From Candidatus Magasanikbacteria bacterium RIFOXYC2_FULL_40_16 (GTDB taxonomy: Bacteria > Patescibacteriota > Patescibacteriia > Magasanikbacterales > UBA922), in the NCBI GenBank assembly GCA_001783185.1, contig MFQY01000053.1, positions 1 to 44,026 of the forward strand: a DNA stretch of 44,026 nucleotides, read 5' to 3'. A program made the translations under genes and the position numbers. The notes below the pieces were generated by a model. It was not told where the DNA came from, did no database searches, and saw nothing but the letters and a program-made list of their open reading frames with translations. Positions 1 through 44,026 of the stretch are shown here, piece after piece (position 1 is the stretch's first letter; each line of letters starts with the position of its first letter).

Positions 1-330
1 GTTTCCTTTCGGCTCGCTCTGGCGGGTATAAAAAAACCGCACTCTTTTGTGTAGCTCAAGCAAAGGCTTTATTCTGTCCAACTTCCCTTTTTCCTCCAAA
101 AACTTCTCCAACGCCGGGTCATGGTCAAAATGGTCCTCAATCGCCCGCTTTTGGGAGCTGGTCACAAACATAATATCCGTAATCCCGCTGTCCGCCATTT
201 CTTCCACTATGTATTGAACCACCGGCTTATCTAAAACCGGCATCATCTCCTTCGGCATCGCCTTGGTGGCCGGCAAAAAACGGGTCCCCACTCCGGCGAC
301 GATTATCACTCCTTTGGTTATCTTAGGCAT
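1..330 (-). CDS. galU: UTP--glucose-1-phosphate uridylyltransferase, N-terminal ~110 codons (gene runs off the window start)
   Basis: Reverse-strand ORF from ATG at 330, open to the window edge. Translation: [69 protein letters not shown]. It carries the G[10 protein letters not shown] nucleotidyltransferase signature typical of GalU. It is absent from the ORF track because it is truncated. Confidence 0.8.
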
Positions 331-405
331 AAATATACTAATTAAAGTAAACCCATTATAACACAACTTTTCTCTTTTTTACCAGCATGTATCATGTAAC
401 ATGTT

Positions 406-1701
406 TCAATCCGGCACCACTTCTATCCAGTCTTCAATCAGCCATCCGCCTCCCGGTCCGCTGGAAAAATTCAAATTTATCAAACCGGATTCATAAATAA
501 TCTGGCAATTGTTCTCCGCCTGAATTTGATAAGCGGTCGCTTCTTTCAAAGTCGCGCTATTTTCAATAAACAACAGCCCGTGTGGAGCATATAAAATCCC
601 GCGAAGCTGGGCGTTGTTTTGCATCCTTATTGCCGGGTCAGATGGATCAAGCTGGTCAACAGAGCTAAGAAGCATTACATAGCTATCATTTGGCTCATTG
701 CAACCGTCATCATAATCGTATCCTTCAGAACCACAAATAATAAAATTGTTTTTTATATCAATATCCCCGTCCACAATTATCATTCCACTATTGTCTCCAT
801 AGGCTGAATCCAATTGTAAAACTCCATTATTATATAAAATCAGATTTCCTGTCACCCAAATCGTGCCGGCCAGAGTGAACACATCATTGCCATCTCCGCC
901 AATAGTCAGATTGCCGACTATTTTTGTCAAACCGAGCGAAGTGTTACCGTCTTCATAAGTAAAATTACCTGTCATCTCTTCTCCGCTGGCGACGGTCGCT
1001 TTCCAGCCATCAATTTGTTCATCCGTAATCGGCATATCCACCGGCTCGGGATCAGGGCTGTCCGGATAAGAAGTGCCGGCGACAGAACCGCCTGATATGC
1101 TTTGGTAATATGCATCCCCGCCAATCACACTATCTTTAATAGTATGCGCGTGCGCGTCTCCGCCTACATCAAAAGTATCAATTTTCCCTGTTGCCCCCAC
1201 TACCCACACATCTCCTGTGGCATGAGCGGAATTGACACCCACTACATCTCCGTTGGAATAAAGATTGCCTACAATCGTACTGTCATTTTTCATCAAAATT
1301 CCTCCTTGTCCGGTTTGGATGCCATAATTAAAACTTGCTCCTTCCACCGATGGCGTCAAATTTACTTCCACCGCCCTGACAAAACCGTCCTTGTCCGCGG
1401 AAGAGGAAATTATAAACAAATCGTCAACTTGCCCGAGACCGACAGTGGCTGTCGCCCCGGCCAAACTTAAAGTATTAAACCACTCATAACTCAAATCCGG
1501 ATTAACCATTCGTAAAATCATATCTTCCAATCCCGACTCGGCCGTATAATAACTCTGAGCCGAACCTAAGATATTGCGGACGATTTTTTCTCTGATTACC
1601 AAAATGGAAGCGATGCTGTTGACAATAACAAAGCCAATGGTGGTTGCCAGCAAAACACTGACAATCGCCGCATAGCCTTGGTTGTTTAAAAACTTTTTCA
1701 T
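406..1701 (-). CDS. PilX-like / minor pilus-associated protein (N-terminal hydrophobic anchor, beta-helix-like G-D-rich repeats)
   Basis: 431-aa ORF, last gene of the pseudopilin operon. The N-terminus NNQGYAAIVSVLLATTIGFVIVNS resembles the PilX_N hydrophobic segment. The body has repeated GDV/GGDA motifs. No canonical G|F..E cleavage motif. Confidence 0.5.
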   Translation of the reverse strand: MKKFLNNQGYAAIVSVLLATTIGFVIVNSIASILVIREKIVRNILGSAQSYYTAESGLEDMILRMVNPDLSYEWFNTLSLAGATATVGLGQVDDLFIISSSADKDGFVRAVEVNLTPSVEGASFNYGIQTGQGGILMKNDSTIVGNLYSNGDVVGVNSAHATGDVWVVGATGKIDTFDVGGDAHAHTIKDSVIGGDAYYQSISGGSVAGTSYPDSPDPEPVDMPITDEQIDGWKATVASGEEMTGNFTYEDGNTSLGLTKIVGNLTIGGDGNDVFTLAGTIWVTGNLILYNNGVLQLDSAYGDNSGMIIVDGDIDIKNNFIICGSEGYDYDDGCNEPNDSYVMLLSSVDQLDPSDPAIRMQNNAQLRGILYAPHGLLFIENSATLKEATAYQIQAENNCQIIYESGLINLNFSSGPGGGWLIEDWIEVVPD

Positions 1702-1706
1702 ATAAA

Positions 1707-2270
1707 TTAATATTGTCTAAACGACACCGTAGTCGTCAAAGTCACCCTGCTCTGATCTTGAACCTCAGACGAGGGTGTATCAAAAGAAGCAGTAATGGAA
1801 ATCCGCACCGCCTGATGCTGGTCGACTGAATTCAAATGCGTAAAAGTCAAACTCTCTACTTGGATTTTTTCCGAAACAATAATTTGTTCCACCTGTCCCT
1901 CTTTTTTTACATAAAGCCCGCCGTCGTCAACAAAAAAATCTACAAAAGTATAATCTTCTCCGGCAACCGCGTTTCTGACTGTTTCCAAACTTAACTGTCC
2001 GGGACTGGCGTCAAAAACACTGGTTGGCGTATATACACTGGAAGCATGTCTGACTTCCTGCGACATTGTCTCTAAAGCGCTTTTTATATTTCCCAACACC
2101 TCGCTCCGCGCCTGCACATACATATTATTTCTGACCAATTGCGGCAAAAAAGCGGCCACCATCGTCGCGACAATCGCCATAATCATCACATACATAATCA
2201 TCTCTACCAAAGAAAACCCAGCACCACTTTTTTTTGTAAAAAAAAGTGGTGCTGGGTAAACCCTCTTCAT
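1707..2270 (-). CDS. type IV pilin-like pseudopilin (prepilin leader MKRVYPAPLFFTKKSGAG|FSLVEM)
   Basis: Class III signal peptide: G|F cleavage site, Glu at +5 and a hydrophobic helix (IMYVMIMAIVATMVAAF). The ORF track extends to 2345, but the ATG at 2270 is the first start after the upstream half-repeat. The start is uncertain. Confidence 0.7.
   Translation of the reverse strand: MKRVYPAPLFFTKKSGAGFSLVEMIMYVMIMAIVATMVAAFLPQLVRNNMYVQARSEVLGNIKSALETMSQEVRHASSVYTPTSVFDASPGQLSLETVRNAVAGEDYTFVDFFVDDGGLYVKKEGQVEQIIVSEKIQVESLTFTHLNSVDQHQAVRISITASFDTPSSEVQDQSRVTLTTTVSFRQY
2217..2256. repeat. perfect palindrome CCCAGCACCAC-T8-GT-A8-GTGGTGCTGGG inside the pseudopilin leader codons
   Basis: Read directly: 19-nt arms, and the right arm encodes ..SGAG of the prepilin cleavage site. 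A half-copy (AAAAAAAGTGGTGCTGGATAAAC) lies at 2286-2308. Confidence 0.9.
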
Positions 2271-2348
2271 TCTTTTTTTTTTCACAAAAAAAGTGGTGCT
2301 GGATAAACTCCCTCTAATCCCTTTATTTTTGGAAAGAAAAAACATAAA

Positions 2349-3137
2349 CTAATTATTCAAAAAATTTGTCAGATATGCCTGTAAAGATACAGCCTCATTA
2401 TTTCCCCGCTCAAGCCAAGAAACACTCGCGACAATTCTTTTTGTTTTCGGGTCATCAGTCCCCGCCTCGGCAATATCATCATTAACATCCCGATTAACAC
2501 TATATATCGTTATCGTTCTGGTAAAAACGCCGTTAATGGCCGGTTGCGCGACCGCTGTCAAAGTCCATCGTCCATCAACAATCACCGGATAATACGCCAC
2601 ACCGCTTGTTAAAATCGCAATGTCATCCGTCCAATTATTATTTTTTATCGTCCTGACTATTTCTACCCCCTCTTGAGCAAACTGGATCGCTTCGGTTTTT
2701 CTCAAACCCTCATGCATAATTTTATTTGAGAAAGAAATTATTCCATAAATTGAACTGAAAAAAAATAAAGCAATCGCAATCGCAATTATAATTTCCACCA
2801 TGCTAAACCCAGCACCACTTCTTTTTACAAAAGAAGTGGTGCTGGGTAAACCCTCCTCATTTTTTTTTACAAAAGAAGTGGTGCTGGGTAAACCCGCTCT
2901 CTTTTTAAGTTCCCTTAACGCATTACCATTGTGTTTTAATCTTTTTTCTCTCATACGAGCTAATTCTTCTTTATTATACGCTTCATAATATATAAGCTTC
3001 CATGGTTTATGTTGTCTTGTATAAAACTCTCCTTTTTTATTATGATAATCTAATCTCTCTTTCAAATTTTTTGTAGACCCTACATAGATTTTTCCATTTT
3101 TTTCACTCTCTAACAAATAAACATAATACATACTCAT
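2349..3137 (-). CDS. GIY-YIG nuclease domain (N-terminal ~85 aa) in one continuous frame with a type IV pseudopilin (..KRSGAG|FSMVEI..)
   Basis: The N-terminus YYVYLLESEKNGKIYVGSTKNLKERLDYHN...E..R.. matches GIY-YIG (YhbQ/UPF0213-like). It is followed by duplicated GLPSTTSFVK units, then a prepilin motif and a hydrophobic helix. No in-frame ATG lies between the two parts. The ATG at 2860, homologous to the neighbouring pilin's start, is out of frame by 1 nt. Confidence 0.6.
   Translation of the reverse strand: MSMYYVYLLESEKNGKIYVGSTKNLKERLDYHNKKGEFYTRQHKPWKLIYYEAYNKEELARMREKRLKHNGNALRELKKRAGLPSTTSFVKKNEEGLPSTTSFVKRSGAGFSMVEIIIAIAIALFFFSSIYGIISFSNKIMHEGLRKTEAIQFAQEGVEIVRTIKNNNWTDDIAILTSGVAYYPVIVDGRWTLTAVAQPAINGVFTRTITIYSVNRDVNDDIAEAGTDDPKTKRIVASVSWLERGNNEAVSLQAYLTNFLNN
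2808..2846. repeat. palindrome CCCAGCACCACTTCTTTT-TAC-AAAAGAAGTGGTGCTGGG in pseudopilin leader codons
   Basis: Read directly: 18-nt arms. An extra tandem half-copy (ACAAAAGAAGTGGTGCTGGGTAAACCC) lies at 2869-2895. Confidence 0.9.
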
Positions 3138-3146
3138 CCACTATTT

Positions 3147-4043
3147 TTATTGAACAGTCATATCCCCACCAAACACAGCCACAGTCGCGACTCCGTCCGC
3201 GGTAAAAGAAACAATGTCTTTTCCATCAACCGACACATCCAAAGCTTTTGTATTATATCGGCCATCCCGATGAATACATAAAACCGTATCAAACTCATCC
3301 AAAGAATGAGTGTGTATGCGTACAACTTGACTCTCGCCATCAACAACTACTGTCCCCGACCAATCAAATACCGTCTCTCCCGCGTCAAAATAATCCGCCA
3401 TCGTAATAACTTCATCCACATCCACTGTTCCGTCAAAATGCAATTCCAAATCACTGCTTCCTTGTAAACTCCAACTAAGGTCAAAATGTGTATGGCGAGA
3501 ATCAACTTCTCTGGTATCTTCCAATTCAATCGTTCCTTCCAACCCGACCCGTCCCGAAGGTAAAATCTTTATCGTCCGGCTTTCACTGTGATCATCGGCC
3601 AACCGTAAAATTACATCTTCAGTATGTCCTGTCGTCCCGGTCAGACGGTCAAACGCTATCGTATCGCTGGTGCCCTCCCAAATATCAGTGTATTCAACGC
3701 TTGTCGGGAAATATGTAATTTCATTTTCCGGGTCCAATGGATTCCAATCAAACCCTTTAAAAAGGGCATAAAAACCAGTCTCAAAATGAACGCCATACTG
3801 TTCATTATCTTCCGATGAAACCGTTTTTTCCGCCGCCAATTGCAAAGTGGCAATCACATCGCTGACTGAAGTGCTTAATTCCAATCTTTTTTGAAAAGAC
3901 CGGTAGCTAATAAGACCGGCCGTCGCTAAAATCATAATCGTGGCGACAACCAATAAAATTTCAATCAGTGAGAACCCAGCACCATTTTTTTCCCAAAAAA
4001 AGTGGTGCTGGATAAAACCTTTTTTATTTAAGTATTTAAACAT
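3147..4043 (-). CDS. type IV pilin-like pseudopilin, GspH/FimT-like with long C-terminal extension (leader ..EKNGAG|FSLIEIL)
   Basis: Prepilin motif with Glu at +5 and a hydrophobic helix LLVVATIMILATAGLISY. The ORF track starts at 4067; the second ATG at 4043 is equally possible. Confidence 0.7.
   Translation of the reverse strand: MFKYLNKKGFIQHHFFWEKNGAGFSLIEILLVVATIMILATAGLISYRSFQKRLELSTSVSDVIATLQLAAEKTVSSEDNEQYGVHFETGFYALFKGFDWNPLDPENEITYFPTSVEYTDIWEGTSDTIAFDRLTGTTGHTEDVILRLADDHSESRTIKILPSGRVGLEGTIELEDTREVDSRHTHFDLSWSLQGSSDLELHFDGTVDVDEVITMADYFDAGETVFDWSGTVVVDGESQVVRIHTHSLDEFDTVLCIHRDGRYNTKALDVSVDGKDIVSFTADGVATVAVFGGDMTVQ
3976..4011. repeat. near-perfect palindrome CCAGCACCA-T7-CCC-A7-GTGGTGCTGG in pseudopilin leader codons
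   Basis: Read directly. It is the third member of the same family, with a one-nucleotide bulge. Confidence 0.85.
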
Positions 4044-4120
4044 AAAAACATACAAGCATTTAAACATTACAATATGTTTGTATGTTTAAATGTTTAGATG
4101 TTTACATGCGCGTATTATAC

Positions 4121-4169
4121 CACAAAAAACAAAAAACCGCCCTGAATATAGTCGAAGGACGGTTTTTTA
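4121..4169 (-). terminator. intrinsic terminator after rpsR
   Basis: Hairpin ACCGCCCT...AGGACGGT (one mismatch), flanked by an A-run and a T-run. On the minus strand the stem is followed by UUUUUUGUUUUUUG. Confidence 0.6.
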
Positions 4170-4173
4170 ATTT

Positions 4174-4407
4174 TTACTTGGGAACAAAGGCTATCAATCC
4201 CGCAATCCTTGCCTGCTTTATCGCTTTGGCAACTTTGCGTTGATGAAACGCGCATAATCCGCTGCGTCTGCGCGGGGCGATTTTCATATAAGATGAAATA
4301 AATCTGCGTAGAGTTTGAATATCTTTATAATCAATCGCTTTTTTATTGTTCACACAGTAATGACATTGTTTTTCTTTCTTCTTTTCCATAAAATATTTAT
4401 TAGGCAT
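4174..4407 (-). CDS. rpsR: 30S ribosomal protein S18
   Basis: The translation CHYCVNNKKAIDYKDIQTLRRFISSYMKIAPRRRSGLCAFHQRKVAKAIKQARIAGL is the classic S18 sequence, and the gene sits in the rpsF-ssb-rpsR order. Confidence 0.9.
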   Translation of the reverse strand: MPNKYFMEKKKEKQCHYCVNNKKAIDYKDIQTLRRFISSYMKIAPRRRSGLCAFHQRKVAKAIKQARIAGLIAFVPK

Positions 4408-4531
4408 TAGGCAATAGCGTTTAGATTATTTAGTAATTGTTCTTTTCATGAATTCGCTTACTTTAACAGGCAAATATATAATTCCTATATACTCTAACTA
4501 TTCTAATCGCTAAACGCTAATCGCTTTTCAA

Positions 4532-4975
4532 TTAAAAGGGTATATCCTCAACTTTCACTTCTTCCACCGGCTCTTCCTGTTGGTAGCTCGGACCAGGGTC
4601 TTCAGCCGGAGCTGAATTGTTGACAGGAGCTGAACCGCTAGTTCTCGTCCCGCCGTCCAACATTATCATATTATCCACAATAATTTCCGTTCGGTATTTT
4701 TTTACGCCATCTGTTCCCATCCAATCGCTGGTCTGTAATCTTCCTTCAACATAAACTCTTTTCCCTTTTGTCAAGTATTGTCCGGCAATATCCGCGATTT
4801 TACCCCAAAGCACGCAATTATGATATTCAACTTTTTCCTGCTTTTGACCGCTTTGGTCAGTCCAAACTCTGTTTGTCGCCACACCTAGTTTCGCCACTGT
4901 TCTGCCGCTAGGAGTGTTTTTTACTTCCGGATCGCGAGTCAAGCGTCCCAATATGGTTGCTCGGTTTAAGTCCAT
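4532..4975 (-). CDS. ssb: single-stranded DNA-binding protein
   Basis: OB-fold N-terminus MDLNRATILGRLTRDPEVKNTPSGRTVAKLGVATNR, a Pro/Glu-rich tail and a terminal DIPF motif. Confidence 0.9.
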   Translation of the reverse strand: MDLNRATILGRLTRDPEVKNTPSGRTVAKLGVATNRVWTDQSGQKQEKVEYHNCVLWGKIADIAGQYLTKGKRVYVEGRLQTSDWMGTDGVKKYRTEIIVDNMIMLDGGTRTSGSAPVNNSAPAEDPGPSYQQEEPVEEVKVEDIPF

Positions 4976-5000
4976 ACATTTAGATTTAAGATTAAAGATT

Positions 5001-5030
5001 CCAGCCTACGGCTGGTCCGCCTTTGGCGGA
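5001..5030. repeat. double-hairpin element CCAGCC-nnnn-GGCTGG-TCCGCC-nnnn-GGCGGA, copy 1
   Basis: Read directly in the ssb leader region. The stems are identical to the copies at 20657-20686 and 30971-31000; the loops differ. Confidence 0.85.
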
Positions 5031-5091
5031 AAAGATTAGAGATTAAAGATTTAAGTGATTGAGTGGTTAGGTGGTTAGGTGATAAAGTGAT

Positions 5092-5649
5092 TTACACGTC
5101 CGCGATATTGCTCTCCAAAAGCTCATCAAGTTTTTTATCAATATCTTCCATTTTGATATTCTCCGCTTTGGTTTCCGTTTTTTCTCTTGATTTAGCTTTG
5201 GCAGGCTTCTTCGCGTCAATTTGATGGCTGGCTTCCACATCCTCGCTCGGCTTTGGCTGTTCTTCCCTAACTGCCCTGACCGGTTCGTTTTCTCTTTCTT
5301 TCACCGCGTCTCTGACAGTAACATCGCTAATCGCGCTTATTTTATCCGGGATTGATTCTTCTTTGCCGGCAATCCTTACCACCATTCTCAATAATTCATT
5401 CATCAAGCCCAAATTATTTCTAATGGCTCCAATATCTTTTGTTTCCGCCTCAAAATTGCACAACTGAAAATATCCGTATCTGATATGTTTAACCGGATAC
5501 GCGATTCTACTTTTGCCCAAGTCCTTTACGCTTAATTCCTTTCCTCCGCCTTTTTCAATAACTTCTTCAACTTTCTTAACAACCGGAGAAATCTCATTTT
5601 CCGCCAAAGTGCCGGGCAAAATAAATAATAGTTCGTATTTTTTTACCAT
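5092..5649 (-). CDS. rpsF: 30S ribosomal protein S6 with long charged C-terminal extension
   Basis: MVKKYELLFILPGTL...SRIAYPVKHIRYGYFQLCNFEA is S6-like, and this is the first gene of the rpsF-ssb-rpsR operon. Confidence 0.85.
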   Translation of the reverse strand: MVKKYELLFILPGTLAENEISPVVKKVEEVIEKGGGKELSVKDLGKSRIAYPVKHIRYGYFQLCNFEAETKDIGAIRNNLGLMNELLRMVVRIAGKEESIPDKISAISDVTVRDAVKERENEPVRAVREEQPKPSEDVEASHQIDAKKPAKAKSREKTETKAENIKMEDIDKKLDELLESNIADV

Positions 5650-5764
5650 AGTAATATTAAAGTATTTTGTTTAGATTCACGTTTTTTGCCTATCCTTGGG
5701 ATCGACCGATACACAAAAACCGCAAATAATAGTGAAAATAATATATCATTTTGGCGTAAAAATG

Positions 5765-5923
5765 TCAACCCCGTCACCATTCTGGCATAGGTTGCGGGTA
5801 ATACAAAAACAGAGCCGCGAGGTCCCGACCGTGGTCGAGGATCCTCGGTTGGACGCAATCGGGACGACTCCGTCTTTGTGTTTTGGGAAACAAAAGATGT
5901 TTTCAGAAAGGTGACGGGGTCAA
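5765..5923. mobile_element. MITE-like element with ~20-bp terminal inverted repeats (TCAACCCCGTCACCATTCTG / CAGAAAGGTGACGGGGTCAA), copy A
   Basis: The terminal repeats and an internal core (AGCCGCGAGG...GACTCCGTCTTTGT.TTT) are shared with 30595-30711. This copy has an extra nested TCCCGA...TCGGGA hairpin at 5823-5864. Confidence 0.7.
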
Positions 5924-5986
5924 TAGTTAGCGGTTTGAGCAAAAATATGATATAATGAATTAAATTAATCTGTCTAAACCAACGTT

Positions 5987-7714
5987 ATGTTATCTGAAAA
6001 AATAATAACAAAGGTGCTGAAACAGAAATACGGAATAAAAACCAAAGAACTGGAAGACCGCATCGCCACCGCCCAAAAACAAAAAAAAGACCTTGAGCAA
6101 TACATAATTGACGAAAATATCGTTGATGAAATTGAGTTATATACCGAAGCGGCCAAACAGATGAAAGTGCCCTTTATCACTTTGAAAGGGCGTGATTTGA
6201 AAAAAGAAATCTTAAACATGATACCGGCCCCTTTGGCCCAGACTCATCATATAGTAGTATTTTCCACCACTAAAGATGAAATGTTTTTGGCGATGCTTGA
6301 CCCGACTGACATCCAGACCATTGAATTTATCCAGAGGAAAACCCACTTAATTCCAAAAGTTTATCTAACCACTCCTAGCGATATCAAAGATGCCTTGCGC
6401 CGATACCATGCCGACTTGAGCGATGACATGTCCATTGAACAGCTGAAGGATACCCCCGCCACCGAAGGAGGCGATCTAAAAAAGGCCGCCGAAGAAATGC
6501 CGGTTATAAATATCGTGAATAATATTTTGGAGCATGCGGTTTTTGAGGGCGCGTCCGATATACATATTGAACCACAAGAAAAAGAAGTTATCATCCGCTA
6601 CCGCGTTGATGGTATTTTAAAAAATGTAATGACTTTGCCCAAAACTATCCAAGATGGAATTATCGCCCGAGTCAAAATCCTTTCCAAACTGAAAATTGAT
6701 GAGCATATGGTTCCGCAGGACGGGCGGTTCAAAATAAAAATACAGGAGGAAAAACTTTCTTTCCGCGTTTCCATTATTCCGGTATATGATGGAGAAAAAA
6801 TAGTTATGCGTCTTTTACATGAAGGTCAAAAACCTCTTAATCTTGACCAGCTCGGATTTCTGCCCGGTCCGAAAAAGAAAGTGGAGAGAGCGATAACCAG
6901 TCCGCACGGGATGATTCTTGTCACCGGTCCGACCGGAAGCGGTAAAACCACCACTCTTTACTCTATTCTGGGTATGTTGAATGAACCTGGAGTAAATATC
7001 TGCACGATTGAAGACCCAATTGAATACCATGTAAAAGGCGTCAATCAAAGCCAGATTAATCCGCGCGCCGGTTTTACTTTTGCCAGCGGACTGCGCTCGT
7101 TTTTACGCCAAGACCCTGACATTATAATGGTCGGCGAAATCCGCGACAAAGAAACCGCTGAAATCGCCATCCACTCCGCCATGACCGGCCATTTAGTGCT
7201 ATCCACTCTTCACACCAACGACGCGCCCACCACTCTGCCTCGTTTGATTGATATGGATATTCCTCCTTTTCTTGTCGCTTTTACCGCTAACATAATTGTC
7301 GCCCAGCGTTTGGTCAGAAAAACCTGCGAATTTTGCAAAAAAGAATTTATCTTGGAAAAGGAGGCTATTGAAGAACTGGAAAAAATCGTGGACATAAAAA
7401 GATTAATGGAACTTTTTCAAGAAAATAAAATAGAATTAAAAAAACAGGAAGTCAATTTTAATTCTTTCACTTTTTTTCGGGGCGAAGGCTGCAGGCGATG
7501 CAATGACAGCGGTTATAAAGGCCGAATTGGCATCTATGAAGTGCTGGATATTGATACGGAGTTAATCAATAAAATCAATGCCGGCGCCAACGCCGAAGAT
7601 ATAAAAAAATACGCTCAAGAACAAAAAATGATTACGATGTTACAGGACGGCTTAGTCAAAGCGAAGCAGGGCATCACTACTATAGAAGAAGTATTGCGAG
7701 CGACCAGAGAATAA
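5987..7714 (+). CDS. pilB: type IV pilus assembly ATPase PilB (GspE family)
   Basis: T2SSE N-terminal domain, Walker A GPTGSGKTTT, Asp/His boxes and a C-terminal tetracysteine motif (CEFCKK...CRRCNDSGYKGR). Confidence 0.9.
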   Translation: MLSEKIITKVLKQKYGIKTKELEDRIATAQKQKKDLEQYIIDENIVDEIELYTEAAKQMKVPFITLKGRDLKKEILNMIPAPLAQTHHIVVFSTTKDEMFLAMLDPTDIQTIEFIQRKTHLIPKVYLTTPSDIKDALRRYHADLSDDMSIEQLKDTPATEGGDLKKAAEEMPVINIVNNILEHAVFEGASDIHIEPQEKEVIIRYRVDGILKNVMTLPKTIQDGIIARVKILSKLKIDEHMVPQDGRFKIKIQEEKLSFRVSIIPVYDGEKIVMRLLHEGQKPLNLDQLGFLPGPKKKVERAITSPHGMILVTGPTGSGKTTTLYSILGMLNEPGVNICTIEDPIEYHVKGVNQSQINPRAGFTFASGLRSFLRQDPDIIMVGEIRDKETAEIAIHSAMTGHLVLSTLHTNDAPTTLPRLIDMDIPPFLVAFTANIIVAQRLVRKTCEFCKKEFILEKEAIEELEKIVDIKRLMELFQENKIELKKQEVNFNSFTFFRGEGCRRCNDSGYKGRIGIYEVLDIDTELINKINAGANAEDIKKYAQEQKMITMLQDGLVKAKQGITTIEEVLRATRE

Positions 7715-7741
7715 AAATTAATTAAATTATCATCGCGGAAT

Positions 7742-8860
7742 ATGTCCCCGAAAAAAGAAAAAAAAGAATTAAGCGAATTTGAAGAAAAACTGAATAACTG
7801 GATAGCAAAATTAACTCATATTTCTTTCATACAGAAAATATTTTTCGTGGACCATTTGCGCACCATGATTCACGCCAGTCTTTCTTTGGTTGAGTCGCTG
7901 GAAATCTTGGCTAAAGAAACCACTAATAGAAAATTCAAAGGAATTATTTCCGAAGTTAAAGGCGAAGTTGAAAAAGGCCGGCCGTTGAGCGAAGTCCTGA
8001 ACGATTATCCAAAAGTGTTTCCACCCATCTATGTAAAAATGATTGCCGCAGGCGAAATGTCCGGAAAGCTCAATGAAACACTGGAACAAATTGTCGTCCA
8101 GATGAAAAAAACCCAGGAACTCCGTTCCAGCATCAGGGGCGCGATGATTTATCCGGCGGTCATCATTATCGCCATCGTCGGCGTCGCCATATTTATGATG
8201 ACATCGGTTCTGCCAAAAATGATGTCTTTGTTTTCCGAATTTAACGCTGAACTGCCATTAGCCACCAGAATTCTTATAAAAACAACCAACTTTTTTAGCC
8301 ACCCTCTCAATGTTATAATGATTATCGTGGGAGTTGTCGGATTAATAACGTTGTTTATTTTCACGCTAAAAAAAGTCTATGGTTTTCGCAAAGCCATTCA
8401 TATTATAAATTTAAACTTGCCGATTATCGGGCCGGTTATCAAACAAATTAATTTGGCGCGCTTCTCTCTAACGCTCTCCTCACTTTTAAAAAGCACCATC
8501 CCAATTATTGAAGCTATGGACATCACCGCTGACACTTGCACCAATCTGCAATACCAAACTTCTCTGCACAAAATCGCCGTAGAAATAAAATCCGGTCGGC
8601 CGCTCTCCGAACTTTTAGCGGAATATGATAAACTATATCCACCGATGGTGACGGAGATGATTATGGTGGGCGAGAGATCCGGCGAGGTGGACAGACTGTT
8701 AAACGAATTATCGGATTTTTACGGGTCGGAAGTAGATAAAACCATGAAAAATTTCGCGCAAATCATAGAGCCAATTATAATTATAGTGCTGGGTTTGGCC
8801 GTGGGTGGCGTGGCCGTGGCGATAATAATGCCAATGTACACATTAGTACAGGCGGTGTAA
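7742..8860 (+). CDS. pilC: type IV pilus platform protein PilC (GspF family)
   Basis: 372 aa with two GspF-like repeats and three transmembrane segments, immediately downstream of pilB. Confidence 0.85.
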   Translation: MSPKKEKKELSEFEEKLNNWIAKLTHISFIQKIFFVDHLRTMIHASLSLVESLEILAKETTNRKFKGIISEVKGEVEKGRPLSEVLNDYPKVFPPIYVKMIAAGEMSGKLNETLEQIVVQMKKTQELRSSIRGAMIYPAVIIIAIVGVAIFMMTSVLPKMMSLFSEFNAELPLATRILIKTTNFFSHPLNVIMIIVGVVGLITLFIFTLKKVYGFRKAIHIINLNLPIIGPVIKQINLARFSLTLSSLLKSTIPIIEAMDITADTCTNLQYQTSLHKIAVEIKSGRPLSELLAEYDKLYPPMVTEMIMVGERSGEVDRLLNELSDFYGSEVDKTMKNFAQIIEPIIIIVLGLAVGGVAVAIIMPMYTLVQAV

Positions 8861-8862
8861 TT

Positions 8863-8934
8863 GATGTTCTAGGTGTTGTAGATGCTTAAGATGTTCTAGT
8901 TGTTCTAATTGTTCTAAGTGTTCTAAGTGTTCTA
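8863..8934. repeat. eight tandem 9-nt units NNTGTTCTA in the pilC-pilM spacer
   Basis: Read directly: gatgttcta ggtgttgta gatgcttaa gatgttcta gttgttcta attgttcta agtgttcta agtgttcta. Confidence 0.9.
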
Positions 8935-8937
8935 ATG

Positions 8938-9014
8938 AACATTTTGAACAAGCCAAGCGATATAACATTTTGAACATTTTGAACAAGCCAAGCGATATAA
9001 CATTTTGAACAAGC
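8938..9014. repeat. tandem ~26-nt repeat AACATTTTGAACAAGCCAAGCGATAT (2 full copies plus partials)
   Basis: Read directly. The words TTGAAC/TAGAAC are the reverse complement of the GTTCTA words in the preceding array. Confidence 0.85.
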
Positions 9015-9081
9015 AACGGCGGTATATCAATTTAAACAAACGCTAACGATAGAACAATTAGACCATTCAAAACACTTAAAT

Positions 9082-10185
9082 ATGTTTTTCAACCCTTTTC
9101 CACACGCAATCGGACTGGACATAGGCGACCTGACAATAAAAATGGTCCAGCTTGATAATATCTCCCGGAGAAAAAATCATCCGTCATTTAGGTTGGTAAA
9201 CGCGCGCAGTACCCAACTTCCGCACGGATTGATTGTTAATGGTGAATTGGAAAAACCGGAAGCGGTCAGAAAATATCTTCTCCATTTACTTGAAAAAAGG
9301 GGCGACCGAAAAGATAAATACTACAAATCCCCATGGGTGGTTGCATCCATTCCCGACAGATATGGTTTTATAAAACTAATCCAACTGGAAAAAGAACCCG
9401 AAGACATCATAGACGAGGATATTATCATCGCTTCGCAAAAGCATGTGCCTTTTCAGGAAAATGATTACTACCTTGATTGGCAAATCGTGCCCAGCCACAA
9501 TCATGGAACCGAATATACCAATGTTTTACTGGCGAGCATTCCAAAAAATATTGCCAATATGTACACCTACCTGCTGGAAAGCGTAGGCTTAATCGTGGTG
9601 GCGCTGGAACTTGGCGCTCTCTCAACCGTCAGAACCATGATAACGGCCAATAAACATTATGATAGCGAAGGTCGTGGCATCCTGCGTCTTGGCTCAACCG
9701 AATCAACCCTGACCGTGTATGACCACGACCATGTGCAGTTCAGTAAATCGCTGAATTATTCCGGAGAAGTTTTAACAGCCGCCATCGCCCAAAATCTGCA
9801 TATCACCTACGAAGAAGCGGAGATGAAAAAGAAGGCCTACGGTCTGGAATACACAAAAAATAAAGTCTGGCCGATATTGGCGGAGCAAACCGACAAGTTA
9901 ATCGTTGAAATAGAACAAATTTTGGATTTTTACTACACCCATTTTCCTTTTACCAATAAAATCACCAAGATAGTGATGTGTGGGGGCGGTTCAACTCTGA
10001 AAAATCTGGATAAGGCGCTGACGGCAAAATTAAAAATAGAAACAAAAACCGGCGATGTCTGGAAAAATCTTTCTCCATCCAAACCGATTAATATGGATAC
10101 GGAAAAATCACTGCGTTTCGCCAAAGCAATCGGTTTAGCCTTGCGCGCGGCCGGCAATCCGTTTTTTGATAATAACTATATATAA
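9082..10185 (+). CDS. pilM: type IV pilus assembly protein PilM (actin-like ATPase fold)
   Basis: The N-terminus GLDIGDLTIKMVQL and the CGGGS motif are typical of PilM/FtsA-like proteins. It is followed by PilN/PilO-like genes. Confidence 0.8.
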   Translation: MFFNPFPHAIGLDIGDLTIKMVQLDNISRRKNHPSFRLVNARSTQLPHGLIVNGELEKPEAVRKYLLHLLEKRGDRKDKYYKSPWVVASIPDRYGFIKLIQLEKEPEDIIDEDIIIASQKHVPFQENDYYLDWQIVPSHNHGTEYTNVLLASIPKNIANMYTYLLESVGLIVVALELGALSTVRTMITANKHYDSEGRGILRLGSTESTLTVYDHDHVQFSKSLNYSGEVLTAAIAQNLHITYEEAEMKKKAYGLEYTKNKVWPILAEQTDKLIVEIEQILDFYYTHFPFTNKITKIVMCGGGSTLKNLDKALTAKLKIETKTGDVWKNLSPSKPINMDTEKSLRFAKAIGLALRAAGNPFFDNNYI

Positions 10186-10189
10186 AAAC

Positions 10190-10717
10190 ATGTACTCCAT
10201 AAAAATCAATTTACTTTCAACTGAAAAAAGGAAAAATCTTAACCGGATGATATATGTTCAGTTTGTCAAAAATACTTTTGTCAGTATTGTGATTGTATTT
10301 TGTATATCCGGTATTACTCTGCTCGGCGCCCAATTGGTGCTGGAAGAATACTTCAGCGAGGTCAACAACAGCCTGGCTTTTTCCGGCGATATGTATTCGG
10401 GACAAAACAAAAAAATATCCGAGGTCAACGATATAATTAAAAAAACCGAAGTTATCCAAGATATCCATAATTTATGGTCGCAAAAAATCCTGGAGTTAGG
10501 CAACGCCACCCCCAAAAATGTTTCTTTAAACAGTATGGCGTTGAATAAACAAAAAAATGAAATCAGTCTTTCCGGGATAGCCAAAGACCGCGACTCGTTG
10601 TTGGAATTGAAAACCAACATAGAAAAACTGGATTTTATAGAGAAAATAGAAATACCGCTTTCCCAATTAACGGAAAAAGAAAATATAGATTTTTCCATTG
10701 TTATAAAAATGAAATGA
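10190..10717 (+). CDS. pilN: PilN-like bitopic membrane protein
   Basis: INLL..E motif near the N-terminus, then a single transmembrane segment and a periplasmic-type domain. The start is moved to the ATG at 10190, just after the pilM stop. Confidence 0.65.
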   Translation: MYSIKINLLSTEKRKNLNRMIYVQFVKNTFVSIVIVFCISGITLLGAQLVLEEYFSEVNNSLAFSGDMYSGQNKKISEVNDIIKKTEVIQDIHNLWSQKILELGNATPKNVSLNSMALNKQKNEISLSGIAKDRDSLLELKTNIEKLDFIEKIEIPLSQLTEKENIDFSIVIKMK

Positions 10718-10730
10718 ACGGAATAAGTTT

Positions 10731-11303
10731 ATGAAAAAAATTGATATTAAAAAACAGATGTTCACAATGATGCTGTTGATAATCGCTATCAGTTTTGTTA
10801 TCGCTTTTTCCGTTATTTTGCCGACAATTCAAAGCATTAGAGGTTTGCAAAAAGACATCAATGACACGCGGTTGTTTTTGGAAGAACAAAGCGAAAAAAT
10901 ACAAAAAATGCGTCGATCAATACACAGCCTCGGCGACATAGAAAAACAAATTGAGAAATTTAGAGAGACTTCAACCGTCGGCAATCATGAATTGGAGATA
11001 ATCACCAAGCTGGAACAAATCGCCAACGAACACAATATCAACCAATCCTTAAAAGCCATTCTTTACGAAGCTAAAACCGGTTCTTCCGCTGGCGACAACC
11101 TGCCTCCGCTTTTAAAAGACAAAAATTACTATGTATTTTCATTTAGTAGCGAAGGAAAATATGAAGACATAATAAAATACCTTAGAGCAATTGAACAGCT
11201 CCCCTACTATTTCAGCATAAACTCTATTCAGCTTTCCAGAAAAAACGACATAGGAACCATATCTTTACGATTTGACGCCACGTTGTTTATCTTTGACAAA
11301 TAA
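10731..11303 (+). CDS. pilO: PilO-like bitopic membrane protein
   Basis: Transmembrane segment followed by a coiled coil and an alpha/beta domain, positioned after pilN. Confidence 0.55.
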   Translation: MKKIDIKKQMFTMMLLIIAISFVIAFSVILPTIQSIRGLQKDINDTRLFLEEQSEKIQKMRRSIHSLGDIEKQIEKFRETSTVGNHELEIITKLEQIANEHNINQSLKAILYEAKTGSSAGDNLPPLLKDKNYYVFSFSSEGKYEDIIKYLRAIEQLPYYFSINSIQLSRKNDIGTISLRFDATLFIFDK

Positions 11304-11311
11304 AAAATTTT

Positions 11312-11725
11312 ATGAGATTAGGCGACCTGATAGCAAAAATTAAAGTTAAAAAGGAAGAAATCCAAAAAAAGCAATCCTCCAGGAAGGCTGATTCTGATAT
11401 CAAAACAAAAGACAAAAGAAACCGGCCAATAGTTATTTTAAGGCTATTGAGTTTTTTGATAATTTTTCTTTTAATACTGGCCTTGATGTTTACTTTTATA
11501 TTTGTGTATAATAGCGTCACCAATTCAATCGGCTATATCCAGACCATAGTCAACTACAAAAAAGAGACACAAGTCTATTTGATAGAATTCAGCAAACTGG
11601 ATAAAATAGAAAAATACTGGCAGGAAAAAATCCAGACGGAGTTGCCGGTTATAACCAGAAATCCTTTCCTGGAGCCACAATCAGCTGTTATCGTCACCAG
11701 CACTCCTCAAACACCCGCCCCATAA
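11312..11725 (+). CDS. small membrane-anchored protein of the pilMNO operon (unknown function)
   Basis: 137 aa with a Lys-rich N-terminus and one transmembrane segment (LLSFLIIFLLILALMFTFIFV), tightly packed after the pilO-like gene. Confidence 0.4.
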   Translation: MRLGDLIAKIKVKKEEIQKKQSSRKADSDIKTKDKRNRPIVILRLLSFLIIFLLILALMFTFIFVYNSVTNSIGYIQTIVNYKKETQVYLIEFSKLDKIEKYWQEKIQTELPVITRNPFLEPQSAVIVTSTPQTPAP

Positions 11726-11730
11726 TAAAT

Positions 11731-12858
11731 ATGCCTCAATATAATTTTTTTCTTGGAAATCACCCTGCACTATCTACCGCTGAAATAAAAGCGGTTTTTT
11801 CTGCTGAAGACGTTAATTACGAAATTACAGGCAAAAAAGGAAAAAATCTGTTTGTTTCAACCGATAAAAAAATAAACTCCTTAAAAATAATGGACAAGTT
11901 GGGCGGAACCATAAAAATCGCCAGAGCTGTAGATAAAAAGAAAGATACCGTCTCTGATATAGTTGATTTTCTGCAAAACACACAGTCTGAGGGGAAAATA
12001 CAATTTTCACTGAGCGGGGCAGACCAAAAAGACGCGCTTAAAATAAAAAAAATTCTAAAAGAAACCGGCCGAAACGTGCGCTATGTGGAAATAAAAAATA
12101 CCGCCAGCATTATCCATAATAATTTAGTGGAAAAACAGGGCGATTTATCCATGATTGACGGTTTGATTTTTGTGACCGAAGCGGTTCAACCGATTGAAGA
12201 ATTAAGCCGACGCGATTTTGGCCGGCCCGGTTCTGACAGCCTCAGCGGAATGCTCCCGCCCAAGTTAGCCCGAATAATGATAAATCTGGCCGATGCGCCT
12301 TTCGCTTCCAAAATACTTGATGCTTTTTGCGGATCCGGAACAATCCTGACAGAAGCCATTGCCATGGGCTACAAAAATATTTTTGGAAGCGATCTGTCTG
12401 AACGGGCGATTGAAGATACGGAAACAAATATCCAATGGTATCTCCAAGAAAAAAATCTTAACGATATAAAGTATAAATTATTTTTGTCAGACGCCGCCAA
12501 TCTGGATAATGTCATTGAAAAAAATTCTATTCAAGCGATTATCTCCGAACCATATATGGGCAAGCCTCTTCACGGAAACGAGGGCAAAATATATATATTA
12601 AAACAAACGGAGGAACTGGCGCAATTATATATTAATTCATTTAAAACATTACATAAAATACTGCGCCAAGACGGTTCAATTATTTTTATAATCCCAACTT
12701 TTAAAATTAAAAATGAATTAGTGAAAATTGATTGTATTGATGAAATAAAAAAAATCGGCTTTAATGTTGAACCATTGTCAGAAGAATCTCCTTTCCTAAG
12801 ATATGGGCGCGAAGGCCAGCATCTGGCCAGAGATGTGTGGAAATTTGTTAAAAAATAA
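11731..12858 (+). CDS. SAM-dependent RNA methyltransferase, Trm11/RlmL-like (N-terminal THUMP-like region plus class I MTase)
   Basis: Motif I LDAFCGSGTILTEA and motif IV ISEPYMGK (an (D/N/S)PPY-like motif). Confidence 0.55.
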   Translation: MPQYNFFLGNHPALSTAEIKAVFSAEDVNYEITGKKGKNLFVSTDKKINSLKIMDKLGGTIKIARAVDKKKDTVSDIVDFLQNTQSEGKIQFSLSGADQKDALKIKKILKETGRNVRYVEIKNTASIIHNNLVEKQGDLSMIDGLIFVTEAVQPIEELSRRDFGRPGSDSLSGMLPPKLARIMINLADAPFASKILDAFCGSGTILTEAIAMGYKNIFGSDLSERAIEDTETNIQWYLQEKNLNDIKYKLFLSDAANLDNVIEKNSIQAIISEPYMGKPLHGNEGKIYILKQTEELAQLYINSFKTLHKILRQDGSIIFIIPTFKIKNELVKIDCIDEIKKIGFNVEPLSEESPFLRYGREGQHLARDVWKFVKK

Positions 12859-12871
12859 AATAATAAATAAA

Positions 12872-12901
12872 AGCCCCCCGCTGAACAGCGGAGGGCTTTT
12901 T
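12872..12901 (+). terminator. intrinsic terminator
   Basis: AGCCCCCCGCTG-AACA-GCGGAGGGCT followed by TTTTT. Confidence 0.7.
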
Positions 12902-12973
12902 AAAATGAAAATGTCCTTAGAAAAAAAAGAGAGCTTAACCGAAGTTAAGCCTGTATGGAGGTGGAGCGAATCA

Positions 12974-13021
12974 GATTCGAGTCTCACTTTCCTAGCCTTG
13001 TAAGGAAGTAAGACTCGAATC
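12974..13021. other. long hairpin GATTCGAGTCTCACTTTCC...GGAAGTAAGACTCGAATC between convergent genes
   Basis: Read directly: roughly 18-20-bp imperfect stem and about an 8-nt loop. Confidence 0.6.
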
Positions 13022-13101
13022 AAATCACTGCTTTACCATCTCTTATGTTTTTATAATACTCCTCCATTTAAATACCGTCAAACAATCCCTGTGGATAACT
13101 T

Positions 13102-13842
13102 TTAGATAAACATTTTTTCTACAATCTGCCCCACTATATACCCCACCACAGACGCGATAGAAGCTAAAACAAACATCTCAAAACCGGCTTTAAACCAATT
13201 CCTTTTGGAAAACTTGGAAGTATATACTCCCAATGAAAACAGAGCTAACAAAGTTGAACCGATTGAAACAAACACCGCTACCGGCAAACCCATGAAAAAA
13301 TAAGATGCCACCGGTATCGCCCCGCCCAAAACATACGAAAACAGCATAACTATCGCGTTTTTAAAAGGATTTTCCATATTTTCCGGCACAATCCCCAATT
13401 CCCGATAAGCCATTTCCTGTAAAAATAGTTTTTTATCCTTGGAAGCGACACCTGCCATTTCTTCCGCCAGCTCTTTTGGCCAGCCGTCTATAATATACAT
13501 CTCTTTTAATTCTTCCTTTTCTTCTCCAGGGAATTTGTTCAGCTCGGTTTTTTCTTCTTCTAATTTTCTTTGGTCTATCCCTTTGACTGATTTAGTGGAT
13601 AAATATGTTCCGACCGCCATTGAGATTGACTCAACGGAAATAATAACCAGACCGGACAAAATAACCGTAAAATGATTGCCGGTCGCGGCAGCAATACCGG
13701 TAATCGCGCCCAAAGTGGAAACCATACCATCTTCCATGCCAAAAACCAATTCCCTGAAAGAGGATGATGATCCGTGATTTTGGTGATGGATATAATTTGG
13801 ATTAAATTCTATAGACATAAACACATTAAAACATAAAAGCAT
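13102..13842 (-). CDS. VIT1/CCC1-family iron/manganese transporter
   Basis: FRELVFGMEDGMVSTLGAITGIAAA, a central charged loop and C-terminal transmembrane segments. The likely true start is the ATG at 13818 (MSIEFNP). Confidence 0.75.
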   Translation of the reverse strand: MLLCFNVFMSIEFNPNYIHHQNHGSSSSFRELVFGMEDGMVSTLGAITGIAAATGNHFTVILSGLVIISVESISMAVGTYLSTKSVKGIDQRKLEEEKTELNKFPGEEKEELKEMYIIDGWPKELAEEMAGVASKDKKLFLQEMAYRELGIVPENMENPFKNAIVMLFSYVLGGAIPVASYFFMGLPVAVFVSIGSTLLALFSLGVYTSKFSKRNWFKAGFEMFVLASIASVVGYIVGQIVEKMFI

Positions 13843-13967
13843 TAAAGCATAAAAACAATAATATTATATCTCAATATCAACATATAGACAAATCCGATTA
13901 GCTTCTGATTTCTGTCTAAATTTATGATAAAAAAGCCCTTTGATACTAATATCTCCGGGCTGGCGCA

Positions 13968-14225
13968 TTATATGATTCTCTCTCTGGCATAATAGAGAAT
14001 TGTCAGAAAAGTTTTTGTGTATTGTTTATCACTTACGTAATAAATCATTGAGTTTTCAAAAAACTTAATGTCTTCACGTTTGATGCCGAGATCCAAGAGG
14101 CAGTTTACAAAGTTTACCAACTCTATGTAATTTTCCGCGTATTCCCAAGGAGTATCGCACCAATAAATTTTGGTATAAATTTTAATTCTTTCCTGTCCTC
14201 TATACGGTCCCCCGCCGTCTTGCAT
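13968..14225 (-). CDS. hypothetical protein (85 aa)
   Basis: ORF only; no motif recognised. Confidence 0.35.
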   Translation of the reverse strand: MQDGGGPYRGQERIKIYTKIYWCDTPWEYAENYIELVNFVNCLLDLGIKREDIKFFENSMIYYVSDKQYTKTFLTILYYARERII

Positions 14226-14246
14226 AAAAATACCTTTCTTGCGCCT

Positions 14247-14359
14247 AATTTATCCAGCACCTTCCCAGAATCCCCCGCGGCTTGTTGTGAAGATAAATGG
14301 GTATAAAAATTATTTTTCCTGCAGAATTTAATACTCCACAGGAAGGTGCTGGATTTATT
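14247..14359. repeat. long-range inverted repeat ATCCAGCACCTTCC ... GGAAGGTGCTGGAT (~75-nt spacer) in the leader of the 85-aa ORF
   Basis: Read directly. The CCAGCACC/GGTGCTGG core is the same as in the pseudopilin palindromes. Confidence 0.8.
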
Positions 14360-14427
14360 ATACCAAATCTAAAATCATCCGCCTAGACGGATGACAAAAG
14401 GAGATAAGAGATAGGAGATAAAATTAT

Positions 14428-15510
14428 TTAAGTGGAGATGTGGAAATAACACACGTCTCCGTCTTTAATCAAATAATCTTTTCCGACCAATTGCATTTTG
14501 CCTTTCTCTTTCACCCCAGCCCAACCGCCACATTCCACAAAATCCTGCCATCGGGTAATTTCTGCTTTTATATATCCTTTTTCAAAATCAGTATGAATCA
14601 CTGCCGCCGCTTGCGGACCAGCCGTACCGGCTTTGACTGTCCAAGCGCGCGTTTCCGGTTCGCCCGATGTCAAAAAAGTAACCAAGTTCAATAATTTATA
14701 GCCCGCTAAAATAATTTTATCAAGTCCGGATTGTTCCATACCCAATTCTTTCATATATTCCTTCGCGTCATCCTCGGATAATTCCGACAATTCCGCTTCC
14801 AGTTTCGCGCAAACCTCAACCACTTCACTCCCAAATTCAAATTTACTTTTGGCTATTGTCTTTGAACTGCCAATCTCATCAACATTAACGACATACATCA
14901 TCGGCTTCATCGTCAATAAACACAATTCTTTTAAAATACTCATCTCGTCCTCGTTATATTCAAGCTGACGAGCCGGCTGGCCTTCTTCCAAATGTTTTTC
15001 TAATTTTTCCAACAGATTTATTTCCGGCACGCATTCTTTTATTGCTATACCTTTCGCTTTTTTTCTGGTATTATCCAATCTTTTTTTAACCGTCTGCAAA
15101 TCGGCCATAACCAATTCCAAATTAATAATATCCGCATCGCTGTCCGGATCAATTTTATTGTAAACATGAGTAACATTACCATCGGCAAAAGCTCTAACAA
15201 CCTGAACAATCGCGTCCACCTCGCGGATATGTGATAAAAATTTATTTCCCAAACCCTCGCCTTCAGAAGCGCCTTTTACCAATCCGGCAATATCAACAAA
15301 TTCAATCGCCGTCGGGATGATTTTCTTTGATTTGGAGACATCGGATAATTTTTGCAACCTCTCATCCGGCACGCTTACTATTCCGACATTCGGTTCAATT
15401 GTGCAGAACGGATAATTTTGCGCGTCCGCCAGCTTACTGCGAGTCAGCGCGTTAAACAAAGTGGATTTTCCCACATTCGGCAGACCAACAATTCCGAGTG
15501 ATAGTGACAT
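14428..15510 (-). CDS. ychF: ribosome-binding ATPase YchF
   Basis: GIVGLPNVGKSTLFNALT P-loop and a TGS-like C-terminus. Confidence 0.9.
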   Translation of the reverse strand: MSLSLGIVGLPNVGKSTLFNALTRSKLADAQNYPFCTIEPNVGIVSVPDERLQKLSDVSKSKKIIPTAIEFVDIAGLVKGASEGEGLGNKFLSHIREVDAIVQVVRAFADGNVTHVYNKIDPDSDADIINLELVMADLQTVKKRLDNTRKKAKGIAIKECVPEINLLEKLEKHLEEGQPARQLEYNEDEMSILKELCLLTMKPMMYVVNVDEIGSSKTIAKSKFEFGSEVVEVCAKLEAELSELSEDDAKEYMKELGMEQSGLDKIILAGYKLLNLVTFLTSGEPETRAWTVKAGTAGPQAAAVIHTDFEKGYIKAEITRWQDFVECGGWAGVKEKGKMQLVGKDYLIKDGDVCYFHIST

Positions 15511-15581
15511 AGATTAGAATATAGAATATAGAATTTAGAATATAGAATATTTTTTAAGCCCCTTTAATGGGGCTAAAACAG

Positions 15582-15654
15582 TGGACTGTGCGAGATTCGA
15601 ACTCGCGACCTCCGCATTGCAAATGCGATGCTCTACCAGCTGAGCTAACAGCCC
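15582..15654 (-). tRNA. tRNA-Ala(UGC)
   Basis: Hand-folded cloverleaf GGGCTGT TA GCTC..GAGC A TCGCA TTTGCAA TGCGG .. GCGAG TTCGAAT CTCGC ACAGTCC A, with the G3:U70 identity pair. CCA is not encoded. Confidence 0.9.
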
Positions 15655-15681
15655 TTAATACATTTTAATAACTTAAACTTA

Positions 15682-15764
15682 TCACCCTCCCGACTTAGTC
15701 GGGATGCTCCCAAATGCTGAGCCGAAAGCGAAGTCCCGATCTCACATCGGGAAGCTAGTGGCCC
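15682..15764 (-). pseudogene. degenerate tRNA-Ala-like remnant interrupted by TCCCGA..TCGGGA hairpins
   Basis: Minus strand: GGGCCACTAGCT-[TCCCGATGTGAGATCGGGA..]-CTCAGCATTTGGGAGCA-[TCCCGACTAAGTCGGGA]-GGGTG.. The acceptor and D-arm are recognisable, the anticodon arm is replaced by a hairpin and the T-arm has decayed. Confidence 0.6.
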
Positions 15765-15953
15765 TCAAAAACAAAAAAACTATACCAGTTTTTTAATAAA
15801 ATGTCAATTAAAGTATACCGTATCAAGTATTTAGTATTAAGTATTAAGTATTTGATAATTGATAATAGTTCACCATGTTAAATAATTCCGCTTTGCAGGA
15901 TTGCCCAAAGGACATTTAATAGGGTAACTAGAAAACAAAATATAAAAAACAGA

Positions 15954-15986
15954 CCCCCAGATTTTTCCGAAAAAAAATTCTGGGGG
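15954..15986 (-). terminator. intrinsic terminator after the GC-rich orphan gene
   Basis: CCCCCAGA..TTCTGGGGG stem; on the minus strand it is followed by TCTGTTTTTTAT. Confidence 0.6.
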
Positions 15987-16038
15987 CCAAAGTAACAAAG
16001 AGCCAAAGGGTCAAGGGCAAAATGCCCAAGAACCTAAG

Positions 16039-16749
16039 TTATGAATCGCAGGAGAACACCCGGCGGCCAGCGTCCCACTCAAACGGATCCTCGACCGAGT
16101 AGGCGTACACGCACCAGCCGTTGCCGTACCAGTACACGCACACCGCGCGCAACACGCCGTTGATGTAGTGAAAATAGAAGATGTTCGCGTAGCCATTGGT
16201 TAAGAGCGCGCCCTGTTTGCCATCGGGTTGCTTCCACATTAGGGCGGCGATATGGAAGAGGGTGGTCTTGACCTTATCTTCACCGCCCAGTTCCTTGATG
16301 ATGGGGCCGTCCACCGAACTCCGGTTGAGCGTGTAGTAGCACAAGACGCTTTTGTCGGCGCCGTTCTCGCCGAGCGTACGGTAAGGACCCTCGCCAGGCT
16401 CGGTTTCGTCCGCGTTCGGCTGTACCTCCACCTTTCCGTAGAACCACGTTTTGAAGTTGTCTCCAACATAGGAGATCTTCACCAACGAGTTATTCTCGTT
16501 GAAAAACTCGCTTGCCACGAGCTTCTTCATCAGTTGAACCTTGACGGTTCCGGTGAAAGTCAGAAAGGGTTGCGGTTCTGGCTTGGACTGTTCTTCCTGC
16601 TGACGGTTTTCTACCGCCTGAACAAACAGGGCGATGGCCGATTTGGGATTTTGAATCACCCATTGAGCGTTACCGGTTGTTAATAACTTAAACTCCGACT
16701 GGTGTTCCACAAGAGACGCTACAAGCTTCGGGACCTGTTGTTCGGTCAT
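16039..16749 (-). CDS. hypothetical protein (236 aa), visibly GC-richer than its neighbours
   Basis: Long ORF with a good Shine-Dalgarno sequence (AAAAGGAGAAAACA-ATG). The overlapping antisense ORFs are typical GC-rich artefacts. No family recognised. Confidence 0.6.
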   Translation of the reverse strand: MTEQQVPKLVASLVEHQSEFKLLTTGNAQWVIQNPKSAIALFVQAVENRQQEEQSKPEPQPFLTFTGTVKVQLMKKLVASEFFNENNSLVKISYVGDNFKTWFYGKVEVQPNADETEPGEGPYRTLGENGADKSVLCYYTLNRSSVDGPIIKELGGEDKVKTTLFHIAALMWKQPDGKQGALLTNGYANIFYFHYINGVLRAVCVYWYGNGWCVYAYSVEDPFEWDAGRRVFSCDS

Positions 16750-17026
16750 TGTTTTCTCCTTTTTGACCGTTTTTACAGATACTCCTTGCTGTTGGGCTTG
16801 GCCGGTATGGTTTCGCCACAGCGAAAAATCTTTTATCTATTCAAAGTTAAACACAAAATCCGTAATTTGTCAATAAAACAATTCAACAATATATCAATTT
16901 TTCAATTCAACAATCACTGTCTATAATCTAAAATCTTTAATCTTCTATCTCTTACTTCTTCCACCCTACTTCTTCCACCTCTCACCTAACACTTACTATT
17001 TACTATTTTCTATTTACTAATTACTC

Positions 17027-18784
17027 TCAATCAACATGCATATTCGCATCAAACCTCTGCTTCATTTCAGACGACTGCTCCTTCTTAAGTTTATCAAAAG
17101 TTTTTCTTGTCCAGGGCTTCTCTTTCAAAATATGAGAAATCCAATTTCCCCCCAACAAATGAGGCATCATCACATAATTCGCCCCGGCCTTATATACTTC
17201 GTCCAAATATGTCGGGTGATATAAATTCGCTATTATTACCGCCTTACCGCCGTCGTTCCTGACTGTTCTTATCAAAGTGTTCTGGTCTTCAATATCGGGA
17301 ATGGTGGAAATAATCATCTTTGTTTTTTCCAACGACAAACTCTGTAAAAACTCCACATCGGCCGCATCGCCAAAATACGCGGGAATATTTCTCCCTCGCA
17401 ACTTTTCAATCGCTTCCGGATTAAAATCAACCACGGCAAATTTTATTTTCATTTGTTCAAGCTCCTCGCAGACTTTCCAGCCGATTCTATGATAACCAAA
17501 TACCCAAACTTTATACGCTTTAGCTTCCTCAACTCTGTTTTTAAAATTATCTTTGCCGAATTTTTTCAATAACGGAGAAATTTTTTGGTATATTTGTTCA
17601 TTATAGGTAATAAAATATGAGGAAATTATTATCGTGATAAGCGCCACCATCGTCAACACCGTCACCTCGTTACCCTGCAAATAACCCAAGTCTTTACCCT
17701 TAAAAACCAAAATGAAGCCAAACTCGCTGACTTGAGCCGAGGTAATACCGGCAAGAAAAGCGTTCCTTCGCGTATATTTTAACCTTCTCATCACAGCATA
17801 GAGAATCAACGGGTCAATAACCAAAATGAAAACTGATAAAATTATTGCCGGGCGAAAAGAAGAATTTAAATCGCCAATCTGCATTTGGCTGCCTAAAACA
17901 ATAAAAAACAAAACTAAAAAGAAATCACGCAAAGGGCGGATACGGCTGGCAATTTGCGATTGGTAAGGCGAAGCTCCAAGTGAAATGCCGGCGATAACCG
18001 CGCCGATTTCAATATTAAAACCCGCCCAATAAACAAGGCTAGCAACACCAAAACACCAAGTAATCGTAAAAATAAATAATAATTCTCCCGAATGCGCAAC
18101 TTTTTCCATCAAAATCGGCAAAACATACCTCGCCGCCAAAAACACGATGCCAATTAAGACAATTCCTTTGCTGGCGGTTATTATCAGCGTCTCGCTCAAA
18201 GTTCCGTCCAGTCCCACCGTATTCAAAAAAATCATTATCGTGACCGCGATAATATCCTGCACCAAAAGCAAACCGATTACATACCGGCCGTACATTGTTT
18301 CCGCGTCTTTCTTGTCCGTCAAAAACTTAACGACAATAATCGTGCTTGAAAATGTAATCGCGATGGCGATAAACAGCGAAGGAATAAAAGAAAAACCAAG
18401 CCAATTCATTATTAAAAAACCCAAAGACGCGGTAACAAAAAACTGCGCGATTCCGCCGATTAAAACCGACTTGCCGACTTTTCTGATATAATCAAAATTC
18501 AAACTCAAACCGACAATAAACAACAAAAGCACGATTCCGAAATGGGCGAAAGTCTCAAAAAAATCCTCCCCACCATGAAGCAAATTAAAAAATAACGGCC
18601 CGCCAATTATACCGGCGATTATATACGCGACTACAAGAGGCTGGCGGAACAAACGCAAAACAAGAGCAATCGCCACCGTGATTGCCAGCAGAGTGCTGAT
18701 TTGGATAAAAATATTATCAACCATAAAAATAGTTCGGAGTCCATAGTTCGGAGCCAATAAAAAATTTGTTAGTACATTGACCAA
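17027..18784 (-). CDS. Kef-type cation/proton antiporter (CPA2) with C-terminal RCK/TrkA-N domain
   Basis: About 12 transmembrane segments, then VWVFGYHRIGWKVCEEL (a Rossmann-type G-x-G-x-x-G variant). The alternative start is the ATG at 18724. Confidence 0.8.
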   Translation of the reverse strand: MVNVLTNFLLAPNYGLRTIFMVDNIFIQISTLLAITVAIALVLRLFRQPLVVAYIIAGIIGGPLFFNLLHGGEDFFETFAHFGIVLLLFIVGLSLNFDYIRKVGKSVLIGGIAQFFVTASLGFLIMNWLGFSFIPSLFIAIAITFSSTIIVVKFLTDKKDAETMYGRYVIGLLLVQDIIAVTIMIFLNTVGLDGTLSETLIITASKGIVLIGIVFLAARYVLPILMEKVAHSGELLFIFTITWCFGVASLVYWAGFNIEIGAVIAGISLGASPYQSQIASRIRPLRDFFLVLFFIVLGSQMQIGDLNSSFRPAIILSVFILVIDPLILYAVMRRLKYTRRNAFLAGITSAQVSEFGFILVFKGKDLGYLQGNEVTVLTMVALITIIISSYFITYNEQIYQKISPLLKKFGKDNFKNRVEEAKAYKVWVFGYHRIGWKVCEELEQMKIKFAVVDFNPEAIEKLRGRNIPAYFGDAADVEFLQSLSLEKTKMIISTIPDIEDQNTLIRTVRNDGGKAVIIANLYHPTYLDEVYKAGANYVMMPHLLGGNWISHILKEKPWTRKTFDKLKKEQSSEMKQRFDANMHVD

Positions 18785-18843
18785 GTTTTTTAAAACTATT
18801 GGCTATGAACTATTGGCTATGAACTTTAACTATTATACCAAAT

Positions 18844-21000
18844 TTATCCGCGTTTTACGAATGCTAAAACCACTGCGCCGAGTTTTTTTATAAATCTCAC
18901 CACAAAAAATCCGCGCGCTTTAACAGACAAACCGATTAAAATTGAAGTTAGCCCACCGGCGGTGGCGATCAAGTATTTTTCCGCCGTGTCTGTTTGACTG
19001 GCTTCTGCCACAGCCTCGCCCTCGCCGGCCGTATTTAACAATTCAATATCCTCGCTGGAACGAGGAAGCAACTGATAACCAGCCGACCTCTCAATTAAAA
19101 TCCCTTTAACAGCGATCCTGTCCCCTGTTTCAAAAGAACTGCTGTCTATATTTGCGTTTTCCTTGAAAGAAACTTTGATTTCCTCGGCGCCGTCATCCAA
19201 ATAAATATATGAACTTTTCTTTTCCGTCACTTCGCCCTCAATCCGCAAAAAACTCCCCTCATATTTTTCATCTATCTCGCTTATTTTCAATGCAATAACT
19301 TCCGGCTCGCTTTTGCCGACGACTTTAATATCTTCTTTGTTCTTTATCTTTATTCTGGTCTCGCCATAGGCCTCGGATATTTCCCCGGCGACTTCAACTT
19401 CATCGCCGATTGCCAACTCCGGAAAATCTTTGCTATACATATATATCTGCGCTCCGCCGTCTTGGTTGGAAATATAAAAATACTGCGTGCCAAAAACCCC
19501 CGGCAACACCGTCACCACTCCTTTTGTTTTTACTCTGGAACCAACGGCGCGGTCGCGAAGTTCAGCCAATCCGGTTTCAACTGTCGCGCTGTATTTTACG
19601 CCGGCAACCGCGGTCAACGCCGGAGCGGAAAAACTGTTTTTTGCCCCCGGAGTAATTTTCGTCGTCCACGTCCATTGATTGGAATCATTTCTGGCAAAAC
19701 CTGCCCCCTCCGTCACGCTTGAATAATCTATTTCATCTATTATGGCGTTATCACCGGCTAACAATCTGGCCGAATCCATATCATTATTAAGGGCAATTTT
19801 TGTTTCCCATTTTCCAAAAACCAAATACTCCCCCGCTTTTATAATTGTATCCTTCGGAAATTTATACGGACTGGAACCACCATCCTCGTCATCCAGCTTT
19901 AAGCCATACAAATTAAAATCTTCTTCCGTCGGATTATATAATTCTATCATCTCCGTGGTGTCCGAACCGGCCGGATTGGGCAAAATTTCTGTGATAATAA
20001 TTTTTACATCCCCAATTTTAACCAACTCTTTCACTTCGCTTTCCACGACAACTTTTTTCGTGCTGGTTGAAATTAAAAAAGCGGTTGTCGTCGTTTGATT
20101 ATTTTGAGTTTTACTTTCCGACACGCCAATTTCACCCTCAACATAAATAACGTTCGGCTTGCCTTTGGTAATTTCCTGCGTGAGAGCAAAATCAACATCA
20201 TCTTTATCAGTATCCTGTCCGTCGTAAACTCTCGCCGTCGCGAGCGGATCGTCCGCTTTTGGCGCGTTGTCATTTTTATTGCCGTCGTCCCAATTGCCGT
20301 AAGACATTTGGTCTATCAGCCCGCCCGCCGGGTCAAACAACTTAATTATATCGCCCGTGTTATTCAAATTCCCTTTTGGTTTTTCCAAAACAAAAAAACC
20401 GTTCGCCAAAGTTGTTCCGCCCAAAATGCTTTTACGCACGGAGCCGTCTTCAATCCACCAACCGGACAAATCAATACTATATATAGTGGTATTATACAAT
20501 TCTAAAAACTCCACTTCGCCGTCAGCCGGGTCGCTGACGAATTCATTTATTACCACTGAACCAATATCATAACCCAATAATTCCGGCTCGCTTTGAATAA
20601 TTTCGATATTGTTTTGAACTGGCGGTGGTTCAGATTCTTGTTCATTGTTAATTGTTCCAGCCGAAGGCTGGTCCGCCTCTGGCGGAGATTGTTCATTGTC
20701 GCCTACTGTAATCAAATCTTTTAATCCATCAAAAGTAACCTGTCCGATGCCGGATACATCCATAATTTCTTCTATTGTTTCAAACGGACCATTCAGCTCG
20801 CGGTAATCAATAATCGCTTGGGCTTTTACCGCTCCAATCCCGGGCAGTAATAAATCCAGCGTTCCCACATCAGCTGTGTTAATGTTTATTTTAAGGGAAT
20901 CGTCAGCCAAAACATTTTGCATAAATAAAAAAATACCGCCTAAGATCATTAGCAATAAAAATAGTTTTTTCATATAAAAAAATAAATTAATTATGGACAT
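18844..21000 (-). CDS. ComEA-like HhH DNA-binding surface protein with two lamin-tail domains, an OB-fold and a C-terminal membrane anchor
   Basis: The signal peptide is followed by ININTADVGTLDLLLPGIGAVKAQAIIDYRELNGPFETIEEIMDVSGIG, a ComEA helix-hairpin-helix. The lamin-tail-like segments are VINEFVSDPADGEVEFLELYN and ITEILPNPAGSDTTEMIELYN. The probable start is the ATG at 20973 (MKKLFLLL). Confidence 0.7.
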   Translation of the reverse strand: MSIINLFFYMKKLFLLLMILGGIFLFMQNVLADDSLKININTADVGTLDLLLPGIGAVKAQAIIDYRELNGPFETIEEIMDVSGIGQVTFDGLKDLITVGDNEQSPPEADQPSAGTINNEQESEPPPVQNNIEIIQSEPELLGYDIGSVVINEFVSDPADGEVEFLELYNTTIYSIDLSGWWIEDGSVRKSILGGTTLANGFFVLEKPKGNLNNTGDIIKLFDPAGGLIDQMSYGNWDDGNKNDNAPKADDPLATARVYDGQDTDKDDVDFALTQEITKGKPNVIYVEGEIGVSESKTQNNQTTTTAFLISTSTKKVVVESEVKELVKIGDVKIIITEILPNPAGSDTTEMIELYNPTEEDFNLYGLKLDDEDGGSSPYKFPKDTIIKAGEYLVFGKWETKIALNNDMDSARLLAGDNAIIDEIDYSSVTEGAGFARNDSNQWTWTTKITPGAKNSFSAPALTAVAGVKYSATVETGLAELRDRAVGSRVKTKGVVTVLPGVFGTQYFYISNQDGGAQIYMYSKDFPELAIGDEVEVAGEISEAYGETRIKIKNKEDIKVVGKSEPEVIALKISEIDEKYEGSFLRIEGEVTEKKSSYIYLDDGAEEIKVSFKENANIDSSSFETGDRIAVKGILIERSAGYQLLPRSSEDIELLNTAGEGEAVAEASQTDTAEKYLIATAGGLTSILIGLSVKARGFFVVRFIKKLGAVVLAFVKRG
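20657..20686. repeat. double-hairpin element, copy 2, inside the ComEA-like CDS (encodes ..PPEADQPSAG..)
   Basis: Same stems as the copies at 5001 and 30971. On the coding strand it is flanked by the direct repeat ACAATGAACAA. The distance from repeat start to repeat start is 51 nt, so the reading frame is kept. Confidence 0.85.
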
Positions 21001-21042
21001 AATAATAACATAATAAAATTAAAAAAGGAAACAAAAAACCCT
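20999..21042. repeat. 44-bp direct repeat, left copy
   Basis: ATAATAATAACATAATAAAATTAAAAAAGGAAACAAAAAACCCT, identical to 21858-21901. Confidence 0.95.
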
Positions 21043-21082
21043 CTCTCCGAAGGTTAATCAACAAATAACAATACTACTACTT

Positions 21083-21850
21083 TTAAATATCAAATAATTT
21101 CTTATTTTCCTTAATAACCTTGTATGCTTGTTTCAAAAATTCTTCAAAATTTCCACCCTTTTTCATATTTTTAATATATAAATCCGTAAAATATGCCGTT
21201 GCTTTTTTATTATCAATTTTTATTTTTTCATGTTCCGGATAAAAAAATGCTTTTTGTTTGAGTAATTTTTGCACCCGAAAATCATTCAGAATAACGGGGG
21301 CGAATATCTCACTGAGATGCCACTCAATATAAGGCGATTCAAACTTTTTTATGTCCATATTTGGATATATTTTTTTCCATTTTTCAAAATATAAAAAATG
21401 ACAAGTTTCATGCATAATTGTCTCCATAGCATGAGATAATTTTTTATAATTATAAAAAATAGAAAAACTCCACTCATCCAAAAATCTGGGGCAAATTGTA
21501 TTTATAGATATTTCCGCTGTAATTATTTTTCTGTTTTTGGGCCAGTCAATATCCATTATTCCGGATAAAAGTTTGAAATATTTATTTTCAATCATTTGCC
21601 ACTTTTTATTATATTTTATTTTATTTGCCTCTATTCTATCAGCATTTTCTTTTCTAAAATCAATAATATATTTTTTAAAAAATAAAATACGCTCTTTCTT
21701 TGTCTTTAGTGACAAAACATATTTAATCTTTGGATGTTTTCTTATAATATACTTGCCCCAGCCCATGTCATTTTCAAACAAAAAACCATAAAGCCCATCT
21801 ATTTCAGCTTTTAAAGATATGTTTGTAAATTTTACTTTAGGGATACTCAT
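21083..21850 (-). CDS. hypothetical protein with HExxH motif (possible zinc metallopeptidase), very AT-rich
   Basis: 255-aa ORF. IMHETCHFLYF contains HExxH. No other motif recognised. Confidence 0.45.
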   Translation of the reverse strand: MSIPKVKFTNISLKAEIDGLYGFLFENDMGWGKYIIRKHPKIKYVLSLKTKKERILFFKKYIIDFRKENADRIEANKIKYNKKWQMIENKYFKLLSGIMDIDWPKNRKIITAEISINTICPRFLDEWSFSIFYNYKKLSHAMETIMHETCHFLYFEKWKKIYPNMDIKKFESPYIEWHLSEIFAPVILNDFRVQKLLKQKAFFYPEHEKIKIDNKKATAYFTDLYIKNMKKGGNFEEFLKQAYKVIKENKKLFDI

Positions 21851-21857
21851 AATGGCT

Positions 21858-21901
21858 ATAATAATAACATAATAAAATTAAAAAAGGAAACAAAAAACCC
21901 T
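21858..21901. repeat. 44-bp direct repeat, right copy
   Basis: Identical to 20999-21042. It overlaps the efp terminator. Confidence 0.95.
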
Positions 21902-21920
21902 GTACCGTTCTGGTACAGGG
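21886..21920 (-). terminator. intrinsic (bidirectional-looking) terminator after efp
   Basis: CCCTGTACCG-TTCT-GGTACAGGG flanked by an A-run and a T-run. Nearly the same hairpin recurs inverted at 24399-24421. Confidence 0.7.
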
Positions 21921-21926
21921 TTTTTT

Positions 21927-22499
21927 TTATTCTTGTGATCTTCCGCCATAATCTCCCGTTTCCGTATTCACGATGACTTCTTCGCCTTCTTTGATAAATA
22001 TCGGCGCGTAAATTTTTAAATCATTGTCCAACACAATCTCTTTGGTCACATTTCCGCTGGCCGTGTCGCCTTTGACCGCCGGCGGGGCTTGCTTCACTTT
22101 ATAAACCACTTTTTTGGGTAATTCTATGGCTACAACGCTTCCTTCGTGGGTTATAGCAATCACATCTAAACCATCCTTCAGATATTTAGCGTCTTCTCCA
22201 AGCACATCAGCCCTGACATCAACCGTTTCATAAGTTTTTTGATTCATAAAAGAATAAGAATCCCCGGTTTTATACAAATATTGCATATTCACATGCTCCA
22301 CGCTTACCACATCCACGGTTTCACCGCTTTTGTAAGTAATTTCCGTTCCTTTTCCGCTGGAAATGCTTCTTAACTTTGTTTTTGTAAAAGCCGCGCCCTT
22401 GCCCGGATTTACAAATTGGCAAAAAGTCACCACCCACAAATCATTTTGGTGGCGGATAATTGCTCCTTTTCTTATATCAGTAGTTGATCCCATATTCAC
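21927..22499 (-). CDS. efp: elongation factor P
   Basis: IRKGAIIRHQNDLWVVTFCQFVNPGKGAAFTKTKLR, with the conserved modified-Lys loop PGKG. Confidence 0.9.
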   Translation of the reverse strand: MNMGSTTDIRKGAIIRHQNDLWVVTFCQFVNPGKGAAFTKTKLRSISSGKGTEITYKSGETVDVVSVEHVNMQYLYKTGDSYSFMNQKTYETVDVRADVLGEDAKYLKDGLDVIAITHEGSVVAIELPKKVVYKVKQAPPAVKGDTASGNVTKEIVLDNDLKIYAPIFIKEGEEVIVNTETGDYGGRSQE

Positions 22500-22791
22500 T
22501 TAGTCACTTTACCACCTAATCACTTAATCACTGTGGTGGCGGTAAAATTATATTAATAAAAATAATTAATCTAACTATTCTAAATAAATCCCAAATTCCA
22601 ATCAATAATCATATTTTAAATTCTAAATCCGAAGCCCGAAATCCGAAACAAATTCAAATGTTCAAAATCCTAATGTTCAAAACGTTTTGAATTTAGGTAA
22701 TTTGAATTTCGTTATTGTTTCGAGTTTCGATATTCGATATTCGAATTTCTAATACGGTGAATTAGGCCAGTTGGAATAATTAAACTTATGT

Positions 22792-23841
22792 TTAGGTTGT
22801 CAGATGGTCAGGTGATAAAATGATTGATGCTGGTAATACTAACACATCATCTATATTTTGGCAAGATAAAAATACCTGAACCAAACGGTCTACACCCAGC
22901 GCGATTCCCGCGCATTTCGGCAATTCCCCCACCGCTTCTATAAAATCCTCATCAATCTCAAACACATCCACGCCACGAGACGAAGTTTTTCGTGGTTTTC
23001 CCAATTCTTTTCTTAATTCTTTCTCCTCTACCAGCCGTTTTCTCTGCTCTTCCTCATCGGTCAACTCGGAAAACGCGTTGGCGATTTCCATACCATTCAC
23101 ATATACTTCAAATCTTTCCGCGTAGCGATTGTCTTCATCGGACAGTTTCGCCAAGGCGGCCATCTGCGCCGGATAATGATGAATAATTACCGGATCTTTC
23201 AATTTCGGTTCAATCTCGTTTAAAAATATGCGGTAAAATAAATCTTCATATTTTTCATCCTTGTCCGGATTAAAACCCCTTTCCACGCAAAGCGTGAACA
23301 TTTTTTCTTTTTCCAAATATTCATCCAAATCAATACCCGCGTATTTCTTCCACAAATCACGCATGTGAATTTTTTCAAAGAATTTGGAATTTGGAATTTG
23401 GAATTTGGAATTTTTATTTTGTATTTTTAATTTTAAATTTTGAATTAAATCCTCTACATCATCCATTATCTTATAAAAATCAACTTCGGTTCGGTACCAC
23501 TCTATCATGGTAAATTCCGGATTGTGCAATCCGCCAAAACTTTCATTATCGCGAAAGCATTTACAAATGGAAAAAATATTATCAAACCCGCCGGCCAGCA
23601 TTTTTTTCATCGCGTATTCCGGTGAAGTATGCAAATACGCCTGATACTGCTTTTTATTTTCATCGCTGATTTTTAAACTCATCGGCGACAAATACGGCTC
23701 CTGTCCGGGTAAGGCGACAATGTTCGGCGTTTCCACTTCTGTAAAATTCTTGGACCAAAAAAACTCGCGCATTGATTTTACAATTTGCGCGCGCGAAATT
23801 AAATTATCTTTGTTGTTTTTTATGTGCTGAAGCTGATTCAT
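22792..23841 (-). CDS. epmA: EF-P lysine ligase, EpmA/PoxA/GenX-like (class II lysyl-tRNA-synthetase paralogue)
   Basis: Class II motif 2 CFRDNESFGGLHNPEFTMIEWY and motif 3 AGIALGVDRLV. It lacks an anticodon-binding domain and lies next to efp. Confidence 0.7.
   Translation of the reverse strand: MNQLQHIKNNKDNLISRAQIVKSMREFFWSKNFTEVETPNIVALPGQEPYLSPMSLKISDENKKQYQAYLHTSPEYAMKKMLAGGFDNIFSICKCFRDNESFGGLHNPEFTMIEWYRTEVDFYKIMDDVEDLIQNLKLKIQNKNSKFQIPNSKFFEKIHMRDLWKKYAGIDLDEYLEKEKMFTLCVERGFNPDKDEKYEDLFYRIFLNEIEPKLKDPVIIHHYPAQMAALAKLSDEDNRYAERFEVYVNGMEIANAFSELTDEEEQRKRLVEEKELRKELGKPRKTSSRGVDVFEIDEDFIEAVGELPKCAGIALGVDRLVQVFLSCQNIDDVLVLPASIILSPDHLTT
23380..23414. repeat. heptanucleotide tandem repeat (GAATTTG) x ~5 inside the epmA-like CDS
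   Basis: Read directly. It encodes NSKFQIPNSKF on the minus strand. Confidence 0.9.
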
Positions 23842-23862
23842 CTTAATTATTTAGAGTCAATT

Positions 23863-23944
23863 TGTCATTCCCGAGAAAGCGGGAATCTAGTTAATAAAAG
23901 ACTGTACTAGACAATTCTGGATTCCCGTTTCCACGGGAATGACA
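23863..23944. mobile_element. 82-bp MITE/REP-like element with ~27-bp terminal inverted repeats GTCATTCCCG.G.AA.CGGGAATC.AG
   Basis: Left end TGTCATTCCCGAGAAAGCGGGAATCTAG, right end CTGGATTCCCGTTTCCACGGGAATGACA. Each end is itself a hairpin. Confidence 0.75.
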
Positions 23945-24011
23945 GTAAAAAATCTCACACAAACTGCAATAATGTGCTATAATACACACATTATATTTAA
24001 AAATCAATAGT

Positions 24012-24398
24012 ATGGAATTTCTAATTTTCTCCGGACAATTAATTCTCTCATCCGGTCTTGGTTCAATTTTGGGCTGGCAAAGACATAAAATCGGCAAATC
24101 CGCCGGCGCCAGAACTTTCGCCATGGTGGCTTTCGGTTCCACTTTATTCACCCTTCTTTCTTTAAGCGTCGCCAACGAGCCATCCAGAATCGCGGCGCAA
24201 ATTTTGACCGGCATCGGTTTTATCGGCGCGGGCACGATTATTCATAAAAAAGAAAGTGTTGAGGGGCTGACAACCGCGGCCGGACTTTGGGCATCAGCCG
24301 CGATTGGTATGGCGGTAGGATTTGGTTGGTATATTCAAGCGATTATCGCTATGGTTTTGATGTTTGCTATTTTAGCGCTTAAACCGGATTATAAATAA
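24012..24398 (+). CDS. MgtC/SapB-family membrane protein
   Basis: GWQRHKIGKSAGARTFAMVAFGSTLFTLLS...AAQILTGIGFIGAGTII matches the MgtC N-terminal domain. An extended -10 (TGcTATAAT) lies at 23975-23983. Confidence 0.7.
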   Translation: MEFLIFSGQLILSSGLGSILGWQRHKIGKSAGARTFAMVAFGSTLFTLLSLSVANEPSRIAAQILTGIGFIGAGTIIHKKESVEGLTTAAGLWASAAIGMAVGFGWYIQAIIAMVLMFAILALKPDYK

Positions 24399-24421
24399 CC
24401 CCGTACCAGAACGGTACAGGG

Positions 24422-24450
24422 TTGACAATCAAAAATAATTGCTATAAGAT
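24422..24450 (+). promoter_or_regulatory. sigma70-type promoter for tRNA-Gly(UCC)
   Basis: TTGACA at 24422-24427, a 17-nt spacer and TAAGAT at 24445-24450, 11 nt before the tRNA 5' end. Confidence 0.5.
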
Positions 24451-24461
24451 ATAGCCCAAAC

Positions 24462-24533
24462 GCGAGCGTCGTATAATGGTTATTATCTCGGTTTTCCAAA
24501 CCGATGACGCCGGTTCGATTCCGGTCGCTCGCT
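24462..24533 (+). tRNA. tRNA-Gly(UCC)
   Basis: GCGAGCG..TCGGT TTTCCAA ACCGA..GCCGG TTCGATT CCGGT CGCTCGC T. CCA is not encoded. Confidence 0.85.
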
Positions 24534-24598
24534 CATAGAAAAATTTTAATTAAAAAAGACCGTGTGTAAAATACGGTTTTTTGTTTTAAATAAAAAAA

Positions 24599-24622
24599 TG
24601 CCCCCGCCGAAACGGGGGCATA
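24599..24622 (-). terminator. intrinsic terminator after the PBP gene
   Basis: TGCCCCCG-CCGAAA-CGGGGGCA; on the minus strand it is followed by TTTTTTTATTT. Confidence 0.7.
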
Positions 24623-24648
24623 TGCGCGTTATTCTGAAAAAGAATCAA

Positions 24649-27210
24649 TTATTTCAGAAACTTCTTCGGAACATATCCGCGCTGGAAAGGAACAACATCT
24701 TCGCCAATCGGTATCAACACGACATCCGACGGCACAGGGAAATCACGAGGCGGAGTATCAGGATGAGCCGCCTTCATGAAAGCCAACCAAATTGGCAAAG
24801 CCACACTGCCGCCGGTCGCCTCTTTGGCAATCGGCGATGGTGTTTTCCGGCCAACCCAGACTCCGACCACAAGGTCCGTGGTAAAACCCATGAACCAAGC
24901 GTCAAAGAAATCATTGGTCGTGCCCGTCTTGCCGGCGGCCGGACGACGGAGTTCTTGGACTCGCCTGCCGGTGCCGAATTCAACCACGCCTTTCATCAAA
25001 TAGATGAGCGCGTAGGCCGAACCTGACGAAACCGCTTGCTTTGCCGGCTCGGGAACATACTTGTAAAGAATCTCGCCATCAACCGTCGCCACCTCAAGGA
25101 TATAGATCCCGGGAATTTCCGCCCCGGGATGCTTTGGCATTTCCATACCGTTTGAGGCAATCGTATTGTAGGCGTAAGTGTGCTCCCAAAGAGTCACCTC
25201 AAGAGCGCCAACCGCAATCGGCATGACTCGCTCAATCGGCGACTTGATGCCAACAGCCCGCATCGTGCGAATGACTTCGTCCACTCCAACTTTGGCCAGT
25301 AATTGCACTGAAACCGAGTTGAGCGACTTAGCCAAAGCAGTGCGGAGGTCAACCGACCCCATATACTGATGGCGCGTATTGGGTCCCAGGTAGTTCTGCG
25401 GACACCACTGCCCCGAAGCTGTGGAATAGCAGACCTGATGGTCATTGATGATATCAGTGACCACGGTTCCGTTTGTCAAAGCAGACAAATAGACAAGGGG
25501 CTTAACCGATGATCCGGTTTGCCGGCGCGCTTGAGTGGCGTTATTGAACTGGTTTTCTTTCCGGTCAAAACCGCCGACCAACGCCCGCAGAAATCCGGTG
25601 TATGGCTCTACCGCGACCAGCCCCGCTTCCAATGATTCCGGATGATCTTCACCCGCAGTCCGCCTCGCGGAAATCGCGTAGCGAACCTCGCGAGTTTCTT
25701 TGCGAGAAACTTCCTCACTGAAAGTCCGAATCATCACCGGGAAATAATCGCCGACAAGAAGTTTCTTGCCCACGCGTCTTTCCCAAGAATTGATGCGGGT
25801 GACATCTTCGTCATGCATCGGGAATTTTTCGCCTCTGACACAAACGGACACACCGCTTTTTGGGCTGGTGAAAATCACTTTACCCACAGTGATGAGCTCA
25901 TCCGGCACAGGCAATCCGTCCGCCTGGCAACTGCCGTCATATTCCGGGTCATTTCCGTCCGGACCGGTGAAGCCGAGCCTGCGTTCCAGTTCAACCAGAC
26001 CTTTTTTGACCGCTTCCTCCCCAATCTTCTGCATTCCCGGATCCAAGGTTGTCTTGACCAAGAGGCCTGTTTTGTAGACAGCATCAAAACCAAACATTCG
26101 TTTGAGTTCTTGTTTTAGATGCTCACAGAAATATGGCGCGGCCATGCGGTTGGACGGCTCGTTGTAGTCAACGAGAATAATCTCTTCCGACTCCGCTTCT
26201 TTTTTGTCGGCGTCGCTGATGTAATTCAGTTCGCGCATTCTGCCAAGAACATAGTGCTGGCGTTCTTTGGCCCTTTCATAACGATTGAAAGGGGAAAAAT
26301 CAGAGGGCGCTTTAGGAAGACCGGCCAGCATAGATGCCTCAGCCAAACTGAGATTGCCGACATGTTTACCGAAATAAGTTCGAGAAGCCGCTTCTATTCC
26401 GTAAGCGCCATGCCCCAAGAAAATTTCATTCAGATAGATTTCCAAGATTTTTTCTTTGGAAAGCTGGCGTTCCATCTTTACCACGAGTAGAGCTTCTCGG
26501 GCCTTCCGGAGGTAGCTCTCCTCGTTACTTTTGAGGACCACCGACTTAATCACCTGCTGGGAAATAGTTGACCCGCCCTGAAGAATTTCACCGCTACTGT
26601 AGTTTGCGTAAGCGGCGCGAACAATCGCCTTGAGATCAATACCATTATGTTCGTAGAATGTTTTGTCTTCGGAAGCAATGAATGCCCGCTTAACAAACAG
26701 CGGTATCTTTTCGCTGGGGACAAAGATTCTATCCTGAAGCGAATACCGGCATATTTCCTGACTGTCGTTGGAATAGGCAATAGAGGAAACCTGCGGCTTA
26801 TACTTCAACACCCTATCCATGATGTTGGGGGGGAGATCCGCCAAAAGAATATTTTCCACTTTCGGAGCGAATAATGTCCCTGTAACAATCAAGACAGTGG
26901 AGGAAAGACAAACAATACGGAAACAGAAACAAATAACCCGCCAGAGAAAAAACATTATGGTCTTCAGAAAAAAGACCAAAACGGTCCAAAGAGATTTTCT
27001 TTCTGGCCAACTCGGCTGGGACTTCTTTGTTTTCCTTCTCAATCTTGGCGGACCGGACACGATTGCCGACACACCAAAAATTAATGCCGATGGAATTGCC
27101 AATCCGTCATTTGCAGTTATCCAATAGACGGTCGCCCAAATCCAGTAAGCGATAACTCCGATAGCAATCAACCACGAACCTATCTTAAGTAAAGAACGTC
27201 TGTCTGACAT
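24649..27210 (-). CDS. bifunctional class A penicillin-binding protein (GT51 transglycosylase plus transpeptidase) with a long multi-TM N-terminal extension
   Basis: GT51 motif RAFIASEDKTFYEHNGID. Transpeptidase motifs SSVKP (SxxK), SLN (SxN) and KTGTT. Shine-Dalgarno AAGGAAGGTG before the ATG. Visibly GC-richer than the core genes. Confidence 0.85.
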   Translation of the reverse strand: MSDRRSLLKIGSWLIAIGVIAYWIWATVYWITANDGLAIPSALIFGVSAIVSGPPRLRRKTKKSQPSWPERKSLWTVLVFFLKTIMFFLWRVICFCFRIVCLSSTVLIVTGTLFAPKVENILLADLPPNIMDRVLKYKPQVSSIAYSNDSQEICRYSLQDRIFVPSEKIPLFVKRAFIASEDKTFYEHNGIDLKAIVRAAYANYSSGEILQGGSTISQQVIKSVVLKSNEESYLRKAREALLVVKMERQLSKEKILEIYLNEIFLGHGAYGIEAASRTYFGKHVGNLSLAEASMLAGLPKAPSDFSPFNRYERAKERQHYVLGRMRELNYISDADKKEAESEEIILVDYNEPSNRMAAPYFCEHLKQELKRMFGFDAVYKTGLLVKTTLDPGMQKIGEEAVKKGLVELERRLGFTGPDGNDPEYDGSCQADGLPVPDELITVGKVIFTSPKSGVSVCVRGEKFPMHDEDVTRINSWERRVGKKLLVGDYFPVMIRTFSEEVSRKETREVRYAISARRTAGEDHPESLEAGLVAVEPYTGFLRALVGGFDRKENQFNNATQARRQTGSSVKPLVYLSALTNGTVVTDIINDHQVCYSTASGQWCPQNYLGPNTRHQYMGSVDLRTALAKSLNSVSVQLLAKVGVDEVIRTMRAVGIKSPIERVMPIAVGALEVTLWEHTYAYNTIASNGMEMPKHPGAEIPGIYILEVATVDGEILYKYVPEPAKQAVSSGSAYALIYLMKGVVEFGTGRRVQELRRPAAGKTGTTNDFFDAWFMGFTTDLVVGVWVGRKTPSPIAKEATGGSVALPIWLAFMKAAHPDTPPRDFPVPSDVVLIPIGEDVVPFQRGYVPKKFLK

Positions 27211-27295
27211 TTAACACCTTCCTTTTAGGTGAGTGTGATTCAGTTTACCTCTAATAATAAAGCTCCTTTTTTTGTCTTTTGTCAACTTCATCAGG

Positions 27296-27324
27296 TTGAC
27301 TTTTGCCCGAATAAGTCCTATATT
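27296..27324 (+). promoter_or_regulatory. sigma70-type promoter for the TPR gene, overlapping the palindrome TTGTCAAC-N8-GTTGAC
   Basis: TTGACT at 27296-27301, a 17-nt spacer and TATATT at 27319-27324. Confidence 0.5.
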
Positions 27325-27383
27325 TAATGCTGGTACCAGGTTTGATTTAACAGGCCCGCACTCGCGGGATGGAGTAAAACCAG

Positions 27384-29573
27384 ATGTGGAAACCTTTATT
27401 GTTTTTAACAGTGTTCTTTATAATCAACTTCAATACCAGTTATACTTGGGCAAACCCCTCTGCAAACACAATCGTCGCGCCTTTTGAAAATCGCAGTACG
27501 CAAAGAAAATCGCATCAAAAAGCGCAACATTATCTCACGATTGCTTTCCCGGTCGCTATCGCTGAAAAGTTGGAAAACTCCGTTTCTTTCAGGATGGTAA
27601 ACAGCCGTATTCCGACGCTAACGCCGGAACAGGCGCAACTAATGCGCGCAGACGGGACTGTTGATCTTGAGGGCGTGGCGACTCTCGCCCGTGAAAAAGG
27701 AGCGACCCGCTTCATCACCGGATATTTCTCCGGATTGGAATGGGACTGGACAGTAACGGTTGAAATCTACACCGTCTCTGACAATCAATACACATTGATT
27801 GGCTCCGGCTCGGCTCATGGCGACCAAACCATAGAGTTCATCACTAAAAGCGGACGTAAAGCGAGAATTGTTGGCGCGGAAAAACTTTACAGCATCTTTG
27901 CTGAAGCTTTTTTCAAAGCCTGTGATTCTGCCAAACTGCCGTTGTCAGCCGAAGAAAAAATCGCGCTGGCAACACCGCCGTCGTTGGACTCATACGCCAA
28001 CATCTTGTTGAACAGAGCTTTCATAAAGTATCTGAACTTGGGCGAAGAAAAACCCGAAAGCAAGGGAAAGAAAAAAGAGGAGAGCAAGTCCGAAAAAACC
28101 CCGCTGGGAATAGCTGAACATGCCGTCAGGGTTGACCCGTCTTCAAATCAAGCTCAGCGTTTCTACGCTTTCCTGCTTGAAGAAGTCGACAAACTGAAAA
28201 AGGCGCGCCCGCATTACGAGGCGGCCATCAAGCTTGACCCGACTGACGCGCGTTCATTTCTCCGGCTGGGCGTAATTGAAATGACGGAAAAGAACTTTGT
28301 TCCCGCTGAAGCGGATTTCCGCGAAGCGGCTAGGCTGTCTCCAAATGACGCTTTGGTTTTCTTCAATCTTGGTTTAGCGCAACTGGCGCTGAACAAAATC
28401 AAAGACGCCACTTCTTCGTTGGAAACCGCTCGCGATTTGGATCCGGCCGATATGATTATCCGACGCCAGCTCGCCGAGCTGTATGCCGGAGAAAAAAACT
28501 ATCGCGCCGCCGCCATTGAGTTTGAAATCATCACCATAAACCTGCCTAACGACAAGAGCGCGGCCTTTCTTCTGGGAGCCTGCCTCAGAGCGGACAAAAA
28601 CTTTGAAAAAGCCGTCGTGGCTTATTCCAAAGCCACCGAGCGTTTCCCGGATGACAACCGCTTCTTGAAGTTCAGGGGCGATGTATTTTTGAAAACCGGA
28701 GACCTTAACCAAGCGACTGACTCTTACCTGCAAGCGCTGGAAATCAACCCGCGAGACGAACAGCTTCTTTCGCTGGGTCTGGGTTCTGCCAAAATAGAGG
28801 AAACAAAAAACTATCTTGGCGGAGAAAAATTGATTAAGGTTATTCACGGCATTTCCGCGGATTTCATTCTGGCGGAAAATCTTAGGTCAAAGTACCAAGA
28901 GACCGCGAATGATGTTGTAATCAATTTCACCACAACAAAAAATAAGGGTTGCGGTGTTTTCAGGATTTCTTCCTACTTGTTAGCGCAAGAATTTGGCAGA
29001 CAATATGCCAACCTAAATAAATCGCTTGACAAGAGAATTAACGCGACTATTCTGGCTTTTGAGATAGGGGGCTGGGCTTACCTGACTCCTGACGAAACAC
29101 TGACTGCCAACAAAAACCTGGAAAACCAAAAGCTCCACCACCGTGATTTGGACGAAATTGCCGCCCAAAATCGCGTGGCGTTGGTTCCGCTTCTTAATAA
29201 AAATGAATGCGGCAGCCAAATTGAATTCATAACTAACCATTATGAAGAGGTTGCTTTCAGAAACCAGAATCAATTTGTTGAACTGCCGGAAGTTGAACCG
29301 CCGCGGCATATGATGGCAATAACGCCTCAAATTCCGCCGGTTACTGCCGGAATAGTTCAATGTACGGTTGACAACACCCTCGGTCAAAAGGATTACATCC
29401 TTACGATTGACGGGCAAATAATCAACCGTGTGCCGTCGGGCAAAAAAAGCGATTTCACCGCCAAGGTCGATCGCCGCCGATTGTGCCTGTTGCCGGAAGG
29501 CAAAACCTGCAATCCGAAAAATGAACGCAATGTATTCATTTATAAAGACTGGACTTTAACAATAAAACCTTAG
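27384..29573 (+). CDS. secreted TPR-repeat protein (729 aa)
   Basis: Signal peptide MWKPLLFLTVFFIINFNTSYTWA and multiple TPR-like 34-aa repeats in the central region (..A..Y..ALE.NP.D..). Confidence 0.6.
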   Translation: MWKPLLFLTVFFIINFNTSYTWANPSANTIVAPFENRSTQRKSHQKAQHYLTIAFPVAIAEKLENSVSFRMVNSRIPTLTPEQAQLMRADGTVDLEGVATLAREKGATRFITGYFSGLEWDWTVTVEIYTVSDNQYTLIGSGSAHGDQTIEFITKSGRKARIVGAEKLYSIFAEAFFKACDSAKLPLSAEEKIALATPPSLDSYANILLNRAFIKYLNLGEEKPESKGKKKEESKSEKTPLGIAEHAVRVDPSSNQAQRFYAFLLEEVDKLKKARPHYEAAIKLDPTDARSFLRLGVIEMTEKNFVPAEADFREAARLSPNDALVFFNLGLAQLALNKIKDATSSLETARDLDPADMIIRRQLAELYAGEKNYRAAAIEFEIITINLPNDKSAAFLLGACLRADKNFEKAVVAYSKATERFPDDNRFLKFRGDVFLKTGDLNQATDSYLQALEINPRDEQLLSLGLGSAKIEETKNYLGGEKLIKVIHGISADFILAENLRSKYQETANDVVINFTTTKNKGCGVFRISSYLLAQEFGRQYANLNKSLDKRINATILAFEIGGWAYLTPDETLTANKNLENQKLHHRDLDEIAAQNRVALVPLLNKNECGSQIEFITNHYEEVAFRNQNQFVELPEVEPPRHMMAITPQIPPVTAGIVQCTVDNTLGQKDYILTIDGQIINRVPSGKKSDFTAKVDRRRLCLLPEGKTCNPKNERNVFIYKDWTLTIKP

Positions 29574-29587
29574 AATAAAAAACAAAG

Positions 29588-29624
29588 ACCGGCCGTCTGA
29601 AAACAGACGACCGGCATTTTTTTT
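29588..29624. terminator. bidirectional terminator between convergent genes
   Basis: ACCGGCCGTCTG-AAAA-CAGACGACCGGC (one mismatch) with an A-run upstream and T8 downstream. Confidence 0.7.
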
Positions 29625-29647
29625 CGCACGTTCAGTTCTCGGTCAAA

Positions 29648-30541
29648 CTAACGCGTAAAAATTTCCTTTATTATTTTTCCCTCCGCTTCAGGCAAAAGTA
29701 TGGCCGGATTCTGCCCCAAGATTTTCAAAATCGTGGGCGTTATATCCAGCAGACGAACTTTGCCTTTTATTTTATAACCGGCTTTGATGCCGGCGCCAAC
29801 CGCAATCCAAGGAACTTGTAAATCCGATTTGATAGCGGCGCCATGGGTTTTTCTGTGTCCACCATGGTCACCGAAGATAATCATCACCACCGGAATTCCG
29901 GATTTTTTTTCAGACCAGCGCGCGCAATACGCCAAATCCGCAATGGCTTTGTCCACCGACAAAGCGGCAATCTTTTGTTCCGGCGAAAGCCAACCATATT
30001 CATGCCCGGTAGCATCAAGGTCTTCAATATGCGCGAAGACCAGAGAATACACCGGCTCATCGCTGTTAATCGCCGCGCAAGCGTTATCAACGATTTTCTT
30101 CTTGTTACGGAAAAGACCGAACTCGTCCACTGACTTGCTCGGCAAGACCGCCGCCACTTTCAGTTTTTGCACAAAAGCGGCCGTCTTTTTGTTCCTGATA
30201 TGAACCGCTTGAAAAACTGTTCTGACCTTGAGTGGCCACCAGTCTTTGACTCGCTTCGGTTCATAACGGACGACACCGTTTTTCTCCGGCACCGCGCCGG
30301 TAAAAATTACGGCGTGAGACACGACCGTAATCGGCGGGATCGGCGCTTCGGCTTCCAGCGTCCACGAACCGTTTTCCATCAATTCCTTGACCGCAGGCAT
30401 TTCTTCCGCCAGAGACGCGTGCCAGCCGTCAATTGAAATAAAAAGCACCTTCGGCTTTTTTCGGTGAGGCTTCGCCTCACTCGTTTGGTTGAACGAACAG
30501 ACACAGATGGCAACTATGAAAATAACTTTCAAATTCCGCAT
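29648..30541 (-). CDS. alkaline-phosphatase-superfamily enzyme, nucleotide pyrophosphatase/phosphodiesterase-like, secreted
   Basis: Signal peptide, then FISIDGWHA (metal-binding Asp), DATGHEYG and FGDHGGH motifs. Shine-Dalgarno AAAGGAGAA. Confidence 0.6.
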   Translation of the reverse strand: MRNLKVIFIVAICVCSFNQTSEAKPHRKKPKVLFISIDGWHASLAEEMPAVKELMENGSWTLEAEAPIPPITVVSHAVIFTGAVPEKNGVVRYEPKRVKDWWPLKVRTVFQAVHIRNKKTAAFVQKLKVAAVLPSKSVDEFGLFRNKKKIVDNACAAINSDEPVYSLVFAHIEDLDATGHEYGWLSPEQKIAALSVDKAIADLAYCARWSEKKSGIPVVMIIFGDHGGHRKTHGAAIKSDLQVPWIAVGAGIKAGYKIKGKVRLLDITPTILKILGQNPAILLPEAEGKIIKEIFTR

Positions 30542-30594
30542 CGCGTTCTCCTTTAATTGGGTTTATGACACCATAACATAAATTGTAATTTATT

Positions 30595-30711
30595 TCAACC
30601 CTGTCACCATTCTGACATTAATTTGAGGTAAAATAAAAACTAAGCCGCGAGGCGACTCCGTCTTTGTATTTTAGAAAAGAATAGACATTTTTAGAAAGGT
30701 GACAGGGTCAA
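30595..30711. mobile_element. MITE-like element, copy B (same terminal repeats and core as 5765-5923, without the nested hairpin)
   Basis: TCAACCCTGTCACCATTCTG ... AGCCGCGAGGCGACTCCGTCTTTGTATTTT ... TAGAAAGGTGACAGGGTCAA. Confidence 0.7.
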
Positions 30712-30770
30712 CCCTGTGTGATGTATTTGGTATCTTGTATTTAGTATCAAGTATTTTGATGATTTAATGG

Positions 30771-30799
30771 GCAAAACAAAAAACCATGCTACGCGCATG
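30771..30799 (-). terminator. terminator after the tRNA-fMet/tRNA-Gly unit
   Basis: On the minus strand, stem CATGC-GCGTA-GCATG is followed by GTTTTTTGTTTTG. Confidence 0.5.
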
Positions 30800-30840
30800 A
30801 CTTTTTAAATACTCCCTCACCCCGACCAAGTCAGGATTCG

Positions 30841-30917
30841 TGGAGCGGCAGACCGGATTCGAACCGGCGACCTTCTCCTTGGCAAGGAGACGTTCTAGCC
30901 AACTGAACTACTACCGC
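30841..30917 (-). tRNA. tRNA-Gly(GCC), CCA encoded
   Basis: GCGGTAG TA GTTC AGTTGGCTA GAAC G TCTCC TTGCCAA GGAGA AGGTC GCCGG TTCGAAT CCGGT CTGCCGC T CCA. Confidence 0.9.
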
Positions 30918-30970
30918 ATGTTTGATTTTATTGTAATTATTATAACGGATACTTTATTGATATTCTAGCC

Positions 30971-31000
30971 CCAGCCAGAGGCTGGTCCGCCTTTGGCGGA
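30971..31000. repeat. double-hairpin element, copy 3
   Basis: CCAGCCAGAGGCTGGTCCGCCTTTGGCGGA. Confidence 0.85.
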
Positions 31001-31002
31001 AA

Positions 31003-31048
31003 CTGTAAGGGCACCTTACCCCGCCGGACGGCGGGGAACTACTACCGC
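31003..31048 (-). repeat. orphan tRNA-Gly 5' fragment (nt 1-12, GCGGTAGTAGTT) fused to the hairpin module CCCCGCCGTCCGGCGGGG-TAAGGTGCCCTTAC-AGTT
   Basis: The 12 nt at 31037-31048 are identical to the 5' end of the intact tRNA-Gly(GCC) about 120 nt downstream. The module is shared with 39199-39247 and 37812-37845. Confidence 0.8.
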
Positions 31049-31053
31049 ATTAG

Positions 31054-31127
31054 TTGCGAGGCCCGGATTTGAACCGGGGACCTTCTGGTTATGAGCCAGA
31101 CGAGCTGCCAGACTGCTCCACCTCGCT
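31054..31127 (-). tRNA. initiator tRNA-fMet(CAU)
   Basis: AGCGAGG TG GAGC AGTCTGGCA GCTC G TCTGG CTCATAA CCAGA AGGTC CCCGG TTCAAAT CCGGG CCTCGCA A. It has a 1:72 mismatch (A x A) and an A11:U24 pair as in bacterial initiators, and it is close to E. coli tRNA-fMet (recalled from memory). Confidence 0.8.
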
Positions 31128-31251
31128 ATATGTGCATTAATATAACACAAAAAAATAAATATTGCAAGAGTGTGTATTGACAACCCCGAATTTCTTTGAT
31201 TAACTTGGGTGGGTATTTTCATCCGCTCTTTCTAGTTCAAAGGAGGCTGTT

Positions 31252-31512
31252 GTGATTTGGCAAGACATCCTAATAAGCATAGCCAGCGCTATTTCTTGTA
31301 TTTCTCTTATCCCTCAAGTTTACTCCGGCTTTAAAGAAAAATCCGGCCCGATAAAATACTTGACCTCCGTGCCAACTTTCGCCGGCCTATTCGCGATCTC
31401 TTTGGCCATGTGGACATTGTCGTTGTTTTTATCAAGCACTATCGCGGCAATTTCCGGAGTTTTATGGTTTTTGCTGTTTATTCAAAGAGTAATATACAGA
31501 CAAAAATCATGA
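31252..31512 (+). CDS. SemiSWEET / PQ-loop family 3-TM membrane protein (GTG start)
   Basis: 86 aa with three transmembrane segments and a PQ motif in TM1 (SLIPQVYSGF). Shine-Dalgarno AAAGGAGG. Confidence 0.55.
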   Translation: MIWQDILISIASAISCISLIPQVYSGFKEKSGPIKYLTSVPTFAGLFAISLAMWTLSLFLSSTIAAISGVLWFLLFIQRVIYRQKS

Positions 31513-31612
31513 CCTAGACCAAAACAAAAGGGGGGCTACCCAAGCTAAATAAAATATCTTGGGTAAACACAGAAGCAACTCAAATACGGGTTGCTTTTAT
31601 TTTAATTAAATT

Positions 31613-32641
31613 TTACTCTTTCTCCACCCTATTTACCATAAATTCAACCGCCTTATTCATATTTTTAGGGATAACCTTAACATCGGGATATTTCATCTTA
31701 AAAACCCTAAATATCTCATCGGCAAATGCCTGCCCAACTGTCGGGACTTTATCAAAATCCATAATTATCACTTTAAACTTTTCAAGACCGACCAATACCC
31801 TCCGCGCCTGCGATCTGGAAACATGCACCGTCCCGATTGTAAAAAGACGAACCAAAACCTCGGTCTTATCAAAATCCATCTCCCCATCATCTGATTCATA
31901 TTTTTTAAAAACATCTCCCAAATGGCGCTCCGATTTTTCCGATATTACACAGGTGACTTTTGTTCCTTTTTTTACCGGCTTAATTTCTTCCATAAAGACA
32001 TCCTTAATTATATTGTCTATACGCAATCTCCAACCAAAACTATCCAAAATAAATTCATCCACGGCTTTGGAAGTAAAAAATATACCCTCCCCAGAATGAG
32101 CCTTCGGAGCGGTGGTGGTTTTGCCTTTCAATAAATCCTGCATCGCTTCCATCTCCGATTCCAATTTCTTTTTATCTATAACATTATTAAAGACGCCAAC
32201 CCCAAAATCCTCAACTATAAACTTTAAATCTTTTCCATTACTTTGGATATCCACTTCTATATTTTTTGTTTCTGAGTGGTCTATGGCATTATTAAGCATT
32301 TCATCAAAACTGTATTCCAAAATACTGTAAACATTTTCACTCAAGTTTTTTATAAAATAAGATTTTTCCTTTAAATCGCTAAAAACTCTGTGCTCTTCCA
32401 GATTTTTGTTTACAAGCGACGCTTTAACTCTCTGAACAAACTTATCGGTATATTTTGGCAAAAAATAAAAAGAGGAGCGAGTTGAACCGCCTTTAATGAT
32501 TTTCCCCTGTTTTACAAGTCTTTGCAAAACCAAAACTACGGCCTGGCGAGTTATCTTGTTCTTAAGCGCGCGAAGTATATCAGCGGTAGTAAAACTGTCT
32601 TTTTCCGAAGCTATCTTTAAAATTGTTTGCTCAATATTCAT
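31613..32641 (-). CDS. wHTH - GHKL (HATPase_c) ATPase - STAS-like (DUF4325-type) three-domain protein
   Basis: N-terminal winged-helix-like region (TTADILRALKNKITRQAVVLVLQRLVKQGKI). N-box LNNAIDHS, G1 box EDFGVGV and G2 box HSGEGIFF. The C-terminus VSRSQARRVLVGLEKFKVIIMDFDKVPTVGQAFADEIFRVF is STAS/DUF4325-like. The start is set at 32641 because a consensus promoter lies inside the longer ORF. Confidence 0.55.
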   Translation of the reverse strand: MNIEQTILKIASEKDSFTTADILRALKNKITRQAVVLVLQRLVKQGKIIKGGSTRSSFYFLPKYTDKFVQRVKASLVNKNLEEHRVFSDLKEKSYFIKNLSENVYSILEYSFDEMLNNAIDHSETKNIEVDIQSNGKDLKFIVEDFGVGVFNNVIDKKKLESEMEAMQDLLKGKTTTAPKAHSGEGIFFTSKAVDEFILDSFGWRLRIDNIIKDVFMEEIKPVKKGTKVTCVISEKSERHLGDVFKKYESDDGEMDFDKTEVLVRLFTIGTVHVSRSQARRVLVGLEKFKVIIMDFDKVPTVGQAFADEIFRVFKMKYPDVKVIPKNMNKAVEFMVNRVEKE

Positions 32642-32669
32642 AAATATACAGTCAAAAGTAATTAAAACA

Positions 32670-32698
32670 ATTATACCACATTGTAAAGTAATTGTCAA
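32670..32698 (-). promoter_or_regulatory. consensus sigma70 promoter for the GHKL-STAS gene
   Basis: On the minus strand: TTGACA, a 17-nt spacer, then TATAAT with an upstream TGg, about 22 nt before the ATG at 32641. Confidence 0.65.
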
Positions 32699-32732
32699 GT
32701 GGTATTTTGATAATTGTAAAGTAATTGACAAG
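32680..32732. promoter_or_regulatory. two 20-bp direct repeats ATTGTAAAGTAATTG(T/A)CAAG spaced 33 bp apart (putative operator); inverted partial copy at 32806-32816
   Basis: Read directly. Repeat 1 overlaps the -35 box of the promoter above. The repeats lie in the divergent intergenic region. Confidence 0.6.
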
Positions 32733-32838
32733 CAACTCTTAAAGGGCGCTTGTTTATCAAAAAACGAAACCGTGTTAAAGTAAAGGTATCTTTTCACAAT
32801 TTTGTCCTTTACAATTATAAATACGCCGGGAGTAAAAA

Positions 32839-33591
32839 ATGGAAAAATGGGAACTTATTTCTTTAGAAACCGATTATAGTGGCGAAACGGTCGCCGAGTT
32901 CTTGGAAAAAGAAGCCGGTCTGCCGATTAAAAGGCGGATGCAACACAAAAGAAAAGAATACATTGTTAAATTAAAACAAAGAATAATCCGCATTATAAGC
33001 GAAGCGGTCGGCGCGAGCAAAAACAGAAAAATGGTCGTGATGGGAAGCGGGTCTTTCCACCACTACACTTACGGTTTATGCAAACACGCCGACAAAATCA
33101 GCCAAAACTACGGCTATATCCATTTTGACCAACACGACGATTACCAGTACGAAGAAGAATTGGGATACCGAGACAAACAACGGCTAGGCTGTGGCTCATT
33201 CGTTAAAGATATTCTTGAAGACACAAACGCGTCCGCCGCGCTATTCATCGGTTCAGTCCCGCCAAAGCCAATTCTTGTGCCCGGCAAAAGGCATCTACAT
33301 ATCAAAGACAAAGAAATCGCCTCCGGAAACTGGTTTGAGAAACTTCAAAAAAAACTAGCCTGGCTTCCTTTCGAAGTATATCTGTCGTTTGACCTGGATG
33401 TTATGGAGGGAAAAGCCATAACAACCGCGTGGAGTCCGGGTTTTATGACGACAAAAGATTTGCTTAGGGCAATCGCCATAATCAAAAAAAGCAAAAAGAT
33501 TATCGGCGCTGATATCATAGGATACGGCGGAGCCGACAACATCGTCCCCGGGCGAGAACTGTATCAAAAAATAATCAAAGCTCTGTCATAA
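32839..33591 (+). CDS. divergent arginase/ureohydrolase-fold protein
   Basis: Motifs are spaced as in the arginase family: GSGSFHHYT (compare GGDHS), IHFDQHDDY (compare DAHxD) and LSFDLDVMEG (compare SxDxDxxD). The residues are non-canonical. Confidence 0.4.
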   Translation: MEKWELISLETDYSGETVAEFLEKEAGLPIKRRMQHKRKEYIVKLKQRIIRIISEAVGASKNRKMVVMGSGSFHHYTYGLCKHADKISQNYGYIHFDQHDDYQYEEELGYRDKQRLGCGSFVKDILEDTNASAALFIGSVPPKPILVPGKRHLHIKDKEIASGNWFEKLQKKLAWLPFEVYLSFDLDVMEGKAITTAWSPGFMTTKDLLRAIAIIKKSKKIIGADIIGYGGADNIVPGRELYQKIIKALS

Positions 33592-33686
33592 AATAATGAC
33601 GCAAACAAAATTAGAAAAGATAACCGCCTCAAAAAGGCTAAAGCCCAAGCGTCCAAAACGCGCGGGCTTTTAAAATTCACCAAAAA

Positions 33687-34661
33687 ATGGTATTTTACAT
33701 ATATATGACAAGGCTTTTTGCTACTATAAATAATAAATACATCTTGTTTGTATTTTTTTTGTTTTTCTCATTATTTTCAGCCAAACATGCGTCCGCCGTT
33801 ACCGTCAACTCCGGTTTTGTCAGCGGTATTTGGTATTCGCAAACTCCGTTTTTCGCGGAAGATGACATCAGAATCTACACTGCCATACAAAACGAATCCG
33901 GCTTTGATATCACAGGAACAATCCGGTTTTACGACGGCGAAGAAATAATCGGCGAATCGGAATTTTCCTCAATCAGCGGACATCTAATAGAAGAATGGGC
34001 TGATTGGCATGTGACCGAAGGCGAACACCGAATCAAAGTGGAAATAGTCAACCCTGTGAAATCTTCCCCCGGCTCTGATTCGGAACCGATTACATTATTA
34101 TCAAGCTCATCACCAATAGACGCGCGCTACGCGGATATTGATACGGACAAAGACAGAATCGGCAATAAAAAAGACCCTGACGATGATAATGACGGATTGA
34201 CTGATGAAGAAGAGGCTGATTTAGGAACAAACCCATTGATAGCCGACACGGATAATGACGGCACCGGCGACAAACAAGAATTTGAACCGGAAAAAACCGA
34301 CGAGAATAAAGCCGTGGAAATAAAACCAGAAGAAAAAACCGACAGCGCGAAAACAAATGAAGACGAGCAGACAAAAATCGTCAATACTTTAAAAAATATT
34401 TTAAACTCAATTGATAACGGTGTGGAAACCGCGCTGAAAAAAATCATTTTAACTTTGGAAAAAAAATCCAGCAGTCTGGAAGCGGAATTGCAAGATGAAA
34501 AAAATCCGGACAACAAAAAAAGTTTCTTTAAAAACTTTTATTCAGTAATACTTCCTGTCTTCATCCGGATATTTAATAACCGATGGGCGGCCTATGTTTT
34601 GATATTTATAATCTTGGTTATAATTTGGAAAATCTTCCGGTTTTTCAGAAGAAGGCGGTAA
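33687..34661 (+). CDS. secreted/anchored protein with thrombospondin-type-3-like Ca-binding Asp repeats and a C-terminal TM anchor
   Basis: Signal peptide (probable start at 33705, MTRLF..). DTDKDRIGNKKDPDDDNDGLTDEEEADLGTNPLIADTDNDGTGD. C-terminal transmembrane segment followed by RRRR. Confidence 0.55.
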   Translation: MVFYIYMTRLFATINNKYILFVFFLFFSLFSAKHASAVTVNSGFVSGIWYSQTPFFAEDDIRIYTAIQNESGFDITGTIRFYDGEEIIGESEFSSISGHLIEEWADWHVTEGEHRIKVEIVNPVKSSPGSDSEPITLLSSSSPIDARYADIDTDKDRIGNKKDPDDDNDGLTDEEEADLGTNPLIADTDNDGTGDKQEFEPEKTDENKAVEIKPEEKTDSAKTNEDEQTKIVNTLKNILNSIDNGVETALKKIILTLEKKSSSLEAELQDEKNPDNKKSFFKNFYSVILPVFIRIFNNRWAAYVLIFIILVIIWKIFRFFRRRR

Positions 34662-34668
34662 AACAAAA

Positions 34669-34694
34669 ATCCCCCTTGCGTAAGCAAGGGGGAT
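34669..34694. terminator. bidirectional terminator between convergent surface-protein genes
   Basis: ATCCCCCTTGC-GTAA-GCAAGGGGGAT with flanking A-rich and T-rich runs. Confidence 0.75.
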
Positions 34695-34705
34695 TTTATT
34701 ATTTT

Positions 34706-37456
34706 CTATAACGCCCCGCCACTAAGAGGATTAAAGCCATTATTCACTTCCCTGCCATCTAAAAACCCATCATCATCAGAATCATCATCATCCGGATCAG
34801 TTCCATAAAACCCTTCCTGCAAATTGCTCAAACCGTCTCTGTCAAAATCCTGTTCCGTAAAATCAATCGCCAAATCCGTCTGGTATTCATTCACTTTGGC
34901 TCCGCTGACCGTTAACACGGATTCCCACTCAAAACCAAGCGCCAAAAATATTCTCTCACTGGTAATGATTCTCCTTCGGTTATTTGAAATCAAATAAACT
35001 ATCGGACTGTTTTCGCTTTTTATAAGACTCCCCTCTTTGACCGCTTCATCGTTTGACATATACACCAGCGGCAACCCTTCTTCATAATCTTCAATTATCT
35101 CCGGACTCAAAACTAAAATATCGCTCCATCTGTATCCTCTTGATTCAAACGCCTGCCCCGTAGTGAACGGCCTCTTTTTCGCGCTCTCAATCAAATATAC
35201 TGCCGGACTGTCGCTTGATTTTACCACGCTTCCTTCCCGCACATCTTGAGCTGTCGCCACAAAAACCACCGCTTCCCCTTCTTCCAAAGCGGACAAAGAC
35301 GCAATACTGACAATAACAATATCGCTCCACTCATGTCCTGCCCCCAAAAATGCCTGACCGGTCGCGAACGGTCTTTTCTTTCCCTCCTCAATTAAATACA
35401 CGGTGGGATTATCACTGCTCTTGACCACACTGCCCTCAACTATCGCTCCGGCGGATACGCCCAAATCGTCGCCAATTTCATAGCCATCCAATTCTTCTTG
35501 TGAAACATTGATGACATTTTCCCACTTATATCCGTATTTGGCGAAAACATCCAAACTGGAAATATATCTCAACTGGCCGTCCAACAATACATAAGTTTTC
35601 CCGGTAGTGATGGATCTAAGCAAAGAATTATTTGGTCTTGTGACTGCCGGACGAGGGTCGGAAATGGATTCAATCGCGACCGTCTCCAAATTCTTTACCA
35701 AATTGACCGTAGTCAAGAAACCATCTTTTACAACCAAATTAAACTTAGTCGTACTGCCGGCGCCGACCGCGTAAGTTCCTCCCGGCACTCGTATATCCGC
35801 GTAGCCTTTGTCGCCGGTGTTTACAGAAATAAGCTTTGTTCCTAAAATTTCAGTCTTAGCCAAATCATAATTTTGTTTGTATAAAGACGCGGCGACATTT
35901 TTCACCAGTTTGCCTTCGCCATCACGCGCCACCACGCGAACCACGCTCAACGTCAAATTAATTGTAGGCGCTTGTTCATTCACAATTTCTTTATCCCAAA
36001 AATAATAATACTCGGCAGTCGTGCCCTTGACTTTGAAAGCATAAACCGCCGGCGGGAAATAAAACTCGGTCAAACCGAACTCTCTGGTATTTTTCGTCTT
36101 TAAAACTTTTCCGACCGCGTAATTCCCTTCCGCGTCTTTCAATTGTTCCACCAAAGAAATCGGAATATCGCGAAGTAGATTGCCATCAGCATCTTTCAAA
36201 ATAATTTTTAAAGCGCTCAAAACTTTTTCCAAATTCAAGATTCCTCTTTCCGCCAAAACATTACTTTGATAAAGATTTTTTTGCCCGTCAGGGCCGGTCA
36301 ATTCAACCGTGTATGTGCCTGGCGGAATAAAAAACTTCACCACGCCATTGTCGCCGGTATTTCCGGACGCGACCACATCCCCCAATAAAATCTTGCCATC
36401 AATATTTTCAGTCTGTTTATAAATTTTAACGGCGATATTGCTTTGCAGTTGATTATCAAAACCGCGGGCGGTGACGGAAATCGTCGCCAGCCTATAATTC
36501 AAATTATAACTTTGCGTTTCATTGATTGTCTGATCCCACAAATAAATCAGATTAGTTCCGGTGCCGGCAAAAGTCATTACATAAGTGCCATTGGGCAAAT
36601 AAAGGCTTTTCTGTCCGGTCAGGCCGGTCGTGTAAGTCCCCATTTTTGTTCCTAATACCCTGACACCATCAGTATTGGTAACTTGCTGATAGACACTAAA
36701 ACTGTTGTTGGGTAATAAATTACCAGCTCCATCGCGGACAACAATAGATACATTGCTGAGAATATAATCAACCACGGTTTCCCTGCCCGAATTAACCACG
36801 ATATCCTCTCTTTGATAACTCAAACCGACATCAGACGGAACCTTAATCAAATAACGTCCCGGCGCGACAAAAATTTCTTTCTCGCCATAATCTCCGGTGG
36901 TAAAAGTCTTGCTGACCGCGTCGCCAATTATAATATTCCCTTCTCTATCAGAATCTTGTTCATACAATTCAAACTTTTTATTTTTCAAAGAAGTCCCATC
37001 CAAATTCCTTAATATGACTTTTACACTGCTCAAAGTGGAAGTTTCCGTGTATTGATTTCCACAGGCGTAGGTTCTGTCCCAAACAATATATTCACCGACA
37101 CTCGCGTTTGTTTCATAAAGTTTAATCACAAATTTTGCGGCCGCGCCCGTTTCCGGATTATTGTACGCGTCAGGATGAAAAGTGGTGGTACCGATTCCGG
37201 TAGAATCAATCGTGCCGGTTTTTAAAGACTTCCCCAACAATTTATCGCCATCCACATTTTTGTCCTGCAAATATAATCCCCATTTAATATCGCCGACAAG
37301 TTCCCCGCCGGAGTCTCTGGCGACGATATTTAATTCGGTTATTTGTCCGCTGGCGCAAGCCAAGGCTTTTTCCGTCGGGCTGAACAAACAAGCAACCCCC
37401 AACACTATAACAATAAAAGGTACACAAAAATTTCGCAAAAGTCTAACTGACCGCAT
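34706..37456 (-). CDS. large secreted repeat protein (916 aa): ~6 Ig/CarboxypepD_reg-like beta-sandwich repeats, 4 copies of a ~55-aa repeat, and a C-terminal TSP3-like Asp-rich motif
   Basis: Signal peptide. Repeated pattern V.V..RD..G..L.N....LY.Q......G..LG...T...G......P.GTY. Repeated GSVVKSSD.P.VYLIE..KKRPF.TGQAF...G..WSDI. The protein ends DFDRDGLSNLQEGFYGTDPDDDDSDDDGFLDG. Confidence 0.65.
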   Translation of the reverse strand: MRSVRLLRNFCVPFIVIVLGVACLFSPTEKALACASGQITELNIVARDSGGELVGDIKWGLYLQDKNVDGDKLLGKSLKTGTIDSTGIGTTTFHPDAYNNPETGAAAKFVIKLYETNASVGEYIVWDRTYACGNQYTETSTLSSVKVILRNLDGTSLKNKKFELYEQDSDREGNIIIGDAVSKTFTTGDYGEKEIFVAPGRYLIKVPSDVGLSYQREDIVVNSGRETVVDYILSNVSIVVRDGAGNLLPNNSFSVYQQVTNTDGVRVLGTKMGTYTTGLTGQKSLYLPNGTYVMTFAGTGTNLIYLWDQTINETQSYNLNYRLATISVTARGFDNQLQSNIAVKIYKQTENIDGKILLGDVVASGNTGDNGVVKFFIPPGTYTVELTGPDGQKNLYQSNVLAERGILNLEKVLSALKIILKDADGNLLRDIPISLVEQLKDAEGNYAVGKVLKTKNTREFGLTEFYFPPAVYAFKVKGTTAEYYYFWDKEIVNEQAPTINLTLSVVRVVARDGEGKLVKNVAASLYKQNYDLAKTEILGTKLISVNTGDKGYADIRVPGGTYAVGAGSTTKFNLVVKDGFLTTVNLVKNLETVAIESISDPRPAVTRPNNSLLRSITTGKTYVLLDGQLRYISSLDVFAKYGYKWENVINVSQEELDGYEIGDDLGVSAGAIVEGSVVKSSDNPTVYLIEEGKKRPFATGQAFLGAGHEWSDIVIVSIASLSALEEGEAVVFVATAQDVREGSVVKSSDSPAVYLIESAKKRPFTTGQAFESRGYRWSDILVLSPEIIEDYEEGLPLVYMSNDEAVKEGSLIKSENSPIVYLISNNRRRIITSERIFLALGFEWESVLTVSGAKVNEYQTDLAIDFTEQDFDRDGLSNLQEGFYGTDPDDDDSDDDGFLDGREVNNGFNPLSGGAL

Positions 37457-37539
37457 ACATAATATATTAGTTAATTTATGAATTAATTATAGCAAAACGC
37501 CCCCTTTATGTAAATTTACCCCTGGTTTTACGCCCAATA

Positions 37540-37623
37540 TTGACAGAATAAACCCCTTATATTATAATATCCCCAGTCTGTTATTGACAGACTCATGACA
37601 TAGTGTAAAAACTGTGTTATAAT
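37540..37623 (+). promoter_or_regulatory. two tandem sigma70-type promoters with no protein gene downstream
   Basis: P1: TTGACA at 37540-45, 17-nt spacer, TATAAT at 37563-68. P2: ATGACA at 37595-600, 17-nt spacer, TATAAT at 37618-23 preceded by TGt. Confidence 0.6.
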
Positions 37624-37629
37624 AATCAT

Positions 37630-37722
37630 GTATATAAGTATTGCTCTGCCTTGCGCAGGGCCAGCCCACTTATATACTGTATGGCAAAAACAAAAGAATC
37701 CCGACAAAATCGGGGTTTTTTT
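37630..37722 (+). ncRNA. candidate small RNA (~95 nt from P2; ~150 nt from P1)
   Basis: A 10-bp stem, GTATATAAGT (37630-39) with ACTTATATAC (37668-77), encloses a GC-rich loop. The terminator CCCGA-CAAAA-TCGGG plus T7 follows at 37700-37722. The overlapping 99-aa ORF runs through the terminator and repeats, so it is unlikely to be coding. Confidence 0.4.
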
Positions 37723-37811
37723 GTTGATATTATTTCGTCATCCTAAACTTAATAGAAAGGTTCCGTCTTGTCCCCTATCATTGCGAGTGTCCACTTTTCT
37801 CCCCCTATCAG

Positions 37812-37845
37812 GTAAGGGAACATTTATCCCGATTTTACATCGGGA
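37812..37845 (-). repeat. third copy of the hairpin module (TCCCGATGTAAAATCGGGA-TAAATGTTCCCTTAC), downstream of tRNA-Val
   Basis: Same two-hairpin module as at 31003-31036 and 39199-39235, but not preceded by a recognisable tRNA fragment. Confidence 0.7.
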
Positions 37846-37932
37846 GGGAGTCAGAGGGGGTCTTTTTCCATCATCCCGCTTGTCCCGTCACTGGCGGGAA
37901 GCAAAGTCAAGGTGTCTCTTGATATAAAATAG

Positions 37933-38006
37933 TGCTCGCAACTGGATTCGAACCAGTGACCTTTGCAATGTGAATGCAACGCTCTAACCAACTGAGCCAT
38001 GCGAGC
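37933..38006 (-). tRNA. tRNA-Val(CAC)
   Basis: GCTCGCA TG GCTC AGTTGGTTA GAGC G TTGCA TTCACAT TGCAA AGGTC ACTGG TTCGAAT CCAGT TGCGAGC A. CCA is not encoded. Confidence 0.9.
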
Positions 38007-38273
38007 ATTTTAGTAAAACAATCTTACAGCAAAAAAAGTAAAAGTTCAAGTCCTTTTCTCATCAAAAAATACCCTTGCGGGTTTGTTTTTATCCTGTACC
38101 ATTTTGAAGCAGGACTAATCCAAGAACTTTAGCGCCACAATTTGCTATTCCTAAATTTTAGGCAAGTAACCACAATCACAATCCACGACTGCAACATTAT
38201 GGGTTTCCTTTTATACCCTTATTGTAGAATAATAATTAATAACCCCAATTTTACACCTCTCCTAAATTAATAA

Positions 38274-38298
38274 GGCACCTTGATCTGTCAAGGTGCCC
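38274..38298 (-). terminator. intrinsic terminator after the 232-aa orphan gene
   Basis: GGCACCTTGA-TCTG-TCAAGGTGCC; on the minus strand it is followed by TTATTAATTT. Confidence 0.6.
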
Positions 38299-38311
38299 AA
38301 AATAGATACTA

Positions 38312-39010
38312 TTATGCCTTTTCCCCCCAAAGAACGGCATCAATCCTTTTCAAGGATACATCCGAACCATTACCTGTAAACAGGGCTACAATTTCTATCC
38401 ACAATGCTTCAGCATTGGCTTGACCAACCTCCAAGCGCTCAACAATTTCTTTAATGAAATAGTCCTTGGGTATGTATTGACCCTTCATTTGAAGACCATC
38501 CGCGGTAAGACAAGCCACATCTTCTTCATCAGAAAAGATACAACCAAATGTCAAAACCAATTTGGTTATGGCAAGATATGTACGAAGTAACGCCGGAGCA
38601 ATTTCTCCAAGCAACGGACTTGGGGCTATCCTTTCATACGAATTCAAACTACCAATTGATAGGCCATGTTGTACCGCGGGGGCAAGCCCGGCCAACACAC
38701 TTTGCGCGGCGGTCAGAACTTGTCTTTGTTGATTCGCGACTAATACTTGCGACAAACGAAGATCTTCTATGCCCTCTTGGTCCAGTTCGCAAGCAGGGTC
38801 AATTGCATCCTCAATAATTGCCTGAACTTCAATGAAGTTTTTTCTATTTTCTTCCTGCACAAGTGCTTCATCAATTATTTTTTTACAGGCTTCGCAAGTC
38901 GCTACATGAATAGAGAACGACTGTATCTGCAATGTTACTTCATCCTGGATACCTTTATCATCCGGGTTTAAAAAAAGTTCCCTCAATAGATCACAAAATG
39001 TTTTTGCCAT
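38312..39010 (-). CDS. hypothetical protein (232 aa), GC-richer
   Basis: ORF only, starting 39 nt downstream of tRNA-Pro. No family recognised. Confidence 0.5.
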   Translation of the reverse strand: MAKTFCDLLRELFLNPDDKGIQDEVTLQIQSFSIHVATCEACKKIIDEALVQEENRKNFIEVQAIIEDAIDPACELDQEGIEDLRLSQVLVANQQRQVLTAAQSVLAGLAPAVQHGLSIGSLNSYERIAPSPLLGEIAPALLRTYLAITKLVLTFGCIFSDEEDVACLTADGLQMKGQYIPKDYFIKEIVERLEVGQANAEALWIEIVALFTGNGSDVSLKRIDAVLWGEKA

Positions 39011-39048
39011 CGTCTTTTTCCTTTTCTAAGTGGATTTATAACCACACG

Positions 39049-39122
39049 TCGGAGTGAAAGGACTTGAACCTTCGACCCTCTGGTCCCAAACCAGATGCTC
39101 TAGCCAACTGAGCTACACTCCG
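39049..39122 (-). tRNA. tRNA-Pro(UGG)
   Basis: CGGAGTG TA GCTC AGTTGGCTA GAGC A TCTGG TTTGGGA CCAGA GGGTC GAAGG TTCAAGT CCTTT CACTCCG A. Confidence 0.9.
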
Positions 39123-39198
39123 ATATTTTATTGAATTTTATAATACAAATTTTTTAGTTGCGCTTACTTTGATTGTATATTAAAGCGAAGTTGTCCCA

Positions 39199-39247
39199 AC
39201 TGTAAGGGAACACTTACCCCGACCTTGCGTCGGGGAGCTACACTCCG
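39199..39247 (-). repeat. orphan tRNA-Pro 5' fragment (nt 1-12, CGGAGTGTAGCT) fused to the hairpin module CCCCGACGCAAGGTCGGGG-TAAGTGTTCCCTTAC-AGTT
   Basis: The 12 nt at 39236-39247 are identical to the 5' end of the intact tRNA-Pro about 115 nt downstream. Confidence 0.8.
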
Positions 39248-39261
39248 ATATAAAATTTTTG

Positions 39262-39942
39262 TTAAATCTGTTTTTTCAATCCGTCAATCCATCCAATTAA
39301 TTTATAAAAAAGTTTGGTGTTATATACTCTTAAATGGATAGTCCCGTATTTTAATATATTTTTACTTTTCCCCTTGCTCGCTGAACTTAAAGATCTCGAC
39401 ACTTTCATAAATTGATCTTTTTTTATTCCTGTCACTCTTGACCAATACTCTACAGCTTTATTACCAGATAAATTTCTATGTAAAATAACTTGTACTCTCA
39501 TTTTATCTTCTTCAACCTTACAAATCTCTCTAAAAAAACGCATCATCATCATAACCATAGTTGAATCAGAATTTGTAAAATCTACACACTTCCAAATACT
39601 TCCTTCCGCGCCTTTTTTATATCCCTCTCCCCAATATAATGAAATCCCCACAAGAAAAAGGTCATTTTCTCTTATTTTTTTTACCTCTTTAGCGGCCTTT
39701 TCACGTATTTCTTTTGCCCTCTCCTTGGCAAAAACTGTTTGTTCTTTGTTTCTACGAATTAATGCTTTCACACTTTTCTCATATACCCTATTTTCTATTC
39801 TAGTTTTCGCTTTTTTTGACAAAACTATATCTCTCAACCAATAAGAAAGTGTGCTTTTGGGGATTTTTAACGATTTACTTATTTCATTATAACTTTTCCC
39901 CAACTTGCGAAGTTTTATCGCATTTATTTTTTCTACCTTCAT
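39262..39942 (-). CDS. HTH plus single-motif LAGLIDADG-like homing-endonuclease-like protein (free-standing)
   Basis: N-terminal HTH (KSYNEISKSLKIPKSTLSYWL). DLFLVGISLYWGEGYK resembles the LAGLIDADG (L..G....GEG) motif. The size and the basic C-terminus fit the family. This is a motif-level call only. Confidence 0.45.
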   Translation of the reverse strand: MKVEKINAIKLRKLGKSYNEISKSLKIPKSTLSYWLRDIVLSKKAKTRIENRVYEKSVKALIRRNKEQTVFAKERAKEIREKAAKEVKKIRENDLFLVGISLYWGEGYKKGAEGSIWKCVDFTNSDSTMVMMMMRFFREICKVEEDKMRVQVILHRNLSGNKAVEYWSRVTGIKKDQFMKVSRSLSSASKGKSKNILKYGTIHLRVYNTKLFYKLIGWIDGLKKQI

Positions 39943-40004
39943 ATAAATTGAACTTACGGTAATTAGACATACAAATTATACCGTAAGTTCAAAATATATA
40001 CAAG

Positions 40005-40306
40005 TGCCGAGGGCGAGGATTGAACTCGCGACACGTGGATTTTCCAATTTATTATCTTGTGTTTCCACAAGGATCGGACTATATCATCACCCCGACTCAG
40101 TCGGGGGTTGGGCGCTAATGCGAGATTATTGTTGGGGCTCACTCGCTAGTCTCTACACCTTCCCCGATACTTTTACCCATCGGGGCTTGGCTCGGGATTA
40201 TCCGCTAGTCGACGGACTTCCCCGAATTCACCCAATTTTCTCATCTTAATTTACATTAAGAGGGACCGAAATTCAGTCCACTGCTCTACCACTGAGCTAC
40301 CTCGGC
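40005..40306 (-). tRNA. tRNA-Phe(GAA) interrupted by a group I intron (exons 40275-40306 and 40005-40044)
   Basis: Exon 1: GCCGAGG TA GCTC AGTGGTA GAGC A GTGGA CT. Exon 2: GAAAA TCCAC GTGTC GCGAG TTCAATC CTCGC CCTCGGC A. Joined, they give a canonical 72-nt tRNA-Phe. Confidence 0.85.
40045..40274 (-). ncRNA. group I intron (IC3-like), 230 nt, inserted between U33 and G34
   Basis: The 5' exon ends in U, which pairs as U-G in a P1 helix (GGACU with GGUCC at intron nt 8-12). The intron ends in G. The core strings AAUCCCGAGCCAAGCC.. and ..GGAAGGUGUAGAGACUAGCGAGUGAGCCCC.. and ..AUAGUCC.. resemble the cyanobacterial tRNA-Leu intron core (recalled from memory). Confidence 0.8.
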
Positions 40307-40340
40307 TTTTTCGTGATAGACAGACTCACAATAAAGTGAG

Positions 40341-40416
40341 TGGTGGACCCTACCGGATTTGAACCGGTCACCTCTTCCATGCCATGGAAGCATTCTACCA
40401 AATGAACTAAGGGCCC
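40341..40416 (-). tRNA. tRNA-Ala(GGC), CCA encoded
   Basis: GGGCCCT TA GTTC ATTTGGTA GAAT G CTTCC ATGGCAT GGAAG AGGTG ACCGG TTCAAAT CCGGT AGGGTCC A CCA, with G3:U70. Confidence 0.9.
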
Positions 40417-40419
40417 GTC

Positions 40420-40683
40420 TTATTTTAATTTAATAATTTTATTTTCAATAATATCTTCTATAATATCTCGTCTTTTTAATTTTTTAATCTTATATTCAAT
40501 GCATCTAGCCTGTTTTATATCATTATAAATTTGAAAAAATTTTAATTCCCATTTACCCTTATTTTTTGTCGCGATATTTTTACCGGAATTATGTTCAGCC
40601 ATTCTTCGATCTAAATCAATCGTTGACCCTATATAATACTTGCCCGCTAATTCGCTATATATAATATACAGATAACCTACCAT
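40420..40683 (-). CDS. small GIY-YIG nuclease-family protein (87 aa)
   Basis: MVGYLYIIYSELAGKYYIGSTIDLDRRMAEHNSG...; paralogue of the N-terminal domain of 2349-3137. Its stop codon lies 3 nt from the tRNA-Ala 5' end. The start is taken at 40683; the longer ORF reads into the pseudo-tRNA. Confidence 0.75.
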   Translation of the reverse strand: MVGYLYIIYSELAGKYYIGSTIDLDRRMAEHNSGKNIATKNKGKWELKFFQIYNDIKQARCIEYKIKKLKRRDIIEDIIENKIIKLK

Positions 40684-40694
40684 AATATTATTTA

Positions 40695-40784
40695 CCAGCC
40701 ACCTTCCCGATGTGGCATCGGGACGTTCTACCAAATGCTTTTAGTCCCGATGAGCCAAAGGCGACATCGGGAAACTAAGGGCCC
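40695..40784 (-). pseudogene. decayed tRNA-Ala(GGC)-like copy carrying two TCCCGATG..CATCGGGA hairpins, truncated in the T-loop by the GIY-YIG gene
   Basis: Minus strand: GGGCCCTTAGTT-[TCCCGATGTCGCCTTTGGCTCATCGGGACTAAAAG]-CATTTGGTAGAAC-G-[TCCCGATGCCACATCGGGA]-AGGTGGCTGGTAAAT.. The intact gene reads GGGCCCTTAGTTCATTTGGTAGAATG[anticodon arm]AGGTGACCGGTTCAAAT. Confidence 0.7.
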
Positions 40785-41003
40785 GTTGATATGCCTCAAC
40801 ATAATACTAAAAATTTCACAAAAAGTCAAGGCGCGACATCATATTGATAACAATTATATCACACGCGGTTTTAAACAAACAAATCAAAACCACCCGCTCA
40901 AGAATCTGTGTGGGCGGTTTGTGTCTTGCCAGCTACACCGGCATCATCACCCGTCGCAATTTTTTTGAGCATATAATTTTTAAAGACTGAGTTAATATCT
41001 TTT

Positions 41004-41023
41004 CAGAAAGGTGACGGGGTTGA
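41004..41023. repeat. solo right-end repeat of the MITE-like family (CAGAAAGGTGACGGGGTTGA)
   Basis: Matches the right terminal repeats at 5904-5923 and 30692-30711. No left end was recognised. Confidence 0.6.
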
Positions 41024-41070
41024 CAAAAATGACTTTTTGGTATAACATTTTTAAACAAAAGGAGGAAAAA

Positions 41071-41481
41071 ATGACTTTCGAAGAATTGGTCCAAAAAGTG
41101 GGAATTGGGTTGGCAACCGTAATCCAAAGCGAGAGAAGCGGGCTGACCGAAGAAGTCCTCGCCCGTCTTGATAACTTCCAAAAGTGGGAAGAGGTGTTTC
41201 TTGAATCTCTACCACATAGCCAGCTGGAAATAACAGCTCATAAAAAAATGGGAGAATTCATAAGTTCAGACGAAGACCTCAGAAAATATCAGGCATACCA
41301 CCCATGGATCACCATCTATGGCCATCCAAGCCACAAAGAGCTACGCTCCCCACCCGAGGAAACGCCCCTGTTCACACTTGAACAATGGAGCTGGATCTGG
41401 CGCATGAACCGATACGCTCATTCAAATCCGGAATTGCGTTATTTGGCAATGAGGCAGATGATTGCCTTGAGCGAAACGTAG
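41071..41481 (+). CDS. hypothetical protein (136 aa), GC-richer
   Basis: The Shine-Dalgarno AAAGGAGGAAAAA-ATG at 41071 favours this start over 41011. No family recognised. Confidence 0.5.
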   Translation: MTFEELVQKVGIGLATVIQSERSGLTEEVLARLDNFQKWEEVFLESLPHSQLEITAHKKMGEFISSDEDLRKYQAYHPWITIYGHPSHKELRSPPEETPLFTLEQWSWIWRMNRYAHSNPELRYLAMRQMIALSET

Positions 41482-41508
41482 CCAAAACCCAAACAAGAAA
41501 GTCTCCCG

Positions 41509-41536
41509 CCCCCGACTAAGTCGGGGGCTTTGTTTT
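41509..41536 (+). terminator. intrinsic terminator
   Basis: CCCCCGAC-TAA-GTCGGGGG followed by CTTTGTTTT. Confidence 0.75.
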
Positions 41537-41554
41537 CCCTCAACTCAACCGTGA

Positions 41555-41583
41555 TTGACAAAATAAAAAAAATCCGCTATATT
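41555..41583 (+). promoter_or_regulatory. sigma70-type promoter for tig
   Basis: TTGACA, a 17-nt spacer, then TATATT. Confidence 0.55.
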
Positions 41584-41662
41584 AAAGCAACTCAAAACTA
41601 AGCAACTAAAATCTAAAATCTAAAATCTCTAATCTATAATCTATAATCTAACAATTAACAAT

Positions 41663-42949
41663 ATGTCCCACTCATTAAAAAAACTGGAAAAATCGGAAAT
41701 TGAACTGACATTAACAGTCGCCCCGGCCGATTATGAAAAACATCTGCAAAAAGCCGCGCAAAGACTGTCCGAACGCACTACCATCAAAGGCTTCCGCAAA
41801 GGCAAAGTTCCTTTTGATGTTGTTAAAAAAGAAGTCGGCGAAATGGCCATCCTGCAAGAAGCGTTGGAAGATGTAATCCGCGAGACTTTTTATAACGCGG
41901 TAACGGATGAAAAACTGGAGACCATCGGTATGCCAAAAATTGATATAGAAAAAATCGCCCCGGGCAATGATATTATCTACAAAGCAACCGTTGGGCTGAT
42001 GCCGAAAGTTGAGCTCGCGAACTTATCCAAAATTGAAGTAAAAAAAGAAATCAAAAAAGTGGACGATGCTAAAATCACGGAAACGCTTGACGCTATTCGT
42101 GGGATTAATGCTACGGAAACACCAAAAGACGGCCCAGCTGTTGGGACAGACAAACTGGTGATTGATATGGATATGAAACTTGATAATGTGCCGATTGAGG
42201 GCGGACAAGCCAAAGACTACCAGGTTTATTTAAGCGAGGACCATTATGTCCGCGGATTTAATAAAGAGGTTGAAGGTCTTAAAAAAGGCGAAGAAAAAGA
42301 ATTTACGCTGGATTTTCCGGACACTCATTACCAAAAAATGCTGGCCGGGAAAAAAGTTCAGTTTAAAATTAAAGTAAAAGAAGTGTTGGAAAGACACTTG
42401 CCGGAATTGACGGATGAGATGGCAAAAAAACTCGGGCAAGACACTGTAGAAAAATTAAAAGAGACCATAATAAAAAATTTGGAAGCCGAAGCCGAACAAA
42501 AGGCGGAGCAAAAAACCGAAATAGAAATGTTGGAAAAAATAGTTGCGGACAGCAAGTTTGAACCGATCCCGACAGTAATTATTGATAGTGAAAGACAGAA
42601 GATGTTCTACGAATTAAAAAGCAATTTGGAAAGACATGGCGTAGAAATTGACCAATACTTGGCTGACATCAAAAAAACGGAAAAAGAATTATATGAAGAA
42701 TTCAAAACCCAGGCGGAAAAAAGAGCCAAAGCAGCGCTAGTGTCGCGCCAGGTGGCAATAGAACAAAATCTTAAAGTCAGCGAAGAAGAATTGAATCAGG
42801 AAATTGAAAATATGCGCGAAATTTACAAAAATGAAAAAGAAACGCTGGAAAGATTAAATGATGCCGGCGTGAGAGAAAGTATCGCCACCGCCATTCAGAA
42901 CAAGAAAGTGGTAAAATGGCTTAAAGAAAAAATTGTAAAAAACGCTTAA
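41663..42949 (+). CDS. tig: trigger factor
   Basis: The N-terminal ribosome-binding domain has GFRKGKVP, followed by an FKBP-like middle domain and a helical C-terminal domain. Confidence 0.9.
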   Translation: MSHSLKKLEKSEIELTLTVAPADYEKHLQKAAQRLSERTTIKGFRKGKVPFDVVKKEVGEMAILQEALEDVIRETFYNAVTDEKLETIGMPKIDIEKIAPGNDIIYKATVGLMPKVELANLSKIEVKKEIKKVDDAKITETLDAIRGINATETPKDGPAVGTDKLVIDMDMKLDNVPIEGGQAKDYQVYLSEDHYVRGFNKEVEGLKKGEEKEFTLDFPDTHYQKMLAGKKVQFKIKVKEVLERHLPELTDEMAKKLGQDTVEKLKETIIKNLEAEAEQKAEQKTEIEMLEKIVADSKFEPIPTVIIDSERQKMFYELKSNLERHGVEIDQYLADIKKTEKELYEEFKTQAEKRAKAALVSRQVAIEQNLKVSEEELNQEIENMREIYKNEKETLERLNDAGVRESIATAIQNKKVVKWLKEKIVKNA

Positions 42950-43109
42950 AAACCGACGACTACTCAAATTTTAGACCAAGACAGCTTCTGTTGTTTCATG
43001 TTTCATGCCTCATGACTTATGCTCAACGGGGGTCTTTACATTTTTGTCAAAATATGATAGAGTGTCTTGAGGTAAATAAAACCTTTCACAACTTTCACAA
43101 GGGGGAGTT

Positions 43110-43379
43110 ATGGACAAATACACAAAGGAATTGATTTCTCGTTGTTGTGGGGAAGTGGTGGGACTCAAGTTCTACTTGATTCCTATGATCAAAGAAATGT
43201 CGCTTAGCGACGAGCAGATCCAGGACTTCTTCCGCCTCACCGGAGCCCGCAAGGTGGAGCTCTGGATCAAGATCTCCGAGTTCATCTCGGAGAAGAAGAT
43301 TCTAGACAGGAAAGAGGGGGCAATGGAGTTCATCAAGAACACCCTGAAGTTCTCCAAGAACCCAGTGGAGGAAAAGTAG
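43110..43379 (+). CDS. small hypothetical protein (89 aa)
   Basis: Shine-Dalgarno GGGGGAG and a plausible upstream promoter (TTTACA, 17-nt spacer, TAGAGT). GC-richer. Shares an EVVGL motif with the next small ORF. Confidence 0.45.
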   Translation: MDKYTKELISRCCGEVVGLKFYLIPMIKEMSLSDEQIQDFFRLTGARKVELWIKISEFISEKKILDRKEGAMEFIKNTLKFSKNPVEEK

Positions 43380-43456
43380 TTCCTCCTTACACCCGGCGCT
43401 AACGCGCCATCCAAGCCGTATGGTTCGCCCAGCGGCTTTTTTTAGTTTTTAAAGAG

Positions 43457-43486
43457 TTGACAAAACACCCTTTTTGGAGTTAAAAT
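43457..43486 (+). promoter_or_regulatory. sigma70-type promoter for the 80-aa ORF
   Basis: TTGACA at 43457-62, an 18-nt spacer and TAAAAT at 43481-86. Confidence 0.5.
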
Positions 43487-43521
43487 ATAATGTCCGTAAA
43501 AATTAACAATGGACAAAGGAG

Positions 43522-43764
43522 GTGGGTATGACCGCGGAAGAACTGACAAGTATTGACTGCGCTCTCGCGTCAGAGGACCCGGTTACCCAGGAGGTGGTGG
43601 GGCTTATTTACAGATATTGCGAAGACAAGAAACTAAATGCTTGTGCCTGCAAGAAAATTTATGAAAGGCTAACGCCGGATGATTTCAACCATCTTAAAAA
43701 GATGGTAAACGAAAAAGAAACAGTCAGCCACATCTGGCAACAGTTTGACGCAATCCTGAAATAA
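43522..43764 (+). CDS. small hypothetical protein (80 aa)
   Basis: Shine-Dalgarno AAAGGAGGTGGGT-ATG. The hairpin GAGCCCCG-CTAATAA-CGGGGCTC follows at 43779-43801. Confidence 0.45.
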   Translation: MGMTAEELTSIDCALASEDPVTQEVVGLIYRYCEDKKLNACACKKIYERLTPDDFNHLKKMVNEKETVSHIWQQFDAILK

Positions 43765-44026
43765 CCCACTCCTCCACGGAGCCCCGCTAATAACGGGGCT
43801 CTTACTAATTAATCAAAAACCCCCAGCGTAGCCATCCCGTCATCCCGACCCGCCAGCTGGCGGGGAGGGATCCCCCTATCATTCTCGCGAAAACGAAAAT
43901 CCAGAAGAATAATTTTCTCTCCTCCACTTTTTTTATAAAAAGTGGAGCAAAAAATCGAGCCGTTAGTTCGCTCAGAGCCAGTTGCGGCTCACCGTCGTAT
44001 TTTGTCCTTGACTTAACCTTGACGGG

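Follow-up and report, generated by a model that had tools for sequence, protein, structure and literature searches.

We describe here what is probably a small selfish cassette, an Ssn-like GIY-YIG nuclease gene of about 260 bp as its only ORF, housed within a partial tandem duplication of a tRNA-Ala(GGC) gene of Candidatus Magasanikbacteria bacterium RIFOXYC2_FULL_40_16. The upstream, promoter-proximal copy of the tRNA gene would be dead, being truncated and having its D arm and anticodon arm interrupted or replaced by hairpins of the nuclease family; the downstream copy would be intact and the source of the tRNA of the cell. Some 20 kinds of tRNA gene in ultra-small (CPR) bacteria show this layout again, which looks like an undescribed mobile-element lifestyle within essential genes. 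The window, that is the whole stretch of DNA analysed, comprises nucleotides 1 to 44,026 of contig MFQY01000053.1.

Results

Organization of the tRNA-Ala(GGC) locus

The features of the locus are listed in Table 1. Read 5' to 3', a promoter-like site is followed by nucleotides (nt) 1-12 of a tRNA, a GC-rich hairpin, nt 13-26, a second hairpin, the AGGTG of the variable loop (40700-40704), the ORF (ATG at 40683, stop codon TAA at 40420-40422), 3 nt and the intact tRNA-Ala(GGC). The promoter-like site ends about 17 nt 5' of the start of the pseudo-tRNA. It is likely to be the original promoter of the tRNA gene and would now drive the pseudo-copy, the ORF and the tRNA; no terminator-like site was found from there to tRNA-Ala(GGC). 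No strain variation was seen at this locus in six assemblies, which were identical.

An earlier note on this DNA had described a tRNA-Ala-like copy upstream of tRNA-Ala(GGC), with one hairpin after nt 12, a second in place of the anticodon arm and AGGTG retained, followed by an 87-aa GIY-YIG ORF ending 3 nt before the intact tRNA. This description was borne out. A gap-tolerant alignment of the copy with the tRNA gave 24 identities out of 24, a score reached by none of 1000 shuffles, and the cognate tRNA scored best among the six ARAGORN tRNAs on the minus strand of the window. The similarity that had been followed as far as the T-loop is weak (GCTGGT against ACCGGT, 4 of 6), and the AT-rich continuation is cassette leader, common to another locus of the family (L076), and not tRNA. 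The loop of hairpin 1 resembles a degenerate TCCGCC..GGCGGA hairpin and may be a nested insertion. L076 carries TCAGCCAGAGGCTGA and TCCGCCTTTGGCGGA at 12/13, the position of hairpin 1 in the window, and over 34-38 nt the segment of hairpin 2 shares 89-91% identity with the matching substitution in L076, L050 and L148.

Table 1. Features of the tRNA-Ala(GGC) locus, all of them on the minus strand, and units lacking the ORF elsewhere in the window.
Feature	Position	Strand	Remark
Promoter-like site TTGACT-17-TATTAT	40801..40829	-	10/12 matches; top minus-strand site in 39900-41100
Pseudo-tRNA-Ala(GGC) nt 1-12 (GGGCCCTTAGTT)	40773..40784	-	same sequence as intact gene
Hairpin 1 TCCCGATG-TCGCCTTTGGCT-CATCGGGA, after tRNA nt 12	40745..40772	-	C after palindrome
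Pseudo-tRNA nt 13-26 (CATTTGGTAGAACG)	40724..40737	-	nt 13-24 identical to tRNA (12/12)
Hairpin 2 (TCCCGATGCCACATCGGGA), replaces anticodon arm	40705..40723	-	CG directly before
AGGTG (variable loop), weak T-stem remnant GCTGGT and AT-rich 5' leader of ORF	40684..40704	-	
87-aa single-domain GIY-YIG gene (Ssn-like), stop included	40420..40683	-	Pfam PF01541, E=1.1e-16
Intact tRNA-Ala(GGC)	40341..40416	-	ARAGORN; Rfam tRNA 58.7 bits
ORF-less unit 5' of tRNA-Ala(UGC) (15581-15654)	15683..15764	-	layout as GGC locus
ORF-less unit 5' of tRNA-Gly(GCC) (30841-30917)	30963..31048	-	nt 1-12 exact
ORF-less unit 5' of tRNA-Pro(UGG) (39048-39122)	39190..39247	-	nt 1-12 exact

Association of the nuclease family with tRNA genes

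A family census gathered 77 non-redundant loci with homologous ORFs, mostly from CPR bacteria; a genome scan by protein alignment returned 16 loci, as in a previous scan. A tRNA gene of the same strand lies at most 40 nt from the stop codon of the ORF in 45 of the 77 loci, and 19 anticodon types are involved. Eight further loci have a tRNA at 41-140 nt and 10 have one just 5', while 14 have none within the limits used. A cognate 5' tRNA copy with NNCCGA(C/T) hairpins precedes the ORF in 33 of the 45 tRNA-adjacent loci. The earlier note had made its reading depend on a link of GIY-YIG paralogues with tRNA genes or duplicated 5' ends, and the census of paralogues and homologues strongly bears out this link.

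The duplication mostly starts exactly at tRNA +1 and sometimes includes 3-6 nt of leader. Its first 10-16 nt are perfectly cognate in most ORF-bearing loci, and D-loop remnants match their own tRNA even when its D loop is unusual. Twenty-six ORFs terminate within the tRNA itself, 20 of them at a TAG formed by tRNA nt 8-10, so that co-transcription with the tRNA is required. The tRNAs downstream of the cassettes score 57-73 bits; the sole upstream copy to reach 31.6 bits with the tRNA covariance model is that of L053, and ARAGORN labels some of the hairpin-substituted copies tRNA-Leu or tRNA-Arg. Among Magasanikbacteria the distribution is sporadic, no other cassette copy being found in the 43 Magasanikbacteria-type loci checked. 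Viral contigs contained just weak relatives, and cultured species of Pedobacter harbour related units, with pseudo-tRNA-Val copies and nuclease homologues such as those of L052 and L054.

The nuclease and its kinship with the Ssn family

The Pfam GIY-YIG domain covers residues 3-72 of the 87-aa protein, in which no other domain was found. Four residues, Y6, Y17, H31 and E63, do not vary in the family alignment (A1), and the conservation of R27 is at least 90%. Ssn nucleases (cd10448), among them SsnA of Neisseria meningitidis, are single-domain GIY-YIG nucleases acting on single-stranded DNA and flanked by their own hairpin repeats, called NTS or SRM (Chenal et al., Nat Commun 2025, PMC11893778). 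Their defining activity is site-specific cutting of single-stranded DNA alone, a few nt 5' of a hairpin, which may also be assembled from two strands, and homologues of SsnA were accepted when tblastn gave E<1e-10 with more than 75% of the query covered (PMC11893778). A role in restricting transforming single-stranded DNA has been proposed in Neisseria; outside it the role was described as unknown, and the hairpin-gene-hairpin layout was likened to an insertion sequence (PMC11893778).

Canonical Ssn-type loci were retrieved with an approximate SsnA-like probe, the retrieved genes being genuinely NTS-flanked, with ATTCCCGCG..CGCGGGAAT hairpins on their borders. Alignment of A1 with this family, taken as a proxy for SsnA, gave 98.8% in hhalign (E=7.8e-17, 74 columns). 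Pairwise BLASTP against canonical proteins was weak (E=2e-6 over 27 aa), and UPF0213 proteins of the PDB scored similarly. Judged by profile, homology of the window nuclease to the Ssn type appears clear, and Ssn/SRM would be the closest known system, of which the tRNA-nested form would be a new variant. Both proteins are single-domain GIY-YIG nucleases of about 90 aa devoid of a DNA-binding domain, and the residues Y6, Y17 and E64 needed for cleavage by SsnA (PMC11893778) have near-equal numbers here (Y6, Y17, E63). In both systems the gene is flanked by GC-rich hairpin repeats that measure about 17-28 nt and share a TCCCG core, and their variant tracks the protein. Unlike Ssn/SRM pairs, the cassette sits within partial duplications of tRNA genes, with hairpins substituting for tRNA arms, its stems fall outside the SRM pattern and the pairwise similarity of the protein is remote. 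There is nowhere a mention of tRNA in PMC11893778, and 80 canonical Ssn-type control loci (129 kb) contained no tRNA within 700 nt.

Hairpin repeats

The regions upstream of the ORFs (83 regions) contain 192 GC-rich hairpins, 113 of them with CCGAC or CCGAT stems, some of which are nested within other hairpins; stems vary with complementary changes. The stem variant follows the protein clade, clade 6 having 90 CCGAC and 9 CCGAT hairpins and clade 3 having 23 CCGAT and 2 CCGAC. The NNCCGAC and NNCCGAT stems are a conserved repeat family that accompanies the nuclease across phyla and co-varies with its clade. This parallels Ssn/SRM pairs and leaves no place for the view of the hairpins as incidental decay. 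The published SRM pattern, HGTCWYN(0-2)YYVSBRHN(0-5)WNVSBRGN(0-2)RNCYNB, fits no hairpin of the window, and its matches amount to 0.01 per kb in CPR-type loci versus 1.66 in the canonical NTS-flanked control loci.

Across loci the hairpins enter at 10/11, 12/13, 13/14, 14/15, 15/16 or 16/17. The anticodon arm is replaced in the window, L050, L053, L076 and L085, the T arm in Pedobacter and the T loop in L050. The earlier note had seen a recurrent 12/13 break that matches the Gly and Pro fragments of the window; the exact 12-mers are real, but the site is not a fixed one. Since the cognate pseudo-copy encloses the hairpins, with nt 10-16 on one side and the D-loop remnant on the other, hairpins and ORF are not one simple contiguous insert.

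Mobility of the cassette

Among pairs of proteins at least 60% identical, 119 stand at differing tRNA identities versus 17 at the same identity, which indicates that the cassette moves and that a cognate duplication is made each time. Synteny, followed via trigger factor, covered few tRNA loci and gave empty and occupied Arg, Cys and Gly sites. The tRNA-Arg site is empty in L001 and occupied in L002, with near-identical leaders, and the tRNA-Gly site is empty in L018 (tRNA-Met, 5 nt, tRNA-Gly) and occupied in the window; both states that the earlier note had proposed to look for in related genomes were found in this way. L085 contains two tandem units, L088 and L076 a pseudo-copy from which the ORF was deleted, L152 and L057 a frameshifted ORF, L005 decayed hairpins, and L007 and L153 pseudo-copies derived from foreign alleles. 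Comparison of the loci shows that unequal recombination between the tRNA direct repeats yields tandem units, and that loss of the ORF turns a unit into a mere pseudo-tRNA leader with hairpins, as seen in the window upstream of the Pro, Gly(GCC) and Ala(UGC) genes.

Units lacking the ORF in the window

The Pro unit consists of nt 1-12, the hairpin CCCCGACGCAAGGTCGGGG, the module TAAGTGTTCCCTTA and the D-loop remnant CAGTTGGGACAAC. Over 19-20 nt its hairpin matches, at 100% identity, the first hairpin in five ORF-bearing loci (L047, L109, L084, L113 and L104). The Gly unit is made of nt 1-12, the hairpin CCCCGCCGTCCGGCGGGG, TAAGGTGCCCTTA, CAGTT, the hairpins TCCGCCAAAGGCGGA and CCAGCCTCTGGCTGG, and GGCTAGAA; this hairpin pair is also present in the Arg unit of L002. 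The exact 12-mers lie 131 nt upstream of Gly(GCC) and 125 nt upstream of Pro, and the two copies are as significant as the GGC one, neither score being reached by any of 1000 shuffles. At tRNA-Ala(UGC), where the earlier note had seen another tRNA-Ala-like copy, the layout stood, with GGGCCACTAGCT, a hairpin at 15734-15752, CAGCATTTGGGAGCA, a hairpin at 15688-15704 and GGGTG. The proposed tRNA origin did not: nt 1-12 match at 9 of 12 positions, the alignment score was equalled by 114 of 1000 shuffles and the copy is not specifically cognate. The unit is decayed, and its origin from tRNA-Ala(UGC) is not statistically supported. A search for ORF remnants in the Pro, Gly and Ala(UGC) spacers gave significant matches to hairpins alone.

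Covariance-model scoring, which had been proposed as a check of the pseudo-tRNAs, formally went against them, since the Rfam tRNA model gave no match at E<=10 on the Gly, Pro and Ala(GGC) copies (region 30000-44026). The UGC copy (15683-15764), which lies outside that region, had no tRNA match in a scan at the gathering threshold. Such scoring is a poor test, uninformative for truncated, insertion-bearing copies, and was replaced by gap-tolerant alignment against shuffles.

The window holds 10 CCCGA..TCGGG hairpins versus 0.66 expected. Two of them resemble ordinary terminators and two lie within a group I intron. A second GIY-YIG domain of the window has no tRNA linkage.

Discussion

Proposed life cycle

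In the life cycle that we favour, the tRNA promoter would produce a single RNA containing the pseudo-copy, the ORF and the tRNA, from which RNase P would free the tRNA. Sitting between a promoter and an essential gene, the cassette would persist, its harmless loss being possible only via precise recombination of the direct tRNA repeats, which would restore the empty site. It has spread over tRNA genes of many identities, and on every occasion a cognate 5' duplication, beginning at +1 or a few nt away, has come with it. The most likely trigger would be the nuclease, which, as characterised Ssn enzymes do, would bind hairpins of single-stranded DNA and nick close by. Single-stranded tRNA genes fold into hairpins, and structure-directed nicks followed by repair synthesis could give both the duplication and the exchange of arms for hairpins.

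A bolder extension, which we put forward tentatively and at much longer odds than the cassette itself, is that the 87-aa nucleases and their hairpins constitute an unrecognised mobile element of single-stranded DNA. The minimal, ORF-only cassette would then target, in any tRNA gene, the strand that folds into a cloverleaf, with structure-defined nicks close to +1 and at the junctions that follow the D arm or the anticodon arm. Insertion would create a long cognate 'target duplication' and leave an intact tRNA, and hairpins would subsequently replace arms. In its boldest version, the tRNA fragment beside the hairpin would serve as a DNA guide to the cognate tRNA gene.

Comparison with other mobile systems

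The analogy between Ssn and REP/RAYT-type systems has been drawn by Chenal et al. (PMC11893778). As in REP/BIME-RAYT and IS200/IS605 systems, short GC-rich palindromes multiply around a small nuclease gene, hairpins are nested and single-stranded DNA is the probable substrate; unlike them, the enzyme here is GIY-YIG and not an HUH/Y1 transposase, and the targets are tRNA genes with cognate duplication. No HUH (Y1) domain was detected in 15 scanned ORFs of the window, including those nearest the locus. A GIY-YIG enzyme forms no covalent intermediate, so that strand transfer of its own is impossible. In fungal mitochondrial genomes, as at atp6 of Allomyces, mobile GIY-YIG ORFs settle beside an essential gene and leave the displaced fragment as a pseudogene, and mobile GC-rich double-hairpin elements co-occur in these AT-rich, compact genomes. 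They differ in having protein-coding hosts, a duplicated 3' fragment and an eukaryotic organelle as their setting, and to our knowledge none replaces tRNA arms.

Alternative explanations

The earlier note had taken the order pseudo-tRNA, GIY-YIG, tRNA for the scar of nuclease-driven insertion and repair. That order does mark a mobile nuclease cassette resident in tRNA genes, but we regard it as unlikely that a free-standing homing endonuclease of I-TevI or SegB type, cutting the double-stranded D-arm of cassette-free genes, produced the pseudo-copy and hairpins as repair scars. The GIY-YIG domain, the weak matches to 'group I intron endonuclease' and PHROG homing-endonuclease families, the sporadic presence in Magasanikbacteria and the polymorphism between empty (L001, L018) and occupied (L002, window) sites would fit such an enzyme. 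SegB of phages T4 and T6, which is multi-domain and cuts double strands at a 27-bp site, provides the precedent: it recognises the T-psi-C motif (PMC2330249), is associated with phage tRNAs and drives the amplification of tRNA and segB together, by recombination of the tRNA 5' region with the 3' region of the nuclease gene (PMC13096335). SegB resembles the cassette in lying amid tRNA genes of many isotypes, in exploiting conserved tRNA sequence and in the tandem (segmental) amplification of a tRNA and nuclease unit. It is, however, phage-borne, and the cognate hairpin repeats and the systematic 5' pseudo-copy are absent from it. The window protein consists of the catalytic domain alone (87 aa), with no DNA-binding domain for a long double-stranded site, and its matches to TIGR01453 and PHROG endonuclease families are confined to the N-terminal ~38 residues (stretches of ~35 aa), the similarity to phage endonuclease families being at motif level. 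Moreover, the adjoining intact tRNA retains the putative D-arm target, hairpin sites range from 10/11 to 16/17, with the T arm and anticodon arm affected as well, the hairpin sequences belong to a family that is conserved and specific to clades, unlike random repair filler, and homing through double-strand-break repair makes no duplication.

It is more improbable still that the pseudo-tRNA/hairpin leader is a selected cis element controlling RNase P processing or transcript stability, or serving as the obligatory recognition or guide site through which the nuclease finds the cognate tRNA gene, and is no by-product. Several observations are in keeping with such a function, namely the perfectly cognate 5' 10-16 nt of most ORF-bearing loci, the complementary changes in hairpin stems, the invariable position within a tRNA transcription unit, the folding of the region, more stable than that of shuffles (z = -3.5), and cleavage by Ssn at two-strand hairpins (PMC11893778). 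Nevertheless, the close relatives L001 and L002 differ in the presence of the unit with leaders otherwise identical, the unit is decaying in L005 and at the UGC locus of the window, L007 and L153 carry pseudo-copies of foreign alleles, no known RNA family was matched, and recent origin or gene conversion would also explain the perfect identity.

Neutral decay of tandem tRNA duplicates or integrase att remnants, with GIY-YIG and terminator-like hairpins nearby by chance, has next to nothing to recommend it: partial tRNA copies are frequent by-products of integrative elements (PMC9897764) and some CCCGA hairpins of the window are plain terminators, but an integrase is absent, the duplicates are 5' parts just 70-370 nt from the gene, one architecture is repeated at 19 anticodon types across dozens of lineages, the observed scores were reached by 0 of 1000 shuffles, the canonical Ssn-type control loci contain no tRNA, and the tRNA census and the movement among tRNA identities already contradict coincidence.

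Other models were considered and rejected or, in one case, weakened. An integrase att-site island would be expected to come with a tyrosine or serine recombinase, of which there is none, and the duplicate is a short-range 5' one and not the 3' part of a kb-scale island. A degenerate group I intron was discarded because no known RNA family or ribozyme was found within the cassettes. A simple 12-nt target-site duplication does not account for the D-loop and sometimes variable-loop remnants 3' of the hairpins, which are cognate too. Campbell-type integration, or a double crossover with a cassette from another tRNA, would logically leave the 'intact' copy with an acceptor stem of chimeric origin. 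A boundary defined by RNase P, through an RNA intermediate, is weakened by the 3-6 leader nt in some duplications; no reverse transcriptase was seen.

Significance

The favoured reading of a selfish cassette in a tRNA-gene duplication offers a natural setting in which relatives of the Ssn family clearly behave as elements that move, decay and amplify. With tRNA genes the host site is precisely defined, and the junctions are readable and can be converted into oligonucleotide substrates; since cultured Pedobacter carry related units, experiments are feasible. Among the 5' tRNA fragments and odd 'tRNAs' of CPR genomes, one class finds its explanation in the cassette. It illustrates how a selfish gene can be housed in a streamlined genome within the transcription unit of a gene that is essential and single-copy, with that host gene spared.

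A GIY-YIG nuclease gene inside a duplicated tRNA-Ala(GGC) gene

The 87-aa ORF, in which a GIY-YIG domain was recognized (Pfam, E=1.1e-16), is enclosed between the intact tRNA-Ala(GGC) and a partial copy of the same tRNA gene. A gap-tolerant alignment of this pseudo-copy with tRNA-Ala(GGC) gave 24/24 identities, a score equalled by 0/1000 shuffles, and the cognate tRNA was its top match among the six tRNAs called by ARAGORN on the minus strand of the window. The order pseudo-tRNA, GIY-YIG, tRNA described in the earlier note is largely correct as an observation, and the note was right in spirit to read it as an event in a tRNA gene associated with a nuclease. In the covariance-model scoring that it proposed, the Rfam tRNA model did not detect the pseudo-copy, as expected of a gene that is truncated and interrupted by two inserts. 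By its trigger-factor relatives the window belongs to Candidatus Magasanikbacteria (CPR/Patescibacteria), and six Rifle-type assemblies have this locus in identical form.

For the second copy claimed, before tRNA-Ala(UGC) (15683-15764), the layout is the same but nt 1-12 match at 9/12 only and the tRNA similarity is no better than that of shuffles (114/1000). The Gly(GCC) and Pro fragments are real, with exact 12-mers 131 and 125 nt upstream, respectively, followed by hairpins and D-loop remnants. The 12/13 break is not the only site, as hairpins also lie at 10/11, 13/14, 14/15, 15/16 and 16/17.

Features of the tRNA-Ala(GGC) locus and other features of the window
Feature	Position	Strand	Remarks
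Promoter-like site TTGACT-17-TATTAT	40829-40801	minus	
GGGCCCTTAGTT, nt 1-12 of tRNA-Ala(GGC) in pseudo-copy	40784-40773	minus	same as intact gene
Hairpin TCCCGATG[TCGCCTTTGGCT]CATCGGGA of pseudo-copy	40772-40745	minus	
7-nt linker of pseudo-copy	40744-40738	minus	
CATTTGGTAGAACG, nt 13-26 of pseudo-copy	40737-40724	minus	
Hairpin TCCCGATGCCACATCGGGA of pseudo-copy	40723-40705	minus	at expected place of anticodon arm
AGGTG, variable loop of pseudo-copy	40704-40700	minus	
GCTGGT and AT-rich leader	40699-40684	minus	before nuclease ORF
ATG of 87-aa ORF	40683	minus	
TAA of 87-aa ORF	40422-40420	minus	
Spacer GAC	40419-40417	minus	3 nt, ORF stop to tRNA
Intact tRNA-Ala(GGC)	40416-40341	minus	ARAGORN; Rfam tRNA model 58.7 bits
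tRNA-Phe(GAA) split in anticodon loop	40005-40306	minus	group I intron 40055-40283 (Rfam, 93 bits); uncalled by ARAGORN
Second GIY-YIG gene	2349-3137	minus	
TAGAATA-type short tandem repeats, AT-rich	15511-15550		between tRNA-Ala(UGC) and ychF, directly upstream of ychF
AATCTAA/AATCTAT-type short tandem repeats, AT-rich	41600-41655		intergenic, upstream of trigger-factor gene
Module TAAGTGTTCCCTTA(C), variants TAAGGTGCCCTTA and TAAATGTTCCCTTAC	39203-39216, 31006-31018, 37812-37826	minus	
GC-hairpin-rich, apparently structured region	37700-37930	minus	tRNA-Val upstream, 916-aa ORF downstream

The intron stems CCCCGACTGAGTCGGGG and CCCCGATGGG..TATCGGGG of the split tRNA-Phe look like cassette hairpins. 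Among the fetched related or homologous loci (L-numbers), L084 has a tRNA-Asn with an anticodon-loop insert of ~200 nt (read by eye) and L056 a near-threshold group I match (361-627, minus strand; 48.2 bits vs gathering 50). The second GIY-YIG domain of the window belongs to the small type of the 87-aa protein as well, sharing 45% identity over 66 aa with the L053 protein; it forms an in-frame fusion with a protein that has a prepilin N-terminal methylation motif, and its gene lies in a row of pilin-like genes, with neither tRNA nor hairpin adjoining.

Linkage of the nuclease family to tRNA genes

Homologues of the 87-aa protein were collected from species-representative genomes and metagenomes, giving 81 non-redundant loci, 77 of them judgeable. 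A same-strand tRNA starts within 40 nt after the ORF stop in 45/77; in 8 others a tRNA follows at 41-140 nt, beyond a second pseudo-copy, in 10 a tRNA is found directly upstream of the ORF, and 14 have none inside the limits used. Among the 45 adjacent loci, 19 anticodon types are represented and 33 loci have at least 9 nt of the cognate tRNA 5' end copied before the ORF, so that the tie between GIY-YIG homologues and tRNA genes anticipated earlier was borne out. The density of tRNA genes in Magasanikbacteria-type loci (34 in about 680 kb) would give such a neighbour to at most ~5% of genes. The downstream tRNAs score 57-73 bits, and the tRNA-nested element is widespread in CPR bacteria, occurring also in Pedobacter and Dehalococcoidia.

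The ORF reaches into the tRNA in 26 loci, and in 20 of these it ends at the TAG that the conserved U8-A9-G10 provides. The mRNA of such an ORF has to contain the tRNA, which implies co-transcription of the two. ORFs with a stop offset of -10 or -11 (n=20 non-redundant; e.g. L045, L094, L113, L125) have no stop of their own, and, with TAG at tRNA nt 8-10, an RNase P cut at +1 would yield a stop-less mRNA.

Pseudo-copies and their hairpins

The pseudo-copy has two main forms across loci. Form A consists of tRNA nt 1 to 10..16, 1-4 hairpins, a cognate D-loop remnant and the ATG, and Form B of nt 1-26, a hairpin for the anticodon arm, variable-loop nucleotides and the ATG. The window unit combines both and looks as if the two pseudo-copies that are separate in L076, its closest relative (protein 72% identical), had been fused; L076 is syntenic and has the same intron-bearing tRNA-Phe after the cassette. 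Loci with the ORF after the tRNA have a 3' pseudo-copy behind the ORF, in which hairpins replace the anticodon arm (L050, L053) or the T arm (Pedobacter) or sit in the T loop (L050); any tRNA arm can therefore be substituted or invaded. D-loop remnants are cognate even for odd D loops (CATTTGG, CAACTGG, GCATAATGG, CTAGTGG), so the hairpins sit within one continuous cognate copy. The duplication usually starts exactly at +1, 19/34 loci sharing 0 leader nt and a few 3-6 nt.

In the 200 nt that precede each of 83 ORFs there are 192 GC-rich hairpins in all, 113 of them with CCGAC or CCGAT stems whose outer base pairs change complementarily (TCCCGAC, CCCCGAC, AGCCGAC, CTCCGAC and others); some are nested within the loop of another hairpin. 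The variant follows the protein clade: CCGAC prevails over CCGAT by 90 to 9 in a large clade, and CCGAT over CCGAC by 23 to 2 in another. As a family, the hairpins are linked to the nuclease protein, with which they co-vary. With 100% identity, the hairpin CCCCGACGCAAGGTCGGGG of the ORF-less Pro unit of the window recurs as the first hairpin in ORF-bearing cassettes from other phyla, at other tRNAs.

ARAGORN labels pseudo-tRNAs of L078 (657-742), L102 (389-457) and L136 (403-478) as tRNA-Leu(TAA) or tRNA-Arg(TCT), because the inserted hairpin imitates an anticodon arm (e.g. TCCCGATTTCTAATCGGGA); such calls are an annotation pitfall for CPR genomes. The module TAAGTGTTCCCTTA(C) occurs three times directly after a CCCCG/TCCCG hairpin and, among 1.1 Mb of fetched loci, only in this genome. 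The region 37700-37930 holds TTCCCGCCAGTGACGGGA, TCCCGATGTAAAATCGGGA and a CCCCCTC..GAGGGGG pairing, ends in a terminator-like hairpin and has no Rfam match.

Empty sites, amplification and decay

The comparison of related genomes suggested in the earlier note revealed both occupied and empty sites. The tRNA-Arg(CCT) of L001 begins precisely where the 71-nt unit of L002 (12-nt 5' copy, two hairpins, D-loop remnant) starts, promoter and leader being otherwise nearly identical; the unit is present in decayed form, hairpins included, in L005. In L018, tRNA-Met is followed after 5 nt by tRNA-Gly(GCC), and the window has a 131-nt unit in between. A tRNA-Cys unit is found in L004 and L019 and is absent from about ten other loci.

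Units are also amplified and decay. Two tandem pseudo-copy and ORF units precede one tRNA in L085, three pseudo-copies are in tandem in L050, in L088 and L076 the intact ORF is separated from the tRNA by a pseudo-copy whose ORF has an internal deletion, and the ORF is frameshifted in L152 and L057. The pseudo-copies of L007 and L153 derive from foreign alleles, the 5' copy in L007 being the tRNA allele of another lineage. On the basis of the shared hairpin, the Pro, Gly and Ala(UGC) units of the window, which have no ORF, would fit the end of this series.

Protein pairs at least 60% identical lie at differing tRNA identities in 119 cases vs 17 at the same, with a cognate 5' copy at each tRNA; the cassette has therefore jumped among tRNA genes many times, with a cognate duplication per jump. 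Essentially only the ORF is conserved between the junctions, flanked by variable filler of 0-25 nt (left) and 0-17 nt (right).

Comparison with Ssn and SegB, and a possible mechanism

Ssn proteins consist of a single GIY-YIG domain (94 aa in N. meningitidis), bind a hairpin repeat (NTS/SRM) on the flanks of their own gene and cleave DNA only when it is single-stranded, a few nt upstream of the hairpin, with Y6, Y17 and E64 as essential residues (Chenal et al. 2025, PMC11893778); that paper does not mention tRNA. With a probe sequence for canonical members, we retrieved 80 Ssn-type genes, flanked by ATTCCCGCG..CGCGGGAAT hairpins corresponding to the dRS3/NTS core and with 0 tRNAs within 700 nt (129 kb). 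Our family matches this one with 98.8% probability (E=7.8e-17, 74 columns) and keeps Y6, Y17, H31 and E63, against Y6, Y17 and E64 in SsnA. However, pairwise protein similarity is weak, PDB UPF0213 proteins score equally with our family, and the published SRM pattern occurs at 1.66 per kb at canonical loci vs 0.01 per kb for the CPR hairpins, so that our family, although Ssn-like in design, cannot be filed as a strict Ssn member. Upstream of one canonical gene (betaproteobacterial L162, 1-700) are ~8 tandem 87-nt units, each with three hairpins (ATTCCGGG.., GGAATGACGGGG.., ATTCCGGCG..).

The other close analogue is phage SegB, a GIY-YIG endonuclease of tRNA clusters that reads a tRNA T-psi-C motif (PMC2330249); in phages it shows a statistical association with tRNAs, and it drives the segmental amplification of tRNA and segB (PMC13096335). 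Unlike our family, SegB is a multi-domain, double-stranded DNA enzyme, the similarity being restricted to the N-terminal motif. Literature searches turned up no account of the tRNA-nested arrangement.

The whole unit may be driven by the tRNA promoter and the tRNA freed by RNase P; where the stop is formed by tRNA nt 8-10, the stop-less mRNA left after processing could limit expression. By recombining with each other, the direct tRNA repeats would give either precise loss, restoring the empty site, or tandem gain; imprecise deletion would be penalised by the position of the cassette between promoter and essential tRNA, and the inserted hairpins, by shortening the uninterrupted repeat, may stabilise the cassette. 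The nuclease probably acts on hairpins in single-stranded DNA, and GC skew weakly suggests that the lagging strand is templated by the sense strand of these genes. The cognate duplication at a new tRNA could arise from staggered nicks, directed by structure, near +1 and behind the D or anticodon arm, if the gaps are then filled in; this would account for the observed products. A classical homing endonuclease is less likely, and the element is most aptly regarded as a new, tRNA-nested variant of the Ssn/hairpin-repeat kind.
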